Shown: piece by piece, positions 1 to 64,000 of the stretch
Position numbering within the stretch: position 1 is the stretch's first letter
How the letters are laid out: each line of letters begins with the position of its first letter
DNA from: Enterobacteria phage P922
Reading direction: 5' to 3' (one strand)
Sequence record: OR999189.1
Length of the DNA: 64,000 bases
Made by a program: the position numbers and the translations under genes
The notes under the pieces: model-generated
The model's input: only the letters and a program-made list of their open reading frames with translations
Told to the model about the DNA's origin: nothing
The model's database searches: none

Positions 1-475
1 TGATGAAAGTCTTTCTGGAAGATTTTCTAGAGGTAAAAAGTCTTTAATACGTCCTGGAATACTCATTAACAGTATTGAATCAATTCATTCATTGACGTGT
101 GATTTTGATGTTGAATTTACTGATTTCATTTCTCCTGAATGGACAGTTTGTTATTTAAATGACGATTATGATTATCTTGGCGTTTATAGTTTAAGTGACG
201 CGTGGTTTAGACGTAATTTACAAAAGTCAAATTTATTTTATATTGATACTACGGTAAAATTTCAGGGAAAGAAATATTTCTTTACTCTTATAGTTGACTC
301 TGAAACAAAATATGAAAATAAGCGTATTCTTAATAAAAGGAATATCTTGACTATTATTGATGATCTTTTTGATAAATTCGTGGAAAATCCTAATTTTGAA
401 AGCGATTTATTACTAGAAAAATTTGTTAAGGAATGTAGAGAATATGTCAAAGCCATCACTATACCTTCCAAGTAA
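1..475 (+). CDS. hypothetical protein, 5' end outside window; first member of a tandem paralog family
   Basis: Frame open from base 2 to stop at 473-475; C-terminal tail EKFVKECREYVK resembles tails of the next three ORFs. Confidence 0.5.
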   Translation, partial: DESLSGRFSRGKKSLIRPGILINSIESIHSLTCDFDVEFTDFISPEWTVCYLNDDYDYLGVYSLSDAWFRRNLQKSNLFYIDTTVKFQGKKYFFTLIVDSETKYENKRILNKRNILTIIDDLFDKFVENPNFESDLLLEKFVKECREYVKAITIPSK

Positions 476-836
476 ACCTGTGAAGTATGAACTAAAGCGC
501 CAGATAATTTCTACCGATGTATTAATGGGTCCTGTGGTAGCTGTATCATTTGTGATTCTGCTAATTGCTGGAATGGTTATAGACGTTATGACTGATATTG
601 AATCCGGTGTAATATTTGGAGCAACGCTAATTCTTCCATTAATAATTCCGCTTTTATTAGTACCTGTAAATTGGGTAGGATACTGGTATCAAGGAAGACA
701 TTATCGTAAACGCGTACGTGAATGGAAAGCTCAGTGTAAAAAGATTAAAAAGGAACACCAGCTTAAACTAGATATGTATGAATTTAACGAAATTATGAAA
801 TTTGTTAAGGAATCACGATGCAAAAGCCAAAACTAA
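444..836 (+). CDS. small membrane protein, paralog family (C-terminal FVKESRC tail)
   Basis: ORF track 423..836; ATG at 444; hydrophobic helices; start uncertain (TTG 423 alternative). Confidence 0.5.
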   Translation: MSKPSLYLPSKPVKYELKRQIISTDVLMGPVVAVSFVILLIAGMVIDVMTDIESGVIFGATLILPLIIPLLLVPVNWVGYWYQGRHYRKRVREWKAQCKKIKKEHQLKLDMYEFNEIMKFVKESRCKSQN

Positions 837-1180
837 ATAAAGTCAAATATTCGTTTCTCGAGGCAATGTTAATTCTTGCTGTATCAGTATTTGCAGCTCT
901 TGCGGGTAGTCTTATTGGATTAATGATTGACTGTTTTATTTTAAACGTCGATGGTTCAGCAATTATAACAGAGGTTTGGAGTGAACTTCGTTTTACTATA
1001 GCAATTTCATTATTTTCATTCTTTGGCACTATATTATATTTTCATTATGATAATTTTAAAATAAATTGGCAAAGAAAAAAGGATTACAAAATACAATTAA
1101 AAGAATATAATAACTACATGTCTTATATTGAAAATGAATCAATGAAAGAGTTTGTGAGTGATTGTAGGAAAATTAAATGA
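818..1180 (+). CDS. small membrane protein, paralog family (C-terminal FVSDCRK tail)
   Basis: ORF track; AAGGA 6 nt upstream of ATG 818; two hydrophobic segments. Confidence 0.6.
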   Translation: MQKPKLNKVKYSFLEAMLILAVSVFAALAGSLIGLMIDCFILNVDGSAIITEVWSELRFTIAISLFSFFGTILYFHYDNFKINWQRKKDYKIQLKEYNNYMSYIENESMKEFVSDCRKIK

Positions 1181-1665
1181 TTTTAAAAACTCGCTGGTAT
1201 GATTTAGATGATGGGGACGATGGCATTTCAGTTGATGGAGTTGACTGGAGTGGCTGTTCCGAAGATATGAAAAATTTGCTGATTAGGGAGTTTAGAATGG
1301 GATATCAACCAGTTAAGCCATCTACTGCAACAAATGATAAATTCGTGTGTATTCATAATGGTCGCGCTAAATTAACGAACGCTGATTGGTTCACAGATAA
1401 AATTATGATTCTGTGGTACATTATTAGTTTTCCTGTGACATCATTTGTATTTTGCTTCTTTGGAGAAAGTCCAGTAGGCAGAACGGGAGATTGGATTATT
1501 TTAACCATACTTGTTAATATTTTTACAGCAGCAATATTATCTGGGATATGGTACACGTTCATTGAAATGCCATGGCGGCTACGCAGACAACAAAAGATTT
1601 TTGATGAAAAGAAATATACTCAAAATTTAAATAACTTTATCACTGAATGCAGGAAATTAAAATGA
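1177..1665 (+). CDS. membrane protein, paralog family (C-terminal FITECRK tail)
   Basis: ORF track; ATGA start/stop overlap with previous ORF; hydrophobic segments. Confidence 0.6.
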   Translation: MILKTRWYDLDDGDDGISVDGVDWSGCSEDMKNLLIREFRMGYQPVKPSTATNDKFVCIHNGRAKLTNADWFTDKIMILWYIISFPVTSFVFCFFGESPVGRTGDWIILTILVNIFTAAILSGIWYTFIEMPWRLRRQQKIFDEKKYTQNLNNFITECRKLK

Positions 1666-2102
1666 AAACATTATCAGCTGGTATTATCTTTATGACAGAA
1701 GATAAAGATTTATTTATGGGTCGGGTTACTGGTTCTCGTAAGCCTGGAATGATGGCACATCGCTGGGATATTCCAAAGGGCCGTGTAGAAAATTCTGATT
1801 TAAGCGCATTAGATGCAGCACGAAGAGAATGTTTAGAAGAGACTGGTTTTAACAATTATAATCCAGATCTTCTAGAAGACCTAGGTGTATTTAAATATTC
1901 TAGTAATAAAGACCTACAGTTATTTTATTATACGATTCCAGTAGAGCATGAGATGTTTAGAAATTGCTATTGCGAGTCTTATTTTGAAAATAAAGATGGC
2001 GTTATGATTCCAGAGATGGATGCTTTTGCTCTTATTCCTCGTACCCAGTGGCAATATGTGATGGGCCCTTCACTTTACCGAATAATGAACAGCCTCTTTT
2101 AA
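1662..2102 (+). CDS. nudE: Nudix hydrolase (T4 NudE / e.1-like)
   Basis: Nudix box RRECLEETGF; AGGAA RBS before ATG 1662 (ATGA overlap with upstream stop); immediately upstream of lysozyme as in T4. Confidence 0.85.
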   Translation: MKTLSAGIIFMTEDKDLFMGRVTGSRKPGMMAHRWDIPKGRVENSDLSALDAARRECLEETGFNNYNPDLLEDLGVFKYSSNKDLQLFYYTIPVEHEMFRNCYCESYFENKDGVMIPEMDAFALIPRTQWQYVMGPSLYRIMNSLF

Positions 2103-2905
<803 letters not shown>

Positions 2906-2963
2906 TGTTTACTTCCTCCAAGGGTTTTGATACTATACATTCATCAACTACTTGGAGGAAATT

Positions 2964-3377
2964 ATGACCCGTATCAATTTAACACTTGTTTCTGAATTGG
3001 CCGACCAACATCTTATGGCTGAGTATCGTGAATTACCACGCGTATTTGGTGCAGTCCGTAAACATGTTCAAAACGGTAAATGTGTAAAGGATTTTAAAAT
3101 CTCTCCAACATTTATATTAGGCACAGGTCACGTAACATTCTTTTACGACAAACTCGAATTTTTACGTTTACGTCAAATCGAGCTAATCGCTGAATGCTTG
3201 AAACGTGGTTTCAAAATCAAGGACACGACTGTCCAGGATATTTCCGACATCCCTGCCGAATTTCGTAATAATTATGTCCCGGACGAAGCGTCCATTGCGA
3301 TAAGTCAAGCACGCTTAGATGAAAAAATTGCTCAACGTCCTACTTGGTACAAATACTATGGTAAATCAATTTACTAA
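2964..3377 (+). CDS. denV: endonuclease V, pyrimidine dimer DNA glycosylase (DenV)
   Basis: [34 protein letters not shown]... matches T4 DenV; GGAGG RBS before ATG 2964. Confidence 0.92.
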
Positions 3378-3389
3378 GGAAAAATTAAA

Positions 3390-3644
3390 ATGTATCAAGA
3401 ATTTATCGCTGAAGCAGATGCCAAAGGCCCCAAATTTAAAGTTAAAGCTTTCATTGGTGATGCCGAAGATTTTGGCTCATTAAAACGTAATGGGTATTCT
3501 TTCTCAGGCGGCAATGGTAAAGAAATAAACACCTATGCAAAACGTAGTGAAATTGCTTATGTTGTAGTAAGCCCTAAAGTAGATGTTGACGATATTGGAT
3601 ACGATTTTAACAACTTCGGAATTATTTCTGGCGGTAAAGCTTAA
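3390..3644 (+). CDS. internal protein-like small protein
   Basis: Starts MYQEFIAEA, a CTS-like motif lacking the KT dipeptide; 84 aa. Confidence 0.55.
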   Translation: MYQEFIAEADAKGPKFKVKAFIGDAEDFGSLKRNGYSFSGGNGKEINTYAKRSEIAYVVVSPKVDVDDIGYDFNNFGIISGGKA

Positions 3645-3705
3645 ACAGTTTACGCTTAAGTATTAATATGGTATAATTACTCTATCAAAACAAACAAGGA
3701 AACAC

Positions 3706-4281
3706 ATGAAAACGTATAAAGAATTTATCGCTGAAGCTTCTGTGGAAAAGGCCAAAGGCATTAATAAAGATGAGTGGACTTACCGAGGAAATGGTTTTGA
3801 CCCTAAAACAGCCCCTATTGAACGATACTTAGCTACAAAAGCTTCCGACTTTAAAGCTTTCGCTTGGGAAGGACTTCGCTGGTGTACTGATCTAAATATT
3901 GAAGTTGATGGGCTTAAATTTGGCCATATTCAAGATGTTGTTGCTAGTAACTTGGACGCAGCTTTTGTTAAAGCTGACGGTGACCTTCGTCGCTGGAATT
4001 TAAAATTATTCTCTAAACAGAAAGGCCCAGTGTTTGTGCCTAAAGCTGGTAAATGGGTTATTGATAATAAATTAGCTAAGGCTGTCAACTTCGCCGGTCT
4101 TGAATTTGCCAAGCACAAATCGGCATGGAAAGGTCTTGATGCAATGGCTTTCCGTAAAGAATTCGCCGAGGTTATGACTAAAGGCGGCTTTAAGGCAGAA
4201 CTAGATACCTCTAAAGGTACGTTTAAAGACGCTAATGTTCAGTATGCTTACGCCGTTGCTAATGCAGCCCGTGGTAATTAA
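3706..4281 (+). CDS. ipIII: internal protein III-like (IPIII)
   Basis: MKTYKEFIAEASVEKAKGINKDEWTYRGNGFDPKTAPIERYLATKASDFKAFAWEGLRW... resembles T4 IPIII; CTS present. Confidence 0.8.
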   Translation: MKTYKEFIAEASVEKAKGINKDEWTYRGNGFDPKTAPIERYLATKASDFKAFAWEGLRWCTDLNIEVDGLKFGHIQDVVASNLDAAFVKADGDLRRWNLKLFSKQKGPVFVPKAGKWVIDNKLAKAVNFAGLEFAKHKSAWKGLDAMAFRKEFAEVMTKGGFKAELDTSKGTFKDANVQYAYAVANAARGN

Positions 4282-4283
4282 TA

Positions 4284-4306
4284 AGGCCGATACTTAGGCC
4301 TATTTA
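4284..4306 (+). terminator. hairpin after IPIII gene (weak terminator candidate)
   Basis: AGGCC-8 nt loop-GGCCT followed by TATTT. Confidence 0.35.
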
Positions 4307-4458
4307 CATTCAAATAACATGGGAACAAGCTGGACCTCATGATTCTATGAGAGATTCCCGCCAACCTGTAATAAGGTCGAGCCCAAGTGCGGTAATGGGT
4401 AAATACAGAAATGGACAATTCATGCGCCATGGAATGGCCCAAATTTAGAGAGAATAAA

Positions 4459-5001
4459 ATGAGAACATTTTTAACTGGTCCTTATCTATCCCTGATGAAT
4501 GCTTTTACACACCATTCTGATGCTAGAGTAGAAGAAATTTGTAATAGTGGATTTTATGTACCTGATTCGTCGCATTTATTTAAAGAATATTGTACACTTC
4601 GTTTAGATGGTGGCAGACAATCTGGTAAATCAACTGCAGTAACTAATTTTGCCGCTAATTGGTTGTATGACGGTGGAACAGTTATTGTTCTTTCTAATAC
4701 TTCAGCTTACGCTAAAATTTCTGCGGGCCACATTAAAAAAGAATTTTCGCGTTATTCTAGCGATGATATTCGATTCCGCTTATTTACTGATTCTGTGCGC
4801 AGTTTTATTGGGAATAAAGGAAGCAAGTTCAGAGGTTTATCGCTTTCGCGGATTTTGTATATAATCGATGAGCCTGTTAAATCTCCTGATATGGATAAAA
4901 TTTACGATATTCATATTGAAACTGTGCACCACTGTTGCAATAGTAAATGCTGCATTGGCGGTATTACTCGTCCGCAGTTTTTCGTAATTGGGATGCAATG
5001 A
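4459..5001 (+). CDS. small P-loop NTPase (Walker A GGRQSGKST, Walker B LYIIDEP)
   Basis: ORF track 4411..5001; start at ATG 4459 chosen for weak GAGAG RBS; ATGs at 4411/4429 also possible. Confidence 0.55.
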   Translation: MRTFLTGPYLSLMNAFTHHSDARVEEICNSGFYVPDSSHLFKEYCTLRLDGGRQSGKSTAVTNFAANWLYDGGTVIVLSNTSAYAKISAGHIKKEFSRYSSDDIRFRLFTDSVRSFIGNKGSKFRGLSLSRILYIIDEPVKSPDMDKIYDIHIETVHHCCNSKCCIGGITRPQFFVIGMQ

Positions 5002-5327
5002 TGACAGATACGCAACTTTTCGAATATCTTTATTTTTCGCCAAAAACTATTAAAAATAAATTGGTGAATCATTTTGAAATTTTGGCAAATAACAACGTCT
5101 TGAGCGAATTTTATCCCAAGCAATACAAATTACAAAAAGGTGTATTCAAAGGATGCAGAGTTTTGTGCACTGCTCCTAATGCAAGATTAATGAATAAAAT
5201 TCCATATTTTACCATGGAATTTATTGATGGACCTTTTAAAGGACTAATCACCCAAAGTTTAATGGCATATGATTCTGAGCCATTTTTAATTAAAGAACAA
5301 TCTTGGATAAATTTATTTTCTAATTGA
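4998..5327 (+). CDS. hypothetical protein
   Basis: ORF track 4947..5327; ATG 4998 overlaps upstream stop (ATGATGA). Confidence 0.45.
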
Positions 5328-5335
5328 GAGGTTAT

Positions 5336-5698
5336 ATGAAAGCATACCAAATTCTTGAAGGCACACATAAAGGTACTATTTATTTTGAAGATGGTATTCA
5401 AGCACGAATTATTGTTTCTAAAACCTTTAAAGAGGATTCTTTTGTAGACCCAGAAATTTTCTATGGTTTGCATGCCCGTGAAATTGAAATTGAAACACAA
5501 CCTACAGTTAAAATCGAGGGTGGTCAACACCTGAACGTTAACGTTCTGCGTCGTGAAACTCTGGAAGATGCAGTTAAGCATCCGGAAAAATATCCGCAGC
5601 TGACCATCCGTGTATCCGGTTATGCAGTTCGCTTTAACTCTCTGACTCCGGAACAGCAGCGCGACGTTATCGCTCGTACCTTTACTGAGAGTTTGTAA
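5336..5698 (+). CDS. GrcA/YfiD-like autonomous glycyl-radical cofactor
   Basis: C-terminal ~60 aa [59 protein letters not shown] with RVSGY glycyl radical motif; GAGAGG RBS. Confidence 0.85.
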
Positions 5699-5919
5699 TG
5701 GCAAAGATAATTATTGAAGGTTCTAAAGATGTGCTAAATGCTTTCGCCGAGTGGTTTAGTAATTCAGGCGAACAGCAATTTAATGAAGCATGGAACATGG
5801 GTGATATTAGTGGAATTTATCCTACGACAGAAATTTCTGTTCAGGGATATGGCATTCATGAACCTATTCGTTTAGTTGAATATGATTTGGGTACTGGTGA
5901 GGAAGTAAAATATGATTGA
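5698..5919 (+). CDS. hypothetical small protein
   Basis: ORF track; ATG overlaps upstream stop. Confidence 0.45.
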   Translation: MAKIIIEGSKDVLNAFAEWFSNSGEQQFNEAWNMGDISGIYPTTEISVQGYGIHEPIRLVEYDLGTGEEVKYD

Positions 5920-6178
5920 AGATATTAAGGGTTATAAGCCACATACTGAAGAGAAAATCGGTAAAGTGAATGCTATCAAAGATGCTGAAGTTCGTTTAGG
6001 ACTTATCTTTGACGCTTTATACGATGAATTCTGGGAAGCACTAGATAATTGCGAAGACTACGAATTCGCAAAGAATTATGCTGAAAGCCTCGATCAGCTA
6101 ACTATTGCTAAAACGAAACTCAAAGAAGCCAGTATGTGGGCTTGTCGTGCTGTGTTCCAACCAGAGGAAAAATATTAA
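5912..6178 (+). CDS. hypothetical small protein (vs.4 position by gene order)
   Basis: ORF track; position between denV cluster and regB. Confidence 0.45.
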
Positions 6179-6456
6179 TGGCTCAATTAAGCGCAGGGTT
6201 TGGTTATGAGTATTATACTGCCCCTCGTCGTGTATCTGTTGCTCCTAAGAAAATTCAAAGTCTTGATGACTTCCAGGAAGTAGTCCGCAAAGCTTTCCAG
6301 GACTATGCACGTTATCTTAAAGAAGATTCACAGGACTGTCTCGAAGAAGATGAAATTGCTTACTATGAGCAGCGTCTTGAACAGCTTAAAAACCTACATG
6401 AGGTTCGTGCAGAAGTTACAAAGTCTATGAATAAATTGATTAGATTTAAAGAATAA
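6178..6456 (+). CDS. hypothetical small protein
   Basis: ORF track 6136..6456; ATG 6178 overlaps upstream stop (TAATG). Confidence 0.45.
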
Positions 6457-6458
6457 TT

Positions 6459-6488
6459 GTTTACTTTTCCTCTTGACTGTGGTATAAT
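6459..6488 (+). promoter_or_regulatory. T4-type early promoter upstream of regB
   Basis: GTTTAC 6459-6464, 18 nt spacer, TGGTATAAT with -10 at 6483-6488; AGAGGAG RBS follows. Confidence 0.6.
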
Positions 6489-6515
6489 TTTTCTATCAGT
6501 TAAGAGGAGAATAAC

Positions 6516-6977
6516 ATGACTATCAACACAGAAGTTTTTATCCGTCGAAATAAGCTCCGTCGTCACTTTGAGTCGGAGTTTCGTCAAATTAACAATGAGA
6601 TTCGTGAGGCATCAAAAGCAGCAGGGGTCTCATCGTTTCATCTAAAATATTCTCAGCATCTTCTTGATCGTGCAATTCAACGGGAGATTGATGAGACATA
6701 TGTTTTTGAATTATTCCACAAAATAAAAGACCATGTTTTAGAAGTTAATGAATTCCTGAGTATGCCTCCGCGTCCTGACATTGACGAGGATTTTATTGAT
6801 GGGGTTGAATATCGTCCTGGGCGTTTAGAAATCACAGATGGAAATCTTTGGCTTGGATTTACAGTTTGTAAACCTAATGCGAAGTTCAAAGACCCGTCGC
6901 TTCAGTGCAGGATGGCAATTATTAACAGTCGTCGTTTACCAGGAAAGGCTTCTAAAGCAGTAATTAAAACTCAATGA
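6516..6977 (+). CDS. regB: RegB site-specific endoribonuclease
   Basis: 153 aa, MTINTEVFIRRNKLRRHFESEF...; size and position match T4 RegB. Confidence 0.8.
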   Translation: MTINTEVFIRRNKLRRHFESEFRQINNEIREASKAAGVSSFHLKYSQHLLDRAIQREIDETYVFELFHKIKDHVLEVNEFLSMPPRPDIDEDFIDGVEYRPGRLEITDGNLWLGFTVCKPNAKFKDPSLQCRMAIINSRRLPGKASKAVIKTQ

Positions 6978-6984
6978 GGTAAGC

Positions 6985-7530
6985 ATGAGAAAAGCACTAC
7001 TCGCTGGTCTATTGGCCATTTCAATGATGGCACATAGCTCCGAGCATACTTTCAGTAATGTCCAACTCGATAACATGCGTTACGCATATCAATTCGGGGA
7101 ACAATTTTCTAAGGATGGAAAATATAAAACACACAAAAATATCCACAAGAGTGGATTAGGTCATATAATGGCTGCTATTTTATGGCAAGAAAGCTCTGCC
7201 GGAGTTAATTTAAAATCTAAACCAAAGCATCATGCCTATGGAATGTTCCAAAATTATTTGCCGACCATGCGAGCAAGAGTTAAGGAACTTGGTTATAATA
7301 TGACCGATGCTGAAATAAAAAGAATGTTGAATAAACGGTCCAATTCAGCTTCCTGGGCGTACATTGAACTTTCTTATTGGTTAAATATACATAAGGGCGA
7401 TATAAGAAAGGCAATATCCTCTTATAATTCGGGATGGAATGTTAAAGCAGGTTCTAAATATGCTTCTGAAGTCCTAGAAAAGGCTAACTACCTTAAAAAT
7501 AATAAACTGTTGGAAATAGTAAATGACTAA
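6985..7530 (+). CDS. secreted/periplasmic protein with signal peptide
   Basis: N-terminal MRKALLAGLLAISMMAHSSEH signal peptide; 181 aa. Confidence 0.6.
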   Translation: MRKALLAGLLAISMMAHSSEHTFSNVQLDNMRYAYQFGEQFSKDGKYKTHKNIHKSGLGHIMAAILWQESSAGVNLKSKPKHHAYGMFQNYLPTMRARVKELGYNMTDAEIKRMLNKRSNSASWAYIELSYWLNIHKGDIRKAISSYNSGWNVKAGSKYASEVLEKANYLKNNKLLEIVND

Positions 7531-7864
7531 AATTTTGGTTTTATGTGTAGGATTAATTTCATTTTCTGCGTTAGCAAATACATCATACACTGAAATTAGA
7601 GAGTATGTAAACCGTACTGCCGCGGATTATTGTGGGAAAAATAAAGCATGCCAAGCTGAATTTGCGCAGAAATTAATATATGCATATAAAGACGGAGAAA
7701 GAGATAAATCAAGCAGATATAAAAATGATACTTTATTAAAACGATATGCTAAAAAGTGGAATACCTTAGAATGTTCAGTTGCGGAGGAGAAAGATAAAGC
7801 CGCTTGTCATTCAATGGTTGACCGTTTGGTAGATTCTTATAATCGAGGATTGAGTACTAGATGA
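7523..7864 (+). CDS. secreted/periplasmic small protein with signal peptide
   Basis: N-terminal MTKILVLCVGLISFSALA signal peptide; four Cys; 113 aa. Confidence 0.6.
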   Translation: MTKILVLCVGLISFSALANTSYTEIREYVNRTAADYCGKNKACQAEFAQKLIYAYKDGERDKSSRYKNDTLLKRYAKKWNTLECSVAEEKDKAACHSMVDRLVDSYNRGLSTR

Positions 7865-8340
7865 TTGTAAAATATATCAAGGGCGATATTGTCGCCCTAT
7901 TTCTTCAAGGTAATATTATTGCGCACGGATGCAACTGCTTCCACACAATGGGCTCTGGTGTAGCGGGTCAATTAGCAAGAGCCTATCCCAAAATTTTAGA
8001 AATAGATAAAACCACTACCGAATACGGTTCTCGTGATAAATTAGGCGATATGTCTATTGTTTTTAAGCATAGTCCTACGGGATTTGGTATATGCTATAAC
8101 CTGTATACGCAATACGAACCGGGTCCTAATCTTGATTATGGTGCTTTAGTAAATTGCATGATAGAATTAAATCTACAGGCAGAAACCCTTTTGTTTAAAC
8201 CAGTAATTTACATTCCACGCATAGGTTGTGGTATTGCTGGCGGTGATTGGGATAAGGTTTCTAAATTAATCGACATGTTTACTCCTGATATTGATTTAAT
8301 AGTGGTGGATTATGAAAGCACATTACCCACATCCGTTTGA
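7861..8340 (+). CDS. macro domain (ADP-ribose binding/processing) protein
   Basis: Motifs GCNCFHTMGSGVAGQLA and IGCGIAGGDWDKV resemble the two glycine-rich loops of macro domains. Confidence 0.65.
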   Translation: MIVKYIKGDIVALFLQGNIIAHGCNCFHTMGSGVAGQLARAYPKILEIDKTTTEYGSRDKLGDMSIVFKHSPTGFGICYNLYTQYEPGPNLDYGALVNCMIELNLQAETLLFKPVIYIPRIGCGIAGGDWDKVSKLIDMFTPDIDLIVVDYESTLPTSV

Positions 8341-8524
8341 CCCTAAAAATAAAGTGGAAATTATTCGTCAATGGGAACGCATTTGCCGTACTAAATGCCC
8401 AATTAATAGTCTACATGATGTAGATAAAGACTACATCGGAACATTCGTTGAATATACCTTTATTGATAAGAAAGGTCGTAAACAACATGTAGAAGAATAT
8501 TGCTTAAAGGTTACATGGTTATGA
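8312..8524 (+). CDS. hypothetical small protein
   Basis: ORF track; overlaps end of macro-domain gene. Confidence 0.4.
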   Translation: MKAHYPHPFDPKNKVEIIRQWERICRTKCPINSLHDVDKDYIGTFVEYTFIDKKGRKQHVEEYCLKVTWL

Positions 8525-8706
8525 GTTTAAGTAAAGAACAAAAAGACAGACTGTTTTCTCTTATTCACGAAGTTATGGATAAAAATAGTGAATTGGAAAA
8601 AGTTTGCGATGAATGCGGTCCTTTTAATACCGACGAATACGAAGAACTGTGTAAAGATTTCGACGATAAAGAACAAGAACTTATTGATTATATAAATTCC
8701 TTATGA
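8500..8706 (+). CDS. hypothetical small acidic protein
   Basis: ORF track. Confidence 0.4.
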   Translation: MLKGYMVMSLSKEQKDRLFSLIHEVMDKNSELEKVCDECGPFNTDEYEELCKDFDDKEQELIDYINSL

Positions 8707-8891
8707 TTACTCGCGAACAAAAGAATGAAATACGATTTTTAATCAGCGAAATTACTAGTTTAGAACGAGATTTATCTTTTGAATTGGCTTCGGATTATGG
8801 AGATGCTGAAACATACTACGAATTAGTAAAATCTATCGATAAAGCTGAAAATGATTTAGAAACATATTTAGAAAATTTAACTAAGGACTAA
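8703..8891 (+). CDS. hypothetical small acidic protein
   Basis: ORF track. Confidence 0.4.
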   Translation: MITREQKNEIRFLISEITSLERDLSFELASDYGDAETYYELVKSIDKAENDLETYLENLTKD

Positions 8892-8892
8892 G

Positions 8893-9474
8893 ATGGCGAG
8901 TTTAATTTTTACTTATGCAGCAATGAATGCTGGAAAATCTGCTTCTCTTTTGACTGCTGCACATAATTATAAAGAACGTGGAATGAGTGTATTAGTTCTT
9001 AAACCTGCTATTGATACTCGCGATTCTGTCTGTGAAGTCGTTTCTCGCATTGGAATTAAACAGGAAGCGAATATTATTACGGATGATATGGATATTTTTG
9101 AGTTCTATAAATGGGCTGAAGCACAAAAAGATATTCATTGTGTATTTGTAGATGAAGCACAGTTTTTAAAAACTGAACAGGTGCATCAATTAAGCCGAAT
9201 TGTCGATACATATAATGTTCCTGTTATGGCTTATGGTCTAAGGACTGATTTCGCCGGAAAATTATTTGAAGGTTCTAAAGAACTTTTGGCGATTGCGGAT
9301 AAACTTATTGAACTAAAGGCAGTTTGTCATTGCGGTAAAAAAGCGATTATGACAGCTCGATTAATGGAAGATGGAACACCAGTTAAAGAAGGTAATCAAA
9401 TCTGTATTGGTGATGAAATTTATGTTTCTTTGTGTAGAAAACATTGGAACGAATTAACTAAAAAGCTCGGTTAG
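8893..9474 (+). CDS. tk: thymidine kinase
   Basis: P-loop AAMNAGKSASLL, VFVDEAQF, zinc ligand CHCG; 193 aa as in T4 Tk. Confidence 0.95.
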   Translation: MASLIFTYAAMNAGKSASLLTAAHNYKERGMSVLVLKPAIDTRDSVCEVVSRIGIKQEANIITDDMDIFEFYKWAEAQKDIHCVFVDEAQFLKTEQVHQLSRIVDTYNVPVMAYGLRTDFAGKLFEGSKELLAIADKLIELKAVCHCGKKAIMTARLMEDGTPVKEGNQICIGDEIYVSLCRKHWNELTKKLG

Positions 9475-9483
9475 TGCAAAAGT

Positions 9484-9491
9484 TATAAATA
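9484..9491 (+). promoter_or_regulatory. late promoter motif TATAAATA
   Basis: Exact TATAAATA 26 nt upstream of ATG 9517. Confidence 0.45.
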
Positions 9492-9516
9492 GGTTTATCT
9501 AACTAAAGGGGTATAT

Positions 9517-9729
9517 ATGCTACAATTAACTGAAAAGCAACTTCGCAATCTTACTGTGCTTCAATTAGATGAAATTCGTAGGGAAGTTGGAAATATCATT
9601 TCAGCTTTGCGTCGAGAAGTATCACTCAACCAATCTCCGGCAGACTATACTAGATTGCGAAATTTTGAAAAATACCTTGATAAAGTTAAGGCCGTGCATC
9701 GGCATAAAGTAAATACAGGACAAAAATGA
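9517..9729 (+). CDS. hypothetical small protein (rI.1 position)
   Basis: ORF track; GGGG RBS. Confidence 0.5.
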
Positions 9730-9741
9730 TAGGAGGCCTTT

Positions 9742-10035
9742 ATGGCCTTAAAAGCAGCGGCACTTTTTGCCATGCTAGGATTGTCATTTGTTTTATCTCC
9801 ATCGATTGAAGCGAATGTCGATCCTCATTTTGATAAATTTATGGAATCTGGTATTAGGCACGTTTATACACTTTTTGAAAATAAAAGCGTAGAATCGTCT
9901 GAACAATTCTATAGTTTTATGAGAACGACCTATAAAAATGACCCGTGCTCTTCTGATTTTGAATGTATAGAGCGAGGCGCGGAGATGGCACAATCATACG
10001 CTAGAATTATGAACATTAAATTGGAGACTGAATGA
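9742..10035 (+). CDS. rI: lysis inhibition antiholin RI
   Basis: 97 aa, N-terminal signal-anchor MALKAAALFAMLGLSFVLSPSIEA, periplasmic domain with Cys pair; resembles T4 RI. Confidence 0.85.
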   Translation: MALKAAALFAMLGLSFVLSPSIEANVDPHFDKFMESGIRHVYTLFENKSVESSEQFYSFMRTTYKNDPCSSDFECIERGAEMAQSYARIMNIKLETE

Positions 10036-10418
10036 AATTCAGCGACTTTTCACAAAGTGGAAAACCTTCAAAGGCAGATGAATACTTAGGTTTATTAATG
10101 GCTGCGCAAGCTTATTTTCATTCTGCGCATTTTGAAACTAAAAGTTATGCTAGACACAAAGCATACGATTTTATTTTCTCTGAGTTGCCAGATTTGATTG
10201 ACAAATTTGGTGAGCAGTATTTGGGGTATTCTGGTAGAAAATACACACCTTCAATTCCAGATGCTAGTAAACTTCCTACCGACACAATTAAAATGATTGA
10301 TCGTATACTAGACCAATCTAACAGCATTTACAAAGAAATGCCTCCAGCCATTCAAAGCACGATAGATGATATTACTGGAATGTTTTATCAAAGTAAGTAT
10401 CTTCTTTCCCTCGAATAA
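10032..10418 (+). CDS. hypothetical protein (rI.-1 position)
   Basis: ORF track; ATGA overlap with rI. Confidence 0.5.
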
Positions 10419-10422
10419 CATT

Positions 10423-10446
10423 AGTCTCCTTCGGGAGACTTTTTTC
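10423..10446 (+). terminator. rho-independent terminator
   Basis: AGTCTCC-TTCG-GGAGACT followed by TTTTT. Confidence 0.75.
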
Positions 10447-10455
10447 ATTTTACCG

Positions 10456-10490
10456 GTTTACTTTCCATTTGAGCTGTGATACTATACAAC
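10456..10490 (+). promoter_or_regulatory. early promoter
   Basis: GTTTAC at 10456-10461, -10-like GATACTAT ~18 nt downstream; GAGGAG RBS before ATG 10514. Confidence 0.55.
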
Positions 10491-10513
10491 CATCGGATAA
10501 AGAGGAGAACATC

Positions 10514-10702
10514 ATGAAAATTGAAGCACTTAATCAAGAAGGAAATATCTACGTCATCATTAATGGTGATTTTTTCGTCGACATGGATGAAGTTACTAGT
10601 GAAGAACTTGAAGAACTTCTTAAGAAACGTTATGATATGTGTGATGAAGCTGCAACTCACATGGCGTGTGCAATATTCTCTCTTTCATATGTGGTGGAAT
10701 AA
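10514..10702 (+). CDS. hypothetical small acidic protein
   Basis: ORF track 10469..10702; ATG 10514 has RBS. Confidence 0.5.
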
Positions 10703-10905
10703 TGATTAGTATCGAACAAGCAGATAAAATTAAAGAATTGGTAGCTTTAATTCGCAAAGCAGATGGGGAACTTAGTGACTTTGGTTGGTTTTCGTCAGGT
10801 ATTGCAAATAAAGGTATTGAAGAATTTGAAGCTAAAGTTGATAATGCTGTAGAAGCTTTAGATATGTTTCTTGATGAAATTATCGATCATAATACGAGAG
10901 TTTAA
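10702..10905 (+). CDS. hypothetical small protein
   Basis: ORF track 10666..10905; ATG 10702 overlaps upstream stop. Confidence 0.45.
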   Translation: MISIEQADKIKELVALIRKADGELSDFGWFSSGIANKGIEEFEAKVDNAVEALDMFLDEIIDHNTRV

Positions 10906-10907
10906 GT

Positions 10908-11102
10908 ATGCTGACACACGAACAGTTTGAAAAAATCATTAAATTAGTACGTGATGTTGAAATAGATTCATATCAATTAGCAGTTGAGCATTGTGAAGGA
11001 TATTCATACGACGGTATAGAAGCAGCTAAAAGAGATTTGGATAAATCCAAAGCTAAGTTAGTTCAATATCTTGAAATGATTAGGTGGAATAATGAAAACT
11101 GA
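10908..11102 (+). CDS. hypothetical small protein
   Basis: ORF track. Confidence 0.45.
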   Translation: MLTHEQFEKIIKLVRDVEIDSYQLAVEHCEGYSYDGIEAAKRDLDKSKAKLVQYLEMIRWNNEN

Positions 11103-11265
11103 AAAGCAGATGTTTTTAATGAAGCTAATTGAAGAATATGCTAATGCAGTTTCTGACTATGAGTATTCTTCTCGTGAAAGAGGTACAGCTTTCGCAAAGG
11201 AAGAAATGAAAATTATGGTTGATGCTCACACAAAGCTTCAGAATTTTATTGAAAACGTCATTTAA
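11092..11265 (+). CDS. hypothetical small protein (57 aa)
   Basis: Manually translated MKTEKQMFLMKLIEEYANAV...; below track length cut-off; GGTGGAAT before ATG. Confidence 0.4.
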   Translation: MKTEKQMFLMKLIEEYANAVSDYEYSSRERGTAFAKEEMKIMVDAHTKLQNFIENVI

Positions 11266-11267
11266 CG

Positions 11268-11297
11268 GTTTACAAGTTGGCAAGGTTATGGTATAGT
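11268..11297 (+). promoter_or_regulatory. early promoter with inverted repeat around -10
   Basis: GTTTAC 11268-11273, 18 nt, TATAGT 11292-11297; imperfect inverted repeat flanks the -10. Confidence 0.55.
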
Positions 11298-11325
11298 AAT
11301 CTTGTCAACTGCTAAGGAGAAGAGA

Positions 11326-11430
11326 ATGAAAGTTTTGTTTGTTGTGTATGTGATGATTCAATATAATTACCCAATGTTTACTTATAATCTGGTGAACAAC
11401 ATTATTGATATTATTCAAAGGAGTATGTAA
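11326..11430 (+). CDS. 34-aa hydrophobic peptide
   Basis: MKVLFVVYVMIQYNYPMFTYNLVNNIIDIIQRSM; AAGGAGAAGAG RBS; first ORF after promoter. Confidence 0.35.
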   Translation: MKVLFVVYVMIQYNYPMFTYNLVNNIIDIIQRSM

Positions 11431-11432
11431 TT

Positions 11433-11990
11433 GTGAGTGAGTCGAAGAGAATCAATATGAAACGATTAGTACTAGAAGTTAGTTCACTTTTTGGTGAATT
11501 GGCTATAGAAAAAGTAAATAATATGTATCGTTTGACGCAAGAAGACGATATGCTATATTTTACGCCTAGCGAAATTATTCATTTAACCCAAATTGAAAAA
11601 CCTTACACTGATAAAATTGTAAGCATTAATGATGAGCATAAAATTCATTTCTATTCTTTATGCCCAGGATTTAACATTGAAAGCGAGTCAATATGCTTAT
11701 CAATTAATAATTGGGATAATTTTATAACTAAAATTAAATATTTTTATTATTCTAACGAAAGAAAACATGGTTTAAAATGGTTTAAAAATTGCAATGCTAT
11801 TATTACTAACGATTGCAATCAGAATGATGAAACTCTTTTAAATGTATCAAAATGTTATGAAGAGGGAGATGTCTTAACTATTCGTCAAATTGATGATTTT
11901 CGATCACATATTGTCACATTTACCAAAGACGAAGCTATTGCGCTAAAGACTTATCTTGATTCTGTCATTCCAACTATGATTTCAAAGTGA
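11433..11990 (+). CDS. hypothetical protein, tandem paralog A
   Basis: GTG start with AAGGAG RBS 9 nt upstream (ATG 11457 alternative); C-terminal KDEAIALKTYLDSVIPTM resembles the next ORF. Confidence 0.55.
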   Translation: MSESKRINMKRLVLEVSSLFGELAIEKVNNMYRLTQEDDMLYFTPSEIIHLTQIEKPYTDKIVSINDEHKIHFYSLCPGFNIESESICLSINNWDNFITKIKYFYYSNERKHGLKWFKNCNAIITNDCNQNDETLLNVSKCYEEGDVLTIRQIDDFRSHIVTFTKDEAIALKTYLDSVIPTMISK

Positions 11991-11996
11991 GGAAAT

Positions 11997-12518
11997 ATGT
12001 TTATTTCAAGTGAAAGCGGTTTAATTCGTGTTGAATTTAAAAATGACATCTTCCTTATTCAAGGAGATGATATTATTAAAATGAGTTATGACGAAATCAA
12101 GAAAATTTGTCATATTCTTGAAAGTCGTGGAAAAGGAAATGCTACTATCGATATAGGTGATTTATGGGTGACACTTTATGAAGTATCCGAAGGATTTAAC
12201 ATTGAAGATGAAAACAACATCTTAGCTATTGATAAAAGAAGTGATTTGTTTGATGTGTTAAAAGTTTATGAACAGTCAAACGGTGGAAGAAAAGCTGCAT
12301 TGATTTATCAAAAACCACATTCATGTGGAACTGCTTCAATCATTTCAAATATTGAAGATGAAACTGATACTTATATGTGTGTTTTAAAAGCTGGTGGTGA
12401 CCGTCATCCGGATTTTATTTCTATTCGTCAAAACAATGGAGAAATTTCATTATCAAAATCAGAAGCTGAAGCTATGATTAAGTATTTAACAACTGTTACA
12501 CCTTCAATGAAAGGATAA
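11997..12518 (+). CDS. hypothetical protein, tandem paralog B
   Basis: C-terminal KSEAEAMIKYLTTVTPSM similar to preceding ORF; GAGGAAAT RBS. Confidence 0.55.
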   Translation: MFISSESGLIRVEFKNDIFLIQGDDIIKMSYDEIKKICHILESRGKGNATIDIGDLWVTLYEVSEGFNIEDENNILAIDKRSDLFDVLKVYEQSNGGRKAALIYQKPHSCGTASIISNIEDETDTYMCVLKAGGDRHPDFISIRQNNGEISLSKSEAEAMIKYLTTVTPSMKG

Positions 12519-12520
12519 TT

Positions 12521-12982
12521 ATGATTATTAATGAAAGCTCTTGGCACTATAAATTATTCAAAATGTTTAATGATGAATGGAAACGACCTAAGACACTGTG
12601 TGCATACTTTTGGTCTATTGTTATCCCTACATTTTTCGTTTCTTTTTTCGGATGTACTATACTCGCAGGTCTAACTATTATCTGTGCAGAAATCATGCAG
12701 AAATGGTTTATTTATGGTAGTTTATGGACTCTTATTCCATCAGCATTTATACTTGCTATTTTGCTTGTTTTACTTATTATTGGTTCATTTGTTATTCCTG
12801 CACAACTACATGAAAAATATAAAGATTATAAATGGAAAAAGGATTATGCTTTACATGTAGAAAATATTGATAGGGCGTATAAAGGTTTACCTCCTATTCA
12901 ACCCAAGAAATCTATTATCGTCGAATTTTTAAAAACGCGTAAAGCTAAAGTATGTCCTGTTATTGAATATAAGGCTGAATGA
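12521..12982 (+). CDS. polytopic membrane protein
   Basis: Several long hydrophobic stretches; 153 aa. Confidence 0.55.
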   Translation: MIINESSWHYKLFKMFNDEWKRPKTLCAYFWSIVIPTFFVSFFGCTILAGLTIICAEIMQKWFIYGSLWTLIPSAFILAILLVLLIIGSFVIPAQLHEKYKDYKWKKDYALHVENIDRAYKGLPPIQPKKSIIVEFLKTRKAKVCPVIEYKAE

Positions 12983-13992
12983 TGAAAACAGTAATGAAAA
13001 GCTATTTCGGTAGTCATCTTTATGGAACTTCTACTCCAGAATCTGATGTAGATTTTAAAGAAATCTTTGTTCCTCCTGCTCGTGATATTCTTATCGGAAA
13101 TGTTAAAGAGCATATGAGTAAAAACACTAACAACACATCATCTAAAAACACTAAAGATGATATTGACCATGAACTATACAGTCTTAAGTATTTCTTTAAA
13201 TTAGCAGCAGATGGTGAAACTGTAGCATTGGATATGCTTCACACTCCACCTGAGCTAGTGGTTAAATCTGATTTGCCTGATGTATGGAAGTTTATTCAAG
13301 ACAATCGTTCTCGTTTTTATACGACTAACATGAAATCCTATTTAGGATATGTCCGCAAGCAAGCTTCTAAATATGGTGTTAAGGGTTCTCGTTTGGCTGC
13401 ATTACGTGATGTATTGAAAGTAGTTAATCAAATCCCCGATCAGTGGGTTGATTACCGAGAAGATGGAACACAAGGACAACGTCGTACTAAAGTTGAAGAT
13501 ATTAAGCATCGTCTTCCAGAGAACGAATTCTGCGAATGGGTATTCCATAATCATGAGAAAACAGGCCCACAGACGTTCTACACAGTGTTGGGTCGTAAAT
13601 ATCAGACAACGCTTTCTCTTATTGAGCTTAAGCAGTCACTGAACAAATTAGATGCTGAATACGGTGAACGTGCTCGTAAGGCCGAAGCCAATGAAGGTAT
13701 TGACTGGAAAGCTCTGAGTCATGCTTGCCGTGGTGGACTCCAACTATTGGAAATTTACAAAACTGGTGACTTGGTTTATCCACTCCAAGATGCTCCATTT
13801 ATTCTCGACGTGAAGTTGGGTAAACATCCATTTAAAACGGTTCAAGAGTTTTTGGAAGATGTGGTCGATCAAGTAGAAGCAGCATCTACTGAAGCTTCTA
13901 AGAACGGTATGCAGCAAAAAGTAGACATGGGTTTTTGGGATGACTTCCTTGAGAGGGTTTATCTTGAAAACCACCGAAGTTATTATAAATGA
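12979..13992 (+). CDS. nucleotidyltransferase-fold protein (Pol-beta-like GS...DxD motif) with helical C-terminal domain
   Basis: YFGSHLYGTSTPESDVDF matches the G-S-x(10)-D-x-D pattern; 337 aa. Confidence 0.6.
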   Translation: MMKTVMKSYFGSHLYGTSTPESDVDFKEIFVPPARDILIGNVKEHMSKNTNNTSSKNTKDDIDHELYSLKYFFKLAADGETVALDMLHTPPELVVKSDLPDVWKFIQDNRSRFYTTNMKSYLGYVRKQASKYGVKGSRLAALRDVLKVVNQIPDQWVDYREDGTQGQRRTKVEDIKHRLPENEFCEWVFHNHEKTGPQTFYTVLGRKYQTTLSLIELKQSLNKLDAEYGERARKAEANEGIDWKALSHACRGGLQLLEIYKTGDLVYPLQDAPFILDVKLGKHPFKTVQEFLEDVVDQVEAASTEASKNGMQQKVDMGFWDDFLERVYLENHRSYYK

Positions 13993-13994
13993 TA

Positions 13995-14019
13995 GGGAGC
14001 CTTCGGGCTCCCTTTTTTA
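13995..14019 (+). terminator. rho-independent terminator
   Basis: GGGAGCC-TTCG-GGCTCCC then TTTTTT. Confidence 0.8.
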
Positions 14020-14042
14020 TTTCAAAAATTTTTCACAAAATT

Positions 14043-14072
14043 GTTTACAAGCATAAAGCTTTATGGTACTAT
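14043..14072 (+). promoter_or_regulatory. early promoter
   Basis: GTTTAC 14043-14048, 18 nt, TACTAT 14067-14072; shares flanking sequence with promoter at 41870. Confidence 0.55.
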
Positions 14073-14109
14073 ACAACTATCAAAACAAACACTTAAACGG
14101 AAAAACAAA

Positions 14110-14259
14110 ATGAAAATTACACCAATTGAAGTAAAAAAGTTGATTGACACAGAAGAAATTTCAGAGTGTTTTGAAAGTTTCTTAGAAGATGCAACTGAAG
14201 ATAATGCAGTTTATCTCGCTCAGAAAATTATCGAAACTTATTTGGAGAAGAATCAATGA
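14110..14259 (+). CDS. small acidic protein (49 aa)
   Basis: ORF track 14041..14259; ATG 14110 downstream of promoter. Confidence 0.45.
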   Translation: MKITPIEVKKLIDTEEISECFESFLEDATEDNAVYLAQKIIETYLEKNQ

Positions 14260-14519
14260 CAGTTTACGTAGATGTTTTAATGAATCATGGATGGAAACTT
14301 CGCGGTCATCCAACTAAAAATTGTCATATGTTCACTGATGGAGATATTGAAGAGCTTCATGAAATGGCAGAAGCAATAGGAATGAAACGTTCTTGGTTTC
14401 AAGATAAACGCATTAAACATTATGACTTACACGCTCGGCGACGCCAAAAAGCTATAGAACTTGGCGCCGTAGAAGTATCTCGTCGCGAAGCAGTAAAAAT
14501 TTGGCAAACATTAAAATAA
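14256..14519 (+). CDS. conserved small protein (possibly DUF4031-type)
   Basis: MTVYVDVLMNHGWKLRGHPTKNCHMFTDGD...RSWFQ...HYDL pattern; assignment from memory only. Confidence 0.45.
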   Translation: MTVYVDVLMNHGWKLRGHPTKNCHMFTDGDIEELHEMAEAIGMKRSWFQDKRIKHYDLHARRRQKAIELGAVEVSRREAVKIWQTLK

Positions 14520-14522
14520 ATT

Positions 14523-14552
14523 GTTTACAGCAGGGTAGTAGTGTGATACTAT
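14523..14552 (+). promoter_or_regulatory. early promoter with inverted repeat around -10
   Basis: GTTTAC 14523-14528, 18 nt, TACTAT 14547-14552; GGGTAGTA...TACTATTACCC imperfect inverted repeat. Confidence 0.55.
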
Positions 14553-14588
14553 TACCCTATCAAAACAAATGTAAAATTGGAGAATAAA

Positions 14589-15557
14589 ATGAAAACTGTA
14601 ACTATCAATAAGGGTATCTACTTCGGTAAAGAAATCTCTGGAACTTTTGAGCTCTTAGGTGAATGGTTCCCAGATAATGCTCCGGTAGATGCACAAGGAG
14701 ATGGTAAAGTTTTTGTTGAAATTGACGGTAAGCGTCGCGGTGTTTGGGTTTACAAATCAGACATTTCATATGATGGTGTAAAAGTTGAAGAAGTTAAAGA
14801 ATCATATGAAGATATGAAAACCCGCATTAATAAAAGATTTAATGTTATGGGAATGATGACGAATGGTATTATTAACGGAAATATTCGTTCATTAATTATC
14901 TCTGGTGCGGCGGGTATTGGTAAAACGTATTCTTTAGATAAAGCTTTGAATAAAGCAAATGATAATGGATACATTGAATATAAAAGCATTAATGGTAAAA
15001 TCTCTGGTATCGGTCTTTATGAACAGCTTTGGAATAATCGTGAAGAGAATTCTGTCCTTTTGATTGATGATGTGGATGTTTTCTCTGATATGGACATTCT
15101 TAATCTTCTGAAAGCTGCTCTGGACACTGGAGAGACCCGTAAAGTCTGCTGGAGCACCGCATCTTCTTACTTAGAAGAAAAAGGCATTGAGCGTGAGTTT
15201 GAATTTAAAGGAACGATTGTTTTTATCACAAACGTTGACATTGACCGCGAATTAGACCGTGGTACTAAACTTGCTCCACATTTACAAGCATTAGTGTCCC
15301 GCTCGGTTTATTTGGATTTGGGTGTTCACACTAATGAAGAAATTATGGTCAGGGTTGAAGATGTTATTCTTTCAACTGACATGATGCAAAAGCGCGGTCT
15401 TTCTGATGAAGAAACTTATAAAGCATTATCATGGATGAAAGTTAATGTTAATCGTTTACGCAATGTTTCACTGCGTACTGCTCTTTATCTTGCTGACTTT
15501 ATTATGACCGACAAAAACGGTTGGGAAGAAATTGCTGAGGTTACTCTTCTGAAATAA
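14589..15557 (+). CDS. AAA+/P-loop ATPase
   Basis: Walker A ISGAAGIGKTYS, Walker B VLLIDDVD, sensor-like VFITN; GGAGAATAAA RBS. Confidence 0.65.
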   Translation: MKTVTINKGIYFGKEISGTFELLGEWFPDNAPVDAQGDGKVFVEIDGKRRGVWVYKSDISYDGVKVEEVKESYEDMKTRINKRFNVMGMMTNGIINGNIRSLIISGAAGIGKTYSLDKALNKANDNGYIEYKSINGKISGIGLYEQLWNNREENSVLLIDDVDVFSDMDILNLLKAALDTGETRKVCWSTASSYLEEKGIEREFEFKGTIVFITNVDIDRELDRGTKLAPHLQALVSRSVYLDLGVHTNEEIMVRVEDVILSTDMMQKRGLSDEETYKALSWMKVNVNRLRNVSLRTALYLADFIMTDKNGWEEIAEVTLLK

Positions 15558-15655
15558 TTCATAAGAGGACTTCTATGACAAAAAGGCAGTTCAGAAATAG
15601 ATTATATGGACTGCCATTAAAAAGATAACTAGAATTAAACTGGTGAATGGAGGTA

Positions 15656-15961
15656 ATGATGTTATACTCAAAGGCTCGTGAAATTTACGAAACTAAAATT
15701 AAAGAAGCAGTATTTAAGTTCGCAACGACAATGCGATGGACAAATGACTGGGAGTATTCAAAAAATCATAAGAAGCCCATGGTGACAAGAAAGGCTCATA
15801 TGTTAGTGTTAATAGACCGTGAGCAGATTAAAGCCCGAGAAGCCCTCCAGAATCATAAAAAGGCTGCCTTTGAATGGTTTATGGATAACACTGCTCCTGA
15901 GACTAAGAAAGCAGTGAGCGCATGGTTCAGTGGAAAAAATTGTGAAAGAAGTTTCTTTTAG
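15656..15961 (+). CDS. hypothetical protein
   Basis: ORF track 15647..15961; GGAGG RBS favours ATG 15656. Confidence 0.5.
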   Translation: MMLYSKAREIYETKIKEAVFKFATTMRWTNDWEYSKNHKKPMVTRKAHMLVLIDREQIKAREALQNHKKAAFEWFMDNTAPETKKAVSAWFSGKNCERSFF

Positions 15962-15963
15962 TG

Positions 15964-15993
15964 GTTTACAAGACTGTTCCTCTGTGGTACTAT
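15964..15993 (+). promoter_or_regulatory. early promoter
   Basis: GTTTAC 15964-15969, 18 nt, TACTAT 15988-15993. Confidence 0.55.
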
Positions 15994-16021
15994 ACAACTA
16001 TCAACTACGGAGGAACACAAA

Positions 16022-16549
16022 ATGAACGCTAAAGATATTTTCAACCTGGTAAATTACAACGATGGTAAATTTAAATCTGAAGCGCAAAGCAAGTTCTTTA
16101 ACGACATCTCAATCGGAGGTGAAATCACTGTTGATGGAGGACAAATTTACAAATCCCGTTGGAATTGGATCGTTATTATTGATGAGATCGGTATTGTAGA
16201 AATTTACAAGAATACGAATAAAAATCGTACATTACACTGGTCTCGTGATACTAACGAACAGTACAAAAAGGATAAAGCATCTAAAATGTCTCGTGTAACT
16301 CAAGAAGATATTGAGTTCATCAAGAAAGATATTTTAATGTATGATAACTTAATTGCTGAAGAGCAAGCTGTTATTGATAAATTTGACGAGATTAAAGCTT
16401 CTCGTGAAATTCCTGATTTTATGAAAGAATCAGTAAATGAACGATACTCTCTCATTTCAGAGCGTATTGAAACTTACAAAAAGCAAAGAGCTGAACGCCA
16501 AAATACTCTTCGGAAGTTTGAAGAACGGTTAAAGACGGTACTCGCATAA
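16022..16549 (+). CDS. hypothetical protein
   Basis: ORF track; GGAGGAAC RBS. Confidence 0.5.
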   Translation: MNAKDIFNLVNYNDGKFKSEAQSKFFNDISIGGEITVDGGQIYKSRWNWIVIIDEIGIVEIYKNTNKNRTLHWSRDTNEQYKKDKASKMSRVTQEDIEFIKKDILMYDNLIAEEQAVIDKFDEIKASREIPDFMKESVNERYSLISERIETYKKQRAERQNTLRKFEERLKTVLA

Positions 16550-16604
16550 CCGCTTTATACCAAGGATGGTATAATGGTTCTAAGCCCTTTTAATTGAGAT
16601 TATT

Positions 16605-17012
16605 ATGAAACGGTTGATAATTAAAAGATTGAATTTATTGATATGTTGTTTATGTATAGTAGTTGCATATGGTTATTACGCAATTAATGATTATATGCAT
16701 TATAAAGATTATGATGTTACTGTAGTTAATACTATTACAGGAACTCAAGGAAAAGGGTCTAGTTTATCGTTTATTGCCGTATATGAACTCAAAGACGGTT
16801 ATAGATTTAGTGAATATATTTCCCCAGAGATGTATTCTTCAATAGAAAAAGGTGATAATATTACTGTAAGTTTACGTCCTTTCGACGTAAAACAGACACT
16901 GTTTGATAATATTGTTTGGTTCTTTGGGATGGTATTAGTTCAATCCGTGTGTGGCGCTTATGTAGTTTGTTCAATCATATTCTGTGTATTTAGTAAAATT
17001 GAAATTGAGTGA
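16605..17012 (+). CDS. membrane protein (N- and C-terminal hydrophobic helices)
   Basis: ORF track; hydrophobic LNLLICCLCIVVAYGYYAI and IVWFFGMVLVQSVCGAYVVCSIIFCVF. Confidence 0.5.
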   Translation: MKRLIIKRLNLLICCLCIVVAYGYYAINDYMHYKDYDVTVVNTITGTQGKGSSLSFIAVYELKDGYRFSEYISPEMYSSIEKGDNITVSLRPFDVKQTLFDNIVWFFGMVLVQSVCGAYVVCSIIFCVFSKIEIE

Positions 17013-17019
17013 GGAAAAT

Positions 17020-17910
17020 ATGTCAGTAGTAATTAATAATGTCAATGCAGTAATTAAATCTTTAGTTAATAAAAAAATGATGAATGAATGGACTGTACTT
17101 CGTCGTGGAGAGCCAGATAAATTTTTTCATAGATTTAACCCAACTTTGGATTTGAATGTTATTGATAAAGATGTTCATGCCGAAATTTTAGATAAGTTTA
17201 AAGTTGATATTGGATTTGGATTAGAAAAACATTTGCAGCGAACAAGCGGATCTGGAATGAGTTTATCTAATCGCATTATGAAAGCCCTTAATAAAATTGG
17301 AGCATTGTCTCGTATTAACGCGAGTGAAATCCTTCGTAATTATAATAAAGGATATGACCTTTATGGTCGACTGATGCCAAAATTATCATTCGATCAAATG
17401 ATAGCGGATTTGTGGGAAAATCAAAGACGATTATTAGCATTAGGCGCTCGATTAGCTAAAGGTTTAGATAAACAAATGATTTTTAAGACCAATAATACAG
17501 AAGACCTTAAATGCTTTAAATTTAGTATTCGTGGAGATGATTATTACATCAGAGCTCACTCTACAGATTATGCTAATATGGGGCATCATCTCTGTTTAGC
17601 TTTTGAAGTTTTAAAAGAAGCTGGAACATTAGAATATACGTCTGGTGCTAAATGCCCTATTGGTTCAAGTTGTATTTTAATTTATCGCCCGGATGAATCC
17701 AGTTCAACTAAATTGCCTACAAAACCTGTACCGGTTCGTAGTAACGAAAAACATTCTGAACAAATTGATTATTTTAATAAGCAGATTGAAGAGCTGAATA
17801 TTTCTATTCAACAATATGATGATGAAATTTTCAGACTATCTGGATTGAGTAGTAAAGCTAAATCTGAGCGTGAAAAGTTAATTAAAATTGTTGATTTACT
17901 TAAATCTTAA
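17020..17910 (+). CDS. coiled-coil-tailed protein, tandem array member 1
   Basis: ORF track 16984..17910, ATG 17020 with GAGGAAAAT RBS; C-terminal ~40 aa heptad-like helix. Confidence 0.55.
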   Translation: MSVVINNVNAVIKSLVNKKMMNEWTVLRRGEPDKFFHRFNPTLDLNVIDKDVHAEILDKFKVDIGFGLEKHLQRTSGSGMSLSNRIMKALNKIGALSRINASEILRNYNKGYDLYGRLMPKLSFDQMIADLWENQRRLLALGARLAKGLDKQMIFKTNNTEDLKCFKFSIRGDDYYIRAHSTDYANMGHHLCLAFEVLKEAGTLEYTSGAKCPIGSSCILIYRPDESSSTKLPTKPVPVRSNEKHSEQIDYFNKQIEELNISIQQYDDEIFRLSGLSSKAKSEREKLIKIVDLLKS

Positions 17911-17918
17911 GGAACACC

Positions 17919-18947
17919 ATGAAAACTCGTTCTCAAATTGAAGATATGGTTCGTAATGCCAGTTATACTCGTGATGTTATGACATTTTTGTGTGAAAATA
18001 ATTTAGACCCTGATAAAGTTAATCGTGTTATTCATCACTTTAAGTATACGAATAGCAGTGAATGGGTGCGTAATTTTAGTAAAGCGGGATATATTACACA
18101 AATGACTGCTCGTGAGCAACTCACCGATTTCTGTAAAACTATTGATTATAAAAATCCTTTATTTGTTCAAGGCGTTGGTCAAAGTAAGGTCGATTTATCA
18201 TCTGGATTTTTCAATCCAAATCATTATCGTATTGAATGGAGATTTATTGCTCTGTTCCGTAGACAATTAAAGCAAATTTTATCAACTGCGAGTCGATTAA
18301 AAGGTTCTGATATTAACTTAAAGAACCTGAAATTTGATGGTTATACTCTTCAGATGGAAGTAAGACCATTAAAAGAAAATAATAGAACTGCACGAATTAG
18401 CTTTAAACCTAATACAAAAAATTCTCTTTCAATTTGCGAATGCCTTAAATCGCAGTTGACAGAAGCATTTAAGTATATGGATGTTGTTGCCGCTGTTCAG
18501 TCTAAGATTTTACCTCATTTTGAGCGAAATTGGGAACATACAACAACGTATGAACTTGATATGATCGTTTCATTTAAATACGATTTTTTGAGAAAGGACG
18601 AAGTCACGCAAGAGAAAAAGCAAGAAGTGCAAGATAACTTAAATTTAAATTTATCTAATTACTCATCAAACGATCCTAAATTTTGGATGTATAGTTCAGG
18701 TAATAAGGATGCATGGAAATTCAATAAAGTGAATTTTCTTCCTGTTGAAAATCCGAGTCTTAAACCTGTTGAAAAATGGCATGCAGATGCGATTGAGAAG
18801 TCTATCAAGGCAGTAGATGATGAACTCGTTAAAGCAACTAATGAAGTGCTAGAAGCTGAAAAGATGCTAGAAAAAGCTCAAGAAAAAGTCAAAAATCTTA
18901 CGAAGCAACGTTCTAAACTGAACAATGCACTAAATGCACTAAACTAG
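17919..18947 (+). CDS. coiled-coil-tailed protein, tandem array member 2
   Basis: Starts MKTRSQIEDMVRN; C-terminal VDDELVKATNEVLEAEKMLEKAQEKVKNLTKQRSKLNNALNALN. Confidence 0.55.
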   Translation: MKTRSQIEDMVRNASYTRDVMTFLCENNLDPDKVNRVIHHFKYTNSSEWVRNFSKAGYITQMTAREQLTDFCKTIDYKNPLFVQGVGQSKVDLSSGFFNPNHYRIEWRFIALFRRQLKQILSTASRLKGSDINLKNLKFDGYTLQMEVRPLKENNRTARISFKPNTKNSLSICECLKSQLTEAFKYMDVVAAVQSKILPHFERNWEHTTTYELDMIVSFKYDFLRKDEVTQEKKQEVQDNLNLNLSNYSSNDPKFWMYSSGNKDAWKFNKVNFLPVENPSLKPVEKWHADAIEKSIKAVDDELVKATNEVLEAEKMLEKAQEKVKNLTKQRSKLNNALNALN

Positions 18948-18976
18948 TTTACTTTGCCACAAGGATGTGGTATAAT
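18947..18976 (+). promoter_or_regulatory. early promoter (near-identical copy at 63732)
   Basis: GTTTAC 18947-18952, 18 nt, TGTGGTATAAT with -10 at 18971-18976. Confidence 0.6.
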
Positions 18977-19004
18977 GTTCTTACTTTCTACTGAGGAGAT
19001 TAAT

Positions 19005-20006
19005 ATGACTCGTAACGAATATATCAAATCATTCAATAGCGTTATTGATGATAAAGTTAAACCTATGTCTAGTCAGAATAGTGTTCTTTCTATTATCAAT
19101 CAATGGCTCAATAATATTGATGTAAGCATTGTTTCTTCCAACAGATTTATTCACGAAGTTCGTGAAATTTCTAGTCGTACAGATAAAGATGACATTAAGA
19201 AAACCTTTAAAGGGTCTCGTCTTCTTTCATACTTAGTCAACAGAGATATTCTTGGTAAATTTGGGAAAGAAATTAAACGAACTAAAGATGTAGTAGGATA
19301 TAATTGGTTCGGTGATGTTAATTCTTATCATCTTAATAATAAAGAAGACCCTGAGAATATTTTTACTCGTCGTTGGATTAGTAATTTCAGACTTTTCAAA
19401 GGACAAATTCTAAAATCAGCTTCTAAATTATGTTATGGCGATTATCGTCAAATTCATCCTTTGGCTTCTGATATGATTATCGTAAAAGAATATGAACTTG
19501 ATAAAAATAAAGTAGCTATTTTTGTGAATTATGGATTTTTTACACCAGACGCTAACCAAAAGAATATTAATAAATTTTTCTCAATTGCTAGCACTATAAC
19601 TTATCAATTAGAGGCGGCTTTGGGCTGTATGGAAACCGTAAAAAGTATTCATACTTATCCTTTTAAAAATATGTGCGGTTGGGAAGGATATAAAATTATA
19701 ATTAGCCTCCGTGAAGTGAAACGTACGTACTCACCGACTGATAAAGAAATTTACCAACAAAAATGTGATGAAATTGTGAATACTCCTAAAGAAGAAACTA
19801 CCCTTGAAGAACTAATGGAATGTCTTGACGATTCGCCTGAACCGATAGAAATTCGTCCAGAAGTTATTGCACTAGAAAAAGCTTATAAAGAAGTTCTAGA
19901 AATTTCTAATAAAGCGCAGAAAGATTATGAGAAGGCTAAAAGGATTTGGGAAGAATCTGTTAATCGCCTTGATCGTTTGGAACAAGCTTTACAGTTAATT
20001 AAGTAA
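19005..20006 (+). CDS. coiled-coil-tailed protein, tandem array member 3
   Basis: ORF track 18954..20006, ATG 19005 with GAGGAG RBS; C-terminal coiled coil. Confidence 0.55.
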   Translation: MTRNEYIKSFNSVIDDKVKPMSSQNSVLSIINQWLNNIDVSIVSSNRFIHEVREISSRTDKDDIKKTFKGSRLLSYLVNRDILGKFGKEIKRTKDVVGYNWFGDVNSYHLNNKEDPENIFTRRWISNFRLFKGQILKSASKLCYGDYRQIHPLASDMIIVKEYELDKNKVAIFVNYGFFTPDANQKNINKFFSIASTITYQLEAALGCMETVKSIHTYPFKNMCGWEGYKIIISLREVKRTYSPTDKEIYQQKCDEIVNTPKEETTLEELMECLDDSPEPIEIRPEVIALEKAYKEVLEISNKAQKDYEKAKRIWEESVNRLDRLEQALQLIK

Positions 20007-20058
20007 TTTAAAGCCAAGGATGGCTCGGAGTATAAATCATTAACCAAGTGAGAAGAAC

Positions 20059-20985
20059 ATGAAAACTCGTAAACATTATATTGATTATTTTGACAGTCTT
20101 ATTACTAAACATCGTAATTATCAGATAGGACATAGAGCAGTAATCAATAATATTCTTCGTGATTTTTTAGACTATATTGGATGGGAAAACCATATTTGTA
20201 AAGATACACAAAATGCGTATTCACATTCTCTTGGTTCTTTGCTAGAGTGGTTCAAACGTTCCCGATTACTATCTTCTGTGATAGCTGTTAATAATGTTAA
20301 AAAATTTATGTATCCAAGCTACATTGAGACTAATGTATCAAATGCTAATGTTGTTACATTTAATATTATTAATGACGTGAAAAGAACTTATTTAGAAGAA
20401 TGGTTTTCTAAAAATAGTAAAGAAAAATTTGCTAGTGAGTTTTCACATGAATTTAATAATAATGTGAATATGCTTTTTAAGCATTCTCGTAGACTGTTTT
20501 GTCATGGCGATGACCGTACTATTAATGTAAATGTAAAAGATTGGGTTACGGCTAAATTTATTCCATCATCACAGAATGGACCATTTGAATTGTCAATTAT
20601 TGTTTGTGCTCCGCATGAAATATATAAAAATCTTCCATATATGAAACCGCGTGAAGCTAATAAACATAATAAAACGATTCGTTCTTTGACTTATAATCTT
20701 CGTACGTTATTGTCTAAAATGGACGTAGTTGAATCCTTTGATGATAATACGAATTATGGTCTTTCACTGTTTGAAACTAAAGTTGTTATTAAGTTAAAGG
20801 ACCCTAGTAAATTTAAACCTACACCAAAGCCCAATCATGGGAATGATACTATGAAAGAAGAACGCGAATATCTCAGTGCCCGTTTGATTGAAGTTGAAAA
20901 ACAGATTGAAGAGCATACTAAAGTTATTAAGGCTTTAACCGCCAAAGCAAATGGTTTACGTGATGCTATTGAGGTACTGAAATGA
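20059..20985 (+). CDS. coiled-coil-tailed protein, tandem array member 4
   Basis: Starts MKTRKHYIDYFDS, like member 2; C-terminal coiled coil. Confidence 0.55.
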   Translation: MKTRKHYIDYFDSLITKHRNYQIGHRAVINNILRDFLDYIGWENHICKDTQNAYSHSLGSLLEWFKRSRLLSSVIAVNNVKKFMYPSYIETNVSNANVVTFNIINDVKRTYLEEWFSKNSKEKFASEFSHEFNNNVNMLFKHSRRLFCHGDDRTINVNVKDWVTAKFIPSSQNGPFELSIIVCAPHEIYKNLPYMKPREANKHNKTIRSLTYNLRTLLSKMDVVESFDDNTNYGLSLFETKVVIKLKDPSKFKPTPKPNHGNDTMKEEREYLSARLIEVEKQIEEHTKVIKALTAKANGLRDAIEVLK

Positions 20986-21299
20986 AAAAGCGTTTATTAG
21001 AAGATATTGCAGCTTCAAGTAATTCCAGTCTAATTAAAATTATTATGGCTGGTGAAGAAGACGATCTAGAAATGCGTGGAAAGATTCATGGTTGTGACGA
21101 TCTAGACTTTAAACCTCCAGCTTGGGATGCCATTATGGTTATGGTTGAACGTCGCGAAAGGGCTTCTAAAAACGTTCCTAATTGTCCTGAATGCGGTACT
21201 GAACAGGTTCAATTAGTCCATTGGCAGACTAGTAATCTTCGTTATAAATGCCGTCATTGCAAACACCGATTTAACCGAGAAGAAAATGACAAAGCGTAA
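20982..21299 (+). CDS. zinc-ribbon protein
   Basis: C-terminal CPECGTEQ...(x)...CRHCKH CxxC...CxxC ribbon. Confidence 0.5.
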
Positions 21300-21528
21300 A
21301 GAATATATGGAGACTGCTGAAAAGGCAGTCCGTGAATTAGCAATAGCGTATTATAATGAACACGGTAAATTTCCTGATAGATACAGCGTGCTTAAATCTG
21401 CTTTAACTCGTTCATATAAAAATATGCTATCAGAAGTAAGTGATATTATATACAAACATAAAGAACAAACAGGTCAAAGTCTTGATTACGACGAGACTTT
21501 TAAACAAGTACTAGGAATTAAGGAATAA
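21286..21528 (+). CDS. hypothetical small protein
   Basis: ORF track. Confidence 0.45.
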
Positions 21529-21529
21529 T

Positions 21530-21793
21530 ATGTTTAAAGTATATGGCTATGATAGCAACATCCACAAATGTGTGTATTGCGATAATGCAAAACGTCTTTT
21601 GACTGTGAAGAAACAGCCGTTTGAATTTATCAACATTATGCCGGAAAAAGGTGTTTTTGATGACGAGAAAATTGCTGAGCTTCTGACGAAACTAAGTCGT
21701 GATACTCAAATCGGATTGACGATGCCACAAGTATTTGCTCCTGATGGAAGTCATATTGGTGGATTTGACCAATTGCGGGAATACTTTAAATGA
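21530..21793 (+). CDS. nrdC: glutaredoxin/thioredoxin NrdC
   Basis: 87 aa, CVYC active site; matches T4 NrdC as I recall it. Confidence 0.9.
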   Translation: MFKVYGYDSNIHKCVYCDNAKRLLTVKKQPFEFINIMPEKGVFDDEKIAELLTKLSRDTQIGLTMPQVFAPDGSHIGGFDQLREYFK

Positions 21794-22098
21794 TAGAATT
21801 AAATGAACAGACTATTTTTCTAGGCGATGGCACAGAAGACGAACTGGAATATAAACTATATGAATATATGGTTTGGTTAGCTAAAGCAGAAGGTATAGAC
21901 TTTGTTGTGGCTAACCCGTATGGCGAGAACACGGTTGTAATCGGTGGTACTGCTTATGAAGTCCAATGGCAATACGTTGGGCTTGAATCTGAAGAATTTG
22001 AAGAAGATGAGCATGGTGATTGGCATCCAGTGGGTCCTTGGTATTGGGAAAACGGTGAACCTGATTTTGAAGTGTCGAGTTGGTGGTGTGATAAATGA
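21790..22098 (+). CDS. hypothetical acidic Trp-rich protein
   Basis: ORF track. Confidence 0.45.
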   Translation: MIELNEQTIFLGDGTEDELEYKLYEYMVWLAKAEGIDFVVANPYGENTVVIGGTAYEVQWQYVGLESEEFEEDEHGDWHPVGPWYWENGEPDFEVSSWWCDK

Positions 22099-22415
22099 CT
22101 ATTGAAAATAAATTAGATGTTGATGCAGTTCTGAGTGAAATCATTGAAGACCATGATGCATTTTCAGAAAATTATGATTTTGATTTTTCAGACTATCTTA
22201 AACCTGTCGAAATAGAAGACTGGGTACAAGATGGCAAATGTCAATATCGGCAGTGTGTTTATTTTAGCCCAAAACATAATGTACATGTTTCCGTAAATGA
22301 ATGCCGTTCAGGTTCTTACCATTCTGACTGGTATTATGCAGTTCCGACTGTTGAATTAGTCGAGCCCCGTGAACGTGTAGTAACTCAGACAATACGAGAA
22401 TGGATTACGCTATAA
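22095..22415 (+). CDS. hypothetical acidic protein
   Basis: ORF track. Confidence 0.45.
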   Translation: MTIENKLDVDAVLSEIIEDHDAFSENYDFDFSDYLKPVEIEDWVQDGKCQYRQCVYFSPKHNVHVSVNECRSGSYHSDWYYAVPTVELVEPRERVVTQTIREWITL

Positions 22416-22538
22416 AACCTTGGTGGGCGGCTAGATGGGAAACAGTAGAGCCAGAGCCGGAAGAACCGGTTTACACTGATGAAGAAACAGTATATAATGA
22501 ACCTACGATAAATGACTTAATTGATATGGAGATGGGAC

Positions 22539-22985
22539 ATGATTACAGTAGATAAGTGGTTTAGAATTAATCGTGCTGATAAAGGGCTATGTAATTATTG
22601 GCCAGAACTTAGTGCAGGTACTGTCTTTAAAGTTCGTGAACTCGCAAAAGAATGCGAAGATGATATAGAACCTGATACTGGAATTATTGAAATTGAACTT
22701 TCTGATGGAAAGATTATTAACATCTATGATAAGCCAATTACGTATTGGTGCTTGTGGAATACTGAATCAGTAGAAAATGGCGAGATTGAAGAAGTTGTAG
22801 AACGAGTTGATCAAGCTATTCATAAACCTAAAGCCGCTTTTCAAGGTGAACGCATTTCATATGCATTAGCTAAATTAGCTGCGCAAGAAAACAACGATGG
22901 CTATGAAGGAAATTTGATGCAAGCTGCGGCAGAATATATTGAATGGCTTGAAACTCAAATTTCTTTTTCTGACCGAGCATTTTAA
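22539..22985 (+). CDS. hypothetical protein (pin position by gene order)
   Basis: ORF track 22521..22985; internal ATG 22539 chosen. Confidence 0.45.
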   Translation: MITVDKWFRINRADKGLCNYWPELSAGTVFKVRELAKECEDDIEPDTGIIEIELSDGKIINIYDKPITYWCLWNTESVENGEIEEVVERVDQAIHKPKAAFQGERISYALAKLAAQENNDGYEGNLMQAAAEYIEWLETQISFSDRAF

Positions 22986-23161
22986 TGAAAACTGAATTGG
23001 TTTATACTGAAAAGTTAAATGGTGGTAAGGTTTGGAAACTTTTTATTAAAGGAAGTCCTACCGACTCTAATATGACCACTTGTGTAGGAACTTATTCTCG
23101 TCCTACTAAAAAGATGATTCGGCAATATAAGCGATTGCATCGAATGTTTTACAATACTTGA
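22985..23161 (+). CDS. hypothetical small basic protein (58 aa)
   Basis: Manually translated MKTELVYTEKLNGGKVWKLF...; TAATG overlap with upstream stop. Confidence 0.4.
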   Translation: MKTELVYTEKLNGGKVWKLFIKGSPTDSNMTTCVGTYSRPTKKMIRQYKRLHRMFYNT

Positions 23162-23202
23162 AAATAATAAATACCCTTATCTATTTAAGGTAAGGGTTTA
23201 TT

Positions 23203-23676
23203 ATGTTATTGACTGGCAAATTATATAAAGAAGAAAAACAGAAATTTTATGATGCACAAAACGGTAAATGCTTAATTTGCCAACGAGAATTAAATCCTGA
23301 TGTTCAAGCTAATCACCTTGACCATGACCATGAATTAAATGGACCGAAAGCAGGAAAGGTACGTGGATTGCTTTGTAATCTCTGCAATGCTGCAGAAGGT
23401 CAAATGAAACATAAATTTAATCGTTCTGGTTTAAAGGGACAAGGTGTTGATTATCTTGAATGGTTAGAAAATTTACTTACTTATTTAAAATCCGATTACA
23501 CCCAAAATAATATTCACCCTAACTTTGTTGGAGATAAATCAAAGGAATTTTCTCGTTTAGGAAAAGAGGAAATGATGGCTGAGATGCTTCAAAGAGGATT
23601 TGAATATAATGAATCTGACACTAAAACACAATTAATAGCTTCATTTAAGAAGCAGCTTAGAAAGAGTTTAAAATGA
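23203..23676 (+). CDS. 49: endonuclease VII (Holliday junction resolvase, gene 49)
   Basis: 157 aa, zinc-binding Cys cluster CLICQ...CNLCN and HLDHDH; matches T4 gp49. Confidence 0.92.
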   Translation: MLLTGKLYKEEKQKFYDAQNGKCLICQRELNPDVQANHLDHDHELNGPKAGKVRGLLCNLCNAAEGQMKHKFNRSGLKGQGVDYLEWLENLLTYLKSDYTQNNIHPNFVGDKSKEFSRLGKEEMMAEMLQRGFEYNESDTKTQLIASFKKQLRKSLK

Positions 23677-25490
23677 CAATTGAAAAAGAAATTGAAGGAT
23701 TGATTCATAAAACTAATAAAGACCTTTTAAACGAGAATGCTAATAAAGATTCTCGTGTTTTTCCAACTCAACGGGACCTTATGGCTGGTATTGTGTCTAA
23801 ACACATTGCCAAAAATATGGTCCCGTCTTTTATTATGAAAGCGCATGAAAGCGGAATTATCCATTTCCACGATATTGATTATTCCCCTGCTCTTCCATTT
23901 ACTAATTGTTGTTTAGTAGATTTAAAAGGAATGCTTGAAAACGGATTTAAGCTCGGCAATGCACAGATTGAAACTCCTAAATCAATCGGCGTTGCTACTG
24001 CAATTATGGCACAAATTACTGCACAGGTTGCTTCCCATCAATACGGTGGAACGACTTTTGCGAATGTAGATAAAATCCTTTCTCCTTATGTTAAACGCAC
24101 CTATGCAAAACATATTGAAGACGCGGAAAAATGGCAAATCACTGATGCGTTGAATTATGCCCAATCTAAAACAGAAAAAGACGTATACGATGCATTCCAA
24201 GCTTATGAATATGAAGTAAATACTCTCTTTAGTTCAAACGGACAAACGCCTTTTGTAACAATTACATTTGGTACGGGAACTGACTGGACTGAACGAATGA
24301 TTCAGAAAGCAATTCTGAAAAATCGTATTAAAGGTCTTGGTCGTGATGGGATAACTCCTATTTTCCCTAAGCTTGTTATGTTCGTTGAAGAAGGTGTTAA
24401 TCTTTATAAAGACGATCCGAACTATGATATTAAGCAGCTTGCTCTAGAGTGTGCAAGCAAAAGAATGTATCCTGACATCATTTCGGCTAAGAACAATAAA
24501 GCTATCACCGGTTCATCTATTCCTGTTTCTCCAATGGGTTGTCGTAGTTTCTTGGGCGTATGGAAAGATTCGACTGGTAATGAAATTCTTGATGGACGTA
24601 ATAATCTTGGTGTTGTAACACTAAATCTTCCTCGTATTGCGTTAGATTCTTATATTGGAACACAGTTCAATGAACAGAAATTTGCCGAATTGTTCAATGA
24701 ACGAATGGATTTATGTTTTGAAGCATTGATGTGTAGAATTAGTTCCTTAAAAGGAGTTAAAGCTACTGTTGCTCCTATTCTTTACCAAGAAGGCGCATTC
24801 GGGGTTCGTCTTAAACCTGATGACGATATAATTGAGTTATTTAAAAACGGTAGAAGTTCAGTGTCCTTAGGATACATTGGTATTCACGAATTGAATATTC
24901 TTGTCGGTCGTGATATTGGACAAGAAATTTTAACTAAAATGAATGCTCATCTTAAGCAGTGGACTGAAAGAACCGGTTTTGCTTTTAGTTTGTATTCTAC
25001 ACCTGCTGAAAACCTGTGCTATCGCTTCTGTAAACTTGATACCGAAAAATATGGAAGTGTAAAGGATGTTACTGATAAAGGCTGGTACACTAACAGTTTC
25101 CACGTTTCAGTAGAAGAAAATATTACTCCGTTTGAAAAGATTTCTCGCGAAGCCCCATATCATTTCATTGCGACAGGTGGTCACATTTCTTATGTTGAAC
25201 TTCCTGATATGAAAAATAACCTAAAGGGTCTTGAGGCTGTATGGGATTATGCTGCACAACATTTAGATTATTTTGGTGTTAATATGCCAGTAGATAAATG
25301 TTTTACATGTGGAAGTACCCATGAAATGACTCCTACTGAAAACGGATTTGTTTGTTCTATTTGTGGAGAAACTGATCCTAAAAAGATGAACACAATAAGA
25401 AGAACTTGTGGTTATTTGGGAAATCCGAATGAACGCGGATTTAATCTCGGCAAAAATAAAGAAATCATGCATAGGGTTAAACACCAATGA
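23673..25490 (+). CDS. nrdD: anaerobic ribonucleotide reductase NrdD
   Basis: 605 aa; C-terminal Zn ribbon CFTCGS...CSICG and glycyl radical region RRTCGYLG; uninterrupted. Confidence 0.95.
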   Translation: MTIEKEIEGLIHKTNKDLLNENANKDSRVFPTQRDLMAGIVSKHIAKNMVPSFIMKAHESGIIHFHDIDYSPALPFTNCCLVDLKGMLENGFKLGNAQIETPKSIGVATAIMAQITAQVASHQYGGTTFANVDKILSPYVKRTYAKHIEDAEKWQITDALNYAQSKTEKDVYDAFQAYEYEVNTLFSSNGQTPFVTITFGTGTDWTERMIQKAILKNRIKGLGRDGITPIFPKLVMFVEEGVNLYKDDPNYDIKQLALECASKRMYPDIISAKNNKAITGSSIPVSPMGCRSFLGVWKDSTGNEILDGRNNLGVVTLNLPRIALDSYIGTQFNEQKFAELFNERMDLCFEALMCRISSLKGVKATVAPILYQEGAFGVRLKPDDDIIELFKNGRSSVSLGYIGIHELNILVGRDIGQEILTKMNAHLKQWTERTGFAFSLYSTPAENLCYRFCKLDTEKYGSVKDVTDKGWYTNSFHVSVEENITPFEKISREAPYHFIATGGHISYVELPDMKNNLKGLEAVWDYAAQHLDYFGVNMPVDKCFTCGSTHEMTPTENGFVCSICGETDPKKMNTIRRTCGYLGNPNERGFNLGKNKEIMHRVKHQ

Positions 25491-25957
25491 ATTACGATAG
25501 ATTTTATCCCTGCGATTTTGTAAATGGCCCTGGATGCAGGGTCGTTCTTTTCGTTACGGGGTGTTTGCATAAATGTGAAGGGTGTTATAATAAATCAACA
25601 TGGAATGCTAGAAATGGCGTTCCATTCACTGGTGAAACACTAGAACAATTAATTGAATGTTTGAATAATGATTATATAGAAGGATTAACTATAACTGGAG
25701 GAGACCCTCTTTATCCTGATAACCGAGATGATGTTCATTGCATTGTTCAAACGGTAAAAAATCTTTATCCGAATAAAAGCATTTGGTTGTGGACAGGATA
25801 TAAGTTTGAAGATATTAAACAACTAGAAATGCTTAAATATGTTGATGTTATTATTGATGGGAAGTATGAGAAAAATCTTCCGACCAAAAAGCTGTGGCGA
25901 GGTTCAGATAATCAGCGGCTTTGGTCAAATACCGATGGGGTGTGGAAACATGATTAA
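25487..25957 (+). CDS. nrdG: anaerobic RNR activating enzyme NrdG (radical SAM)
   Basis: Cys cluster CLHKCEGCYN near the N-terminus; 156 aa; ATGA overlap with nrdD. Confidence 0.9.
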   Translation: MNYDRFYPCDFVNGPGCRVVLFVTGCLHKCEGCYNKSTWNARNGVPFTGETLEQLIECLNNDYIEGLTITGGDPLYPDNRDDVHCIVQTVKNLYPNKSIWLWTGYKFEDIKQLEMLKYVDVIIDGKYEKNLPTKKLWRGSDNQRLWSNTDGVWKHD

Positions 25958-26047
25958 ACTGAATTATATTATTGATACTATAAATGATATGGTTTTTCAT
26001 TTTGGTCCAGAATTTTATTCGCAGTATAGTTTAGTACTTATCAATGC

Positions 26048-26287
26048 TTGGTTAATAAATTAAGGGTAAATATGTATAAATTTCGTAAAGGTTTAGCTGA
26101 TTTTCTTACAACTGTGACGTTCTTTTTGTTTATGGCAGTTGGTGCTATTTTTCTTATTCCTTTTATTGCTATATTTTTCGTGATTAGTTTGATTTCTCCA
26201 GAAAAAGGCTTATCTTCTAGCGAGTTCAATGAGCGTCTGGATAAAATTACTAACAAACTGAATTCTGTTCTTGACAAAAAGGCTTAA
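26048..26287 (+). CDS. small membrane protein
   Basis: Hydrophobic core TVTFFLFMAVGAIFLIPFIAIFFVISLI. Confidence 0.5.
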   Translation: MVNKLRVNMYKFRKGLADFLTTVTFFLFMAVGAIFLIPFIAIFFVISLISPEKGLSSSEFNERLDKITNKLNSVLDKKA

Positions 26288-26289
26288 TT

Positions 26290-26601
26290 ATGATTAGTTT
26301 TGAGCGGTATGTGGTAGAGAGTTGGAAGGGTTTTGATATGTTCGGTAATGACTATTATTTCTATGAATGTAGTCTAAATCCTAGTTTTTGGGCTGGACGA
26401 GAACGAGAACTCGAAGAAATTAATAACCGTGCTGAATTGTTAGGTGAATTACCTACGGTTTATTTTACCTTTGATGCATCTGGATTTGTTATCCAGGTTT
26501 ATTTTCCTGAAGAAAATTCTGGCGATGATTCTGTTAACCCGCCATACTGGGCTTATCAAGGAATTATTTCTCGTGGAACAAAACTCGAACTTAAAGAATA
26601 A
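26290..26601 (+). CDS. hypothetical protein
   Basis: ORF track. Confidence 0.5.
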   Translation: MISFERYVVESWKGFDMFGNDYYFYECSLNPSFWAGRERELEEINNRAELLGELPTVYFTFDASGFVIQVYFPEENSGDDSVNPPYWAYQGIISRGTKLELKE

Positions 26602-26602
26602 G

Positions 26603-26896
26603 ATTGAAGTCTATGGAATTCCAGATGAAGTAGGTCGTTGTCCTGGATGTCAATCAGTTACAAAACTTCTAAAGGAGCTCAATGCTCCTTTTACTTTCTA
26701 TAAAGTTCTTACAAATAATGGTAAGATTGAGTATGATCGTCCACTGATTGTATCTCTTGCTAAACGCGCTGGATTCACATCTCTTAACATTCGTTATCCA
26801 GTCATTTTCATCAATGATTCTAGACAAAAGAACATTAAACACTTCAAAGAAACTCTCATTTCACTTGGATATGATAGAGATATCATAGAAGACTAA
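26603..26896 (+). CDS. nrdH: thioredoxin-fold redoxin (NrdH position; CPGC motif), start codon uncertain
   Basis: Conserved-looking KIEVYGIPDEVGRCPGCQSV... begins right after the upstream stop; no in-frame ATG/GTG/TTG nearby, and the nearest in-frame ATG (26444) lies inside the upstream gene. Confidence 0.5.
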   Translation: MEVYGIPDEVGRCPGCQSVTKLLKELNAPFTFYKVLTNNGKIEYDRPLIVSLAKRAGFTSLNIRYPVIFINDSRQKNIKHFKETLISLGYDRDIIED

Positions 26897-26899
26897 GAC

Positions 26900-26920
26900 G
26901 GGCCCTCTGGGCCTTTCTTT
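26900..26920 (+). terminator. rho-independent terminator (short stem)
   Basis: GGCCC-TCT-GGGCC followed by TTTCTTT. Confidence 0.5.
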
Positions 26921-26992
26921 CTCACATTCTGTATATTACCATTCTAACTATCATTCACTTCTTATCATTCCCTAAAATAATTTCACAAAGTT

Positions 26993-27022
26993 GTTTACAA
27001 CAAGTTCAAACTGTGGTATTAT
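26993..27022 (+). promoter_or_regulatory. early promoter
   Basis: GTTTAC 26993-26998, 18 nt, TATTAT 27017-27022. Confidence 0.5.
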
Positions 27023-27052
27023 TAACATATGAATTGCCTTTGAGGATTTGAT

Positions 27053-27235
27053 ATGGTTGTGGTTGATAAAGAGATTAAAAAGGGGCAATATTATTTTATT
27101 AATGGTAATGTTGTTCGTGTTACTTATGTAAACGGTTTTGAAGTTTATTATCTTATACTCAAGTTACATAAACAGATGATTTGTGATCGTGCTGTATTTA
27201 GTTCAGTTGCTAAGGAAATTAAACTCCATGGGTAA
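27053..27235 (+). CDS. hypothetical small protein
   Basis: ORF track; GAGGATTTG RBS. Confidence 0.45.
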   Translation: MVVVDKEIKKGQYYFINGNVVRVTYVNGFEVYYLILKLHKQMICDRAVFSSVAKEIKLHG

Positions 27236-27521
27236 AACGTATCGTCGTAAAGATTTAAAAGTACGTGATTATGACTATTTCGGAAAGCGTAAAGCTCCTG
27301 ATGGTGTAAGTCATAAAGATATGGTTGAAAACATTTTTCGCTCTGATAAATGGCGTAGAATGAAAGGAATTGATTCAGAAGTTAAAGATGAGTTAAATCG
27401 TCAATTACGTAGTGAAGTAAGAAAGTTGAAAAAATCAGTTTACATTGATGACGATTTTGATTATAATACTTCTCAACGAGTTGCTAAGCGTAAATCAAAC
27501 GAGTGCTATCGTTACAGCTGA
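27228..27521 (+). CDS. hypothetical basic protein
   Basis: ORF track 27183..27521; ATG 27228 with AAGGAAAT RBS. Confidence 0.5.
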   Translation: MGKTYRRKDLKVRDYDYFGKRKAPDGVSHKDMVENIFRSDKWRRMKGIDSEVKDELNRQLRSEVRKLKKSVYIDDDFDYNTSQRVAKRKSNECYRYS

Positions 27522-27528
27522 GGAAAAT

Positions 27529-27660
27529 ATGAATATCAAACGCATGCTTTTTAAACAAGGATTATACACTTTAAATGTTGCTCCAAAAGGCGATACGACC
27601 AAGTGGTCAGTAAATGACTGGATTAAATTCATTGATGAAAACGGTAACTGGAAAATTTAA
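27529..27660 (+). CDS. hypothetical 43-aa protein
   Basis: GAGGAAAAT RBS before ATG 27529; internal start of track ORF 27445..27660. Confidence 0.4.
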   Translation: MNIKRMLFKQGLYTLNVAPKGDTTKWSVNDWIKFIDENGNWKI

Positions 27661-27861
27661 ATGAATCCTGAATCTAAATTATCACAACGAATTGCCGAAG
27701 CTCGTCGTCAGTTCTTTGAAAATATGATAGCCCAAGGTATTGATGACGAAGTTTTTCTGAACTGGTTTTGGAATCACAAATATTCAAAATGCGCAGGAGC
27801 AATATTAATATCAGCTGCAATGATGTACGAAGGCTGGAAGGGTGCCAAACGGTTTAGCTAA
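27661..27861 (+). CDS. hypothetical small protein
   Basis: ORF track. Confidence 0.45.
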   Translation: MNPESKLSQRIAEARRQFFENMIAQGIDDEVFLNWFWNHKYSKCAGAILISAAMMYEGWKGAKRFS

Positions 27862-27878
27862 GGGCTTCGGCCCTTTTT
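27862..27878 (+). terminator. rho-independent terminator
   Basis: GGGC-TTCG-GCCC followed by TTTTT. Confidence 0.7.
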
Positions 27879-27913
27879 GGATAATAAAATTTTAACGCAA
27901 TTGAGGATAATGT

Positions 27914-28240
27914 ATGACTATTCAAATTAAAAACGCCATCAATTCTTATGCATATGATAAAGTAGTTTCTTTGCTAGAAAAAGGCGATATTGTAACTCCT
28001 CAAATTTTGGATAAATGGGAAAAAGAGCTTCATCAGACGATGAAACAGAATGATCAGAAAATTGGACGCAATACTATCCGTGAATTGTTGGTTCAATATA
28101 TCCTGTCAGAATTTGATGTTAAAGCTTTTGGTGTAGAATCTAAAGCTTATCAAAAACATGAAATTTCCGATAAAACTATTCGTCGTATGAAAAATCAACG
28201 CAAGAAAAAATTTGCTGACCTGAAAATTACTAAGGCATAA
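27914..28240 (+). CDS. hypothetical protein
   Basis: ORF track; GAGGATAAT RBS. Confidence 0.5.
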   Translation: MTIQIKNAINSYAYDKVVSLLEKGDIVTPQILDKWEKELHQTMKQNDQKIGRNTIRELLVQYILSEFDVKAFGVESKAYQKHEISDKTIRRMKNQRKKKFADLKITKA

Positions 28241-28242
28241 TT

Positions 28243-28458
28243 ATGAACGAAGCTCTTATTAACGATTTACGTCTTGCCGGATATGAAGTAAATATAAACG
28301 GCGTTGGTTTAACTCAAATTGAAGGAAATGGATTCATCCTTGAGTATGAATTTAGCCAATGGTGGTTATATGCCAATTACGGTAAACTGATTGAATATGT
28401 TGACCAATTTGATTCACTAGATGCAGCTCTTGAAGCGGCTAAGTTGATGAATGCATGA
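28243..28458 (+). CDS. hypothetical small protein
   Basis: ORF track. Confidence 0.45.
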   Translation: MNEALINDLRLAGYEVNINGVGLTQIEGNGFILEYEFSQWWLYANYGKLIEYVDQFDSLDAALEAAKLMNA

Positions 28459-28724
28459 AATTTATTAATATTTCTATTACTATTGAAAATTATGGAATTT
28501 TCTATGTTGACCAATATATGAAAATTTCATTTTTCCCAAATAAGACTGGTGTTGGATATTGGGAAAGCCATGTTTCTGAATTAAATGAAAGTGAATATGT
28601 TAGCACACATGAAAAGTTTTTAGACTTTTTATATCATGCTGATTTAACTAGTCATTACATAGATATTCATGAATTTAAAAAGATGATGGAGAAAGTGTTC
28701 CAAGCATACTGTTTACTTAGATAA
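28455..28724 (+). CDS. hypothetical small protein
   Basis: ORF track. Confidence 0.45.
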   Translation: MKFINISITIENYGIFYVDQYMKISFFPNKTGVGYWESHVSELNESEYVSTHEKFLDFLYHADLTSHYIDIHEFKKMMEKVFQAYCLLR

Positions 28725-28804
28725 CTGATTCATCCTCTATGCTTTAAGATAGATCTTCAAATATTATGATATAATAGATCTATGAATTGAGCTAAGAGGT
28801 GAAA

Positions 28805-29362
28805 ATGTCAGAAACTAAGCCTAAATATAATTACGTAAACAATAAAGAGCTTTTACAAGCTATTATTGATTGGAAAACAGAATTAGCAAATAATAAAGAC
28901 CCAAATAAAGTAGTTCGTCAGAATGATACTATCGGATTAGCCATTATGCTTATTGCAGAAGGCTTATCTAAACGTTTCAACTTTTCAGGATACACCCAAT
29001 CCTGGAAACAAGAAATGATTGCAGATGGTATAGAAGCTTCTATTAAGGGGCTTCATAATTTTGACGAAACGAAATATAAAAACCCACATGCATATATAAC
29101 TCAAGCTTGTTTTAATGCATTCGTCCAACGTATTAAAAAAGAACGTAAGGAAGTTGCAAAGAAATATAGTTACTTCGTTCACAATGTCTATGACAGTCGT
29201 GACGACGATATGGTTGCGTTAGTAGATGAAACTTTTATTCAAGACATCTACGATAAAATGACGCATTACGAAGAATCAACCTATAGAACACCGGGGGCTG
29301 AAAAGAAAAGTGTTGTAGACGATTCTCCTAGTTTGGATTTTTTATATGAGGCTAACGATTAA
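28805..29362 (+). CDS. 55: late-transcription sigma factor gp55
   Basis: 185 aa, [24 protein letters not shown]...; ATG 28805 follows GAGGTGAAA RBS. Confidence 0.93.
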
Positions 29363-29564
29363 CCTCTCCGGATTCTTGGAAGAAATACCTGAAGTTGAAG
29401 CTATTCCCTATTTACTTAAAATGTATCTCAGGGAAGTTTTAGCTCTTGACATTGATATTGATCCAGAAAATCCGTATGATACCGCTTTTAAATCTAATGG
29501 TGTAGAATTAAACTATCGGTATCATTTAACAGATGATGATTTTTATTTTATATTAGAGAAATAA
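29346..29564 (+). CDS. hypothetical small protein
   Basis: ORF track. Confidence 0.4.
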
Positions 29565-29565
29565 T

Positions 29566-29883
29566 ATGACTGATAAACCCGAAATTAATGATGAAGTGGA
29601 AAAGCTTATTTCTTCTATTGAAGAAAAGAACCGTCTTGAAGCAGAAAGAAAAGCAAATAAGTTATTGTCTAAAAATAAACGCGAACTGAACCGTCTTTAT
29701 AAACACGCTCAGATTGCAGCTGAAAACAATAATTTTGCTCAATACGAATATGCTATCAAGAAAAGTCGGGATATTCTAAAACAGCCATATAACGATGAAC
29801 TTATTAGTATTCTTTGGAAGACTACTAGATCGCAGATTGAGGATATGATTGATGCTTACACACGTAAAATTCAAGCGTCTTAA
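29566..29883 (+). CDS. hypothetical protein
   Basis: ORF track. Confidence 0.45.
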   Translation: MTDKPEINDEVEKLISSIEEKNRLEAERKANKLLSKNKRELNRLYKHAQIAAENNNFAQYEYAIKKSRDILKQPYNDELISILWKTTRSQIEDMIDAYTRKIQAS

Positions 29884-30055
29884 AATTAATGCAGGATTTA
29901 CTGAATCTTTGAATGGTCATCTTTGCGTGAAAATTTCTGAAAAAGAATACCATGATAGTTCAATCAAAGAAGTTAATCCTCCTATTGTAAGAGCAGACCC
30001 TAATATGAAAGTGTGGGTTGATTCTTATCAAGTCAAAAAATGGTGGCAACTGTGA
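29849..30055 (+). CDS. hypothetical small protein
   Basis: ORF track; overlaps previous ORF. Confidence 0.4.
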   Translation: MMLTHVKFKRLKINAGFTESLNGHLCVKISEKEYHDSSIKEVNPPIVRADPNMKVWVDSYQVKKWWQL

Positions 30056-30231
30056 AAGATGAACACCAGACTTCTGAAATAGATTATAATAAAATTCGTT
30101 CCTCTAAAGTAGAAATGATGAGACGCTTTAAAGAGGCTCATGATAAAGCTAAAGCAGAAGGAACTATAACGTATAAGCGCATAAAATTTAGAAGCTCTAA
30201 TGAGCCTCTGTATGGTGTATTATGCGGATAG
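30040..30231 (+). CDS. hypothetical small protein
   Basis: ORF track. Confidence 0.4.
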   Translation: MVATVKDEHQTSEIDYNKIRSSKVEMMRRFKEAHDKAKAEGTITYKRIKFRSSNEPLYGVLCG

Positions 30232-30250
30232 GAGCTTCGGCTCCTATATT
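30231..30250 (+). terminator. hairpin terminator candidate
   Basis: GGAGC-TTCG-GCTCC, weak T tract. Confidence 0.45.
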
Positions 30251-30297
30251 GCTTTATAAATTTTTGGTAAAATAAACCAAAACAATGAGGACATTAA

Positions 30298-31500
30298 ATG
30301 AAAGTATGTATTTTTATGGCTCGAGGTCTTGAAGGTTGTGGTGTAACTAAATTTTCTCTTGAGCAGCGTGATTGGTTTATTAAAAATGGTCATGAAGTAA
30401 CTTTGGTTTATGCTAAAGATAAATCATTTACTCGTAATTGCGCGCATGATTATAAGTCATTTTCAATTCCGGTTTTATTGGCAAAAGAATACGATAAAAC
30501 GCTTAAGCTGGTAAATGATTGTGATATTCTAGTTATCAATTCAGTTCCTGCTACTTCAGTCGAAGAAGACACAATTAATAACTATAAAAAAATTATTGAT
30601 AACATTAAACCTTCGGTTCGTGTTGTAGTTTATCAGCATGACCATTCTTCTCTTTCTTTGCGTCGAAATTTGGGATTAGAAGAAACTGTTCGTCGAGCTG
30701 ATGTTATTTTTAGCCATTCTGATAATGGTGACTTTAATAAAGTTTTGATGAAAGAATGGTATCCGGAAACTGTTTCTTTGTTTGATGATATTGAAGAAGC
30801 ACCGACCGTATATAACTTTCAGCCTCCTATGGATATTGCGAAGGTTCGATCAACCTACTGGAAAGATGTTTCTGAAATTAACATGAATATCAACCGTTGG
30901 ATTGGTCGTACTACTACATGGAAAGGCTTTTATCAGATGTTTGATTTTCATGAAAAACATCTTAAACCTGCAGGACTAAGTACTATTATGGAAGGTCTGG
31001 AACGTTCTCCAGCATTTATTCCTATTAAAGAAAAAGGAATTCCATACGAGTATTATCGTCTTCATCAAGTAGACCAAATTAAAATTGCTCCTAATTTGCC
31101 AACGCAAATTCTCGACCGTTATGTAAATAGCGAAATGCTTGAACGCATGAGTAAATCCGGATTTGGTTATCAGCTGAGTAAATTAGATAAAAAATATCTA
31201 CAGCGTTCTTTAGAATATACTCATCTCGAGCTTGGTGCATGCGGAACAATTCCAGTATTTTGGAAATCTACTGGCGAAAATTTAAAATTCCGTGTTGATA
31301 ATACTCCGTTAATTTCTCATGATAGCGGTATCGTTTGGTTTGATGAAAATGACATGGAATCAACATTTGAACGTATTAAAGAACTGTCATCTGACCGAGC
31401 TCTTTATGACCGTGAGCGAGAAAAAGCGTATGAATTTTTGTATCAACATCAAGATTCAAGCTTCTGCTTTAAAGAACAGTTTGACATTATTACAAAATAA
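30298..31500 (+). CDS. agt: DNA alpha-glucosyltransferase
   Basis: 400 aa, MKVCIFMARGLEGCGVTKFSLEQRDWFIKNGHEVTLVYAKDKSF... matches T4 alpha-GT as I recall it. Confidence 0.93.
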   Translation: MKVCIFMARGLEGCGVTKFSLEQRDWFIKNGHEVTLVYAKDKSFTRNCAHDYKSFSIPVLLAKEYDKTLKLVNDCDILVINSVPATSVEEDTINNYKKIIDNIKPSVRVVVYQHDHSSLSLRRNLGLEETVRRADVIFSHSDNGDFNKVLMKEWYPETVSLFDDIEEAPTVYNFQPPMDIAKVRSTYWKDVSEINMNINRWIGRTTTWKGFYQMFDFHEKHLKPAGLSTIMEGLERSPAFIPIKEKGIPYEYYRLHQVDQIKIAPNLPTQILDRYVNSEMLERMSKSGFGYQLSKLDKKYLQRSLEYTHLELGACGTIPVFWKSTGENLKFRVDNTPLISHDSGIVWFDENDMESTFERIKELSSDRALYDREREKAYEFLYQHQDSSFCFKEQFDIITK

Positions 31501-31501
31501 A

Positions 31502-31516
31502 GGGCTTCGGCCCTTT
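31502..31516 (+). terminator. rho-independent terminator
   Basis: GGGC-TTCG-GCCC then TTT. Confidence 0.65.
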
Positions 31517-31539
31517 AGCTTTATACGGAGTTTGATATA

Positions 31540-31680
31540 ATGATATTTCTTGGATATGTGATACTTTTTCTTGCATTTTATCTATTCACTAGAGCATGTT
31601 GGATTGGATTCTTTAGCACTCCAGATGGATTTATTTCAATAATTTTATTTTGCATTTCAATGACGGTTCTTGATATATGA
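31540..31680 (+). CDS. 46-aa hydrophobic peptide
   Basis: MIFLGYVILFLAFYLFTRACWIGFFSTPDGFISIILFCISMTVLDI; ATGA overlap with following GIY-YIG gene. Confidence 0.35.
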   Translation: MIFLGYVILFLAFYLFTRACWIGFFSTPDGFISIILFCISMTVLDI

Positions 31681-32300
31681 AAAAATATATAACTTATTTA
31701 ACAATATATAGTGGAGATAAACTTCCTCCTTTTTATATTGGATCTACATCTTTAGACAGGCATTTAGCCGGATATCATGGATCAGTTTTATCTAAAAAGT
31801 ATAAGAAAATTTATAATGAAGAACTTTCAAATAACCCACATTTATTTGATTCATGCATTTTAGATGAATTTGATACGCGCGAAGAAGCTATTAAATGCGA
31901 GCTATATTATCAACGTTTGCATGATGCGGTTAAAAATCCATTGTTCTTTAATATGTCATATGCTGCTCCAAAAGGTTCATTTGGAAGAGATATTAAAGGA
32001 CAAAATCATCCATTATATGGTTCTCATAATTGTAAAGGAAACATACATTCACATGACCCATTAACAGGAAAATCTGCCTTTTTACCATATATTCCAGAAG
32101 GTTATGTAAAAGGAAGGTCAAATAAATTTAAAGCTTCATCACATAATAAAGGTAAAAAATGGTATAATAATGGAGTTAAGCAAATGTTATGTCATGAACC
32201 TCCTGGTCCTGAATGGACAAAAGGAAAAATTAAAGAACTAGTTTCAAAAGCAGCTAAATTAGGATGGAAAAGATACCATGAAAATATTAAACTTGGGTGA
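31677..32300 (+). CDS. GIY-YIG homing endonuclease (Seg-like, free-standing)
   Basis: ITYLTIYSGDKLPPFYIGSTS...R...E...N GIY-YIG pattern; Lys/Gly-rich C-terminal region. Confidence 0.7.
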   Translation: MKKYITYLTIYSGDKLPPFYIGSTSLDRHLAGYHGSVLSKKYKKIYNEELSNNPHLFDSCILDEFDTREEAIKCELYYQRLHDAVKNPLFFNMSYAAPKGSFGRDIKGQNHPLYGSHNCKGNIHSHDPLTGKSAFLPYIPEGYVKGRSNKFKASSHNKGKKWYNNGVKQMLCHEPPGPEWTKGKIKELVSKAAKLGWKRYHENIKLG

Positions 32301-33297
32301 TTGGCATTTAGGCGTTAAAGCTGATGATGAATGGATTCGCGGTATTCAAATTGATGGAATTAAACAAGCGATAGAATATTCTAAGAAAAATGGAATTACT
32401 GTATGGATTCAATACGGTGATATTTTTGATGTACGAAAAGCGATCACGCATAAAACTATGGAGTTTGCTCGTGAAATAGTTCAAATGCTTGATGACGTTG
32501 GAATCACATTACATACTATTGTAGGAAATCACGATCTCCACTATAAAAATGTAATGCATCCAAATGCTTCTACTGAGCTTTTGGCTAAATATCCTAATGT
32601 TAAAGTATATGATAAGCCTACTACAGTAGATTTTGACGGATGTTTAATTGATTTAATTCCTTGGATGTGTGAAGAAAATACTGGTGAAATTCTTGAGCAC
32701 ATCAAAACTTCATCTGCTTCTTTTTGCGTCGGTCACTGGGAACTGAATGGATTTTATTTTTATAAAGGAATGAAATCTCACGGTCTTGAACCTGATTTCC
32801 TTAAGACTTATAAAGAGGTGTGGTCTGGTCACTTCCATACTATCTCTGAGGCTGCTAACGTCAGATATATTGGGACACCATGGACACTAACTGCAGGTGA
32901 CGAGAATGACCCTCGTGGGTTCTGGATGTTTGATACAGAAACAGAACGAATGGAATTTATTCCAAACAACACTACCTGGCATCGTAGAATTCATTATCCA
33001 TTTAAAGGAAAAATTGACTATAAAGATTTTACAAATCTATCAGTACGTGTTATAGTAACTGAAGTAGACAAAAATCTAACGAAGTTCGAATCTGAACTAG
33101 AAAAAGTTGTGCATTCATTACGAGTTGTGTCAAAGATTGATAACTCTGTCGAGTCAGATGACAGTGAAGAAGTTGAAGTTCAATCTCTTCAGACGTTGAT
33201 GGAAGAATACATTAATGCAATTCCAGACATCACTGATTCTGACCGTGAAGCACTTATTCAATATGCAAATCAGTTATATGTAGAGGCAACACAATGA
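32278..33297 (+). CDS. 47: recombination nuclease subunit gp47 (Mre11/SbcD-like)
   Basis: 339 aa; phosphoesterase motifs LGDWHLG, GNHD, GHWE...GH. Confidence 0.93.
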   Translation: MKILNLGDWHLGVKADDEWIRGIQIDGIKQAIEYSKKNGITVWIQYGDIFDVRKAITHKTMEFAREIVQMLDDVGITLHTIVGNHDLHYKNVMHPNASTELLAKYPNVKVYDKPTTVDFDGCLIDLIPWMCEENTGEILEHIKTSSASFCVGHWELNGFYFYKGMKSHGLEPDFLKTYKEVWSGHFHTISEAANVRYIGTPWTLTAGDENDPRGFWMFDTETERMEFIPNNTTWHRRIHYPFKGKIDYKDFTNLSVRVIVTEVDKNLTKFESELEKVVHSLRVVSKIDNSVESDDSEEVEVQSLQTLMEEYINAIPDITDSDREALIQYANQLYVEATQ

Positions 33298-33557
33298 CTT
33301 TTGATGAATTTAAAAATGTTATGATGAGTCAGCATTTTGAATGCGAAGTAAAAGATGATATTGGGCATAAAGAAATTATTGAATATTGGTTTGAACCGCT
33401 AGAGGTTGAAGATAATTGTATTAAAAAGGTCACGGTCTGCACTGACTGGGCTGTATCTTTTAACTTCAACATTTTAGATAATGACACACCTAAATCATTG
33501 CGAGATATGGCCGTATCTTGTATTAAGGATGCATACTGTGAAGTTTTCGACATTTGA
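33294..33557 (+). CDS. hypothetical small protein
   Basis: ORF track. Confidence 0.45.
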   Translation: MTFDEFKNVMMSQHFECEVKDDIGHKEIIEYWFEPLEVEDNCIKKVTVCTDWAVSFNFNILDNDTPKSLRDMAVSCIKDAYCEVFDI

Positions 33558-33744
33558 CATTAATGATGAATTCATAGCAAACATTGATTATACCGAAGAA
33601 GATTCTAGATATGTTGGAATAATTTATATTACATCAAAAACAGCACAAGGCGTTGTTTGCATGGCTGAATTTGATGAATACTTTTTAGATTATGATGATA
33701 TGATAGAATGGTCTAAAAGATACATTAAAAGGAATCTTTTGTGA
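33481..33744 (+). CDS. hypothetical small protein (start uncertain)
   Basis: ORF track; overlaps previous ORF, no clear RBS. Confidence 0.4.
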   Translation: MTHLNHCEIWPYLVLRMHTVKFSTFDINDEFIANIDYTEEDSRYVGIIYITSKTAQGVVCMAEFDEYFLDYDDMIEWSKRYIKRNLL

Positions 33745-35423
33745 AGAATTTTAAACTAAACCGAGTTAGGTATCAAAATATAATGTCAGTAGGTGGAAAT
33801 CCTATTGACATTCAATTAGATAAGGTTCAAAAAACTCTTATTACTGGACGAAATGGCGGTGGTAAGTCTACTATGTTAGAAGCCATCACATTTGGGCTTT
33901 TTGGCAAGCCATTTCGTGATGTAAAGAAAGGTCAATTAATAAACAGCACAAATAAGAAAGAACTTTTAGTTGAACTGTGGATGGAATATGATGAGAAAAA
34001 GTACTATATCAAAAGAGGACAAAAACCGAATGTTTTTGAAATCACCGTTAACGGTACACGTCTTAATGAATCTGCCAGCAGTAAAGATTTCCAAGCAGAA
34101 TTTGAACAGCTTATCGGAATGTCATATGCCAGTTTCAAACAGATCGTCGTACTCGGCACGGCTGGATATACCCCTTTTATGGGCCTATCCACTCCTGCAA
34201 GAAGAAAACTCGTCGAAGACCTGCTCGAGGTAGGAACATTAGCTGAAATGGATAAGCTTAATAAAGCACTAATACGTGAATTAAATTCACAGAACCAAGT
34301 GCTTGATGTTAAAAAAGATAGTATTATCCAGCAAATTAAAATATATAATGATAACGTTGAACGCCAGAAAAAATTAACTGGTGATAACCTTACTCGTCTG
34401 CAGAATATGTACGATGATTTGGCAAAAGAAGCTAGAACGCTAAAATCGGAAATAGAAGAAGCTAATGAAAGATTAGTTAATATTGTTTTGGATGAAGACC
34501 CGACTGATGCATTTAATAAAATCGGTCAAGAAGCATTTTTAATTAAATCAAAAATTGACTCGTATAATAAAGTCATTAATATGTATCACGAAGGTGGATT
34601 ATGTCCAACCTGTTTGTCACAATTAAGTTCCGGTGATAAAGTTGTTTCTAAAATTAAAGATAAAGTTTCTGAATGTACGCATTCATTTGAACAGCTTTCA
34701 ACACATCGTGATAATTTAAAAGTTCTTGTTGATGAATACCGAGATAATATTAAAACCCAGCAGACGTTGGCAAATGATATTCGCAATAAAAAGCAATCCT
34801 TAATCACGACGGTAGATAAAGCTAAAAAGGTTAAAGCGGCTATAGAAAAAGCATCATCTGAGTTTATTGACCATGCTGATGAAATAGCACTGCTTCAAGA
34901 AGAACTTGATAAAATTGTTAAGACAAAAACTAATTTAGTAATGGAAAAATACCACAGAGGAATTTTGACTGACATGCTCAAAGATTCTGGTATTAAAGGC
35001 GCTATTATTAAAAAGTACATTCCATTATTTAATAAGCAGATTAACCATTATCTTAAAATAATGGAAGCGGATTATGTGTTTACATTAGATGAAGAATTTA
35101 ATGAGACAATTAAATCCCGTGGTCGTGAAGATTTTAGTTATGCTTCATTTAGTCAAGGTGAAAAAGCACGAATTGATATTGCTCTTTTATTTACTTGGCG
35201 TGATATTGCTGAAAAAGTTTCAGGTGTTAAAATAAACACACTAATTCTTGATGAAGTTTTTGATTCAGCAACCGATGTTGAAGGTGTAAAAGCTATTTCA
35301 ACTATTTTAGATAGTTTAAAAAATACTAATGTTTTTGTTATTTCACATAGAGACCACGACCCGCAAGCATATGGTCAGCATCTTCAAATGAAGAAAGTTG
35401 GTCGATTTACTGTAATGGTTTAA
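33741..35423 (+). CDS. 46: recombination ATPase gp46 (Rad50/SbcC-like)
   Basis: 560 aa; Walker A GRNGGGKST, central coiled coil with CPTC zinc hook, C-terminal LILDEVFDS. Confidence 0.93.
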   Translation: MKNFKLNRVRYQNIMSVGGNPIDIQLDKVQKTLITGRNGGGKSTMLEAITFGLFGKPFRDVKKGQLINSTNKKELLVELWMEYDEKKYYIKRGQKPNVFEITVNGTRLNESASSKDFQAEFEQLIGMSYASFKQIVVLGTAGYTPFMGLSTPARRKLVEDLLEVGTLAEMDKLNKALIRELNSQNQVLDVKKDSIIQQIKIYNDNVERQKKLTGDNLTRLQNMYDDLAKEARTLKSEIEEANERLVNIVLDEDPTDAFNKIGQEAFLIKSKIDSYNKVINMYHEGGLCPTCLSQLSSGDKVVSKIKDKVSECTHSFEQLSTHRDNLKVLVDEYRDNIKTQQTLANDIRNKKQSLITTVDKAKKVKAAIEKASSEFIDHADEIALLQEELDKIVKTKTNLVMEKYHRGILTDMLKDSGIKGAIIKKYIPLFNKQINHYLKIMEADYVFTLDEEFNETIKSRGREDFSYASFSQGEKARIDIALLFTWRDIAEKVSGVKINTLILDEVFDSATDVEGVKAISTILDSLKNTNVFVISHRDHDPQAYGQHLQMKKVGRFTVMV

Positions 35424-35478
35424 TTTATAAGAGATTATGCTTTAATTTATTAGAGTATAATCTCTATGGAGGAAAAAC

Positions 35479-35667
35479 ATGGAATATTCAACTGGACAGC
35501 ATCTATTAACTATTCCCGAAATAAAACGATATATTCTGAGAAATAATTTTTCTAATGAAGAGCATATAGTTACTGAATCTATGCTTAAGAATGCATTTAA
35601 ATCAGAATATACGAAAATAATGTCCAACAGAAATGAAGCTTGGACTGTTACTGATTATTATGACTAA
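35479..35667 (+). CDS. hypothetical small protein
   Basis: ORF track. Confidence 0.45.
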   Translation: MEYSTGQHLLTIPEIKRYILRNNFSNEEHIVTESMLKNAFKSEYTKIMSNRNEAWTVTDYYD

Positions 35668-35676
35668 AGGTGTATT

Positions 35677-36066
35677 ATGACTAAAATTACTGTGAATTAT
35701 AGTGTTGATGTAAAAGATATTCAGCCAAAACACGTGCGTTCTGAATCAAATCCACAAAACCAAAATAAAATTCGTCGAGCATGGGTTTTGTCTCTTTCTG
35801 ATAACGCGATGGAAGTTATTCAGAGCAAAATTAAATCTGCACCTGCTCGTCATGCGTATTATGAAGCTATCGATCGTGAAGTGAGTGATAAATGGATTGA
35901 ACTAATGCGCAAACATACGTCAGAATCTCTAAATGCTGGTGCTAAATTTATTATGACTTCATGTGGTGAACGCCTTGAAGACGATTATTGTGGTAATGCA
36001 GATGAACGTCTAATTGTTGCTGCTCAAATTGTTGCGGAAACAATTGCTGCTGATTTTAATCGTTAA
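35677..36066 (+). CDS. rpbA: RNA polymerase binding protein RpbA
   Basis: 129 aa, upstream of gene 45 as in T4. Confidence 0.7.
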
Positions 36067-36090
36067 TTGCTTTATTAAATTAGTTATAAA
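36065..36090 (+). promoter_or_regulatory. candidate MotA-dependent middle promoter for gene 45
   Basis: MotA-box-like AATTGCTTTA 36065-36074, then TATAAA 36085-36090. Confidence 0.4.
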
Positions 36091-36121
36091 ATTAAATCTC
36101 ATTTGAATTGAAGGAAATTAC

Positions 36122-36808
36122 ATGAAACTGTCTAAAGATACTACTGCTCTGCTTAAAAATTTCGCTACTATTAACTCTGGTATTATGCTTAAATCCGGTC
36201 AATTTATTATGACTCGCGCGGTTAATGGTACAACTTATGCGGAAGCAAATATTTCTGACACTATTGATTTTGATGTAGCAATTTACGATTTGAACGGTTT
36301 TCTCGGTATTCTGTCTCTAGTTAATGATGATGCAGAAATTTCCCAGTCAGAAGATGGTAATATTAAAATTGCTGATGCTCGTTCAACAATTTTTTGGCCA
36401 GCAGCCGATCCGAGTACAGTAGTTGCTCCTAATAAACCAATTCCATTCCCGGTAGCATCTGTTGTTACTGAAATTAAAGCTGAAGACCTTCAACAGCTGT
36501 TGCGTGTATCTCGTGGTCTGCAGATTGATACAATTGCTATCACAGTAAAAGAAGGTAAAATCGTAATTAACGGTTTTAATAAAGTAGAAGATTCTGCTTT
36601 GACCCGTGTTAAATATTCTTTGACTCTTGGTGATTATGATGGCGAAAATACATTTAATTTCATTATCAATATGGCAAATATGAAAATGCAACCAGGAAAT
36701 TATAAACTTCTGCTCTGGGCAAAAGGTAAACAAGGTGCTGCTAAATTTGAAGGTGAACACGCGAATTATGTAGTAGCTCTTGAAGCTGATTCTACCCACG
36801 ACTTTTAA
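36122..36808 (+). CDS. 45: sliding clamp gp45
   Basis: 228 aa, MKLSKDTTALLKNFATINSGIMLKSGQFIMTRAVNGTTYAEANISD... matches T4 gp45. Confidence 0.96.
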   Translation: MKLSKDTTALLKNFATINSGIMLKSGQFIMTRAVNGTTYAEANISDTIDFDVAIYDLNGFLGILSLVNDDAEISQSEDGNIKIADARSTIFWPAADPSTVVAPNKPIPFPVASVVTEIKAEDLQQLLRVSRGLQIDTIAITVKEGKIVINGFNKVEDSALTRVKYSLTLGDYDGENTFNFIINMANMKMQPGNYKLLLWAKGKQGAAKFEGEHANYVVALEADSTHDF

Positions 36809-36812
36809 TAAA

Positions 36813-36827
36813 GGGCTTCGGCCCTTT
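36813..36827 (+). terminator. rho-independent terminator
   Basis: GGGC-TTCG-GCCC then TTT. Confidence 0.65.
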
Positions 36828-36859
36828 ATAATTTACACTAAAACTTGAATGAGGAAATT

Positions 36860-37819
36860 ATGATTACTGTAAATGAAAAAGAACACATTCTTGAACAGAA
36901 ATATCGTCCATCTACTATCGATGAATGTATTCTTCCCGCCTTTGATAAAGAAACCTTTAAATCTATTACAAGTAAAGGTAAGATTCCACATATTATTCTT
37001 CATTCTCCTTCTCCAGGAACAGGTAAAACAACCGTAGCAAAAGCATTGTGTCATGATGTAAATGCTGATATGATGTTTGTGAATGGGTCAGATTGTAAAA
37101 TTGATTTCGTTCGTGGTCCTTTGACTAATTTTGCTAGTGCAGCTTCATTTGATGGTCGTCAAAAAGTAATCGTCATTGATGAATTTGACCGTTCAGGATT
37201 AGCAGAGTCTCAGCGACATCTTCGTTCCTTTATGGAAGCTTATAGTTCAAACTGTAGTATTATTATTACTGCTAACAATATTGATGGTATTATTAAACCG
37301 CTTCAGTCACGCTGCCGAGTTATTACGTTCGGTCAACCGACCGATGAAGATAAAATTGAAATGATGAAGCAGATGATTCGTCGATTGACTGAAATCTGTA
37401 AGCGTGAAGGAATTGCTATAGCTGATATGAAAGTTGTAGCAGCTTTGGTTAAAAAGAATTTTCCTGATTTTCGTAAAACTATCGGCGAGCTCGATAGTTA
37501 TTCATCTAAAGGTGTTTTGGATGCTGGTATTTTATCACTGGTTACTAACGATCGTGGTGCTATTGATGATGTTCTTGAGTCTCTCAAAAATAAAGATGTT
37601 AAACAACTCAGAGCTTTAGCACCAAAATATGCGGCTGATTATTCGTGGTTCGTAGGTAAACTTGCCGAAGAAATTTATACACGCGTAACTCCGCAAAGTA
37701 TTATTCGTATGTATGAAATTGTTGGTGAAAATAACCAGTATCATGGAATTGCGGCTAATACTGAATTACATTTAGCATATCTTTTCATTCAATTGGCATG
37801 CGAAATGCAGTGGAAGTGA
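36860..37819 (+). CDS. 44: clamp loader large subunit gp44
   Basis: Begins [22 protein letters not shown]; Walker [11 protein letters not shown]; 319 aa. Confidence 0.95.
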
Positions 37820-37820
37820 T

Positions 37821-38384
37821 ATGAGCTTATTTGAAGATGATATTCAATTAAACGAGCATCAAGTTGCTTGGTATTCAAAAGATTGGACAGCTGTCCAATC
37901 TGCTGCTGATTCTTTTAAAGAAAAAGCTGAAAATGAGTTTTTTGAAATAATTGGAGCTATTAATAATAAAACTAAATGCTCTATTGCTCAAAAAGATTAT
38001 TCAAAATACATGGTTGAGAATGCATTATCACAATTTCCGGAGTGCATGCCAGCTGTATATGCTATGAATTTAATTGGATCAGGTTTAAGCGATGAAGCCC
38101 ATTTTAATTATCTGATGGCTGCTGTTCCTCGTGGTAAAAGATATGGTAAATGGGCAAAACTGGTTGAAGATTCTACCGAAGTATTGATTATTAAGTTACT
38201 TGCTAAGCGGTATCAAGTTAATACAAATGATGCAATTAACTATAAATCAATTCTTACTAAAAATGGAAAACTTCCTTTAGTATTAAAAGAACTAAAAGGT
38301 TTAGTCACGGATGATTTTTTGAAAGAAGTGACTAAGAATGTAAAAGAACAGAAACAACTCAAAAAACTAGCATTGGAATGGTAA
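37821..38384 (+). CDS. 62: clamp loader small subunit gp62
   Basis: 187 aa immediately after gene 44. Confidence 0.9.
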
Positions 38385-38385
38385 A

Positions 38386-38754
38386 ATGATTGAAATTACT
38401 CTTAAAAAACCTGAAGATTTTCTGAAAGTTAAAGAAACCTTGACTCGCATGGGAATTGCTAATAATAAAGATAAAGTTCTGTATCAATCCTGTCATATTC
38501 TCCAGAAAAAAGGACTATACTATATCGTCCATTTTAAAGAAATGCTTCGTATGGATGGTCGCCAGGTTGAAATGACAGAAGAAGATGAAGTTCGTCGTGA
38601 TTCGATTGCATGGCTGTTAGAAGATTGGGGACTGATTGAAATCGTTCCTGGTCAAAGAACTTTTATGAAAGATTTAACCAATAACTTCCGAGTTATTTCT
38701 TTTAAACAAAAACATGAATGGAAACTCGTTCCAAAATATACGATTGGTAATTAA
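38386..38754 (+). CDS. regA: translational repressor RegA
   Basis: 122 aa, MIEITLKKPEDFLKVKETLTRMGIANNKDKVLYQSCHILQKKGLYYIVHFKEM... Confidence 0.9.
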   Translation: MIEITLKKPEDFLKVKETLTRMGIANNKDKVLYQSCHILQKKGLYYIVHFKEMLRMDGRQVEMTEEDEVRRDSIAWLLEDWGLIEIVPGQRTFMKDLTNNFRVISFKQKHEWKLVPKYTIGN

Positions 38755-38755
38755 T

Positions 38756-38977
38756 ATGACTGCTATAACCCCACAAGAATACATGGCGTCTCTTAAAGAA
38801 AAATATAATCTTTCTGCAACAGAAACACTTTTTGATTTACCAGAAAATCTCCAACTAAAATTTCAGGTAGAATTTCAAAAATTAGTTCACCCAGAACAAA
38901 AACACTTTACCGCAGTGGTTAAGTCAATTAATGCAGATGGATTGACAATTTTTCACCGACAAATGGTATTAATTTAA
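38756..38977 (+). CDS. hypothetical small protein
   Basis: ORF track 38714..38977; ATG 38756 overlaps regA stop. Confidence 0.45.
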   Translation: MTAITPQEYMASLKEKYNLSATETLFDLPENLQLKFQVEFQKLVHPEQKHFTAVVKSINADGLTIFHRQMVLI

Positions 38978-38981
38978 GCAA

Positions 38982-39000
38982 GGGGCTTCGGCCCCTTATT
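38982..39000 (+). terminator. rho-independent terminator
   Basis: GGGGC-TTCG-GCCCC then TTATTT. Confidence 0.7.
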
Positions 39001-39017
39001 TGGAGTATAATATATCA

Positions 39018-39055
39018 AGAGCCTAATAACTCGGGCTATAAACTAAGGAATATCT
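39018..39055 (+). promoter_or_regulatory. gene 43 translational operator-like hairpin plus RBS
   Basis: AGAGCCTAATAACTCGGGCT hairpin then AAGGAA RBS directly upstream of gene 43; resembles the T4 gp43 autoregulatory operator as I recall it. Confidence 0.45.
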
Positions 39056-41752
39056 ATGAAAGAATTTTATATCTCTATCGAAACAGTCGGAAATAATATT
39101 GTTGAGCGTTATATTGATGAAAACGGAAAGGAACGTACTCGTGAAGTAGAATATCTTCCGACTATGTTTAGGCATTGTAAGGAAGAGTCAAAGTACAAAG
39201 ACATTTACGGTAAAAATTGCGCTCCTCAAAAATTTCCATCAATGAAAGATGCACGAGATTGGATGAAACGAATGGAAGACATCGGTCTCGAAGCTCTTGG
39301 TATGAACGATTTTAAACTCGCTTATATCAGTGATACATATGGTTCAGAAATTGTTTATGACCGAAAATTTGTTCGTGTAGCTAACTGCGACATTGAGGTT
39401 ACTGGTGATAAATTTCCTGACCCAATGAAAGCAGAATATGAAATTGATGCTATCACTCATTATGATTCAATTGACGACCGTTTTTACGTCTTTGATTTGT
39501 TGAATTCAATGTACGGTTCAGTATCAAAATGGGATGCAAAGTTAGCTGCTAAGCTTGACTGTGAAGGTGGTGATGAAGTTCCTCAAGAAATTCTTGACCG
39601 AGTAATTTATATGCCATTCGATAATGAGCGTGATATGCTCATGGAATATATTAATCTCTGGGAACAGAAACGACCTGCTATTTTTACTGGTTGGAATATT
39701 GAGGGATTTGACGTTCCGTATATCATGAATCGTGTTAAAATGGTTCTCGGTGAACGCAGTATGAAACGTTTCTCTCCAATCGGTCGAGTAAAATCTAAAT
39801 TAATTCAAAATATGTACGGTAGCAAAGAAATTTATTCTATTGATGGCGTATCTATTCTTGATTATTTAGATTTGTACAAGAAATTCGCATTTACTAATTT
39901 GCCATCGTTCTCTTTGGAATCAGTTGCTCAACATGAAACCAAAAAAGGTAAATTACCGTACGATGGTCCTATTAATAAACTTCGTGAGACTAATCATCAA
40001 CGATACATTAGTTATAACATTATTGACGTAGAATCAGTTCAAGCAATTGATAAAATTCGTGGGTTTATCGATCTAGTTTTAAGTATGTCTTATTACGCTA
40101 AAATGCCTTTTTCTGGTGTAATGAGTCCTATTAAAACTTGGGATGCTATTATTTTTAACTCACTGAAAGGTGAACATAAGGTTATTCCTCAACAAGGTTC
40201 GCACGTTAAACAGAGTTTTCCAGGTGCATTTGTGTTTGAACCTAAACCGATTGCTCGTCGATACATTATGAGTTTTGACTTGACGTCTCTGTATCCTAGC
40301 ATTATTCGTCAGGTTAACATTAGTCCTGAGACTATTCGTGGGCAGTTTAAAGTTCATCCAATTCATGAATATATCGCAGGAACAGCTCCTAAGCCAAGTG
40401 ATGAATATTCTTGTTCTCCGAATGGATGGATGTATGATAAGCATCAAGAAGGTATCATTCCAAAGGAAATCGCTAAAGTATTTTTCCAACGTAAAGATTG
40501 GAAAAAGAAAATGTTCGCTGAAGAAATGAATGCCGAAGCTATTAAAAAGATTATTATGAAAGGTGCAGGGTCTTGTTCAACTAAACCAGAAGTTGAACGA
40601 TATGTTAAGTTCAATGATGATTTCTTAAATGAACTATCAAATTATACTGAATCTGTTCTTAATAGTCTGATCGAAGAATGCGAAAAAGCTGCTACACTTG
40701 CTAACACAAATCAGCTGAACCGTAAAATTCTTATTAACAGTCTTTATGGTGCTCTTGGTAATATTCATTTCCGTTACTATGATTTGCGAAATGCTACTGC
40801 TATCACAATTTTCGGTCAAGTTGGTATTCAGTGGATTGCTCGTAAAATTAATGAGTATCTAAATAAAGTGTGTGGAACTGATGGTGAAGATTTCATCGCC
40901 GCGGGTGATACTGATTCGGTATATGTTTGTGTAGATAAAGTTATTGAAAAAGTAGGTCTTGACCGCTTTAAAGAACAAAATGATTTAGTTGAATTCATGA
41001 ATCAGTTTGGTAAGAAAAAGATGGAACCTATGATTGATGTTGCATATCGTGAGTTATGTGATTATATGAATAACCGCGAGCATCTGATGCATATGGACCG
41101 TGAAGCTATTTCTTGCCCTCCGCTTGGTTCAAAGGGCGTTGGTGGATTTTGGAAAGCGAAAAAACGTTATGCTCTGAACGTTTATGATATGGAAGATAAG
41201 CGATTTGCTGAACCACATCTAAAAATCATGGGTATGGAAACTCAGCAGAGTTCAACACCAAAAGCAGTACAAGAAGCTCTCGAAGAAAGTATTCGTCGTA
41301 TTCTTCAGGAAGGCGAAGAGTCTGTCCAAGAATACTATAAGAACTTTGAGAAAGAATACCGTCAACTTGACTATAAAGTTATTGCTGAAGTAAAAACCGC
41401 GAACGATATAGCGAAATATGATGATAAAGGTTGGCCAGGGTTTAAATGCCCGTTCCATATTCGTGGTGTACTAACTTATCGTCGAGCTGTTAGTGGTTTA
41501 GGTGTAGCTCCAATTTTGGATGGAAATAAGGTAATGGTTCTTCCATTACGTGAGGGAAATCCATTTGGTGACAAGTGTATTGCTTGGCCGTCGGGCACAG
41601 AACTTCCAAAAGAAATTCGTTCTGATGTACTGTCTTGGATTGACTACTCAACTTTGTTCCAAAAATCGTTTGTTAAACCGCTTGCGGGCATGTGTGAATC
41701 GGCAGGTATGGACTATGAGGAAAAAGCTTCGTTAGACTTCCTGTTTGGCTGA
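39056..41752 (+). CDS. 43: DNA polymerase gp43 (family B)
   Basis: 898 aa; exonuclease and polymerase motifs DxxSLYPS, KILINSLYGALG, GDTDS. Confidence 0.97.
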   Translation: MKEFYISIETVGNNIVERYIDENGKERTREVEYLPTMFRHCKEESKYKDIYGKNCAPQKFPSMKDARDWMKRMEDIGLEALGMNDFKLAYISDTYGSEIVYDRKFVRVANCDIEVTGDKFPDPMKAEYEIDAITHYDSIDDRFYVFDLLNSMYGSVSKWDAKLAAKLDCEGGDEVPQEILDRVIYMPFDNERDMLMEYINLWEQKRPAIFTGWNIEGFDVPYIMNRVKMVLGERSMKRFSPIGRVKSKLIQNMYGSKEIYSIDGVSILDYLDLYKKFAFTNLPSFSLESVAQHETKKGKLPYDGPINKLRETNHQRYISYNIIDVESVQAIDKIRGFIDLVLSMSYYAKMPFSGVMSPIKTWDAIIFNSLKGEHKVIPQQGSHVKQSFPGAFVFEPKPIARRYIMSFDLTSLYPSIIRQVNISPETIRGQFKVHPIHEYIAGTAPKPSDEYSCSPNGWMYDKHQEGIIPKEIAKVFFQRKDWKKKMFAEEMNAEAIKKIIMKGAGSCSTKPEVERYVKFNDDFLNELSNYTESVLNSLIEECEKAATLANTNQLNRKILINSLYGALGNIHFRYYDLRNATAITIFGQVGIQWIARKINEYLNKVCGTDGEDFIAAGDTDSVYVCVDKVIEKVGLDRFKEQNDLVEFMNQFGKKKMEPMIDVAYRELCDYMNNREHLMHMDREAISCPPLGSKGVGGFWKAKKRYALNVYDMEDKRFAEPHLKIMGMETQQSSTPKAVQEALEESIRRILQEGEESVQEYYKNFEKEYRQLDYKVIAEVKTANDIAKYDDKGWPGFKCPFHIRGVLTYRRAVSGLGVAPILDGNKVMVLPLREGNPFGDKCIAWPSGTELPKEIRSDVLSWIDYSTLFQKSFVKPLAGMCESAGMDYEEKASLDFLFG

Positions 41753-41765
41753 TAGAATAAATCTA

Positions 41766-41787
41766 GGGACCTCCGGGTCCCTTTTTC
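41766..41787 (+). terminator. rho-independent terminator
   Basis: GGGACC-TCCG-GGTCCC then TTTTT. Confidence 0.8.
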
Positions 41788-41869
41788 ATACAAGTAATAT
41801 AAATCTATACTTAGGAAAAATAGATGATTCTGGACCTCTGGAATTCATTAAAAAATTTTTCACAAAACT

Positions 41870-41899
41870 GTTTACATCCCGGTTCCTTTGTGGTACTAT
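41870..41899 (+). promoter_or_regulatory. early promoter
   Basis: GTTTAC 41870-41875, 18 nt, TACTAT 41894-41899; flanks shared with promoter at 14043. Confidence 0.55.
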
Positions 41900-41933
41900 A
41901 CAACTATCAACTGATGCGGATTTGGAGAATGAA

Positions 41934-42314
41934 ATGAAAATCGCTATTTTGGTTATTGCATTGGGTCTTACTGGTTGTGTAGCTCAAGGACCAGTAGTAA
42001 ATCAGTCTGATGTAGGAAAAATTGTAAACTGTTCAAGCAAATTTTATAATCCTAACGTCAAGTGTTATAAAGAGGCTCCAAAACAGACAGTAGAACAAAT
42101 GCAGGCGAATTTTGACGAAGCTATTCGTCCAGATGAATCTGCACAAGCATATCGTAATTCAGATGTGATTACGCGTGAAGAAAAAATTGAAAACTACTGT
42201 GCTGAACTTTGGGCAAATTGGGCTAATAATTACCAATGGCGTACTGGTAAAAATGCTCCGATGGAGTATGTAGTAAATTCTTATAATTCATGTGTAAAAA
42301 ATTTGACTAAGTGA
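41934..42314 (+). CDS. lipoprotein (imm.1 position)
   Basis: MKIAILVIALGLTGC signal peptide with lipobox; ATG 41934 inside track ORF 41745..42314. Confidence 0.6.
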   Translation: MKIAILVIALGLTGCVAQGPVVNQSDVGKIVNCSSKFYNPNVKCYKEAPKQTVEQMQANFDEAIRPDESAQAYRNSDVITREEKIENYCAELWANWANNYQWRTGKNAPMEYVVNSYNSCVKNLTK

Positions 42315-42321
42315 GGAAAAC

Positions 42322-42573
42322 ATGGAAACTTTAGTAGCAGGTTCAATTTTTATGGTTTTAGTTTCAGGCGTGTTGGCTATTATTATATACATGCTTCCGT
42401 GGTTCATCGCCTTGATGCGTGGGTCAAAATCGACAGTAGGAATCTTTTTCACGTCTTTACTGTTTAACTGGTCAATTATTGGTTGGTTTATTACCTTTAT
42501 TTGGTCAATTGCGGGTGAAACTAAAAAATCTGTACAGCAAAATCAAGTAATTATCATCAGAGAGAAGGAATGA
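42322..42573 (+). CDS. imm: superinfection immunity membrane protein Imm
   Basis: 83 aa, two hydrophobic helices; matches T4 Imm in size and position. Confidence 0.75.
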   Translation: METLVAGSIFMVLVSGVLAIIIYMLPWFIALMRGSKSTVGIFFTSLLFNWSIIGWFITFIWSIAGETKKSVQQNQVIIIREKE

Positions 42574-42719
42574 AAAGCAAAATTTTAGCAGTATTGCTTT
42601 TAATCTTGATGATTATAATAAGTATATACTATAGCGTAACAGTTCCTTGTATGATTCCAACGCTTATTATAGGGTGGAGTTTATTACTGTTACAAGTTAA
42701 ATATGAATGCATCAATTGA
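42570..42719 (+). CDS. 49-aa membrane peptide
   Basis: MKSKILAVLLLILMIIISIYYSVTVPCMIPTLIIGWSLLLLQVKYECIN; GAAGGA RBS; ATGA overlap with imm stop. Confidence 0.35.
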   Translation: MKSKILAVLLLILMIIISIYYSVTVPCMIPTLIIGWSLLLLQVKYECIN

Positions 42720-42726
42720 GGTTTAA

Positions 42727-43467
42727 ATGATTAACGATTATATGACAGTTGAAGAAATCCGTCTTGATTTGGGTCTTGCATTAAAGGAAAAAGATTTCGT
42801 AATTGATAAAACCGGTGTTAAAACTATTGAAATTATTGGTGCATCATTTGTAGCAGATGAACCTTTTATTTTTGGCGCTCTTAATGATGAATACATTCAG
42901 CGTGAACTTGAATGGTATAAGTCTCAAAGTTTGTTTGTTAAAGATATTCCAGGTGAAACACCAAAGATTTGGCAGCAGGTAGCATCTTCTAAAGGCGAAA
43001 TTAACTCGAATTATGGTTGGGCCATCTGGTCAGAAGATAACTATGCCCAATATGATATGTGTTTAGCTGAACTTGGTCAAAATCCTGATTCTCGACGTGG
43101 TATCATGATTTATACTCGTCCATCCATGCAGTTTGACTACAATAAAGATGGCATGTCAGATTTCATGTGTACGAATACAGTACAGTATCTGATTCGTGAT
43201 AAGAAAGTCAATGCAGTAGTAAGCATGCGTTCAAATGACGTGGTCTTCGGATTCCGTAATGATTATGCATGGCAAAAATACGTACTAGATAAATTAGTAT
43301 CTGATTTGAATGCAGGTGATTCAATTCGTCAGTATAAAGCAGGTTCCATTATATGGAATGTCGGAAGCCTTCATGTGTATTCCCGTCATTTTTATTTGGT
43401 TGACCATTGGTGGAAAACTGGCGAAACTCATATTGCGAAAAAAGATTATAACGGTGAGTGGAAATGA
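42727..43467 (+). CDS. 42: dCMP hydroxymethylase gp42
   Basis: 246 aa, thymidylate-synthase-like; between imm and the glucosyltransferase. Confidence 0.93.
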   Translation: MINDYMTVEEIRLDLGLALKEKDFVIDKTGVKTIEIIGASFVADEPFIFGALNDEYIQRELEWYKSQSLFVKDIPGETPKIWQQVASSKGEINSNYGWAIWSEDNYAQYDMCLAELGQNPDSRRGIMIYTRPSMQFDYNKDGMSDFMCTNTVQYLIRDKKVNAVVSMRSNDVVFGFRNDYAWQKYVLDKLVSDLNAGDSIRQYKAGSIIWNVGSLHVYSRHFYLVDHWWKTGETHIAKKDYNGEWK

Positions 43468-44306
43468 TTCAATTCGTAATTCCAAGTTATCAACGCGTAG
43501 GGGCAGTTTCTGCCCTTGATATGTTTCCATCTGATTATGAACCTCATATTGTAGTACGTAAACACGAAGAAAAAGCTTATTATGATGCTTATGGGTCTAG
43601 AGCTAAAATTATAACTATTCCTGATGATGTTAATGGAATTGCTGGTACTCGTAAAGCAATTACTGATATGTATGCAGGCCAACGAATCTGGATGATTGAT
43701 GATGATACTACTATTCGTATGAGTTCAATGCGAAAGAAAGATGATCGTCGTTGCGTAGATAAAATTAATCAATTAACTCGTGAACAGTTCTATGAATTGA
43801 TTCAATACGTTGAAGATGCCATGGATTGTGGGTATTATCACGGTCATGCTCGTCTACCTATTTTTAAAATTACTTCATCTTGGGGTAATTATCGTGAAAA
43901 TTCATATGGATTCACGAATACCTGGTATGACCTCGGAAAACTTACAACAGAACAAATTGGGTATGGAAAAATTGATTTATGCGAAGATATGTATGCATTT
44001 CTCAATTTAATTAATCAAGGTTATCCGCATTTGGCCTTGTTCAAATATCTGGTTGTATCTGGAAAAGCACAAGCTCCAGGCGGATGTAGCTCAATTCGTA
44101 GTAATTCTAAACATAATAGAGCTCTTGAGCAAATCAATAGAGAGTTTCCAGAGCAAGCTCGTTGGAAAACATCGAATATTGAAAAGAGAAAATCGTTGGG
44201 TGAAGAAGACGAGCCATTAAAGGTTCTTCGCATGTGTGTTTCGCGCAAAGAAAAATCAGAAGCGTTTCATAAGTTTAATGCTATTCATCCAATAGCAGTT
44301 GATTAA
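43464..44306 (+). CDS. glycosyltransferase at the beta-gt locus (non-T4 type)
   Basis: 280 aa, DxD-like WMIDDDTTI; does not resemble T4 beta-GT as I recall it. Confidence 0.6.
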   Translation: MIQFVIPSYQRVGAVSALDMFPSDYEPHIVVRKHEEKAYYDAYGSRAKIITIPDDVNGIAGTRKAITDMYAGQRIWMIDDDTTIRMSSMRKKDDRRCVDKINQLTREQFYELIQYVEDAMDCGYYHGHARLPIFKITSSWGNYRENSYGFTNTWYDLGKLTTEQIGYGKIDLCEDMYAFLNLINQGYPHLALFKYLVVSGKAQAPGGCSSIRSNSKHNRALEQINREFPEQARWKTSNIEKRKSLGEEDEPLKVLRMCVSRKEKSEAFHKFNAIHPIAVD

Positions 44307-44383
44307 TGCCTAAATTTATTGTGTTATAATTACTCTATCTTTAACCAGTGAGGAAAATATAATGATGCCTATGGAAAAAATGA

Positions 44384-45565
44384 ATGTCTATTGCAGATTT
44401 AAAATCCCGTTTGATTAAAGCTTCCACTTCTAAAATGACTGCTGAACTGACTACATCTAAATTCTTTAATGAAAAGGATGTAATCCGTACAAAAATCCCA
44501 ATGCTTAATATCGCTATTTCCGGTGCGATTGATGGTGGAATGCAGTCTGGTTTAACCATTTTTGCAGGTCCTTCTAAACACTTTAAATCAAATATGTCTT
44601 TGACTATGGTTGCGGCGTATTTGAACAAATATCCTGACGCGGTATGTTTATTCTATGATAGCGAATTTGGTATTACTCCAGCTTATTTGCGATCCATGGG
44701 AGTTGACCCGGAACGAGTAATTCATACACCAATTCAGTCAGTTGAACAGCTGAAAATTGATATGGTGAATCAGCTTGAAGCTATTGAGCGCGGTGAAAAA
44801 GTTATTGTATTCATCGACTCAATCGGTAATATGGCTTCTAAGAAAGAAACGGAAGATGCCTTGAATGAAAAATCTGTGGCAGATATGACTCGTGCTAAAT
44901 CACTGAAGTCATTATTCCGTATTGTTACTCCTTATTTTAGTATTAAAAACATTCCATGTGTTGCGGTTAACCATACAATTGAAACAATTGAAATGTTTAG
45001 TAAAACCGTGATGACAGGTGGTACAGGCGTAATGTATTCGGCTGATACTGTATTCATTATCGGTAAGCGCCAGATTAAAGATGGTTCTGATCTTCAGGGG
45101 TATCAATTTGTTCTAAATGTAGAAAAATCTCGTACTGTTAAAGAAAAAAGTAAATTCTTTATTGATGTTAAATTTGACGGTGGTATCGATCCTTATTCTG
45201 GATTGTTAGATATGGCTCTTGAATTAGGATTTGTAGTAAAACCTAAAAATGGTTGGTATGCTCGTGAATTTCTTGACGAAGAAACCGGTGAGATGATTCG
45301 CGAAGAAAAATCTTGGCGTGCAAAAGATACCAATTGCACTACATTCTGGGGTCCTTTATTTAAGCATCAACCATTCCGAGATGCTATTAAACGTGCTTAT
45401 CAGTTAGGTGCTATTGATAGTAATGAAATTGTTGAAGCTGAAGTCGATGAATTGATTAACTCAAAGGTTGAAAAATTTAAATCTCCAGAAAGTAAAAGTA
45501 AATCAGCAGCTGATTTAGAAACTGACCTAGATCAGTTAAGTGATATGGAAGAATTTAATGAATAA
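44384..45565 (+). CDS. uvsX: recombinase UvsX (RecA-like)
   Basis: 393 aa, MSIADLKSRLIKASTS..., Walker A GPSKHFKS. Confidence 0.96.
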   Translation: MSIADLKSRLIKASTSKMTAELTTSKFFNEKDVIRTKIPMLNIAISGAIDGGMQSGLTIFAGPSKHFKSNMSLTMVAAYLNKYPDAVCLFYDSEFGITPAYLRSMGVDPERVIHTPIQSVEQLKIDMVNQLEAIERGEKVIVFIDSIGNMASKKETEDALNEKSVADMTRAKSLKSLFRIVTPYFSIKNIPCVAVNHTIETIEMFSKTVMTGGTGVMYSADTVFIIGKRQIKDGSDLQGYQFVLNVEKSRTVKEKSKFFIDVKFDGGIDPYSGLLDMALELGFVVKPKNGWYAREFLDEETGEMIREEKSWRAKDTNCTTFWGPLFKHQPFRDAIKRAYQLGAIDSNEIVEAEVDELINSKVEKFKSPESKSKSAADLETDLDQLSDMEEFNE

Positions 45566-45902
45566 AGATGATTTAGATTTAGATCTAGAGACTATCGATG
45601 AATCCCCCTCTTCGGAGGGGGAAGAAGAAAGAAAAGAACGTCTTTTTAATGAATCTCTTAAGATAATTAAATCTGCTATGGAAAATGTTATCCAGGAGAT
45701 TGTTATTAAACTAGAAGACGGTTCTACACACATTGTGTATGTGACAAAATTAAATTGGGTTGATGGAAAAGTCGTAATGGACTTTGCTGTTCTTGACCAA
45801 GAAAGAAAAGCTGAATTAGCTCCTCATGTAGAAAAATGTATTACAATGCAACTACAAGATGCATTTAATAAAAGGTCAAAGAAAAAATTTAAATTCTTTT
45901 AA
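45558..45902 (+). CDS. 40: head vertex assembly chaperone gp40
   Basis: 114 aa; ATG 45558 overlaps uvsX end. Confidence 0.65.
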   Translation: MNKDDLDLDLETIDESPSSEGEEERKERLFNESLKIIKSAMENVIQEIVIKLEDGSTHIVYVTKLNWVDGKVVMDFAVLDQERKAELAPHVEKCITMQLQDAFNKRSKKKFKFF

Positions 45903-45911
45903 GGAGTAAGT

Positions 45912-47339
45912 GTGGTAGAAATTATTCTTTCTCATCTCATATTTGATCAAGCTTATTTTTCAAAAGTTTGGCCATATATGGATTCAGAATATTTTGAAAG
46001 TGGTCCAGCTAAAAATACATTCAAATTAATTAAATCTCATGTCAATGAGTACCATAGCGTTCCATCTATTAATGCGTTAAATGTTGCATTAGAAAATAGT
46101 TCATTTACTGAAACAGAATATTCTGGTGTAAAAACACTTATTTCGAAACTAACCGATTCTCCGGAAGACCATAGCTGGTTAGTAAAAGAAACAGAAAAAT
46201 ATGTTCAGCAAAGGGCGATGTTTAACGCCACATCTAAAATAATTGAAATTCAAACTAATGCTGAGCTTCCTCCGGAAAAACGAAATAAGAAAATGCCAGA
46301 TGTAGGTGCTATTCCTGACATCATGCGTCAAGCATTATCAATTTCATTTGATAGCTACGTTGGTCATGATTGGATGGATGACTACGAAGCACGTTGGCTA
46401 TCTTATATGAATAAAGCTCGTAAGGTTCCATTTAAACTCAAAATTCTAAATAAAATTACTAAAGGTGGAGCTGAGACTGGAACACTGAACGTTTTAATGG
46501 CTGGTGTTAACGTTGGTAAGTCATTAGGTCTGTGTTCATTGGCAGCAGATTATTTACAGCTCGGTCATAATGTTCTTTACATTTCAATGGAAATGGCAGA
46601 AGAAGTCTGTGCTAAGCGTATTGATGCTAATATGCTTGATGTTTCTCTTGATGACATTGATGATGGGCATATTTCTTACGCTGAGTATAAAGGAAAAATG
46701 GAAAAATGGCGTGAGAAATCTACTCTCGGTCGTTTAATCGTTAAACAGTATCCTACTGGTGGAGCAGACGCTAATACATTTCGATCGCTTTTAAACGAAT
46801 TAAAGCTCAAGAAGAATTTTGTTCCAACAATCATTATTGTTGACTATCTAGGTATTTGTAAATCTTGCCGCATCAGAGTTTATTCAGAAAATAGTTACAC
46901 AACTGTTAAAGCTATCGCAGAGGAATTGCGTGCTCTGGCTGTTGAAACCGAAACTGTTCTTTGGACTGCAGCGCAGGTTGGTAAGCAAGCTTGGGATTCT
47001 TCTGATGTTAACATGAGCGATATTGCAGAATCTGCCGGTCTTCCAGCAACAGCCGATTTTATGCTTGCGGTCATTGAAACCGAGGAGTTAGCAGCGGCTG
47101 AACAACAACTCATTAAGCAAATCAAATCACGATATGGTGATAAGAATAAATGGAATAAGTTTTTGATGGGTGTTCAAAAAGGAAATCAGAAATGGGTAGA
47201 AATTGAACAAGATTCTACTCCAACTGAAGTGAACGAAGTAGCAGGTTCACAGCAGATTCAGGCTGAACAGAACCGCTATCAAAGAAATGAATCGGCTCGA
47301 GCTCAGTTAGATGCTTTAGCAAACGAATTAAAATTTTAG
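45912..47339 (+). CDS. 41: replicative DNA helicase gp41 (DnaB-like)
   Basis: 475 aa, GTG start, MVEIILSHLIFDQAYFSKVW...; Walker A GVNVGKS. Confidence 0.96.
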   Translation: MVEIILSHLIFDQAYFSKVWPYMDSEYFESGPAKNTFKLIKSHVNEYHSVPSINALNVALENSSFTETEYSGVKTLISKLTDSPEDHSWLVKETEKYVQQRAMFNATSKIIEIQTNAELPPEKRNKKMPDVGAIPDIMRQALSISFDSYVGHDWMDDYEARWLSYMNKARKVPFKLKILNKITKGGAETGTLNVLMAGVNVGKSLGLCSLAADYLQLGHNVLYISMEMAEEVCAKRIDANMLDVSLDDIDDGHISYAEYKGKMEKWREKSTLGRLIVKQYPTGGADANTFRSLLNELKLKKNFVPTIIIVDYLGICKSCRIRVYSENSYTTVKAIAEELRALAVETETVLWTAAQVGKQAWDSSDVNMSDIAESAGLPATADFMLAVIETEELAAAEQQLIKQIKSRYGDKNKWNKFLMGVQKGNQKWVEIEQDSTPTEVNEVAGSQQIQAEQNRYQRNESARAQLDALANELKF

Positions 47340-47368
47340 TTTACAAGCTGACAAGACTATGGTATAGT
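47339..47368 (+). promoter_or_regulatory. early promoter with inverted repeat around -10
   Basis: GTTTAC 47339-47344, 18 nt, TATAGT 47363-47368; CAAGACT...AGTCTTG flanks the -10. Confidence 0.55.
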
Positions 47369-47397
47369 AGTCTTGTTGGTTAAATGAGGAGATTGTT

Positions 47398-47580
47398 ATG
47401 GAATTGGTAAAGGTAGTTTTTATGGGGTGGTTTAAGAATGAAAGCATGTTTACTAAAGAAATCACAATGATGAAAGATGACGTTCAATGGGCTACTACTC
47501 AATATGCTGAAGTTAATAAAGCATTAGTTAAAGCTTTCATTGATGACAAGAAAGTATGCGAAGTGGATTGCCGAGGATAA
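47398..47580 (+). CDS. dmd: Dmd-like antitoxin (61.5 position)
   Basis: 60 aa, first ORF after gene 41 as in T4; identity from position and size. Confidence 0.65.
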   Translation: MELVKVVFMGWFKNESMFTKEITMMKDDVQWATTQYAEVNKALVKAFIDDKKVCEVDCRG

Positions 47581-47581
47581 T

Positions 47582-47824
47582 ATGCACATTGTTTTATTTA
47601 AACCTACTCCGTATAATGTCAGGAAAAATACTCAATTCAAAGCACTTGTTGCAGATACGTGGGAATTGGTGTTAGATATTCCAGCAGAAGAAAGTCCTCC
47701 ATTTGGTCGAGTGGAATTTATTAAGTTTGCTGTGCGCCCTACGAAGCGACAGATTCGCCAATGCAAAAGATACTTTCGTAAAATCGTCAAGTTAGAGAAA
47801 CAGTTATTGATGCTAGTAAAATAG
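47582..47824 (+). CDS. hypothetical small basic protein
   Basis: ORF track 47540..47824; ATG 47582 with GAGGATAAT RBS. Confidence 0.5.
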   Translation: MHIVLFKPTPYNVRKNTQFKALVADTWELVLDIPAEESPPFGRVEFIKFAVRPTKRQIRQCKRYFRKIVKLEKQLLMLVK

Positions 47825-47826
47825 TA

Positions 47827-47856
47827 GTTTACAAGCTGATAGAGTTGTGTTATAGT
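47827..47856 (+). promoter_or_regulatory. early promoter with inverted repeat around -10
   Basis: GTTTAC 47827-47832, 18 nt, TATAGT 47851-47856; CTGATAG...CTATCAG inverted repeat. Confidence 0.55.
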
Positions 47857-47887
47857 AATTCTATCAGCTAATCGCGGAGAAAAGAAA

Positions 47888-48142
47888 ATGATGCTAGTTA
47901 ATAGAGAATATCAGTTTAAATCAGAAGAACATTTGGAAAAATTCGCAAGTGGTTGTGAACTGAATAGACGCACAGCTAAAGTCATAGGATTAAAACCCTT
48001 TACAGTTCTAGATTGTGAAGTTTCTAAATTCCGCAGAGGGTGTTCTATTAGCGGTCATGCTCTGGTTGATGGGAACACATTTTTCTTTGTTTTTAGCGTC
48101 AGAGAACTTTTATTGATTAACGAACTTGAGGAAATAAAATAG
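47888..48142 (+). CDS. hypothetical small protein on its own promoter cassette
   Basis: ORF track; GGAGAAAAG RBS. Confidence 0.5.
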   Translation: MMLVNREYQFKSEEHLEKFASGCELNRRTAKVIGLKPFTVLDCEVSKFRRGCSISGHALVDGNTFFFVFSVRELLLINELEEIK

Positions 48143-48200
48143 TTTACTTTTGTTGGAAATTGAGATACTATTATAAACATAAACTACTGAGGAGATTATC

Positions 48201-48494
48201 ATGAAAAAATTTGTTTTTGCTGCAATTTTTGCTTTGGCTTCTTGTACTGCTCAGCCTGCTATGGCAGGTTATGATAAAGATTTGTGCGAATGGTCTATGA
48301 CTGCAGATCAGACTGAGGTTGAAACTCAGATTGAAGCAGATATTATGAATATCGTTGAGCGTGATCGCCCTGAAATGAAAGCTGAAGTACAAAAACAGCT
48401 TAAATCTGGTGGTGTAATGCAGTATAATTATGTTCTGTATTGCGATAAAAACTTCAATAATAAAAATATCATCGCTGAAGTGGTAGGTGAATAA
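48201..48494 (+). CDS. sp: Spackle-like periplasmic protein (61.3 position)
   Basis: 97 aa with signal peptide MKKFVFAAIFALASCTAQPAMA; size and position match T4 Sp. Confidence 0.65.
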   Translation: MKKFVFAAIFALASCTAQPAMAGYDKDLCEWSMTADQTEVETQIEADIMNIVERDRPEMKAEVQKQLKSGGVMQYNYVLYCDKNFNNKNIIAEVVGE

Positions 48495-49120
48495 TGCTTT
48501 ATCAAATGCACAAGTGCAAAGACACGTACAAATATAAAGGTGCCCAGTGTTATATCATTAATCGTGAAAACGCAGGTCCAGGTCATTCGCATCAATCGCG
48601 GTTTGTATTCGTTAAAAACAACGAAATTATAGCAGTTGCTAATTACATGCTTGCGACTAGTGATGTTAATCCGGTGCCTTTCACATATTATAATCTAATG
48701 GACTTGGCGTACGATTATAATTGGTTTAATCATGATAATTTGGCTCATATTGAAGGCGTAGGATTTGACATCTCTTATTCTAGTTACTCGTTGTGTCCTA
48801 TGAGCCGAGCTCATAAAGAGCCTGAATATTTTTCATTTCGTCGGCGTGTAGACTTTGAACGCAGCACAGAGTATATCGGTGGAATCTTTGTTAAAGATAA
48901 TCGAATTACTCGCATTATTTATCCTTTGGGCTGTGGTCAAAAAGATATTGATGTTGATTTAGACTTTACTGAAAACATCATTAATCATATTGCTTCTGTG
49001 TATTTTGATATTGATCATAAAATTGTAATATGTGGATATGAATTACCATCAGAAAAACAGTCTAAAGTGAATGTTTCTATTGATGACCAAATTTTTAATG
49101 CTTTTATGAATAGAGGTTAA
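48494..49120 (+). CDS. hypothetical protein (61.2 position)
   Basis: ORF track; 208 aa. Confidence 0.55.
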   Translation: MLYQMHKCKDTYKYKGAQCYIINRENAGPGHSHQSRFVFVKNNEIIAVANYMLATSDVNPVPFTYYNLMDLAYDYNWFNHDNLAHIEGVGFDISYSSYSLCPMSRAHKEPEYFSFRRRVDFERSTEYIGGIFVKDNRITRIIYPLGCGQKDIDVDLDFTENIINHIASVYFDIDHKIVICGYELPSEKQSKVNVSIDDQIFNAFMNRG

Positions 49121-49121
49121 T

Positions 49122-49286
49122 ATGAAAACATATAAAGAATTTATCAAAGAAGATATGGTCGCTGGAGATTCAGGTGGTAATCCTGAAAATATCTCTATTG
49201 GAACAACGTCAGGTGCTGTAGTAAATAAAGGTCCTGAACAGATTCCTAAAAAGAAAAAAGAGGAATCTAAAGAAAAAGAAGAGTAA
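49122..49286 (+). CDS. 54-aa protein with internal-protein-like capsid targeting sequence
   Basis: MKTYKEFIKEDMVAGDSGGNPENISIGTT...KKKKEESKEKEE; below track cut-off; AGAGG RBS. Confidence 0.45.
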   Translation: MKTYKEFIKEDMVAGDSGGNPENISIGTTSGAVVNKGPEQIPKKKKEESKEKEE

Positions 49287-49288
49287 AA

Positions 49289-50317
49289 ATGTCATCAATA
49301 CCTTGGATTGATAATGAGTTTGCATATCGTGCGTTAGCTCATTTACCTAAATTCACACAAGTAAATAATAGTTCAACTTTTAAATTACGGTTTAGATGCC
49401 CTGTTTGTGGAGATTCAAAAACCGATCAAAATAAAGCCCGTGGATGGTATTATGGTGATAACAATGAAGGAAATATTCACTGTTATAACTGTAACTATCA
49501 TGCGCCAATCGGAATATATTTAAAGGAGTTTGAACCTGATTTATATCGTGAGTATATCTTTGAAATAAGAAAAGAAAAAGGTAAAAGTCGTCCAGTAGAA
49601 AAACCTAAAGAACTTCCTAAACAACCTGAGAAGAAAATAATTAAATCTCTTCCGTCATGCATTAGATTAGATAAACTGGCGGAAGACCATCCAATTATAA
49701 AATACGTAAAAGCTCGCTGTATTCCAAAGGATAAATGGAAATATCTTTGGTTTACAACCGAATGGCCTAAATTGGTTAATAGTATAGCACCGGGAACATA
49801 TAAAAAGGAAATATCTGAGCCTCGTCTTGTTATTCCAATTTATAATGCTAATGGAAAAGCTGAGTCTTTTCAAGGACGTGCATTAAAGAAAGATGCTCCT
49901 CAAAAATATATCACCATCAAAGCTTATCCTGAGGCAACAAAAATCTATGGTGTTGAACGAGTTAAAGATGGTGATGTATATGTTTTAGAAGGACCTATAG
50001 ATTCACTTTTTATTGAAAATGGTATAGCTATTACAGGTGGTCAATTAGACCTAGAAATTGTTCCATTTAAAGATAGACGTGTGTGGGTTTTAGATAATGA
50101 ACCTCGTCATCCTGATACTATTAAACGAATGACTAAATTAGTTGATGCAGGAGAAAGGGTTATGTTTTGGGACAAATCTCCCTGGAAATCAAAAGATGTT
50201 AATGATATGATTAGAAAGGAAGGTGCAACCCCTGAACAAATTATGGAATATATGAAAAATAATATTGCGCAGGGGTTGATGGCTAAAATGCGGCTATCTA
50301 AATATGCTAAGATTTAA
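49289..50317 (+). CDS. 61: DNA primase gp61
   Basis: 342 aa; N-terminal zinc ribbon CPVCGDS...CYNCNYH. Confidence 0.93.
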   Translation: MSSIPWIDNEFAYRALAHLPKFTQVNNSSTFKLRFRCPVCGDSKTDQNKARGWYYGDNNEGNIHCYNCNYHAPIGIYLKEFEPDLYREYIFEIRKEKGKSRPVEKPKELPKQPEKKIIKSLPSCIRLDKLAEDHPIIKYVKARCIPKDKWKYLWFTTEWPKLVNSIAPGTYKKEISEPRLVIPIYNANGKAESFQGRALKKDAPQKYITIKAYPEATKIYGVERVKDGDVYVLEGPIDSLFIENGIAITGGQLDLEIVPFKDRRVWVLDNEPRHPDTIKRMTKLVDAGERVMFWDKSPWKSKDVNDMIRKEGATPEQIMEYMKNNIAQGLMAKMRLSKYAKI

Positions 50318-50514
50318 ATTAACCCAACTAAAGCAAATGCTAAATCTACGAATGTATCGAGAGTAATTACTGGAATATTAACGCCATGAGCAATAGCAAT
50401 TGGTGATAAAACAAAATTCCAGAGTAAAATTCCTATCATAGCAGAAATAGTAAAAGCTATACGTTTTTTATTACCTTTTATGGCATTAACAAGTGCCATT
50501 AATTTTTGTACCAT
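50314..50514 (-). CDS. small hydrophobic membrane protein on the opposite strand
   Basis: Only minus-strand ORF lying in an intergenic gap; GGAGG 4 nt upstream of ATG on the minus strand; two hydrophobic segments. Confidence 0.5.
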   Translation of the reverse strand: MVQKLMALVNAIKGNKKRIAFTISAMIGILLWNFVLSPIAIAHGVNIPVITLDTFVDLAFALVGLI

Positions 50515-50524
50515 ATGTCCTCCT

Positions 50525-50551
50525 TATTGCTTTATATATTTATTGTATAAT
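50525..50551 (+). promoter_or_regulatory. candidate MotA-dependent middle promoter for gene 56
   Basis: MotA-box-like TATTGCTTTA 50525-50534, then TATAAT 50546-50551. Confidence 0.4.
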
Positions 50552-50585
50552 TAATCTACTAACCCATGAATTGAAAGGAAAAATA

Positions 50586-51104
50586 ATGGCTTACTTTAAT
50601 GAATGTTCGCAACTGATCGAAGGCGCTGATAAAGCTCAAAATGAATACTGGGATATTCTCGGTGACGAAAAAGACCCACTGCAAGTTATGCTTGATATGC
50701 AGAAATCTTTGCAGGTTCGTTTAGCTAAAGATAAACCTGAATATAACCGTCATCCTGATGATTTGGCTACTGCAGGTGAAGTTGTTGATTGGCTGCGTAA
50801 TCAGAAAGATTATATTGACGATGAATTCCGTGAACTTCTGACTTCTCTTGGTGGTATGAGCAATGGTGAAAAAGATGCATCTGCTGTATGGAAGCCTTGG
50901 AAGTCGCAGCATGGTGAACGTCGTGAAACTCTGATTACTGATTTGTCTCCACAAGACCAGTTGGAAATTAAATTCGAAATGATTGATATTCTTCATTTCG
51001 TTCTGAACATGTTCCAAGGTCTCGGCCTTACTGCTGAAGAAATCTTTAAACTTTATTATCTGAAGAATGCTGAAAACTTCGCTCGTCAAGACCGAGGTTA
51101 TTAA
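50586..51104 (+). CDS. 56: dCTPase/dUTPase gp56
   Basis: 172 aa beginning MAYFNECSQLIEG; ATG 50586 within track ORF 50493..51104. Confidence 0.9.
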   Translation: MAYFNECSQLIEGADKAQNEYWDILGDEKDPLQVMLDMQKSLQVRLAKDKPEYNRHPDDLATAGEVVDWLRNQKDYIDDEFRELLTSLGGMSNGEKDASAVWKPWKSQHGERRETLITDLSPQDQLEIKFEMIDILHFVLNMFQGLGLTAEEIFKLYYLKNAENFARQDRGY

Positions 51105-51139
51105 ATATAAACGACGGCTTAAAAGCTGTGAGAATTTAT

Positions 51140-51147
51140 TATAAATA
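51140..51147 (+). promoter_or_regulatory. late promoter TATAAATA upstream of soc
   Basis: Exact TATAAATA 31 nt upstream of soc ATG. Confidence 0.6.
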
Positions 51148-51177
51148 GTCATGTAATTTAAATAAAAGGAGAATTAC

Positions 51178-51423
51178 ATGGCTAGTACTCGCGGTTATGT
51201 TAATATTAAAACATTTGAGCAGAAATTAGATGGAAATAAGAAAATTGAAGGAAAAGAAATTTCTGTAGCTTTCCCTCTTTATTCTGACGTTCACAAAATT
51301 TCTGGTGCTCATTACCAGATATTCCCTTCAGAAAAAGCAGCATATACTACTGTATACGAAGAAAATCAACGTGATGCATGGATTGCTGCAAACGAAGATT
51401 TGTGGAAAGTAACTGGTGGTTAA
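51178..51423 (+). CDS. soc: small outer capsid protein Soc
   Basis: 81 aa, MASTRGYVNIKTFEQKLDGNKKIEGKEISVAFPLYSDVHKISGAHYQIFPSEK... Confidence 0.9.
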   Translation: MASTRGYVNIKTFEQKLDGNKKIEGKEISVAFPLYSDVHKISGAHYQIFPSEKAAYTTVYEENQRDAWIAANEDLWKVTGG

Positions 51424-51431
51424 TAATTCAA

Positions 51432-51456
51432 GGACTCCTTCGGGAGTCCTTTTTTC
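51432..51456 (+). terminator. rho-independent terminator
   Basis: GGACTCC-TTCG-GGAGTCC then TTTTTT. Confidence 0.8.
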
Positions 51457-51465
51457 ATTTTACTG

Positions 51466-51495
51466 GTTTACTTTCCAAAATGAGTATGGTATAAT
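51466..51495 (+). promoter_or_regulatory. early promoter
   Basis: GTTTAC 51466-51471, TGGTATAAT 51487-51495; terminator-promoter arrangement resembles 10423-10490. Confidence 0.55.
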
Positions 51496-51521
51496 AAAAT
51501 TATCTTATAGAGGAGAGCACT

Positions 51522-51728
51522 ATGTTAAATCGTTGGATTAAACCAAATGAAGATTTAGATATTATCATTTCACGACATGTAATGAAGAAATATGAACTAC
51601 AGCCATGGTCTACAGAAGTTGTTGTACATTCATTTATGATGTACGCAGATGGTTCTGTCGAATTTAATGCAGAGATTCGATATGATTATGGTGAGAAGCA
51701 AGTTGAATTCAAGAGAGGCTTTTTGTAA
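51522..51728 (+). CDS. hypothetical small protein
   Basis: ORF track; GAGGAGAG RBS. Confidence 0.5.
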   Translation: MLNRWIKPNEDLDIIISRHVMKKYELQPWSTEVVVHSFMMYADGSVEFNAEIRYDYGEKQVEFKRGFL

Positions 51729-52066
51729 TGTTTATCTTTAATTGGTTTAAAAGTTTCTTTACGGATTTTTTCTCTACAACTCCCGGAGAAGGTGTAGTTC
51801 CTATTTCAAATGACTACCTTCCTTTAACTGTAGTTGAATATGTTTATATGGGAGATGGAACAGTAGAAGCAGTTACTATGACTTATGAAGAAGCCCAAGA
51901 ATATTATAAAAATCCTTGGCGCTGGTCAACACCTACATCATCTAATACGCAGAATACACAGTCTAGTTCTGATTCATATGACACTAATGTTCCTGTTCAT
52001 GTATGGGCAGGCGATTCGTGTGGAAGTTCTTGTGATTCTAGTTGTTCATCTACATCTTGTGATTGA
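51728..52066 (+). CDS. hypothetical protein with Ser/Cys-rich C-terminal tail
   Basis: Tail [17 protein letters not shown]; hydrophobic N-terminus. Confidence 0.45.
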
Positions 52067-52560
52067 GGAAAATTATGGAAGCGATTTTGTTTGAAATGTA
52101 TATTAGCAGTAATAGTTTGTCGTTTGCTAAAGACGTTCCAATTACCGTAGCAGTAATGATTGATAAGGGTTATTGTGACCCAATGTATCTCGTAGAAAAT
52201 TTCGTTTCAATGCCAGTTCCAGAAGATGCTGAAATAAAACTTAAAAAGATTGGTATTATTGAAACTGTGCCAAATATTCCGTTTAGAGCAATTGAAGCAT
52301 TTACTAAATCAGAATACATTAATGTTAGCGCAGAACAATATAATGATAAACCTTTATCTTTTTATTCGTATGATTCAGTATATAGTTGGAAAATAGATAA
52401 AGGAAATAAATTTATAATTGCGAGTGAAGATGCTTTATCATACTTTATTTCTTCTATATGGAATAGTTTACATCCAAATTTGCTAAAAATTCATGAATTT
52501 GATGATGCTCCTACTGTTGTTTTAGGTAAAACAAATGAAAGTTCTGAAGAAAATGCTTGA
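52063..52560 (+). CDS. hypothetical protein
   Basis: ORF track. Confidence 0.5.
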
Positions 52561-52738
52561 ATGGTTCAGTAGACCAAACTCAATGTATATTGACGATGGT
52601 TGGGTTGAACAAGCAAATAAAGAAATGCAGAACGAATCAGAAGAATGGATGAAATCAATGATTGCTGCTGAGAAAGAAAAGAAATTAGAACGCTCAGCGC
52701 TTAAATTGATGAGAGACATCTATGGGGATAAATCGTGA
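52535..52738 (+). CDS. hypothetical small protein
   Basis: ORF track; overlaps previous ORF. Confidence 0.4.
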
Positions 52739-52891
52739 ACAGAGATATGACGTTAGAAGAGGCTAAAGCTAAAGCAAATGAAGCAATGGATTTGCTTCTT
52801 AAAATTGGCAGTAAAATGATGGAAGAAAATGAGAAATACATTCAGGAAAACAAAATTCCTGACGGCCCATTAGTAGGCAAGAGGAAATCAC

Positions 52892-53374
52892 ATGATTGAA
52901 GTAGCAAAACATTATTCAATAGAATTTATGTCTAAAGAAGGTAAATCAGTAAATACACTTGATAAAAAGTGCTCATTAATTATTCCTTTAGCAGAAAATC
53001 CGGATATTTTAATTAAAGATATAAAAGAAAGAAAATATCCAGAAAATGTTATTCTAATTATAAAGCATACTGAAGATATTTTGCAGAATACTGATTCACC
53101 GTTTTCTTCTTCTGAAGCTTTAACTATTAAAGGATATAAAAGAGCTCATGAATATGGTCTTTTTGACCTGTTTGAAGATGATAACGTTAAATTAGCACTT
53201 AATTTAGCAGGTCAACTTTCTAAAAGTAAAACATTCATTATTGAAGATATTAAAGATATAAATGCATTTGTTAAGATGGTCTGGGCTCATTTTGATGTTG
53301 GACTACGCTGGAGAATGTCCGAAGAAGAAAGAAAAATTATTGAAGCTAATCGTTATTTTGGTTTTTATCGCTAG
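52892..53374 (+). CDS. hypothetical protein (mrh position by order and size)
   Basis: 160 aa, upstream of modB. Confidence 0.45.
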
Positions 53375-53382
53375 GAATTAAT

Positions 53383-53565
53383 ATGGATTTATTTGAGATG
53401 TTAGAAGATAATCATTCTACGAATATCCAGAATGATTCTAGTGATTATAAGAAAGAGTACCGTATAGTATTACAGAATTATGGAATTGAAGCCCCAGATG
53501 CTCTTCTAGAAGAACTAGCTTCATACCATCTTGACCCTCCGCCCTGGGCTCCCTGGGCAAAATAA
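53383..53565 (+). CDS. hypothetical small acidic protein
   Basis: ORF track. Confidence 0.4.
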   Translation: MDLFEMLEDNHSTNIQNDSSDYKKEYRIVLQNYGIEAPDALLEELASYHLDPPPWAPWAK

Positions 53566-53576
53566 TTCAAAAAGTT

Positions 53577-53606
53577 GTTTACTTTCCTTCCTAACAATGA
53601 TATGAT
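53577..53606 (+). promoter_or_regulatory. early promoter
   Basis: GTTTAC 53577-53582, 18 nt, TATGAT 53601-53606. Confidence 0.5.
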
Positions 53607-53632
53607 AGCTTCTGAAGTATATGGAGGCTATC

Positions 53633-54256
53633 ATGATTATTAATCTTGCAGATGTTGAACAGTTATCTATAAAAGCTGAAAGTGTTGATTTTCAATATGA
53701 TATGTATAAAAAGGTCTGTGAAAAATTTACTGATTTTGAACAGTCAGTTCTTTGGCAATGTATGGAAGCCAAAAAGAATGAAGCTCTTCATCGGCAGTTG
53801 AATAAAATCATTAAAAAGCATTTAACTAAATCACCTTATCAGCTATATCGTGGTATATCAAAATCGACAAAAGAGCTCATTAAAGATTTACAAGTCGGAG
53901 AAGTGTTTTCAACGAACAGGGTAGATTCATTTACTACTAGTTTGCATACAGCGTGTTCTTTTTCTTATGCTGAATATTTTACTGAAACAATACTTCGCTT
54001 AAAAACTGATAAAGCTTTTAATTACTCTGACCATATCAGCGATATTATACTTTCTTCTCCTAATACTGAGTTTAAGTATACATATGAAGATACTGATGGA
54101 TTAGATTCAGAACGTACTGATAACTTAATGATGATTGTGCGTGAACAAGAATGGATGATTCCAATTGGAAAGTATAAAATAACTTCTATTTCAAAAGAAA
54201 AATTACACGATTCATTTGGAACATTTAAAGTGTATGATATTGAGGTAGTTGAATGA
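53633..54256 (+). CDS. modB: mono-ADP-ribosyltransferase ModB-like
   Basis: R-S-ExE pattern: YRGIS, STS-like region, REQEWMIP; 207 aa. Confidence 0.75.
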   Translation: MIINLADVEQLSIKAESVDFQYDMYKKVCEKFTDFEQSVLWQCMEAKKNEALHRQLNKIIKKHLTKSPYQLYRGISKSTKELIKDLQVGEVFSTNRVDSFTTSLHTACSFSYAEYFTETILRLKTDKAFNYSDHISDIILSSPNTEFKYTYEDTDGLDSERTDNLMMIVREQEWMIPIGKYKITSISKEKLHDSFGTFKVYDIEVVE

Positions 54257-54855
54257 AATATTCAGCAATGCAATTAAAAGATTTTAAAATCAAATCAATG
54301 GATGCATCGGTGCGTGCTTCTATTCGTGAAGAATTACTTTCTGAAGGATTTAATTTATCCGAAATTGAACTTTTAATTCATTGTATTACTAATAAGCCAG
54401 ACGACCACTCTTGGTTAAATGAAATAATCAAATCTCGTTTGGTTCCAAACGATAAACCTCTTTGGAGAGGTGTTCCAGTTGAGACTAAGCAGGCGTTAAA
54501 TCAAGGAATTGATATTATTACATTTGATAAAGTAGTATCAGCTTCATATGATAAAAATATAGCTCTACATTTTGCTTCTGGATTAGAATACAACACACAA
54601 GTTATTTTTGAATTCAAAGCTCCTATGGTATTTAATTTCCAGGAATATGCTATAAAAGCTCTACGTTGTAAAGAATATAGTCCAAGTTTTAAGTTTCCGG
54701 ATAGTCATCGCTATCGTAATATGGAATTAGTTTCAGATGAACAAGAAGTAATGATACCAGCTGGAAGTGTATTTAGAATTGCGGATAGATATGAGTATAA
54801 AAAGCATTCAACATACACTATCTATACTCTTGATTTTGAAGGATTTAATCTATAA
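54253..54855 (+). CDS. modA: mono-ADP-ribosyltransferase ModA-like
   Basis: Paralog of the previous ORF: WRGV, SAS, DEQEVMIP; 200 aa. Confidence 0.75.
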   Translation: MKYSAMQLKDFKIKSMDASVRASIREELLSEGFNLSEIELLIHCITNKPDDHSWLNEIIKSRLVPNDKPLWRGVPVETKQALNQGIDIITFDKVVSASYDKNIALHFASGLEYNTQVIFEFKAPMVFNFQEYAIKALRCKEYSPSFKFPDSHRYRNMELVSDEQEVMIPAGSVFRIADRYEYKKHSTYTIYTLDFEGFNL

Positions 54856-54911
54856 TGGAAGGACTTAGATTCATTATACCATGAAAGTTTTAAAGCATTT
54901 TTCATAAAGTT

Positions 54912-54941
54912 GTTTACAAGCTGAAGTAAAAATGATATAGT
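54912..54941 (+). promoter_or_regulatory. early promoter
   Basis: GTTTAC 54912-54917, 18 nt, TATAGT 54936-54941. Confidence 0.5.
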
Positions 54942-54970
54942 ATAAGTAGTTAACCGTCCGTGAGAAAAAT

Positions 54971-55717
54971 ATGAAACTGTCTAAAAATCAAATTCGTAAA
55001 ATTACACGTCGTCTAGAGCATACTCAGGCATCTGCAAAAAGACGTTCTAAAGATTTTAACTTAGACTTCAATTACATTAAGAACATTTTAGATCAAAAAG
55101 TTTGTGCTTACTCGGGAGAACCTTTTGATAATCGTATTGAAGGAGAGAAATTATCATTAGAACGTTTTGATAATAACGTTGGATACATTAAAGGGAATGT
55201 TATTGCAGTAAAGAAAAAGTATAATACATTTCGTTCTGATTATACTTTAGAAGAGTTGATTGAAAAGCGTGATTTATTTGCTTTGCGAATTGGTCGTTCA
55301 TCTGCGAAAAAAGTTCATAAACTAAATTTAGATGAAAAGAAATGGGCTAAAATCAAAAAGACTTATAATCAAATTAAAGCTATACAGAAAAAACGTGAAA
55401 ACCGAATTGAGCACATTTCTCAGCTTTCTAAATCAAAACAAACTTCTGACGTTAAGCTAACGATTATAGCACTCAAAGCTCGTATTGATGGTTCTCGTAT
55501 AGCAGAAGGCGCTGAAGTTGTTAAATTGAACGTTCTTCTTAAAGGCTCTGATTGGAAAACTGTGAAAAAGTTGTCAGAAGCAGAAATGCAATATGATATG
55601 TGTGATAAAATTATTCAGGGTGTAGAGCGGTATCAAAACTTGTCTTTTATTGATAAACTTAAACTGAAAAGAGGATACCCGCTAAATTGTTCAATTTTTA
55701 AACTTATCCGAGGATAA
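54971..55717 (+). CDS. hypothetical basic protein (srd position)
   Basis: 248 aa, between modA and dda. Confidence 0.5.
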   Translation: MKLSKNQIRKITRRLEHTQASAKRRSKDFNLDFNYIKNILDQKVCAYSGEPFDNRIEGEKLSLERFDNNVGYIKGNVIAVKKKYNTFRSDYTLEELIEKRDLFALRIGRSSAKKVHKLNLDEKKWAKIKKTYNQIKAIQKKRENRIEHISQLSKSKQTSDVKLTIIALKARIDGSRIAEGAEVVKLNVLLKGSDWKTVKKLSEAEMQYDMCDKIIQGVERYQNLSFIDKLKLKRGYPLNCSIFKLIRG

Positions 55718-55718
55718 T

Positions 55719-56030
55719 ATGTTTTATGTATATGCGATAGTGTATAGAGATAAAGATGGATTTGCGGTGCCTGTTCCTCTTGATGAACATCGTCCTGCTG
55801 TATTTTTTGAAAGGGAGATTGCTGATAAAGTATTTACCACTCTTAAAGAGCAGTATCGACTAGCTTTAGGTATGGGAATTCCTAGATTAGTCGAGACTCC
55901 ACGCAAGTTTTGGTTTAATAAAATAGAAGTTAAACATGTTAAGCCTGATGTAGACACACAAAGATTATATCAGCGAATTTTAGATACTGGGCGTATTGTT
56001 AGTATACCAATTGCAGGGAATTTACGATGA
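55719..56030 (+). CDS. hypothetical protein
   Basis: ORF track. Confidence 0.5.
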   Translation: MFYVYAIVYRDKDGFAVPVPLDEHRPAVFFEREIADKVFTTLKEQYRLALGMGIPRLVETPRKFWFNKIEVKHVKPDVDTQRLYQRILDTGRIVSIPIAGNLR

Positions 56031-57346
56031 CATTTGATGATTTGACCGAAGGCCAGAAAAATGCCTTTAACATTGTTATGAGGGCTATTAAAGAAAAGAA
56101 ACATCATGTAACTATTAATGGACCTGCTGGTACCGGTAAGACTACTCTTACTAAGTTCATCATTGAAGCTTTAATATCTACAGGCGAAACTGGCATTATT
56201 TTAGCAGCTCCTACTCATGCAGCTAAAAAGATTCTTTCAAAACTGTCAGGGAAAGAAGCGAGTACTATTCACAGTATTCTTAAAATTAACCCAGTAACAT
56301 ACGAAGAAAACGTTCTTTTTGAGCAAAAAGAAGTACCGGATTTAGCTAAATGCAGAGTATTAATCTGCGACGAAGTGTCAATGTATGATAGAAAGCTATT
56401 TAAAATTTTGCTTTCAACTATCCCGCCATGGTGTACTATAATTGGAATAGGCGATAATAAGCAAATTAGACCTGTTGACCCAGGAGAAAACACCGCTTAT
56501 ATCAGTCCATTCTTTACACACAAAGATTTTTATCAGTGTGAACTCACTGAAGTTAAACGCAGTAATGCTCCTATTATTGATGTAGCTACTGATGTTCGTA
56601 ACGGTAGGTGGATTTATGATAAAATTGTTGACGGACATGGAGTACGTGGATTTACTGGTGATACTGCTTTACGCGATTTTATGGTAAATTATTTTTCAAT
56701 CGTAAAATCACTAGATGATTTGTTTGAAAATCGTGTAATGGCATTTACGAATAAATCTGTTGATAAGTTAAATAGCATTATTCGCAAAAAGATTTTTGAA
56801 ACCGATAAAGATTTTATCGTTGGTGAAATTATTGTAATGCAGGAACCGTTAATTAAAACATATAAAATTGATGGAAAGCCTGTGTCAGAAATTATTTTTA
56901 ATAACGGACAATTAGTTCGTATTATAGAAGCAGAATATACATCGACGTTTGTTAAAGCTCGTGGTGTTTCTGGAGAATATCTAATTCGTCATTGGGATTT
57001 AACAGTAGAAACTTACGGCGATGATGAATATTATCGTGAAAAGATTAAAATAATTTCATCTGATGAAGAGCTATATAAGTTTAACTTATTTTTAGGTAAA
57101 ACGGCAGAAACTTATAAGAACTGGAATAAAGGCGGAAAAGCTCCGTGGAGTGATTTTTGGGATGCTAAATCACAGTTCAGTAAAGTGAAAGCACTTCCTG
57201 CATCAACATTCCATAAAGCTCAGGGTATGTCTGTAGACCGTGCTTTCATTTATACGCCTTGTATTCATTATGCAGATGCTGAATTGGCCCAACAACTTCT
57301 TTATGTTGGTGTAACACGTGGTCGTTATGATGTATTTTATGTATGA
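56027..57346 (+). CDS. dda: DNA helicase Dda (SF1)
   Basis: 439 aa; Walker A GPAGTGKTT, Walker B LICDEVSM. Confidence 0.95.
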   Translation: MTFDDLTEGQKNAFNIVMRAIKEKKHHVTINGPAGTGKTTLTKFIIEALISTGETGIILAAPTHAAKKILSKLSGKEASTIHSILKINPVTYEENVLFEQKEVPDLAKCRVLICDEVSMYDRKLFKILLSTIPPWCTIIGIGDNKQIRPVDPGENTAYISPFFTHKDFYQCELTEVKRSNAPIIDVATDVRNGRWIYDKIVDGHGVRGFTGDTALRDFMVNYFSIVKSLDDLFENRVMAFTNKSVDKLNSIIRKKIFETDKDFIVGEIIVMQEPLIKTYKIDGKPVSEIIFNNGQLVRIIEAEYTSTFVKARGVSGEYLIRHWDLTVETYGDDEYYREKIKIISSDEELYKFNLFLGKTAETYKNWNKGGKAPWSDFWDAKSQFSKVKALPASTFHKAQGMSVDRAFIYTPCIHYADAELAQQLLYVGVTRGRYDVFYV

Positions 57347-57352
57347 TTAAAT

Positions 57353-57613
57353 TTGAGGAAGCTATTCGTGGAAATAACTAAAGATCAGTTTTATCTTCTT
57401 CAAGATAAAGTAAGCGAAATTTATGAAATTGCTCATGGTAAAAATCGTAAAACTGTAAAAATTGAATCTAGTAAGTTGATGCTTCAATTAGAAGAAATTG
57501 AACGAGATTTAATTGCGTTAGAATTCTTTTGCGGTGAAGTGAAAACTGTTACAATCAATGATTACGTTTTAGGCGAAATTAGCTATCTTTATGAGGCGAT
57601 TATTAATGATTGA
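57353..57613 (+). CDS. hypothetical small protein, tandem paralog
   Basis: C-terminal LEEIERDLIALEFFCGEVKTVTINDYVLGEI resembles the next ORF. Confidence 0.5.
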   Translation: MRKLFVEITKDQFYLLQDKVSEIYEIAHGKNRKTVKIESSKLMLQLEEIERDLIALEFFCGEVKTVTINDYVLGEISYLYEAIIND

Positions 57614-57848
57614 ATTAAGTTGGTGGCAGTTTAAATCTCTTATGACAAGTGTTAAAGATGTCATTGAAGAAAATCCAGGTCCTGAAAATATTACTATTCG
57701 CGAAAAAGCTTCAAAGATAGTATACAGTCTTGAAGAGATACAAAAAGACATTGAATCTGTGGCAAAATTTATTGATGAGCCCATTAATAAAGTTTATATT
57801 CAAGACTATACTGTAGGTCAAATTCGCGATTTAGCAAGGAAAATTTAA
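57606..57848 (+). CDS. hypothetical small protein, tandem paralog
   Basis: ORF track 57591..57848; ATG 57606 overlaps upstream stop; LEEIQKDIESVAKFIDEPINKVYIQDYTVGQI. Confidence 0.5.
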   Translation: MIELSWWQFKSLMTSVKDVIEENPGPENITIREKASKIVYSLEEIQKDIESVAKFIDEPINKVYIQDYTVGQIRDLARKI

Positions 57849-58531
57849 TGTTTGATTTTATTATAGATTTTGAAACAATGGGAAGTGGTGAAAAAGCAGC
57901 TGTTATTGATTTGGCTGTAATTGCTTTTGACCCTAATCCAGAAGTCGTTGAAACATTCGATGAATTAGTTTCACGTGGCATTAAAATCAAATTTGATTTA
58001 AAAAGCCAAAAAGGACATCGTCTTTTTACTAAAAGCACTATCGAATGGTGGAAGAATCAATCTCCTGAAGCTAGAAAAAATATTGCACCGTCCGATGAAG
58101 ATGTAAGCACTATCGACGGTATTGCGAAATTTAATGATTACATCAATGCACATAATATCGATCCTTGGAAATCTCAAGGCTGGTGCCGTGGAATGTCGTT
58201 TGATTTTCCAATTTTAGTCGATCTCATTCGTGATATTCAACGTCTTAATGGTGTTTCTGAGAATGAACTTGACACATTTAAGTTAGAACCATGTAAATTC
58301 TGGAATCAGCGTGATATTCGTACCAGAATTGAAGCACTTCTACTTGTTCGTGATATGACAACGTGTCCCCTTCCAAAGGGAACTTTAGATGGATTTGTTG
58401 CGCATAATTCTATTCATGACTGTGCGAAAGACATCCTGATGATGAAGTATGCTTTGCGATACGCTATGGGTCTTGAAGATGCTCCATCAGAGGAAGATTG
58501 CGATCCTCTATCTCTTCCAACAAAACGATAA
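57848..58531 (+). CDS. dexA: exonuclease A (DexA, DEDDh family)
   Basis: 227 aa; N-terminal DFETMG exonuclease motif. Confidence 0.88.
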   Translation: MFDFIIDFETMGSGEKAAVIDLAVIAFDPNPEVVETFDELVSRGIKIKFDLKSQKGHRLFTKSTIEWWKNQSPEARKNIAPSDEDVSTIDGIAKFNDYINAHNIDPWKSQGWCRGMSFDFPILVDLIRDIQRLNGVSENELDTFKLEPCKFWNQRDIRTRIEALLLVRDMTTCPLPKGTLDGFVAHNSIHDCAKDILMMKYALRYAMGLEDAPSEEDCDPLSLPTKR

Positions 58532-58537
58532 AAAGTT

Positions 58538-58567
58538 GTTTACTTCCTCGGTTAGTTGTGGTATTAT
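58538..58567 (+). promoter_or_regulatory. early promoter
   Basis: GTTTAC 58538-58543, 18 nt, TATTAT 58562-58567. Confidence 0.5.
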
Positions 58568-58594
58568 AACACCATAGCTACTGAGGATAATAAA

Positions 58595-59095
58595 ATGAAA
58601 ATTTATCGTGTTGAATCATCTTTTAGTATTCTTAATAATGAAGATGCTATAACAATACGTCGAAATCTTTGTGTTCAAATAACGCCATACAGGAGTATAA
58701 TAGATTCATGGAGCGAAGAGTGGCTATTACACGTAGGTTATGACAGACCTAATTTTATGCATCATAGTAATGATAATAAAAGAATTCCTCTTCCACATGA
58801 AGACAAATTATTAGTTAAAAATGCTAATATCGTAATTAATACTAAGTTCAAGAAAGATTATGTTGGAGTAGAATATCATATTCCAGGATGGTTTATAGGT
58901 CTTTATCATTTTGCTTTCGCTAGCGAATATGATATGATGAGATGGTTCACACGAGAAGAGCGTGAAGAATTATCTTCTAAGGGATTTTATCTTGCTGTAT
59001 ACGAAGTGCCAGATGACCAAGTTATCATTGGCGGACGCCAAGTAATGTTCCGCAAATCGCATGCTGAACTCGTAGATTTTATTGAAATGAGATAA
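58595..59095 (+). CDS. hypothetical protein
   Basis: ORF track 58556..59095; ATG 58595 with GAGGATAAT RBS. Confidence 0.5.
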   Translation: MKIYRVESSFSILNNEDAITIRRNLCVQITPYRSIIDSWSEEWLLHVGYDRPNFMHHSNDNKRIPLPHEDKLLVKNANIVINTKFKKDYVGVEYHIPGWFIGLYHFAFASEYDMMRWFTREEREELSSKGFYLAVYEVPDDQVIIGGRQVMFRKSHAELVDFIEMR

Positions 59096-59097
59096 TT

Positions 59098-59640
59098 ATG
59101 AAATTTAATTATAATCCTGAATACACTCCAAATCCGGTAGCTAAACTGATTGATTTTGATGTTGTAAGCACTTATGTATGCCCTGTTAAACCGCTGGAAA
59201 TTAAGGAACCTACTATGACTACCGCTATTGAAATCGGCAAAACTTACAAACTGGTTGAACCTAAAATTAAAACTAATGCCTTGATTTCCGGCCATAAAAC
59301 TCTGACTGTTGTTTTTGGCGAAGGCGAATTTATTGTTGAAGACTTTGAAAAAAGTAAATGGTTTACTAAATCTTATATTGTCCACGGTCGTCGTTTAGAC
59401 AATAACAAAATAGAGAAAATCCTGGTTTATGAAGAAGAGTTCATCCTGTTCCAAGAAGTTGAAGAACAAGACCCTACTGACCTTCTAACTCGTGCTGTAG
59501 CTATTAAGACCCCATTTGTTTCGGTCTGTGGTTGGGTAACAGACCAGTGGATTGAAGATGGCGTTGAACTTCTGAATGTTGTTCATGCAGGTGATTTTAG
59601 TGTAGTACCTCGTAGTGCAGTGGTAGCTATTTTGAATTAA
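59098..59640 (+). CDS. hypothetical protein, paralog pair member
   Basis: C-terminal VCGWVTDQWIEDGVELLNVVHAGDFSVVP resembles ORF 59717..60214. Confidence 0.5.
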   Translation: MKFNYNPEYTPNPVAKLIDFDVVSTYVCPVKPLEIKEPTMTTAIEIGKTYKLVEPKIKTNALISGHKTLTVVFGEGEFIVEDFEKSKWFTKSYIVHGRRLDNNKIEKILVYEEEFILFQEVEEQDPTDLLTRAVAIKTPFVSVCGWVTDQWIEDGVELLNVVHAGDFSVVPRSAVVAILN

Positions 59641-59642
59641 TA

Positions 59643-59672
59643 GTTTACAAACTCTTGGGACCAGAGTATAAT
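59643..59672 (+). promoter_or_regulatory. early promoter with inverted repeat around -10
   Basis: GTTTAC 59643-59648, 18 nt, TATAAT 59667-59672; GGACCA...TGGTCC flanks the -10. Confidence 0.55.
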
Positions 59673-59716
59673 GGTCCTGTGGAGTATAAAATCTTTTTAA
59701 CAAGTGAGAGATAACT

Positions 59717-60214
59717 ATGATTATTAATATTGGTGAAATTGCTCGTGTATCTGATAAATCCCGTTCTAAAGCAGCAGGAAAATTGGTCGAAATTGTAAGC
59801 ATTCAGCTTAAACATGGGGTTAAAGATGAAGATTCTGAAGTAAAAGTGCGTATCATTCCTAAAGATGGAAAGTCTAAACCTCAGTTTGGCTATGTTCGTG
59901 CGAAATTTCTTGAATCTGCGTTTTTGAAAGCTGTTCCCGCTAAAGGAATTGAAACGATTGATACTTCGCATGTAGGTGTAGACTTTAAGTGGAAACTCGG
60001 TCAAGCTATTAAGTTCATTGCTCCTTATGAATTCGAATTTACTGAAGATGAGGAAGGGGTTGTTCAAAAACACCGTACTCGTGCTATGTGCGCATACATT
60101 ACCGATCAGTGGGTAGAAGATGGCGTTAAGTTGTACAACGCGGTATTTTTAGGAACATACAAAGTCATTCCTGAAAGTTGGATTAAACACTATAGCAAAG
60201 CTCGCTGTGCATAA
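59717..60214 (+). CDS. hypothetical protein, paralog pair member
   Basis: C-terminal MCAYITDQWVEDGVKLYNAVFLGTYKVIP. Confidence 0.5.
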   Translation: MIINIGEIARVSDKSRSKAAGKLVEIVSIQLKHGVKDEDSEVKVRIIPKDGKSKPQFGYVRAKFLESAFLKAVPAKGIETIDTSHVGVDFKWKLGQAIKFIAPYEFEFTEDEEGVVQKHRTRAMCAYITDQWVEDGVKLYNAVFLGTYKVIPESWIKHYSKARCA

Positions 60215-60243
60215 AGTTTAAAATTTTTCATAAAACTATATAC

Positions 60244-60286
60244 ATCAGTAGTTGATTATGGTACTATATCAATATCAACTACTGAT
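60244..60286 (+). repeat. perfect 13-bp inverted repeat enclosing a -10-like TGGTACTAT element
   Basis: ATCAGTAGTTGAT at 60244-60256 and its reverse complement ATCAACTACTGAT at 60274-60286. Confidence 0.7.
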
Positions 60287-60385
60287 ACAGAAAACAACTT
60301 GGAGAATAAAATGGATAATTCGTTAAAGGTGCTGATACTCTTCTGAAACGCATCGCTCCAATGTTCAATTAATGAGGAAATTGTA

Positions 60386-60601
60386 ATGAAACGTAAAATT
60401 GTTCAGAATTGCACTAATGATGAATTTGAAGATGTATTATTTGATCCAAATTTGGTAGTAGTTCAAAAGGAACATACTAGCAAGTTTACTCACTTGACTT
60501 CTGTTTATGTGTATGAGAAAGTCGGTGATAAACAACCAATTTATGGCGTATTTCGTGAAATCACTGAAGATGGTACAACTTACTGGAAGGAAATTTATTA
60601 A
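60386..60601 (+). CDS. hypothetical small protein
   Basis: ORF track; GAGGAAATT RBS. Confidence 0.5.
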
Positions 60602-61026
60602 TGGCTATTAAATTTGAAGTTAATAAATGGTATCAATTTAAAAATAAACAAGCTCAAGAAAAATTTATTAAATATCATACTGAAAACGGAATTTATGCAC
60701 GACGTTTAGGTATGGAACCTTTTAGAGTTACAGATATTGACTATCTTGGTCGTCCTACTAAACTTGTGACATCTAGTGGAAAATTGGCGTTATCTTCTGG
60801 TAAAGATATTTTGGATGAAGATTTTATCTGGCTTTCAGCGAGCGAAGCTGAGTTCTTTAATGAAGTGGAAAATCCATACCAGGCAGCCGAAGAGCAAGAG
60901 CAGGAAGAGAAAGAGCAAGAACAGATAGAAGATTTCACAGAATTCCCGGTCATGAAAGTTACTATTGAAAATAATGAACATGCGTGGTCCTTGTATCAGA
61001 TGTTGAAAGCTCACTTTAAGGAATAA
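60601..61026 (+). CDS. hypothetical acidic protein
   Basis: ORF track; Glu-rich segment [12 protein letters not shown]. Confidence 0.5.
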
Positions 61027-61028
61027 TT

Positions 61029-61205
61029 ATGCCTCTTTATGATTATAAATGTCAATCCAAAGACTGTGCAAAAGAATACGAAAAAATCAAGAAAATTTCT
61101 GAAAGGGATACTGATGTATGTCCTGATTGTCATCGGATTGCTATTCGGTTAGTTTCCGCTCCTAAGCATGTGAATGGTGGTTTTTACGACTTACTTAAAG
61201 GGTAA
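61029..61205 (+). CDS. 58-aa zinc-ribbon protein (FmdB-like CxxC...CxxC)
   Basis: MPLYDYKCQSKDC...CPDCH; below track cut-off. Confidence 0.45.
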   Translation: MPLYDYKCQSKDCAKEYEKIKKISERDTDVCPDCHRIAIRLVSAPKHVNGGFYDLLKG

Positions 61206-61207
61206 TT

Positions 61208-61579
61208 ATGTTTAAAATCGGTAAGAAGTATCGTATTCGCGAAGGCGAAGAAAAGAAATATCTAATGTCTGCTATTTATAGGAATGGTTCTATTAATGCC
61301 GTAATATCTACAAGCGAATTTATCGTTGAAGATATGAAAGGTAATAATGTTACAATGATTAGTACAGCATCTGGAAATGATGGAAAAATTCTTCACAGTT
61401 TTCAGAGTAATGTTCTAATTTATGATGAAGAATTTGACCTATTCGAAGAAGTTCCCGAAGATTTTGATTTTGAATGTACTATTACTATGAAATCTGGTGA
61501 CCCTCTTTCTTTTACAGTTAAAGATGAAAGAAGTCGCTTGAGAATTATTAGTCTTCTTCAAGCCATTAAATTTAAGTGA
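61208..61579 (+). CDS. hypothetical protein
   Basis: ORF track. Confidence 0.5.
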   Translation: MFKIGKKYRIREGEEKKYLMSAIYRNGSINAVISTSEFIVEDMKGNNVTMISTASGNDGKILHSFQSNVLIYDEEFDLFEEVPEDFDFECTITMKSGDPLSFTVKDERSRLRIISLLQAIKFK

Positions 61580-61845
61580 AAATTATGAAATATATTAATC
61601 GTTCTATTGCAGCATTAGTATTAGCAGTGTCTTTAGTAGGATGTACTGATGCTGATAATGCAACCAAAGTTTTGTCTTCAAGTGGTTTTACTAATATTGA
61701 AATCACTGGATATAATTGGTTCGGTTGTTCTGAAAATGATTTCCAACATACTGGATTTCGTGCTGTTGGACCTACCGGGCAGAAAGTAGAAGGAACAGTA
61801 TGTTCTGGGCTGTTCTTTAAGGATTCAACTATTCGTTTTAAATAA
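61576..61845 (+). CDS. small lipoprotein
   Basis: Signal peptide with lipobox LVGC (MKIMKYINRSIAALVLAVSLVGCTD). Confidence 0.55.
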   Translation: MKIMKYINRSIAALVLAVSLVGCTDADNATKVLSSSGFTNIEITGYNWFGCSENDFQHTGFRAVGPTGQKVEGTVCSGLFFKDSTIRFK

Positions 61846-61846
61846 A

Positions 61847-61863
61847 AGGCCTTCGGGCCTTTA
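61847..61863 (+). terminator. rho-independent terminator
   Basis: AGGCC-TTCG-GGCCT then TTT. Confidence 0.65.
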
Positions 61864-61914
61864 GCTTTATGATTACCGGAGTATAATATTCCCGAAACCA
61901 AACGAGGATAAGTG

Positions 61915-63732
61915 ATGATTAAGAATGAAATTAAAATTCTGAGCGATATTGAACATATCAAAAAGCGTAGCGGCATGTACATTGGCTCTTCCGCTAATGA
62001 AATGCATGAGCGCTTTCTGTTTGGTAAATGGGAAAGTGTTCAGTATGTACCTGGTCTTGTTAAGCTTATTGATGAAATTATCGATAACTCAGTAGATGAA
62101 GGTATTCGTACTAAGTTTAAATTCGCAAATAAAATTAATGTTACTATTAAAAACAATCAAGTAACAGTTGAAGATAACGGTCGCGGTATTCCACAGGCGA
62201 TGGTTAAAACACCTACTGGTGAAGAAATTCCTGGTCCTGTTGCTGCATGGACTATTCCAAAAGCAGGTGGTAACTTTGGTGATGATAAAGAACGCGTCAC
62301 TGGCGGTATGAATGGTGTTGGTTCTAGTTTGACAAACATTTTTTCTGTGATGTTTGTCGGTGAAACTGGTGATGGTCAAAATAATATTGTAGTTCGTTGT
62401 TCAAATGGCATGGAAAATAAATCATGGGAAACTATTCCAGGAAAATGGAAAGGAACTCGTGTTACTTTCATTCCTGATTTTATGTCATTTGAAACTAATG
62501 AGCTGTCCCAAGTTTATCTTGACATTACACTAGATCGTCTCCAGACACTTGCAGTAGTTTATCCTGATATTCAATTTACCTTTAATGGTAAAAAGGTTCA
62601 GGGCAATTTTAAGAAATATGCACGCCAATATGATGAGCATGCTATCGTTCAAGAACAAGAAAATTGCTCTATTGCGGTTGGTCGTTCACCGGATGGTTTT
62701 CGTCAATTAACTTATGTGAATAACATTCACACTAAGAATGGTGGCCATCACATTGACTGTGTTATGGATGATATTTGTGAAGACCTTATTCCACAAATCA
62801 AACGTAAGTTCAAAATTGATGTGACTAAAGCACGCGTTAAAGAATGTTTGACTATCGTTATGTTTGTCCGTGATATGAAAAACATGCGATTTGATTCTCA
62901 AACTAAAGAGCGTTTGACTTCTCCATTTGGTGAAATCCGTAGTCATATTCAACTTGATGCTAAAAAGATTTCACGTGCTATTCTAAATAATGAAGCAATT
63001 CTAATGCCGATTATTGAAGCTGCTTTGGCTCGTAAATTAGCGGCAGAAAAAGCAGCAGAAACTAAAGCAGCTAAAAAGGCTTCTAAAGCTAAGGTTCATA
63101 AACATATTAAAGCGAATCTTTGTGGTAAAGATGCTGATACTACTCTTTTCTTGACTGAGGGTGATTCGGCTATCGGATATCTTATTGATGTTCGTGATAA
63201 AGAACTTCACGGTGGTTATCCATTACGTGGTAAAGTTCTCAACAGTTGGGGTATGTCATATGCTGACATGCTTAAAAACAAAGAACTGTTTGATATTTGC
63301 GCAATCACTGGATTAGTTCTCGGTGAAAAAGCTGAAAACTTGAATTATCATAATATTGCTATTATGACTGATGCTGACCATGATGGTCTAGGAAGCATTT
63401 ATCCTTCTCTGCTTGGATTTTTTAGTAATTGGCCAGAACTGTTTGAGCAAGGACGAATTCGCTTTGTCAAAACTCCTGTAATCATCGCACAGATTGGTAA
63501 AAAACAAGAATGGTTTTATACAGTCGCTGAATATGAGAGTGCTAAAGATGCTCTACCTAAACATAGCATCCGTTATATTAAAGGACTTGGCTCTTTGGAA
63601 AAATCTGAATATCGTGAGATGATTCAAAATCCAGTATATGATGTTGTTAAACTTCCTGAGAACTGGAAAGAGCTTTTTGAAATGCTCATGGGAGATAATG
63701 CTGACCTTCGTAAAGAATGGATGAGCCAGTAG
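61915..63732 (+). CDS. 39: DNA topoisomerase II large subunit gp39, unsplit (39 plus 60-equivalent)
   Basis: ~605 aa continuous ORF with GHKL ATPase N-terminus and Toprim-like C-terminus; ATG 61915 after GAGGATAA RBS. Confidence 0.9.
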   Translation: MIKNEIKILSDIEHIKKRSGMYIGSSANEMHERFLFGKWESVQYVPGLVKLIDEIIDNSVDEGIRTKFKFANKINVTIKNNQVTVEDNGRGIPQAMVKTPTGEEIPGPVAAWTIPKAGGNFGDDKERVTGGMNGVGSSLTNIFSVMFVGETGDGQNNIVVRCSNGMENKSWETIPGKWKGTRVTFIPDFMSFETNELSQVYLDITLDRLQTLAVVYPDIQFTFNGKKVQGNFKKYARQYDEHAIVQEQENCSIAVGRSPDGFRQLTYVNNIHTKNGGHHIDCVMDDICEDLIPQIKRKFKIDVTKARVKECLTIVMFVRDMKNMRFDSQTKERLTSPFGEIRSHIQLDAKKISRAILNNEAILMPIIEAALARKLAAEKAAETKAAKKASKAKVHKHIKANLCGKDADTTLFLTEGDSAIGYLIDVRDKELHGGYPLRGKVLNSWGMSYADMLKNKELFDICAITGLVLGEKAENLNYHNIAIMTDADHDGLGSIYPSLLGFFSNWPELFEQGRIRFVKTPVIIAQIGKKQEWFYTVAEYESAKDALPKHSIRYIKGLGSLEKSEYREMIQNPVYDVVKLPENWKELFEMLMGDNADLRKEWMSQ

Positions 63733-63761
63733 TTTACTTTACCACAAGGATGTGGTATAAT
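63732..63761 (+). promoter_or_regulatory. early promoter (near-identical copy of 18947)
   Basis: GTTTAC 63732-63737, 18 nt, TGTGGTATAAT with -10 at 63756-63761. Confidence 0.6.
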
Positions 63762-63786
63762 TAATTGGGCAAATGAGGATATTGAA

Positions 63787-63990
63787 ATGAAATCATATAA
63801 AGTAAATTTAGAACTTTTTGATAAAGCAGTTCATCGAGAATATAGAATCATTCAACGCTTTTTCGATATGGGAGAAGCCGAAGAATTTAAAAACCGCTTT
63901 AAAGATATTAGAGATAAAATTCAATCCGACACTGCAACTAAAGATGAATTACTAGAAGTTGCTGAAGTTATTAAGCGTAATATGAATTAA
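63787..63990 (+). CDS. hypothetical small protein
   Basis: ORF track; GAGGATATTG RBS. Confidence 0.5.
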   Translation: MKSYKVNLELFDKAVHREYRIIQRFFDMGEAEEFKNRFKDIRDKIQSDTATKDELLEVAEVIKRNMN

Positions 63991-64000
63991 TGAGGAAATT

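Follow-up and report, generated by a model that had tools for sequence, protein, structure and literature searches.

Why do the early promoters of one phage genome resemble each other so closely that two of them, 44.8 kb apart, differ at a single position in 32? The question is raised by positions 18945-18976 of the 64,000-nucleotide stretch of Enterobacteria phage P922 DNA analysed here (OR999189.1; hereafter the window), which recur at 63730-63761. An earlier sequence-only reading had assigned such repeats to the promoter-early-stem-loop (PeSL) cassettes of T4-type phages, acting as recombination substrates. We consider it very probable that they are sigma-70 early promoters in PeSL cassettes that form related sub-families, carry selected hairpins and occasionally act as recombination patches.

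An early-promoter class on one strand

The window corresponds to the early genes of a Tequatrovirus (reversed T4 positions ~67.5 kb to 2.2 kb), with 92-100% identity to EcNP1, Nami and T4, and represents a new mosaic of known Tequatrovirus sequence with two promoter-flanked accessory blocks absent in T4. The motif GTTTAC-N18-TAnnnT had 22 matches against 0.78 expected, all on the + strand, and 17 of the 21 promoter sites analysed coincided with features annotated as 'predicted early promoter' by the authors of fPS-65, our reference for promoter annotation, confirming the repeated early promoters of the sequence-only reading. The T4 records AF158101 and NC_000866 hold no promoter features in this region. 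The promoters are orthologous to T4 promoters of rIIA.1, nrdC.4, regB, dmd, motB, modB, srd and others, and most of those outside the near-identical pair also align to T4 with few changes; this orthology and the consensus indicate that they are probably active. They share the -35 GTTTAC, the TGn, the -10 and, at several promoters, the A-rich upstream tract of T4 early promoters (Hinton 2010, PMC2988021; Nolan et al. 2006, PMC1524935), from which they do not differ in kind.

Compared with six relatives, the -35 and -10 had diverged by 0.2% and 0.5%, respectively, the spacer by 5.2% and the flanks by 8-9%. A Shine-Dalgarno (SD) sequence and ATG lie 25-45 nt past the -10 in 20 of 21 promoters; P60238 has a longer leader (~110 nt). 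The A+T content from -25 to -1 ranged from 0.60 to 0.88 per promoter, compared with ~0.65 for the whole window, with clear enrichment at P6459, P14043, P14523, P41870 and P60238; at the near-identical pair it was 0.60 and 0.68, and coding sequence reaches the -35 there. Thirteen of the 21 promoters adjoin the stop codon of the upstream gene.

These repeats are strong sigma-70 early promoters and belong to a type of promoter-plus-hairpin cassette already in the literature, the PeSL cassettes of the Krisch laboratory (PMC2839356, PMC4122927). Comeau et al. 2014 (PMC4122927) covers T4 and PST, with the T-even PeSL promoter form TTTACW-N17-TAYWAT, and Arbiol et al. 2010 (PMC2839356) place the commonest stem-loops between the -35 and -10 or overlapping the -10. 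The class also admits stem-loops that overlap the -35, sit in the A/T tract or follow shortly behind the -10, and its described traits extend to termination or attenuation of upstream transcription by the stem-loop and to mini-circles made when neighbouring cassettes recombine. The PeSL identity proposed earlier was correct: the window promoters have the T-even promoter form, an SD, a start codon and, mostly, a stem-loop between the -35 and -10 or over the -10. Further likenesses to these cassettes are the order of parts (stop codon of the preceding gene, at some promoters an A/T tract, the sigma-70-type promoter, stem-loop, then SD and ATG), G-T pairs in the stems, and some ORFs that lie between two cassettes and are gained or lost among close relatives, the breakpoints falling past the -10 and before the SD. 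Unlike those cassettes, only three of the 21 window promoters (P10456, P14043 and P51466) have an adjacent classical upstream terminator, a G+C-rich hairpin with a T-run.

A cassette would begin in some cases with a terminator hairpin and continue with an A/T-rich stretch, the -35 GTTTAC, an 18-nt spacer, the TGn and -10, a short 5'UTR, and a GGAG-type SD with the start codon. The likeness among cassettes can be ascribed to a very tight promoter consensus, read by host RNA polymerase immediately after infection; to sub-families from a common cassette, pieces of which, as mosaic patterns suggest, would have been copied or swapped among junctions by homologous recombination in the course of evolution; and to purifying selection, evident from covariation, on an RNA hairpin across the promoter with a presumptive function.

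The near-identical pair and the promoter sub-families

18945-18976, + strand: nrdC.4 early promoter; G variant of the 32-mer; TGG-TATAAT; 'predicted early promoter' in fPS-65
63730-63761, + strand: rIIA.1 early promoter; A variant of the 32-mer; promoter feature in fPS-65

The single mismatch reported between these sites was reproduced (31/32 identity), and no third window site lay within three mismatches of the 32-mer, nor did 100 shuffles yield one. Column shuffles of the 21 aligned promoters, which keep the consensus, never reached 31/32 (0/2000; null maximum 29), and the spacer of the pair alone matched at 17 of 18 positions where the shuffles gave at most 16, so that consensus alone is insufficient for the pair. 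A TAG stop codon overlaps the -35 of each copy, that of nrdC.5 at the G of GTTTAC in 18945-18976 and that of the gene 39 topoisomerase in 63730-63761. Between the -35 and -10, the nrdC.4 promoter spacer contains a 7-bp hairpin, UGCCACA[AGGA]UGUGGUA, in which the rIIA.1 copy has A-U where the nrdC.4 copy has G.U.

We rejected a recent duplication or conversion in the window genome as the origin of the pair, because T4 holds both copies, A/G difference included (2429-2460 and ~50,940-50,971). The 32-mer occurs in 741 phage records, usually at two places per record, and its distinguishing A or G is retained by each copy in every sampled Tequatrovirus genome; the spacer had 0 changes in 198 orthologous positions, compared with 5.2% for spacers overall. 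A 26-nt core, GTTTACTTTRCCACAAGGATGTGGTA, is identical at five different gene junctions in Tequatrovirus and Jiaodavirus, the Jiaodavirus copies lying at junctions other than the Tequatrovirus ones, and equals in length the longest exact match anywhere between the two genomes compared from these genera. Junctions orthologous to 26-mer sites carry different promoters, and one Jiaodavirus genome has nearly identical ~68-nt cassettes at non-orthologous junctions. Together, these comparisons indicate that the pair is one old, exceptionally conserved promoter allele before rIIA.1 and nrdC.4. A crossover between copies 44.8 kb apart would entail loss of essential genes, replication genes included. 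This one promoter core is perfectly conserved across genera at non-orthologous sites; its identity exceeds the needs of hairpin and promoter, and it may have an unrecognised sequence-specific function.

Other likenesses among the promoters extend over longer flanks or include a terminator.

13994-14089, + strand: P14043 terminator-promoter cassette; GTTTAC...TACTAT; left edge of a 480-nt accessory cassette
15945-16021, + strand: P15964 early promoter (nrdC.8); spacer GTTCCTCTGTGG pairs with the SD region CTACGGAGGAAC
41851-41933, + strand: P41870 early promoter (imm.1); in a sub-family with P14043, P15964 and P60238
60219-60286, + strand: P60238 promoter (cef); degenerate -35 ATATAC
10423-10513, + strand: P10456 terminator-promoter unit (mobD.5); AGTCTCC-TTCG-GGAGACT, T-run, GTTTACTTTCCA...TACTAT
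51432-51521, + strand: P51466 terminator-promoter unit (mrh.2); GGACTCC-TTCG-GGAGTCC, T-run, GTTTACTTTCCA...TATAAT

The shared flanks described at 14043 and 41870 held up, with 14024-14083 and 41851-41910 identical at 50 of 60 positions; at 90 nt this was the best pair of the promoter set (60/90, reached by 0.05% of shuffles). A partial copy at 15964 was likewise borne out (15945-16004 is 72% identical to 14024-14083). The P14043 terminator, AGGGAGCC-TTCG-GGCTCCCT with a T-run, is followed by the A/T tract AAAAATTTTTCACAAAA, and the 5'UTR of this promoter ends in CTATCAAAACAAA. The spacer of P41870 differs at 8 of 18 bases between window/Nami and T4/HEMP5/fPS-65 with the flanks kept, and relatives have a 233-239-nt ORF inserted at the SD/ATG behind it. 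The -10 of P60238 is enclosed by a perfect 13-bp inverted repeat, ATCAGTAGTTGAT...ATCAACTACTGAT, and HEMP5 carries a 200-nt insertion 44-51 nt downstream of this promoter. The units at 10423 and 51432, the latter downstream of soc where fPS-65 annotates an adjacent terminator and promoter, had been called near-duplicates and are indeed alike over ~46 nt and ~74% overall: their stems match at 14 of 18 positions, with the four differences forming two compensatory pairs, the stretch from the T-run through GTTTACTTTCCA matches at 27 of 28, and the remaining spacer and -10 at only ~10 of 23.

Hairpins across the promoters

2907-2963, + strand: P2907 early promoter (denV); spacer TTCCTCCAAG exactly complementary to the SD region CTTGGAGGAA
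3648-3705, + strand: P3648 early promoter (ipIII); CTATCAAAACAAA in the 5'UTR
6459-6515, + strand: P6459 early promoter (regB); spacer pairs with the SD region
11268-11325, + strand: P11268 early promoter (mobD.2); third member of the 15-bp hairpin family
14523-14569, + strand: P14523 early promoter (nrdC.10); hairpin over the -10; repeated 13-mer CTATCAAAACAAA
26993-27052, + strand: P26993 early promoter (55.6); no significant hairpin
47339-47397, + strand: P47339 early promoter (dmd); 15-bp hairpin at 47346-47381, loop contains the start of the -10
47827-47887, + strand: P47827 early promoter; 15-bp hairpin paralogous to that of P47339; precedes an accessory 84-aa ORF
48142-48200, + strand: P48142 early promoter (sp); right edge of a 315-nt cassette; TAAAATAGT-GTTTAC common to P47827
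53577-53632, + strand: P53577 early promoter (modB); hairpin spans the -10 through the SD and start codon
54912-54970, + strand: P54912 early promoter (srd); no hairpin
58538-58594, + strand: P58538 early promoter (motB.2); spacer TTCCTCGGTTAG pairs with the SD region CTACTGAGGA
59643-59716, + strand: P59643 early promoter (motB); -10 in the loop of GGGACCA/TGGTCCT

Twelve of the 21 promoter 66-mers folded at ≤ -14 kcal/mol, compared with 10.3% of 1500 random 66-mers, and these strong hairpins hold the -10 in the loop; Z-scores of promoter hairpins ranged from -2.7 to -6.2, and eight promoters had no significant hairpin. The inverted repeats said to contain a -10 are real at ~47351-47376, 47835-47868, 59658-59677 and 60244-60286, although the coordinates first given for the second were a few bases off. 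In the hairpin family of P11268, P47339 and P47827 with their orthologues, all 165 of 165 cells were paired, against 21-66% in slid controls; 6 of 15 pairs had changed on both sides, sense-strand G.U occurred in 11 of 11 sequences at one pair and in 3-5 of 11 at five others, and variation followed the path from G.U to A-U to G-C. Pairing of the regB (P6459) spacer with the SD was kept through compensatory changes, with different sequences, in three lineages; this covariation was read from individual folds, the MAFFT alignment having left the helices of the three lineages out of structural register. The P14523 orthologue in Karamvirus PG7 also has a hairpin over the -10, with a different sequence. 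By this covariation the stem-loops are structures under selection in the sense-strand RNA, with a putative function. Maintenance of the regB helix by compensatory change shows selection for the pairing itself.

In such a hairpin the spacer supplies the 5' arm and the 5'UTR the 3' arm, and the loop encloses the -10. Because the 5' arm precedes the site where the promoter starts its own transcript, the hairpin can arise only in read-through RNA that began at a promoter farther upstream. In such RNA it is expected to attenuate read-through, as Arbiol et al. 2010 (PMC2839356) measured for one RB49 cassette; most promoter-spanning stems lack a U-run, making terminator action uncertain. In five of 20 promoters, P2907 (denV), P6459 (regB), P15964, P53577 and P58538, the 5' arm is upstream of the internal start and the 3' arm includes the SD or AUG, and the predicted SD-unpaired probability is ≤0.02 in read-through RNA versus 0.52-0.93 in the transcript from the gene's own promoter. 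These five hairpins would hide the SD, such that the gene would be translated mainly from its own promoter's transcript. The inclusion of the SD in five window stem-loops sets them apart from PeSL cassettes, for which a translational reading is not put forward in the available text of the PeSL papers. As a class, SD sequestration did not differ significantly from non-promoter genes with a pseudo start site (p = 0.09, 0.11), and with 5 of 20 promoters involved we rejected it as a general early-promoter property.

Hairpins that hide a ribosome-binding site and hold an internal promoter occur in the T4 genes e, soc, 49 and I-TevI (Uzan and Miller 2010, PMC3014915). As there, the 5' arm of the five window hairpins is upstream of the internal start and the SD-hiding fold is predicted only in read-through RNA; the internal promoters of those T4 genes are late and delay expression, whereas those of the window are early and the predicted effect is insulation, not temporal delay. 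In the literature searched, hairpins spanning T4 early promoters were described only in the PeSL papers, and we found no experimental test of an early-promoter version of such hairpins. Occlusion of the ribosome-binding site in some genes, regB included, may point to an insulation role. Tentatively, the promoter-spanning hairpins could be a general insulation device of T4-type early regions, with the frozen GTTTACTTTRCCACAAGGATGTGGTA as a sequence-specific element copied to at least five junctions in two genera. If so, only transcripts started at a gene's own promoter would have an open leader; in RNA arriving from upstream it would be folded, with the SD hidden or the RNA attenuated, and each promoter-gene unit would be functionally autonomous wherever it lands.

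Gene gain and loss, and alternative explanations

14090-14522, + strand: accessory two-ORF block (ORFs 14110-14259 and 14256-14519); named DUF4031 in RefSeq records
about 47888-48142, + strand: accessory 84-aa ORF between P47827 and P48142

Indels were surveyed in six relatives, one of which, KNP5, was alignable only up to 41.9 kb of the window, so that its events come from that part only; the null comprised all gene junctions of a gene model from which five spurious short ORFs had been removed by hand. Seven of 37 indels touched a promoter junction, and across the six relatives promoter junctions were not enriched (8/21 versus 35/107 other junctions; Fisher p = 0.40). Mapping the breakpoints of relatives, the check suggested with the sequence-only reading, largely went against it: ends fell at gene junctions generally. 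Nor did the cassettes bracket most accessory ORFs, as had been claimed: of 22 blocks of the window that one or more of the six relatives lack or have replaced, 17 had no promoter at either end (two had one at both ends and three at one end). Among 15 insertions in relatives, two were at promoter junctions. The proposal of recombination substrates survives for two clean cassettes that run from promoter to promoter and for about five events with a promoter on one side, but not as an enrichment of indel ends.

The clean cassettes span 14083-14577 and 47805-48143, with exact repeats of 13 nt and 9 nt, respectively, at the paired promoters. The 14090-14522 block, between P14043 on the left and P14523 on the right, is absent from T4, KNP5, HEMP5 and BCH953P2 and present in 154 phage records; the 84-aa ORF is absent from T4, HEMP5 and fPS-65 and present in 70. 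In these cases the cassettes would have provided the homology by which the intervening ORFs came or went. Elsewhere in the window, genes were mostly gained or lost at ordinary junctions with only 5-9 nt of microhomology, or through events involving homing-endonuclease genes and an intron. Cassettes are occasional homology patches, not the main route of gene-content change in the window. From pairwise genome comparisons, the PeSL papers (PMC2839356, PMC4122927) proposed that the cassettes drive much of the shuffling of genes in T4-type phages; the lack of enrichment of indel ends implies a weaker recombination role here, and the result mainly sharpens the published idea, with real cassettes and two textbook modules bounded by promoters on both sides.

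Convergent selection for the strongest sigma-70 promoter, with no role in recombination or mobility, could in principle produce the likeness by consensus only. An almost invariant -35 and -10 would fit, as would promoter junctions that are no likelier indel sites than others and a pair whose copies keep their own A or G in all sampled Tequatrovirus, with no sign of ongoing conversion. We nevertheless find it unlikely, given that no shuffle reached the identity of the pair or its spacer, that identical 26-mers and the ~68-nt Jiaodavirus cassettes sit at non-orthologous junctions, that the P41870 spacer was replaced between close relatives within kept flanks, and that two accessory blocks lie exactly between paired promoters with repeat-bounded junctions. 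Action of the inverted repeats in DNA, as cruciforms or single-strand hairpins that are targets of recombination or endonuclease VII, or as an aid to -10 melting, seems very unlikely. Such action would suit the position of the -10, in the loop in most cases, and Arbiol et al. 2010 (PMC2839356) speculate that the stem-loop may be a recombinase target and map one mini-circle crossover to the loop; however, many conserved pairs are sense-strand G.U, which would be mismatched in a DNA stem and give C.A on the opposite strand, their variation through A-U to G-C fits the expectation for RNA, and hairpin promoters are not preferred indel boundaries.

The 26-mer could act through its sequence, either bound by some phage or host factor or as an element of the RNA, and so mark a specially regulated promoter subclass; this is possible but doubtful. 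It would explain the freezing of the spacer across two genera, and is in keeping with 100% identity of the core in ~137 Klebsiella phage records, with its presence at five junctions, with tolerance of only G.U to A-U in the 7-bp stem, and with the contrast to other hairpin promoters, which vary by compensation where this one varies not at all. Yet no candidate factor is known and none is mentioned in the reviews searched, the genes behind the 26-mer promoter (rIIA.1, nrdC.4, an imm.1-like gene and a cef-like gene) have no obvious common function, and recent spread could also give identity, though fixed positions within each genus oppose that. We favour sigma-70 early promoters in PeSL cassettes with related sub-families and selected hairpins.

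The most rearranged segment of the window, 2.6-4.3 kb, is the internal-protein locus, as in the shuffling of the T-even internal-protein locus (Repoila et al. 1994, as cited in PMC4122927). Its boundaries are P2907, which forms the right boundary of an indel at 2622-2906, P3648, and a repeated coding sequence for an MKTY..EF leader. The repeated homology at this locus takes in the promoter and also the 5' coding leader.

Early promoters and their repeats

The window spans the early-gene region of a T4-type phage of the genus Tequatrovirus, in reversed orientation relative to the standard T4 map, with position 1 near T4 nudE/e (about 67.5 kb), position 64000 at T4 2190, just upstream of rIIA, and nearly all genes on the + strand. 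No record in the phage collection was identical over the whole window; EcNP1 and Nami were 100% identical to it at 17–21 kb and 96–98% identical elsewhere, a profile that reads as the usual mosaic pattern. All 22 matches to the motif GTTTAC-N18-TAnnnT are on the + strand; 0.78 would be expected over both strands. An SD and a start codon lie downstream of 20 of the 22 sites and of one site with a degenerate -35 (60238); promoters are named here by window position, as in P60238.

Early promoters (+ strand) upstream of genes with T4 orthologues: denV, ipIII, regB, mobD.5, mobD.2, nrdC.10, nrdC.8, nrdC.4, 55.6, imm.1, dmd, sp, mrh.2, modB, srd, motB.2, motB, cef, rIIA.1
Early promoters (+ strand) leading accessory blocks: two

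T-even early promoters have a GTTTAC -35, a TGn and an A-rich upstream tract (PMC2988021; PMC1524935). Relative to T4, Nami, KNP5, HEMP5, BCH953P2 and fPS-65, the -35 diverged by 0.2% and the -10 by 0.5%, compared with 5.2% for the spacer and 8–9% for the flanks. T4 orthology and this low -35 and -10 divergence argue that the sites are T-even early promoters of the sigma-70 type; 17 of the 21 coincide with 'predicted early promoter' features annotated by the depositors of Yersinia phage fPS-65. The two other consensus sites (22469–22498 and 27438–27467) are perfect GTTTAC-N18-TATAAT matches within ORFs, without TGn or a downstream SD/ATG, and could represent internal promoters or have arisen by chance. 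Many early 5'UTRs carry (ATCA)ACTAC(T/G)GAGGAG directly 5' of the start codon (15990–16015, 48170–48195, 18977–19000 and 58568–58590); the spacer of P60238 complements this leader motif exactly. RegB is known to cleave at GGAG.

The repeats that the sequence-only reading described among these promoters are real and beyond chance. The 32-mer at 18945–18976 (nrdC.4 promoter) matches 63730–63761 (rIIA.1 promoter) with a single mismatch, as claimed, and no further site within three mismatches was found in the window or in 100 shuffles. Because a tight consensus is common to both copies, a fair null must keep it; when the columns of the 21 aligned promoters were shuffled 2,000 times, the best pair reached at most 29/32 (31/32 observed), or at most 16/18 over the spacer only (17/18 observed in this pair). 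Identity ends sharply at both edges of the 32-mer: its upstream edge is the TAG that terminates the preceding gene, its downstream edge TATAAT. The proposed shared flanks of P14043 and P41870 (14024–14083 versus 41851–41910, 83% identity over 60 nt) and partial third copy (15945–16004, 72% identical to 14024–14083) were also recovered, and the inverted repeats around -10 elements lie where that reading put them, give or take a few bases. The terminator–promoter units at 10423 and 51432, described as near-duplicates, agree at 14/18 stem positions and over 27/28 of the T-run through GTTTACTTTCCA and diverge beyond; the four stem differences make up two compensatory pairs.

Stem-loops spanning the promoters

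The RNA segment spanning -35 to start codon was folded for 21 promoters, with hairpins of -14 kcal/mol or lower scored as strong. Strong hairpins were present in 12 of the 21, compared with 10.3% of 1,500 random + strand 66-mers, and promoter hairpin z-scores ranged from -2.7 to -6.2. The predicted layout is consistent: spacer and 5'UTR supply the 5' and 3' arms, respectively, and the loop contains the -10. RNA initiated at the promoter itself is predicted to be unstructured. Among the P11268, P47339 and P47827 paralogues and their orthologues, a 15-bp helix is paired in 165/165 cells with two-sided changes at six pairs, and sliding the partner by 1–3 columns lowered pairing to 21–66%. At one pair, the P11268 orthologues show G.U, A-U and G-C. 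The regB spacer–SD helix is built from different sequences in three lineages (CCTCTTGACTG/CAGTTAAGAGG, TCTCCTCTAGTTG/CAACTAGAGGAGA and TCTCCTGTAAGT/ACTTACAGGAGA), and the P14523 orthologue of Karamvirus PG7 has a stem over the -10 whose sequence differs from the window's. Such covariation argues that hairpin pairing is under selection, and the abundance of G.U pairs points to stem-loops acting as sense-strand RNA rather than as DNA structure.

At five promoters (denV, regB, nrdC.8, modB and motB.2), the SD lies within the 3' arm, and its predicted probability of being unpaired rises from at most 0.02 in read-through RNA to 0.52–0.93 in the promoter's own transcript. Across the class as a whole, SD hiding did not differ significantly from that in other genes assigned a pseudo start site (p = 0.09 and 0.11). 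This subset would work like the hairpins of T4 e, soc, 49 and I-TevI, although those enclose late promoters (PMC3014915) and the window's enclose early ones. We found no description of an early-promoter version in the reviews examined. These covariation-supported RNA hairpins, with predicted RBS occlusion in read-through RNA at five early genes, are a candidate for follow-up.

The sequence-only reading had assigned the repeats to the promoter-early-stem-loop (PeSL) cassettes of T4-type phages, rightly: the combination seen here is the published layout. As described in Arbiol 2010 (PMC2839356), a PeSL consists of a stop codon, then an A/T tract, a sigma-70 promoter and the SD and ATG, together with a stem-loop. 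The stem-loop, most often located between the two promoter boxes or over the -10, can contain G-T pairs and is interpreted there as a terminator or attenuator. Comeau 2014 (PMC4122927) carries the PeSL concept over to T4/PST, where the promoter reads TTTACW-N17-TAYWAT. Members of the class had already been reported from this same group of phages.

Age and movement of promoter sequences

In all, 741 phage records contain the 32-mer, usually in two copies, and every Tequatrovirus context sampled has A in the rIIA.1 copy and G in the nrdC.4 copy. The pair is no sign of recent exchange, as T4 has the same pair with the same A/G difference (TAGTTTACTTTACCACAAGGATGTGGTATAAT upstream of rIIA.1, the G variant upstream of nrdC.4). 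The spacer shows 0 changes in 198 orthologous positions, versus 5.2% for spacers overall, and the sole variable base sits in a 7-bp stem, UGCCACA[AGGA]UGUGGUA, where G.U alternates with A-U. The pair is an ancestral promoter allele. A crossover between the copies would delete the intervening 44.8 kb, including genes 43, 41 and uvsX, so the pair cannot serve viable modular shuffling.

Klebsiella phages of the genus Jiaodavirus, whose DNA polymerase has 75% protein identity to the window's, carry a 26-nt core, GTTTACTTTRCCACAAGGATGTGGTA, with 100% identity. Its positions in those phages are downstream of gene 43 and in the interval from motB to a cef-like gene, with a third site in one genome; the window counterparts of these junctions carry other promoters, P41870 and P60238. 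In Jiaodavirus Roth16 (24060–24100), the rIIA.1-like gene, preceded in Tequatrovirus by the early 32-mer, follows TGCTTAAAG-N-TATAAT, which looks like a MotA-type (MotA-box) middle promoter. The 26-mer ties the longest exact match between the window and 26.5 kb of Jiaodavirus phage; all but one of the other long matches lie in orthologous coding genes. About 68 nt, a whole cassette, is common to two Jiaodavirus copies. Within Tequatrovirus, the P41870 spacer differs at 8/18 bases between window/Nami and T4/HEMP5/fPS-65 with its flanks kept; in T4 it is similar to the P15964 spacer of the window. Together, the cross-genus core, the 68-nt cassettes and this spacer change indicate that parts of promoters have moved between junctions by copying or exchange. 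The core, frozen in two genera at non-orthologous junctions, may merit follow-up.

The exceptional long match is a 23-nt intrinsic terminator, AGGGACCTCCGGGTCCCTTTTTC, at window 41765–41787 (after gene 43) and Roth16 23986–24008 (after the topoisomerase region); its identity at non-orthologous sites suggests that the sharing of whole units between genera extends from promoters to terminators. Within the window, a near-identical terminator hairpin family, (A/G)GGGCTTCGGCCC(C/T) with a UUCG loop, has five copies, and the TTCG loop recurs in stems at 10423, 13994 and 51432.

27852–27878, terminator hairpin
31492–31518, terminator hairpin
36803–36829, terminator hairpin
38973–38999, terminator hairpin
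61838–61864, terminator hairpin

Gene-content breakpoints

Alignment of the window to the six relatives, with matches chained, gave 37 distinct insertions, deletions or replacements of at least 30 nt. Two are clean cassettes, and five have one end at a promoter or its leader.

14083–14577, clean cassette: 480-nt unit, two ORFs, between P14043 and P14523
47805–48143, clean cassette: 315-nt unit, 84-aa ORF, between P47827 and P48142
One-sided: two events with ends at P2907 and P3648
One-sided: one event starting at P47827
One-sided, inserted in relatives: one event at the SD/ATG that follows P41870, one in the leader of P60238

The first cassette has the 13-mer CTATCAAAACAAA in both bounding 5'UTRs, is missing in four relatives and is about 90% identical in Karamvirus phages at the same junction; the second has TAAAATAGT-GTTTAC ahead of both bounding promoters. 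Both blocks are polymorphic, present in 154 and 70 phage records, respectively, compared with 502–614 for neighbouring conserved stretches.

Cassettes can mediate exchange, as the sequence-only reading proposed in calling them recombination substrates, but indels were not enriched at promoter junctions (8/21 versus 35/107 others; odds ratio 1.27; Fisher p = 0.40), and event density in these alignments was alike in the promoter-poor 21–39 kb and elsewhere. The breakpoints of relatives thus fall largely off these repeats, an outcome that reading had named as speaking against it: 30 of the 37 events lie away from promoter junctions, among them the nrdD intron, seg and mob homing-endonuclease genes, and whole-ORF indels with only 5–9 nt of microhomology around stop/start overlaps. 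Its further claim that cassettes bracket most accessory ORFs fails, and cassettes coincide with gene-content boundaries in a minority of events, without statistical enrichment. Two whole ORFs, 31677–32300 (207 aa) and 38714–38977 (87 aa), are missing from most relatives and have only 6–7 nt of microhomology, without a promoter, at their boundaries.

Several small genes begin with a 5' coding repeat, ATGAAAACATATAAAGAATTTATC (protein MKTY.EF...; 2624, 3384–3415, 3706–3737 and 49122–49153), which we take to resemble the leader of T4 internal proteins. Three copies lie in the 2.6–4.3 kb locus, the most rearranged part of the window, and the fourth starts a 54-aa ORF at 49122.

Follow-up and report, generated by a model that had tools for sequence, protein, structure and literature searches.

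A SegE-like GIY-YIG homing endonuclease gene between genes 47.1 and 47 of a T4-like phage, with the start of gene 47 as its probable target

In phage T4, the stop codon of gene 47.1 overlaps the start codon of gene 47 (ATATGAAAATTTTAAAT...), and the T4 annotation places no gene between them. In Enterobacteria phage P922, an intact 207-codon ORF occupies this junction, raising the questions of what it encodes, how it came to lie there and whether it acts on the gene next to it. The stretch of DNA analysed here (64,000 nucleotides of record OR999189.1, hereafter the window) is a T4-like (Tequatrovirus) segment, collinear with the T4 genome from ~69.1 kb to 2.2 kb in reversed orientation. The order of genes around the ORF is 55, a-gt.5 to a-gt.2, a-gt, a 46-codon ORF, the 207-codon ORF, 47, 46.2, 46.1 and 46 (Table 1). 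The a-gt stop codon is followed by a hairpin, which a program scan flagged on the minus strand only. The first-pass annotation of this DNA had described an ORF downstream of the a-gt hairpin and of a hydrophobic 46-codon micro-ORF, and all of these elements are present as claimed. The micro-ORF is strongly hydrophobic (GRAVY 1.73), as stated, but its description needs one correction: nearly identical in sequence to its T4 counterpart, it is the ordinary, conserved T4 gene 47.1, a resident of the locus lying outside the insertion described below. Since 47.1 is this upstream micro-ORF, the 207-codon ORF is not the syntenic 47.1 ortholog. The 47.1 stop codon overlaps its start (ATATGA), and the N-terminus of the encoded protein reads MKKYITYLTIYSGDKLPPFYIGSTS.

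Table 1. Coordinates of the features discussed, in positions of the window
Feature	Position	Strand	Remarks
Gene 55	28799-29362		
a-gt	30298-31500		Pfam AGT, E 5e-236
Hairpin after a-gt	31498..31517	.	8-bp G+C stem, UUCG loop; annotated as terminator in the G28 and GiZh records
Candidate MotA-type middle promoter	31514..31541	+	TTTAGCTTTA, 12 nt, TATAAT; 1 mismatch; also in T4
Gene 47.1, 46-aa predicted membrane protein	31540..31680	+	phrog_6693, E 1.5e-31; T4 NP_813808 at the same position
Endonuclease gene, free-standing, SegE-like GIY-YIG type, 207 aa	31677..32300	+	Intact ORF, ATG start
Predicted N-terminal GIY-YIG catalytic domain, residues 1-100	31677..31976	+	
Basic C-terminal region, presumed DNA-binding, residues 101-207	31977..32297	+	pI 9.9
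Insertion relative to T4, 601 bp, ATG to ATG	31677..32277	+	7-nt ATGAAAA repeated at both ends
Gene 47, Mre11/SbcD-like nuclease subunit	32278..33297	+	Pfam Metallophos match (residues 1-187), T4 annotation
Gene 47 codons 3-6, recoded, which bound the element on the right and belong to its probable target	32284..32295	+	Inside the 3' end of the endonuclease ORF

Alignment of the window with T4 displays 200 nt of near-identical sequence up to ATGAAAA, 601 extra bases, and then gene 47. The ATG of the 207-codon ORF is the one that gene 47 uses in T4, and the new start of gene 47 (ATGAAAAT...) lies inside the last 23 nt of the ORF. The 601-bp insert has the same length and position in all seven carriers compared (the window and phages FriedrichMiescher, GiZh, ECO4, G28, phiC600P9 and REP3), and the seamless T4-type junction, with its exact ATGA overlap, is found in all seven non-carriers (T4, T2, RB3, AR1, ECP2301, Shfl2 and teqsoen). 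In the phage collection, 68 of the 532 Tequatrovirus records matching the flanks (13%) possess the insert, and an independent search using the empty T4 junction as query yielded nine split matches among the 54 close relatives listed. The 207-codon gene is a presence/absence polymorphism with exact boundaries, and T4, T2 and RB3 are devoid of it. An insertion at a site where T4 has no seg gene had been surmised in the first-pass annotation, and the comparison with insert-free relatives bears it out, as T4 47.1 runs straight into 47. Two records with seemingly degenerate copies, which might have spoken for a homing cycle, were set aside: in KNP5, the apparent 124-bp deletion within the endonuclease gene consists of undetermined bases (N), and ERS-1 is an UNVERIFIED_ORG record with indels in both the endonuclease gene and gene 47.

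Such a distribution could also arise by loss instead of mobility, if the gene were ancestral at the 47.1/47 junction and had been deleted from T4, T2 and most of their relatives. The occurrence of homologs upstream of gene 47 in distant genera is in line with this scenario, as is a divergence of the gene matching that of its flanks. However, the empty sites are without exception seamless, exact ATGA overlaps of 47.1 and 47, and they occur on several flanking haplotypes. Conversely, several carrier haplotypes are distinguished within the 50 nt upstream of the insertion, some of them shared with non-carriers, and the distribution is patchy even within species-level clusters. In Dhakavirus, the upstream neighbour of gene 47 varies as well, being 47.1 (JS98), the endonuclease gene without 47.1 (QL01, IME08 and NC-G), or neither of them (dhaeg and AnYang). 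Ancestry followed by deletion is therefore considered very improbable. Furthermore, loss through recombination with an empty allele belongs to the normal life cycle of homing genes, and would leave the identity of the gene unchanged.

The fold predicted for the N-terminal 100 residues is that of a GIY-YIG domain, with I-TevI, UvrC, Eco29kI and T4 EndoII as best structural matches. The model exhibits the expected α/β architecture, in which helices flank a sheet of three strands, as they do in I-TevI and UvrC. Residues Y7, Y20-I21-G22, E75 and N92 are invariant in 34 out of 34 family members. Y7, the tyrosine of the "GIY" motif (here ITY), aligns with Y6 of I-TevI, and Y20-I21-G22 with its Y17-V18-G19. 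N92 has N90 of I-TevI and the Seg Asn as its counterparts, whereas E75 aligns with the conserved Seg Glu, one column off E75 of I-TevI. The pattern proposed in the first-pass annotation, GIY-YIG followed by conserved R, E and N, thus stands for the tyrosine, the YIG, the glutamate and the asparagine, but only in part for the arginine. Position 28, the counterpart of I-TevI Arg27, is R in 10 members, K in 17 and N, Q or E in seven, a basic residue being found in only 27 of the 34. In the model, R28 is located in the first turn of the helix following strand 2, like Arg27 in I-TevI. Another arginine, R68, is situated two turns ahead of E75 and retained by 33 of the 34 members; it might substitute for the catalytic one. 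In the same alignment, SegA to SegE likewise lack a residue aligned to I-TevI R27. As SegA, SegB, SegC and SegE, which share this trait, are listed as active (PMC2988022), the imperfect arginine need not be disqualifying. Apart from this position, the catalytic residues are present in the protein, as is the predicted endonuclease fold.

Profile searches return the family at some distance from the reference models. The Pfam GIY-YIG model (PF01541) matches the protein with 19.8 bits, below the 22.6 cutoff (E 1e-3), and 11 of the 34 family members at E <= 0.01, the best at 2.4e-5. The subfamily is a divergent one, as is SegE, which has a Pfam model of its own. This latter model (SegE_GIY-YIG) does not match the 207-aa protein, nor does any NCBIfam model, and sequence and profile searches of the PDB with this protein returned nothing relevant. 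Among phage protein families, it matches phrog_10820 (E 2e-93) and phrog_314, labelled "homing endonuclease" (E 8e-18). NUMOD3 DNA-binding repeats, typical of this class of enzymes, are present in 18 of the 34 relatives scanned. The predicted fold, the conserved residues and the homology to T4 Seg proteins described below concur in identifying the 207-codon ORF, with high confidence, as a Seg-type GIY-YIG homing endonuclease gene.

The label of phrog_10820 itself is "HNH endonuclease", a product name also carried by many related records, and according to the RefSeq and PHROG-based labels the 207-codon gene would be an HNH endonuclease gene. The HNH Pfam models, however, do not match the protein at E values up to 1, while its fold and conserved residues are those of GIY-YIG enzymes and its homology is to Seg proteins; the T4 Mob proteins match nothing in the window. 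That the protein belongs to the HNH class is thus hardly credible. Judged from sequence and model, the "HNH endonuclease" label of the phrog_10820 family is wrong, and it is spreading through RefSeq re-annotations and PHROG-based pipelines. The names given in GenBank to genes of the same family are "hypothetical protein", "putative homing endonuclease" and the erroneous "HNH endonuclease". Members of the family include QXV78884 of phage Bas39 FriedrichMiescher ("putative homing endonuclease"), those of KP185 ("homing endonuclease") and TG1 ("GIY-YIG homing endonuclease"), and gp060 of QL01.

The C-terminal region (residues 101-207) is basic, as the first-pass annotation had it, with 20 K+R versus 7 D+E, and is presumed from its sequence to bind DNA. 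It harbors the motifs IPEGYVKGR and KKWYNNG, which are common to SegE (VPEGFVKGM, FWVNNG and IPDGFIKGR) and to the C-terminus of SegB. It is modelled as β-hairpins and a terminal helix, and no solved structure in the PDB resembles this part of the model.

As to expression, the candidate middle promoter (Table 1) belongs to a pattern, a MotA-like box together with TATAAT, that is encountered 17 times in the window versus 6.6 expected. Its function as a MotA-type promoter can be inferred from the published consensus. In phage QL01, the sequence TTTGCTTTA, followed 11 nt later by TAAAAT, is found directly upstream of the endonuclease copy. A scan of the region for sigma-70 promoters found no more sites than in shuffled sequence. 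Transcription from middle promoters has been reported for other free-standing endonuclease genes of T4, with which the candidate promoter would fit (PMC2988022). Since the ATG of the endonuclease gene overlaps the stop codon of 47.1, its translation is probably coupled to that of 47.1, as is the translation of gene 47 in T4.

The target of the enzyme is suggested by its neighbour. Full-length homologs are found directly upstream of gene 47 in other phage groups, with a start overlap of 14-23 nt: in Klebsiella phage SmallBear (68% identity), in Dhakavirus QL01, IME08 and NC-G (~61%) and in Aeromonas phage L9-6 (51%). What precedes them varies: it can be a-gt with a small ORF, only a-gt.2, or different small ORFs. 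Relatives similar in the N-terminal domain alone reside elsewhere: that of Yersinia phage TG1 precedes the topoisomerase gene, and that of Citrobacter phage Moon is flanked by gp19 and gp20.

Of the 362 variable sites in 2.86 kb of flanks, just three separate all seven carriers from all seven non-carriers as fixed differences, and these lie at nt 9, 15 and 18 of gene 47 (positions 32286, 32292 and 32295). All three changes are synonymous and affect third codon positions; nt 10 differs too in six of the seven carriers. Gene 47 starts with ATGAAAATTTTAAATTTAGGT in non-carriers and with ATGAAAATA(C/T)TAAACTTGGGT in carriers, MKILNLG being encoded by both. The sole record combining the insert with T4-type codons 3-6 is ERS-1, unverified and rich in indels. 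In Dhakavirus, the same codons are recoded, as the start of gene 47 reads ATGAAAATTCTTAATAC(G/A)GGT in three carriers and ATGAAAATATTAAACACAGGT in three non-carriers. The bases of carriers and non-carriers swap places between the two genera at nt 9 and 15, and the first 15 nt of gene 47 in Dhakavirus non-carriers are identical to the carrier sequence of the window. This exchange suggests different specificities in the two sub-lineages, within the small samples on which the assignment of the target is based (7+7 and 3+3 genomes). Furthermore, the diversity in the first three 100-nt segments of gene 47 is 1.8, 3.7 and 1.6% in carriers versus 6.7, 4.2 and 11.6% in non-carriers, whereas it is not lower in carriers beyond 300 nt of gene 47 or upstream of the insert. 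A lower diversity of carriers in the start of 47 is as expected if co-conversion runs mainly into this gene.

The stretch in question encodes the N-terminus of gp47 (MKILNLGDWHLG), within the Metallophos match. This segment presumably contains metal-binding motif I of calcineurin-like phosphoesterases. Homing endonucleases usually target codons that cannot change. Altogether, these comparisons place the probable cut site in the first ~30 nt of gene 47, and active homing with the gene 47 start as target appears likely. The recoded codons, which lie inside the ORF of the element itself, may nevertheless simply travel with it instead of being immunity changes.

The proposed cycle would take place in mixed infections, during which genomes lacking the endonuclease gene would be cut by the enzyme within or close to the first ~30 nt of gene 47, which code for the conserved metal-binding motif MKILNLGDWH. 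The break would be repaired by T4 recombination with the carrier genome as template, and the recipient would thereby acquire the endonuclease gene along with some of the neighbouring gene 47 sequence. The carrier copy would be spared, as the upstream half of its site is replaced by the insertion and codons 3-6 of its gene 47 are synonymously recoded. A bias in marker inheritance is predicted from the behaviour of SegB, SegE, SegF and SegG (PMC2988022, PMC2330249); in practice, crosses would be expected to show local exclusion of markers around a-gt, 47 and 46.

The pairwise dN/dS of the endonuclease gene is 0.06 (dN 0.0054, dS 0.092; seven genomes), close to the value of 0.02 for each of the flanking 47 and a-gt genes. 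All seven copies sampled are intact, and the protein is under purifying selection. The dS of the gene is close to that of the flanks, which points to a residence about as long as the divergence of the flanks; the gene is thus not a remnant in decay, nor has it arrived only very recently. Given this equality, a recent sweep is not apparent.

A long residence, suggested by the equal dS, would also suit a protein descended from a homing endonuclease that no longer homes and is kept for the translation start of 47 or for another role, such as exclusion of competitor phages or DNA repair. The canonical arginine is not strictly conserved, and loss of the gene would need a clean deletion, as the start of gene 47 is inside the ORF. 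Host-gene signals embedded in homing endonuclease genes favour their retention, according to Edgell et al. (PMC2988022), and retention by this route fits a protein that has ceased to home. However, a dN/dS of 0.06 and catalytic positions invariant across the 34 members are too constrained for a mere ribosome-binding-site spacer, 87% of relatives thrive without the gene, and it occurs at the same target gene in four phage groups and with several haplotypes in its flanks. A retired enzyme thus appears unlikely, although less so than either of the two alternatives discussed above. On balance, the 207-codon gene is best explained as coding for a SegE-like homing endonuclease, probably active and probably directed at the 5' end of gene 47.

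A more general hypothesis can be formulated tentatively, and is at present rather doubtful: a Seg-like lineage might have become dedicated to the first ~30 nt of gene 47 in at least four T4-like groups (Tequatrovirus, Dhakavirus, Klebsiella phages and Aeromonas Biquartavirus), the element inserting exactly at the start codon of 47 and usurping its translation start while providing a substitute start in its own 3' coding end, with codons 3-6 recoded in its own manner in each sub-lineage. If this were true, the specificities would have diverged in an arms race at a 10-bp patch. Moreover, the element could then alter the expression of its own repair machinery, because gp47 resects homing breaks.

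The remainder of the window offers several observations on mobile elements. The counterpart stretch in T4 (2.2-69.1 kb) carries mobA (at the split 39/60), segF, segA, mobB, mobC, the nrdD intron with I-TevII, and mobD. None of these is present in the window, and no Seg/Mob/I-Tev homolog other than the 207-codon ORF was found in its 64,000 nt. The genome is endonuclease-poor like T2, yet it possesses one endonuclease gene that is absent from T4. At 63332-63397, there is no counterpart of T4 2793-3911, which comprises mobA, 60.1 and the beginning of gene 60 with its translational-bypass region; the gene of the topoisomerase large subunit consequently appears unsplit in the window. The position of T4 mobD is occupied at 11997-12982 by two ORFs (173 and 153 aa, the second hydrophobic) without similarity to the T4 sequence there. 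Between 42 and uvsX, where T4 has b-gt and segA, a 282-aa ORF (43458-44306) may code for a T2/T6-type glucosyltransferase, which would imply a glucosylation pattern unlike that of T4. Gene 56 (50546-51111) is 76% identical to T4, versus 93-96% for its neighbours, and segF is absent beside it. Gene 56 is the target of SegF, and the window would show the T2-type, SegF-sensitive arrangement.

Closer to the locus, T2 (3156-3411 of the stretch retrieved) and G28 (3757-4011) have another annotated homing endonuclease gene between 46.1 and 46, ~1.5 kb downstream of the 47.1/47 site; the window has none there. The catalogued T4 endonuclease genes are segA-G, mobA-E and I-TevI to I-TevIII (15 in total), none of them at 47.1/47, and the nearest is mobB, between a-gt.2 and a-gt (PMC2988022), which is missing from the window. 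With the gene found in T2 and G28, T-even phages have at least three alternative sites for the insertion of an endonuclease gene in the interval from a-gt to 46.

The literature search found no paper naming or testing a 47.1/47 endonuclease, and the names segH-segL returned unrelated papers only; the T4 mobile-element review and the T4 genome-comparison review mention no endonuclease at this junction. With this gene, the T-even repertoire of free-standing GIY-YIG homing endonucleases grows by one, and the locus is new to the T4 catalogue. Carriers and non-carriers constitute a clean natural system in which the candidate target, the start of a Mre11-like nuclease gene, is sharply delimited. The marker exclusion predicted above matters for the recombination or engineering of T-even phages, those of the BASEL collection included. 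No concept is changed, since the uneven spread of such genes among T4 relatives is already textbook knowledge (PMC2988022, PMC2993671).

Copies at the same site in ~67 Tequatrovirus records are 96-99% identical, and the homologs upstream of gene 47 in other genera are 51-71% identical. [quoted passage not shown] I-TevI is, furthermore, intron-encoded, and its DNA-binding domain, made of a zinc finger, a minor-groove helix and a helix-turn-helix, is absent from the 207-aa protein. At the sequence level, the family profile matches none of SegF, I-TevI and I-TevII. The resemblance to T4 Seg endonucleases noticed in the first-pass annotation is confirmed by hhalign, which ranks SegE as the closest T4 relative, with a probability of 97.0% (E 1.2e-10) over residues 18-190 versus 15-198 of SegE, hence across both domains. 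The other Segs follow with SegG at 93.6%, SegC at 90.3%, SegA at 90-97%, SegB at 84% and SegD at 71%. SegA, SegB, SegC, SegD and SegG share a homologous N-terminal domain with the protein (71-94% probability), and SegA-E the short helix after the YIG strand. In contrast, SegA-D possess NUMOD3-type C-terminal repeats, and the Seg loci and targets are also different. The "intronless homing" lifestyle of the Seg genes (PMC2988022, PMC2330249) is the one proposed here.

SegE and the 207-aa protein have in common the YIGxxS...GYxGS core, the positions of E and N, and the C-terminal PEG[FY]VKG and W(Y/V)NNG motifs. Their pairwise similarity is weak, however (phmmer E ~1e-5 in a nine-sequence search), and the 207-aa protein displays an extended first strand (YITYLTIYSGDKLPPF). 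SegE resides at another locus, between inh and uvsW, and the presumed target is gene 47 here versus uvsW. Both genes are nonetheless free-standing, lie just upstream of a conserved gene of DNA metabolism and are uneven among T-even phages. Putative homing endonuclease genes are well established to be scattered unevenly among the close relatives of T4 (PMC2993671), and the 47.1/47 gene is an unnamed new member of the well-known Seg-like class and an ordinary example of it.

Follow-up and report, generated by a model that had tools for sequence, protein, structure and literature searches.

Which enzyme occupies the slot between gene 42 and uvsX in Enterobacteria phage P922 (sequence record OR999189.1), where T4 carries the gene of its beta-glucosyltransferase (beta-GT)? 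Which host defences can attack a T-even phage depends on how its hmC is glycosylated. A correct annotation of the gene in this slot would predict modification state and defence sensitivity, which is useful for the prediction of host range in phage therapy. An earlier note on this DNA had placed here a non-T4 glycosyltransferase of about 280 aa with a DxD-like motif (WMIDDDTTI), of the kind found in T2 and T6. Here, we examine this reading within the window, that is, the whole stretch of 64,000 nucleotides that was analysed.

The open reading frame (ORF) is located at 43464-44306 on the plus strand, begins with ATG, ends with TAA, is intact and encodes 280 aa, in which WMIDDDTTI corresponds to residues 76-84 (nt 43689-43715). 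Upstream of it lies gene 42 (42727-43467, plus strand), encoding the dCMP hydroxymethylase that makes the hmC precursor, with 95% aa identity to T4 gp42. Downstream, after a gap of 77 bp, lies the uvsX recombinase gene (44384-45565, plus strand), an ORF that is annotated as ‘recombinase’ in the corresponding locus of Shigella phage SF2-1 and that aligns to T4 uvsX from 44396. Thus, according to the ORF and the annotation, the earlier note had the coordinates, the length, the motif and both neighbours right. The ATG and the stop of gene 42 overlap as ATGA, the equivalent ATG is the annotated start in T2, T6 (AP018814) and SF2-1, and the N-terminus MIQFVIPSYQR is kept even in relatives of only about 20% identity. 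Therefore, ATG 43464 is considered the real start. The automatic ORF start, GTG at 43458, is two codons earlier and was dropped in favour of this ATG based on conservation and annotation. Because of the ATGA overlap, we propose that gene 42 and the ORF are probably co-transcribed and translationally coupled. A scan of 42500-44600 returned 12 promoter-like sites against 9.5 expected and one terminator-like site against 1.1 expected, and an Rfam scan of the whole 64-kb window returned zero matches. On the other side of gene 42, between imm and gene 42, there is a 49-aa hydrophobic ORF (42570-42719, plus strand; phrog_3610, function unknown), which is unannotated both in the SF2-1 locus and in the corresponding gap of T4.

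Could the protein be a T4 beta-GT ortholog that has diverged strongly but continues to put one beta-glucose on hmC? The two genes do share the genomic slot. However, the comparison of the protein with T4 beta-GT (from NC_000866) by BLASTP gave nothing above noise (lowest E 3.3), and a phmmer search with the protein against all PDB sequences gave nothing at E<=10; a crystal structure of T4 beta-GT exists in the PDB (PMC13216743). Searched by tblastn against the whole window, T4 beta-GT had no match, either; the earlier note, too, had seen no resemblance between the two proteins. The fold classes also appear to differ, being GT-B in T4 beta-GT (PMC13216743) and GT-A in the AlphaFold2 (AF2) model of the P922 protein; T4 beta-GT is absent among the listed structure matches of this model, with which Foldseek concurs. 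That is, the protein resembles T4 beta-GT neither in sequence nor in predicted fold. In addition, the blastn homology to T4 ends at 43449, with six codons of gene 42 still to come, and returns at 44396, four codons inside uvsX, so that a segment of 946 bp (43450-44395, plus strand) replaces the 1941 bp that hold beta-gt and segA in T4. Since the homology breaks at the gene borders, the sequence comparison indicates that the slot is a cassette replacement rather than the result of divergence from T4 beta-gt. Finally, no beta-glucosyl-hmC was detected by HPLC/MS in T2/T6-like isolates (PMC13390438). By the comparisons of sequence, fold and segment borders, a diverged beta-GT is refuted.

To which family, then, does the protein belong? 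It matches PHROG 842, ‘beta-glucosyl-HMC-alpha-glucosyltransferase’, over its whole length (E 2e-88), and the Pfam family PF20691, TAGT (TET-associated glycosyltransferase), with 38.3 bits over profile positions 2-205 of 205, the gathering threshold being 27.5 bits. The alignment to the T2/T6 enzyme, which the earlier note had proposed as a check, shows full-length protein identities of 98% with T2 and 97% with T6, whose genes are syntenic, while T4 beta-GT does not align. At the DNA level, the mean column identity between the T2/T6 genes and that of P922 is 98%, without any difference in the intergenic region downstream. The identities, the PHROG match and the common locus bear out the suggested kinship with T2/T6-type phages, and the ORF is very probably the ortholog of the T2/T6 beta-glucosyl-HMC-alpha-glucosyltransferase gene, variously called ba-gt, ggt, g-gt or TAGT (ba-gt hereafter). 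We take the enzyme to be EC 2.4.1.28, and the T2 and T6 genes were reportedly first cloned by Winkler and Rüger, in Nucleic Acids Res in 1993.

How common is this arrangement? By megablast, ba-gt was found in 479 GenBank phage records, mostly from Escherichia or Shigella phages and many already so annotated; the copy of SF2-1 is 100% identical in nucleotides, and most others are 95-99% identical. The gene is full length, with at least 90% DNA identity, in 476 of these records, and it is therefore not a chance ORF. A scan of IMG/VR for ba-gt alleles, a small sample, gave five loci, all full length and 97-99% identical, and 12 relatives were retrieved from 5.8 billion proteins. A survey published in 2026 described alpha-GT (or beta-GT) together with TAGT as the usual combination, with the T4-type pair of alpha-GT and beta-GT in only 6 of 753 phages (PMC13216743). 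The unusualness implied by the label ‘non-T4’ in the earlier note is consequently not upheld: the arrangement of alpha-GT and TAGT is common among Tequatrovirus genomes, and T4 is the exception. Published work already covers the gene and its locus as well as the fold and function of its product, and for P922 a standard annotation is confirmed.

In the AF2 model, the protein has a single Rossmann-like domain of the GT-A type, and its structure matches are GT2-family GT-A glycosyltransferases (AvpGT 9jma, TarP 6h1j, TarS 5tze and WrtF 9omh). The match values are 14.4 for WrtF, 13.3 for AvpGT, 12.9 for RmlT, 12.6 for both TarP and Cellulose synthase, and 12.3 for TarS. TAGT has also been modelled as GT-A, sister to GT2 (PMC13216743). 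The assignment to GT-A relies on the AF2 model, because the single-sequence search of the PDB was empty and the match of the family profile was marginal: the profile built from 51 members hit the GT2 enzyme AvpGT (9jma) with E 0.0098, in an alignment that spans the IPSYxR/IPTYNR motif (VIIPTYNR in 9jma) and the DDD motif. The model confidence is below 50 at residues 132-149 and 202-206, and the acceptor-binding surface is therefore ill-defined in the model.

The same 51 divergent members, which are 19-63% identical to the P922 protein and all contain PF20691, were used to find conserved residues. I6, R11, D80, D81, D175, G186 and G207 are invariant, while P7, R63, D79 (at least 90%), G206, R212 and P229 are near-invariant; the P922 protein has every one of them. 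Based on this conservation and on the analogy with GT2 enzymes, roles could be proposed for some of these residues. D79-D80-D81 (43698-43706, plus strand), the DxD motif, follows the beta-strand 74-77 of the model and aligns with the DDD of 9jma; it would hold Mg2+ or Mn2+ and the UDP diphosphate. R11 (43494-43496, plus strand) belongs to the IPSYxR motif, a GT2-like nucleotide-binding motif aligned to VIIPTYNR in 9jma, and this arginine and the motif may bind the nucleotide. D175 (43986-43988, plus strand) is found in a C-E-D motif at the N-terminus of the modelled helix 174-184, and is the predicted catalytic base, which would act as the general base on the O6 hydroxyl of the acceptor glucose. 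For D175, the analogue is the ED/TED motif found in GT2 enzymes, and the residue pairs with ‘EED’ of 9jma in a second alignment segment that is non-significant. Taken together, the enzyme would be an inverting, metal-dependent GT-A glycosyltransferase with a GT2-like mechanism, inverting because the published donor is alpha and the published product is beta.

Does P922 also encode the enzymes that make the acceptor? Both gp42 and the DNA alpha-glucosyltransferase (alpha-GT) are encoded in the window. The alpha-gt gene is located at 30298-31500 on the plus strand, and its product matches PDB 1xv5 with a phmmer E of 7e-257 and the T4 AGT structures 1xv5, 1y8z and 1y6f over residues 1-400; the T4-like alpha-gt that the earlier note had seen at 30298 is thus a full-length gene of the T4 type. 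Between alpha-gt and gene 47, there is a 207-aa ORF (31677-32300, plus strand) resembling GIY-YIG/Seg-like homing endonucleases (phrog_10820, E 2e-93, and a weak Pfam GIY-YIG match), which shares 23 bp with the beginning of gene 47. Gene 56 (50586-51104, plus strand), encoding the dCTPase/dUTPase that excludes unmodified C, was identified by the Pfam family dUTPase_2 and by its position, which matches that of T4 gene 56; its start was inferred as the ATG after the Shine-Dalgarno-like GAAAGGAAAAATA. In the pathway proposed here, gene 42 would make hm-dCMP and gp56 would remove dCTP, so that the phage DNA would contain hmC. After replication, alpha-GT would add an alpha-linked glucose to most hmC residues, yielding the acceptor for the ba-gt enzyme, which would then use UDP-glucose to attach another glucose to O6 of the first one in beta linkage, giving gentiobiosyl-hmC. 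What the present analysis establishes is the orthology, the synteny, the fold class, the motif conservation and the presence of the partner genes; the reaction and the role in defence evasion are taken from the literature on T2/T6 and T6-like isolates.

It may be asked whether the enzyme could have another specificity, that is, use a different sugar donor or glycosylate hmC directly as the primary transferase. The TAGT family has many and divergent members, 2280 of 1.84 billion cluster representatives matching the profile at E<=0.001, and 288 of 753 phages have a TAGT homolog without alpha-GT or beta-GT (PMC13216743), which implies that some members must act differently. However, the P922 protein is 97-98% identical to the T2/T6 enzymes, of which that of T6 has been examined by gene deletion, it is encoded at the same locus, and the acceptor-producing alpha-GT is present. 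Consequently, a different specificity is very improbable, and the T2/T6 reaction is the preferred reading.

In T2 and T6, beta-1,6-glucosyl-alpha-glucosyl (gentiobiosyl) hmC is produced by homologous ba-gt enzymes and accounts for ~5% and 72%, respectively (PMC6024577). T6-like Tequatrovirus isolates have alpha-GT and a TAGT that is syntenic with T4 beta-GT, and HPLC/MS revealed hmC, alpha-glucosyl-hmC and alpha-gentiobiosyl-hmC at about 1:2:2 in some of them, and about one-third hmC and two-thirds gentiobiosyl in others; for the Durham isolates, the gentiobiosyl-hmC fraction is ~40% or ~67% (PMC13390438). The extent of the second glucosylation therefore varies widely, from ~5% to 72%, among phages with near-identical enzymes. 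For P922, the orthology and the partner genes suggest that gentiobiosyl-hmC would be the outcome in virion DNA; this DNA may be mostly gentiobiosylated.

Should P922 rather be expected to carry a weak, T2-like or even inactive allele, with virion DNA that is essentially mono-alpha-glucosylated and has about 25% naked hmC? The T2 protein, which is 98% identical, gentiobiosylates just ~5% of hmC, and ba-gt lesions do occur in stock sequences (T6 MH550421 and T6 AP018814). Yet the ORF of P922 is intact and keeps all the invariant and near-invariant residues, R11 included, and natural isolates of the T2/T6-like type have been measured at 40-67% gentiobiosyl-hmC. A weak or inactive allele is accordingly considered unlikely, and an active ortholog of the T2/T6 enzyme remains the preferred reading.

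The lesions in the two T6 records are as follows. In MH550421 (L003:3138-3980, minus strand), there is a TAG at ba-gt codon 10, and the gene is annotated from Met20 with 261 aa, a start that would remove the IPSYxR strand. In AP018814 (L005:3135-3974, minus strand), one Asp of DDD is lost in frame, leaving 279 aa. Either mutation of the stocks or an error in sequencing may account for them, and each lesion would be expected to impair the enzyme.

The T2 protein (L004:3283-4125, minus strand) differs from that of P922 at six positions, among them R11H, which falls on the arginine that is invariant in the 51 divergent TAGT members. When the N-terminal 22 residues of the T2 protein were searched by tblastn against GenBank phages, they were found exactly in eight of the 683 matching records, namely seven T2 records and SV76, the length of which (163,826 bp) is exactly that of T2. 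Another 417 records matched at 95-99% identity, which equals one mismatch in 22. The substitution is the only mildly new lead of this work: as a tentative candidate explanation, which we hold to be possible rather than probable, the single T2-specific R11H might cause the difference in gentiobiosyl-hmC between T2 (~5%) and T6 (~72%). No statement of this explanation for the low gentiobiosylation of T2 was found in the literature examined. If it is true, T2 carries a hypomorphic laboratory allele, and phages with R11, like P922, are ‘T6-type’, with gentiobiose on most glucosylated cytosines. R11 in the P922 protein would then suggest that this phage is T6-like. Under the same condition, R11 would serve as a sequence-based predictor of resistance to the defences specific for alpha-glucosyl-hmC, such as Brig1 and BapA.

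Deletion of ba-gt in T6 leads to DNA with alpha-glucosyl-hmC only, which is degraded by Brig1, and the mutant is restricted more than wild-type T6 (PMC11078745). Similarly, the DNA of a T6 g-gt deletion is a substrate of the deglucosylase BapA, which is unable to take glucose off gentiobiose (bioRxiv 10.64898/2026.02.25.707755). Gentiobiosyl-hmC DNA resists Brig1 in vitro as well as BapA, while GmrSD still targets it (PMC11078745; PMC13216743; bioRxiv 10.64898/2026.02.25.707755).

In the Durham study, a Dam-like gene was associated with a lower gentiobiosyl fraction, not necessarily as its cause. No Dam homolog was found in the 64-kb window of the ~168-kb P922 genome. The slot of T4 dam, between the primase gene 61 and gene 56, is occupied by a 66-aa hydrophobic ORF (50314-50514, minus strand; phrog_2024, function unknown) with a strong Shine-Dalgarno sequence. 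The window also contains two paralogous Mrh-like genes on the plus strand, at 52063-52560 and 52892-53374 (Pfam T4_MRH, E 1.6e-42 and 3.9e-37), while a single mrh is annotated in the corresponding region of T4.

How does the P922 enzyme compare with the known systems? With T4 beta-GT, it shares the genomic slot, the UDP-glucose donor and the beta linkage. However, the sequences are unrelated, a GT-B fold stands against a predicted GT-A fold, and T4 beta-GT acts directly on hmC, whereas the ba-gt enzyme acts on alpha-glucosyl-hmC; in addition, beta-gt in T4 is followed by the homing-endonuclease gene segA, which is absent at the P922 locus. The GT2-family GT-A enzymes (9jma, 6h1j, 5tze and 9omh) are related to the P922 protein at only 7-16% sequence identity, and the latter differs from them in its DNA-linked glucose acceptor, the family-specific GGCSxxR motif and a C-terminal extension. 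The members of the TAGT family (PF20691) share the invariant R11, DDD, D175 and GG..R motifs with it. The neighbour in P922 is a dCMP hydroxymethylase of the thymidylate-synthase type (gene 42) rather than a TET/JBP dioxygenase, and the P922 enzyme has as its acceptor a sugar that the base already carries. The closest counterparts are the T2/T6 enzymes, with the same 280 aa, the same position between gene 42 and uvsX, the same ATGA overlap and the same co-occurrence with alpha-GT. From their consensus, the P922 protein differs by four conservative substitutions (T23S, E33K, R92K and V101I), and none of the resulting residues S23, K33, K92 and I101 is at a position conserved in the 51 family members. 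Free of the lesions found in the two T6 records, it has R11 as in T6, whereas T2 has H11.

Follow-up and report, generated by a model that had tools for sequence, protein, structure and literature searches.

Gene 61.1 of T4-like phages encodes a micro-protein with a capsid-targeting-type leader and a paralog of the gp23 maturation site and N-fist

Nearly all non-cyanophage T4-like phages carry a detached copy of the maturation site and N-fist of gp23, their major capsid protein, encoded by the small gene 61.1, to which T-even phages add a capsid-targeting leader. We analysed this gene in a 64,000-nt stretch of Enterobacteria phage P922 (OR999189.1; hereafter the window), where alignments resolve the product into a three-part micro-protein: a putative 10-residue propeptide of the capsid targeting sequence (CTS) type that closes with I-K-E, a paralog, 28 residues long, of the gp23 segment that begins at the maturation cut (the N-fist), and a Lys-rich tail. 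Few morphogenetic pathways have been studied as thoroughly as T4 head assembly, and its inventory of core proteins, protease-processed proteins and injected proteins is, to our knowledge, considered essentially complete. If gp61.1 were to enter the prohead and be cut by the protease gp21, it would be a new component of that inventory, joining the gp23 propeptide junction, the N-fist and the CTS, which have so far been treated separately.

ORF 49122-49286 matches T4 gene 61.1

A preliminary description of this DNA had pointed to a 54-codon ORF just upstream of gene 61. Indeed, the ORF has its own ATG, Shine-Dalgarno sequence and TAA, with the primase ATG 2 nt after its stop. The locus contains the following features:

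48494-49120, plus strand: 61.2-like ORF, 208 aa, homolog of T4 61.2 (phrog_3781, unknown function)
49113-49116, plus strand: Shine-Dalgarno sequence GAGG, 5 nt before the ATG of ORF 49122-49286, read from the sequence
49122-49286, plus strand: ORF of 54 codons, ATG start, TAA stop, read from the sequence
49122-49151, plus strand: codons 1-10, MKTYKEFIKE, CTS-type leader (putative propeptide) ending in the I-K-E triplet
49149-49154, plus strand: predicted gp21 site Glu10↓Asp11, from the BLASTP/hhalign register with gp23 Glu65↓Ala66
49152-49235, plus strand: codons 11-38, DMVAGDSGGNPENISIGTTSGAVVNKGP, gp23* N-fist paralog (gp23 66-91) plus Gly92-Pro93
49236-49283, plus strand: codons 39-54, EQIPKKKKEESKEKEE, Lys-rich charged tail
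49284-49286, plus strand: TAA stop, followed after 2 nt by the gene 61 ATG
49289-50317, plus strand: gene 61 (primase), ATG at 49289

The ORF, whose product is MKTYKEFIKEDMVAGDSGGNPENISIGTTSGAVVNKGPEQIPKKKKEESKEKEE, is identical to T4 gene 61.1 at 161 of 165 nt, and it matched phrog_1823 (the short form) over its full length (residues 1-54, E 3.1e-33) and phrog_2086 (the long form) over the core (E 1.5e-15). These matches identify it as the ortholog of T4 gene 61.1, a known gene that is nearly universal in non-cyanophage T4-like phages, and not the stray internal protein that had been implied. The 61.2-like ORF shares a tightly packed operon with 61.1, its stop (49118-49120) lying 1 nt before the 61.1 ATG, and the order 61.2-like ORF, 61.1, primase fits the position of the gp61.1 family. 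Pfam scans of the short and long gp61.1 forms gave zero matches, and our literature search found no paper discussing any function of gp61.1.

The gp61.1 family is widespread and under purifying selection

By tblastn, 1,422 phage records matched 61.1 and 643 matched the long form. The family (phrog_1823 and phrog_2086, also 'T4 GC1491') forms 52 clusters at 50% identity. Synteny was examined in T4, the RB49-like phage kvi, Aeromonas phages AhFM11 and 65, Acinetobacter phage Kimel, Vibrio phage PVA8, Citrobacter phage IME-CF2 and a metagenomic contig; 61.1 immediately precedes gene 61, or is separated from it by one small ORF, and is downstream of the helicase gene 41 where this is in view. The gene is under purifying selection, with core dN/dS values of 0.09-0.37, at saturated dS, across seven genera.

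Three features are conserved in the family. Immediately before the core, nearly all of the ~70 members, long and short, have a [LIVMF]-x-E triplet; the N-fist-like core itself (residues 11-38) is the most conserved part; and a K/R-rich run after the GP, the Lys-rich tail, is again present in nearly all members. AlphaFold2 (AF2) modelling of the short form was of low confidence (pLDDT 60, pTM 0.17) and gave one short helix, and the core is predicted to be disordered.

In the long forms, the 10-residue leader gives way to a helical N-domain of ~100 aa. A PDB fold search with an AF2 long-form model found no match (best E 4.9), and a BFVD search returned uncharacterised relatives only, so that the N-domain yields no functional clue. 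Its interpretation as a copy of the gp23 delta-piece was rejected, since hhalign aligns the core only. Some relatives are polyprotein-like and have another CTS-like motif, which closes with I-K-E or F-V-E. Long-form proteins such as Gp036 of phage phiR1-RT, gp036 of TG1 and gp61.1 of Aeromonas phage 65 (phrog_2086) share the core, the triplet, the basic tail and the position upstream of the primase gene with 61.1, and differ from it in the N-domain.

The leader resembles the capsid targeting sequence of internal proteins

The preliminary description had likened MKTYKEFIKE to the leaders of two internal protein (IP) genes in the window, which served as comparators:

2624-2905, plus strand: IPI-like internal protein gene with a 10-residue leader
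3706-4281, plus strand: IPIII-like internal protein gene, leader MKTYKEFIAE

The 61.1 leader is identical to that of ORF 3706 at 9 of 10 residues, and the motif KT[YF]xEF[ILV] occurs in only three window ORFs (2624, 3706 and 49122). When the first 10 residues of all 642 window ATG-ORFs of at least 40 aa were scored with BLOSUM62, both IP-like ORFs stood out with scores of 46 and 40; the background averaged -1.6 (sd 8.0), and the next best ORF reached 23. The chance of at least 8 of 9 identities after the Met is ~9e-10 per ORF and ~6e-7 per window. At the DNA level, 25 of the 30 leader nucleotides match between 61.1 and ORF 3706, with no similarity in the upstream DNA beyond the leader.

The CTS of T4-type internal proteins takes up the N-terminal 10-19 residues. 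In IPIII, the first 10 residues are enough for head incorporation, and experimental mapping assigned residues 4 and 7 to targeting and residues 8 and 10 to processing (PMC9026906). All four determinants are kept in the 61.1 leader (Y4, F7, I8 and E10), which on this evidence is a genuine CTS-type sequence. The proposed likeness to the IP leaders therefore held up, as did the placement of the ORF outside the IP locus, at a distance of 45 kb from the e/IP cluster.

Within the gp61.1 family, the leader is the least conserved part. Phage JS10 (Dhakavirus) has the 61.1 leader MKSFKEVMNE, i.e. F7V and I8M at mapped CTS positions, while its IP leaders (MKTYKEFITE, MKTYNEFIAE, MKTYQEFITE and MKTYQEFIKE) are undrifted. 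Joint evolution of the 61.1 and IP leaders is thus contradicted in this phage, whose IPs keep MKTYxEFIxE. In the RB49-like phage kvi, only one other ORF is similar to the 61.1 leader, and weakly so.

The body aligns with the gp23 maturation site and N-fist

The remainder of the peptide had been described as Gly/Lys/Glu-rich and low in complexity. This applies to the last ~12 residues, which are compositionally simple, and fails for residues 11-38, which are homologous to gp23. The earlier reading is thus upheld in part: its CTS-type leader stands, and its stray internal protein with a filler body does not.

Residues 1-38 of 61.1 align without gaps to gp23 56-93 (BLASTP, 16/37 identities, E 3e-9; hhalign with the short-form profile, Prob 98%, E 8.4e-14), and hhalign also aligned the long forms with gp23 (E 2e-13). 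In PDB-wide profile searches, gp23/gp23* were the sole significant matches (hmmsearch E 3.1e-10), with residues 2-36 of the mature gp23* chain 5vf3_A aligned to profile positions 12-46. The homology is confined to gp23 56-93(-102). Maturation of gp23 removes 65 residues (PMC9546572), and its N-fist comprises residues 66-91 (PMC7136217). Codons 1-10 of 61.1 align to gp23 56-65 (AQAFGSFLTE), Glu10↓Asp11 is in register with the maturation site Glu65↓Ala66 (I-K-E↓D versus L-T-E↓A), and residues 11-36 match the 26-residue N-fist. Across genera, 61.1 and gp23 share the pattern xE↓xx(V/I)(A/G)GDxGxxxxxIAxGxxxGA(V/I)(T/V)xxGP. By these alignments, the 61.1 body is paralogous to the maturation site and N-fist of gp23. 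In the prohead, gp23 residues 66-105 are disordered and point inward, probably touching the scaffold (PMC9546572).

A permutation test for co-variation between the 61.1 core and the cognate gp23 N-fist in five phages gave a diagonal sum of 80 against a permutation mean of 79.6; because the two are nearly equal, recent gene conversion or tight pairwise co-evolution with gp23 was rejected. In Aeromonas phage 65, whose genome is rearranged, the 112-142 kb stretch did not contain the gp23 gene. Two further interpretations of the body were discarded. GDSGG as a serine-protease active-site motif is at odds with a peptide that is far too short, and the corresponding position of gp23 reads GDHGY. Mimicry of the Gol/Lit type is not favoured, as the gp23 similarity stops at Pro93, before the Gol region.

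Early transcription and detection of a long form in phage particles

The T4 61.1 transcript is classed as early, as are those of ipII and ipIII (PMC9697503 Table S2); since these two IP genes belong to the same class, early transcription is compatible with incorporation into the head. Promoter-like sites in the window were as follows:

2105 and 2118: late promoters TATAAATA, upstream of e and the IP cluster
47340-47368, plus strand: early-type sigma-70 promoter-like site TTTACA-17-TATAGT with TG, from a consensus scan only
47828-47856, plus strand: second early-type promoter-like site, from a consensus scan only

The two early-type sites are candidate promoters of the dmd-to-61 operon. No TATAAATA late promoter lies on the same strand within ~40 kb upstream of 61.1; the e/IP cluster has two.

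At the protein level, Gp036 of the Yersinia phage phiR1-RT, a long-form gp61.1, was found in purified particles by LC-MS/MS (9 peptides, 61.9% coverage; PMC6893735 supplement). The covered peptides include the N-domain, which is hence present in the particles. The same preparation also had DNA polymerase, thymidylate synthase and dCTPase, and carry-over of Gp036 is possible given these replication and nucleotide enzymes. T4 gp61.1 was not detected in a time-resolved proteome of infected cells, is not mentioned in the accessible text and supplements of an MS study on T4 virions, and is absent from current lists of T4 IPs.

A possible prohead component cut by gp21

We favour, with about half of our confidence, a model in which gp61.1 is drawn into the prohead core and gp21 cuts it. 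Early transcripts would supply the protein, as they do for ipII and ipIII, and it would persist until head assembly, when its leader would mediate association with the scaffolding core. The N-fist-like segment may add to this association, as its counterpart in gp23 faces the core on the inner side of the prohead, and binding to the acidic core could also come from the basic tail. In T4, gp21 cuts on the C-terminal side of a Glu that ends a short motif (PMC5694885), and Glu10↓Asp11 is a predicted site for this protease. Once activated, gp21 would cut after Glu10 and release a 44-residue, largely unstructured peptide of 4.6 kDa.

The cleaved peptide could stay in the head, bound to DNA or the shell, leave through the capsomer pores, or be injected, the last of these being purely conjectural. 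Scaffold fragments exit the prohead through capsomer pores of 14-17 Å (PMC9546572). The predicted cleavage product of the T4 type has an acidic pI of 5.0 overall and could fit through such pores, and might, by analogy with the scaffold fragments, leave by this route. No density fitting the gp61.1 peptide is reported, except for an unexplained helix under gp24* (PMC9546572). In mass spectrometry, the predicted marker peptides of gp61.1 would be TYKEFIKEDMVAGDSGGNPENISIGTTSGAVVNK and the semi-tryptic DMVAGDSGGNPENISIGTTSGAVVNK; cleavage would yield the semi-tryptic head peptide DMVAGDSGGNPENIS(I/T)GTTSGAVVNK, and a predicted cut of phiR1-RT Gp036 after PVLE109 would yield the semi-tryptic SMVAGNASAPGTSPEHNAENIASGTTTGAVVNK.

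Alternative roles of gp61.1

It is possible, if doubtful in our view, that gp61.1 is a cytoplasmic mimic of the gp23 N-terminus, made early, never entering the head and acting in trans by filling a site that recognises the gp23 cleavage-site/N-fist segment, on targets that could include a host defence sensor of gp23 (as a decoy), the scaffold or protease (as a regulator of timing or length) or the gp23 chaperone route. Such a role would accord with early T4 transcripts and no late promoter nearby, with an early operon that also holds dmd (anti-toxin) and sp (exclusion), with the silence of the accessible T4 virion data on gp61.1, with a leader that drifts independently of the IP CTS, and with the predicted disorder of the core, as expected of a binding peptide. 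Moreover, the gp23 substitutions A66D, A94V and G97S alter head length (PMC9546572), and the N-terminal segment therefore talks to the scaffold. However, a mimic has no obvious need for a strictly kept [LIVMF]-x-E exactly at the gp23 cleavage register, a long-form homolog is present in particles, and there is no co-variation between the core and the cognate gp23 N-fist. The gene is also near-universal and fixed in position across Escherichia, Vibrio, Aeromonas and Acinetobacter phages, unlike fast-turnover anti-defence genes. We consider it very unlikely that gp61.1 is an accessory of the 41/61 primase-helicase, with a Lys-rich tail for binding to DNA or the primosome and a gp23 likeness that is an evolutionary leftover. 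The invariant place between genes 41 and 61, a junction with gene 61 tight enough for translational coupling, the conserved basic tail and early expression would all suit this role, but gene order is kept throughout the T4-like core regions, which makes synteny alone weak evidence; the strongest constraint falls on the N-fist-like core and a protease-type triplet, neither of them replication-like, no replication protein family or fold was matched, and the homolog was detected in particles.

That gp61.1 is a fourth internal protein, packaged through its CTS, processed, and injected along with the DNA to counter restriction in the next host like IPI-IPIII, strikes us as distinctly improbable, even though its leader has all mapped CTS determinants and a homolog was found in particles. 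As IPs share only the leader (PMC12373910), any body would be admissible for one. Yet IPs are hypervariable and clustered near e and 57B, whereas 61.1 is conserved and located elsewhere; its conserved body, homologous to a structural segment of gp23, is unfit for an arms-race effector, maturation would leave an unstructured peptide of 44 residues, and the long forms are devoid of the leader. Its very short length, the undetected T4 protein and the resemblance to a gp23 fragment only could finally suggest a non-functional remnant of a partial gene 23 duplication, or a chance ORF. This is effectively refuted by the dN/dS values at saturated synonymous sites, the 52 clusters and the detection of the long form as a protein; conservation also extends to the start, the Shine-Dalgarno sequence, the length class and the position.

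A free-standing N-fist would be a more specific, and in our estimate unlikely, role for gp61.1: acting in trans, it would compete with or substitute for the gp23 N-terminus at the binding sites of the latter. One such site could be the prohead scaffolding core, where gp61.1 would tune nucleation or head length; another could be those places in the expanded lattice that lack a neighbouring capsomer, since the N-fists of the five portal-facing gp23* subunits are unanchored. If this were true, gp61.1 would be an unrecognised assembly or stability factor common to all non-cyanophage T4-like phages, and the IP CTS would derive in evolution from the final ten propeptide residues of gp23, as both share the register hydrophobic4-x-x-hydrophobic7-hydrophobic8-x-Glu10. 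The CTS is used in protein packaging and in T4-based delivery vectors.

Relation to known head proteins

As a putative prohead component cut by gp21, gp61.1 has its closest parallels among the T4 internal proteins and small core proteins. With IPI-IPIII it shares the 10-residue leader MKTY(Q/K)EFIxE, including residues 4, 7, 8 and 10 and the Glu at the cut site (predicted in gp61.1), and with ipII and ipIII the early transcript class. In contrast to these hypervariable accessory proteins of the e/57B loci, gp61.1 is conserved and encoded elsewhere, with a gp23-homologous body, a leader that is dispensable in the wider family, no late promoter nearby and a mature product predicted to be acidic overall and 44 residues long. 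Compared by description, the internal-peptide precursors gp67 and gp68 and the gp24 propeptide are small core parts or propeptides that gp21 removes at Glu; in gp24, the N-terminal piece lost is 10 residues long (PMC9546572). Unlike 61.1, their genes are late genes in the head-gene cluster, with documented core roles.

The N-terminal region of gp23, from the end of the delta-piece through Glu65↓Ala66 to the N-fist, is homologous to 61.1, with the gp23 cut and the predicted gp61.1 cut in register. At 54 residues, however, gp61.1 is devoid of the HK97-fold body (the A, P and I domains for capsomers), has its Lys-rich tail where gp23 has the N-arm, and is encoded by a separate early gene that shows no cognate co-variation with gp23. 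Thus, gp61.1 is a paralog of a gp23 segment and not a capsid protein, and the labels 'major capsid protein' and 'major capsid domain-containing protein' are misnomers, given that it lacks this body. The homology with gp23 explains why 50-160 aa proteins are recurrently mis-annotated as 'major capsid protein'.

Gene 61.1 and its family

The window is a T4-like (Tequatrovirus) genome segment, and the 54-codon ORF noted just upstream of gene 61 in the preliminary description lies there as described. The features used below are as follows.

Features of the P922 segment
2105-2112 and 2118-2125, +: TATAAATA late-promoter motifs, 13 nt apart, directly upstream of e
2139: lysozyme gene e, start of the segment's described span
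2624, ~3390 and 3706: internal-protein (IP) genes
3384-3644, +: IPII-like gene
47340 and 47828: candidate early-type promoters
5 nt 5′ of the window ORF's ATG: Shine-Dalgarno GAGG
49122-49286, +: window ORF, 54 codons, ATG start, TAA stop
49289-50317: primase gene 61; the window continues beyond it

The preceding 208-aa ORF terminates 1 nt ahead of the window ORF's ATG, and the ATG of gene 61 lies 2 nt past its stop. The window ORF is the ortholog of T4 gene 61.1 (T4 gene order 41 - dmd - 61.4 - sp - 61.2 - 61.1 - 61), with 161/165 nt identical and two residue differences between the products, Y4F and I26T. The profile of phrog_1823, a family of unknown function, matched the full-length product (E 3e-33); a Pfam scan of the product gave no match. 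Using tblastn, 61.1 was found in 1,422 phage records (hosts Escherichia, Klebsiella, Aeromonas, Acinetobacter, Vibrio and others), and an exhaustive profile search returned 52 clusters at 50% identity. In all genomes examined 61.1 sits just upstream of gene 61, with one small ORF intervening in two phages, and wherever helicase gene 41 is in view it lies upstream of 61.1. This is a real gene: across seven genera dN/dS of its core was 0.09-0.37 with synonymous sites saturated, indicating purifying selection.

Alignment of ~70 family members revealed three conserved elements, namely an [LIVMF]-x-E triplet directly before (x)MVAGD, the core (x)MVAGDxGGxxxNIAxGxTxGAVxxxGP, and a Lys/Arg-rich run following GP. 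Short forms (51-62 aa) occur in T4-, JS10-, RB49- and 44RR-like phages. Long forms (phrog_2086; 121-167 aa), found in Acinetobacter, Vibrio and RB43-like phages, Yersinia phages TG1 and phiR1-RT and Aeromonas phage 65, consist of a ~100-residue helical domain, which takes the place of the short-form leader, and the same core as C-terminus. The long-form N-domain did not align with the gp23 delta-piece and had no Pfam, PDB or informative structural match. Four uncharacterised phage proteins in BFVD, A0A411BBR2 (672 aa), A0A1B1IT15 (913 aa), A0A7S5R3P1 (387 aa) and A0A6J7WVK5 (396 aa), match a long-form gp61.1 model (21-34% identity over ~130-165 columns); elsewhere among phages, the module may make up the N-terminus of larger proteins.

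Some relatives of 149-251 aa (P0037, P0052, P0054, P0123, P0124 and L020 3001-3720) continue after the basic tail with a second motif resembling the capsid targeting sequence (CTS) of IPs and ending in I-K-E or F-V-E (e.g. NFKQFVE↓G and MNEVMTFCQFQTDIKE↓T), followed by a further ~90-residue domain. By sequence, these look like polyproteins with two protease-type sites. P0124 occupies the usual 61.1 place, between gene 41 and a primase-sized gene on a 128.6-kb contig. In the long-form proteins PVA8_225, P0040, P0042, P0057, P0059 and P0066, a K(T/S)(F/Y)xE(F/W)-like ending follows a K-rich run; examples of such C-terminal CTS-like starts are KKKTFDEFVKGS, KIKSFLEFDSK and KRIKTYKEWK. This arrangement may hint that the short-form leader derives from a tandem or permuted module copy.

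Homology to the gp23 maturation site and N-fist

Several records as well as UniRef label the 61.1 product a 'major capsid (domain-containing) protein', a label explained by genuine homology to the major capsid protein gp23. BLASTP aligned residues 2-38 with gp23 57-93 without gaps (16/37 identities, E 3e-9), the gp23 query being 100% identical to deposited genomes. Profile-profile comparison extended this to residues 1-47 against gp23 56-102 for the short form (probability 98%, E 8.4e-14) and also linked the long form to gp23 (E 2e-13). In unbiased profile searches of all PDB sequences, only gp23 and mature gp23* were significant (E 5.5e-11 and 3.1e-10).

The alignment register places Glu10↓Asp11 exactly on gp23 Glu65↓Ala66, the gp21 cut that removes the 65-residue delta-piece of gp23 (PMC9546572). 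Consistent with this, residues 2-36 of the mature chain 5vf3_A correspond to profile positions 12-46. Window ORF residues 11-36 thereby correspond to gp23 residues 66-91, the N-fist (PMC7136217), which in the unexpanded prohead is disordered and internal, probably lying against the scaffold. It shifts to the outer surface on expansion, touches four subunits and contributes to the Soc binding site (PMC9958956, PMC9546572). Cores and N-fists from five phages of different genera shared 14-18/32 identical residues in all 25 combinations, with no excess in cognate pairs (diagonal sum 80 versus a permutation mean of 79.6; 65/120 permutations at least as high). This uniformity rules out recent gene conversion or tight pairwise co-evolution with gp23, and the comparison indicates an old paralogy. 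What the gene encodes is a protease-type site aligned with the gp23 maturation cut, then an N-fist paralog and finally a basic tail.

In their phyletic pattern the N-fist sequence and the 61.1 family co-occur, which, with two clades compared, is weak but consistent evidence. T4-, RB49-, 44RR-, RB43-like and Acinetobacter phages all conserve the T4-type segment LTE↓AEIGGDHGY...NIAAGQTSGAVTxIGP in their gp23, and in Vibrio and Aeromonas phages tblastn matches begin at the query start. In cyanophage capsid proteins (S-CAM7, S-RIM44) this place is taken by a Gly/Ala-rich stretch that is shorter and unrelated. No cyanophage group was among the top organisms with 61.1 matches, while 379 Synechococcus phage records match gp23; one record carries the note 'non-cyanophages only'.

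The leader resembles that of internal proteins

The product begins MKTYKEFIKE, and its likeness to the IP leaders, claimed earlier, was borne out by a motif search, in which only 3 ORFs in the window carry the motif, and by scoring the N-terminal ten residues of every one of the 642 ATG-ORFs, where the two IP-like ORFs reached 46 and 40 and the next best 23 (background -1.6 ± 8.0). At least 8/9 leader identities would arise by chance with a probability of ~6e-7 over the whole window. DNA similarity to ORF 3706 (25/30 nt identical) is restricted to the 30-nt leader; there is none upstream of it. The ten N-terminal residues of IPIII are enough to bring a protein into the head, targeting acting chiefly via residues 4 and 7 and processing via 8 and 10 (PMC9026906). 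As an argument for capsid targeting, the P922 leader retains all four, the full set of known CTS determinants (Y4, F7, I8, E10); it is predicted to be helical over residues 4-11. The same positions are filled by F, F, L and E in gp23 56-65 (AQAFGSFLTE), so that the 61.1 leader, the CTS pattern and the end of the gp23 propeptide all follow one register.

Across the family the leader lacks conservation: many short forms have MK(T/S)(F/Y)xEF(I/L/V), others unrelated N-termini. In JS10 (Dhakavirus), four IP-type ORFs retain MKTY(K/N/Q)EFI(T/A/K)E, while the 61.1 leader is MKSFKEVMNE, with F7V and I8M falling at mapped CTS positions. In the RB49-like phage kvi the 61.1 leader is MIGFKQFVEE, and the sole other ORF of the genome with a clearly similar leader is kvi_42 (MISFKRFLVE↓A, z about 5). 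These comparisons argue that the 61.1 leader evolves independently of the IP CTS and under less constraint. As to whether the likeness would prove coincidental in related phages, wide recurrence of the motif in short forms speaks against chance, but it is not by its leader that the family is defined.

Expression, particle association and possible role

T4 gp21 cleaves on the C-terminal side of Glu, following a short motif (PMC5694885), which favours capsid targeting. In addition, the phiR1-RT homolog Gp036, a 160-aa protein annotated gp61.1 that shares 98% identity with TG1 gp036, was recovered from purified particles (9 peptides, 61.9% coverage) and comes first among the hypothetical proteins newly annotated as structural (PMC6893735). 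This long-form homolog is hence particle-associated, although carry-over is possible since DNA polymerase, thymidylate synthase and dCTPase were in the same preparation. As 99 residues were covered and the putative PVLE↓S site leaves only 51 on its C-terminal side, the N-domain was present, and the coverage gives no proof of cleavage.

Against capsid targeting, the T4 61.1 transcript is classed as early and its protein was undetected (PMC9697503 Table S2); ipII and ipIII transcripts are likewise 'early' in that table. Nor is there a TATAAATA late promoter within ~40 kb upstream of the window ORF on the + strand, in contrast to the e/IP cluster with its two; the motif occurs only 5 times in the 64-kb window, with about 10 expected by chance. 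Current accounts of T4 IPs do not include gp61.1, and it is absent from the text and those supplements of a T4 virion mass-spectrometry study that were examined.

We consider it an even call that gp61.1 is a prohead-associated gp21 substrate. Made from early transcripts and lasting until head assembly, it would be brought into the scaffolding core by its leader, perhaps helped by the N-fist-like segment, given that its gp23 counterpart is oriented towards the core. The core is acidic, and the basic tail may bind to it. Cleavage by gp21 after Glu10 would then release a 44-residue, 4.6-kDa peptide (computed pI 5.0), predicted to be unstructured, which might be retained, exit via the 14-17 Å capsomer pores used by scaffold fragments (PMC9546572), or be injected. 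Action as an injected effector, a specific version of the prohead reading, seems doubtful. Separately, the expanded T4 head map contains unexplained helical density beneath the P domains of gp24* (PMC9546572).

In the main rival reading gp61.1 stays in the cytoplasm and mimics the N-terminus of gp23, serving either as a decoy or to regulate assembly; we regard it as possible, at clearly lower probability than the prohead substrate. A primosome accessory role is unlikely, and a non-functional remnant, given the selection on the core, scarcely credible.

gp61.1 resembles IPs in its leader and gp23 in its putative cut site and N-fist. It differs from IPs in locus, variability and leader co-evolution and, unlike gp23, has no HK97-fold body; it belongs to neither family but to the uncharacterised gp61.1 family. 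Judged from its sequence, it would be the N-terminal module of a capsid protein in detached form, bearing a protease site. We found no paper treating its leader, gp23 homology or function; it surfaces only in the automatically assigned 'major capsid' labels and in a single line of a supplementary table of proteomics data.

Internal-protein genes and further candidates

The IPI-like ORF starts at 2624 and so overlaps e, which ends at 2627. In the IPII-like gene, ATT stands at the position of T4's ATG start and ATG at that of T4's Thr3 codon (…AAGGAAAAATT AAA ATG TAT CAA GAA TTT ATC GCT GAA), so the listed ORF begins MYQEFIAE, its leader two residues shorter. Shine-Dalgarno spacing suits ATT (5 nt) better than ATG (11 nt); the gene has either a rare ATT start or a truncated CTS.

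In phage kvi, kvi_42 (L008 41561-41797, +; 78 aa) adjoins uvsW and is annotated as a helicase fragment. Its N-terminus, MISFKRFLVE↓AAIDG, includes an L-V-E triplet before the putative cut and scores 31 against the kvi 61.1 leader, making it a candidate CTS-type protein in an RB49-like phage. In JS10 (EU863409.1, about 70.5-70.8 kb; L017 14497-14787, -), the interval from trna.4 to 57B, where T4 has ipI, holds a 97-aa ORF with the start MKTYQEFIKESTDLY. The record annotates no CDS there, and the ORF is probably an unannotated internal-protein gene.
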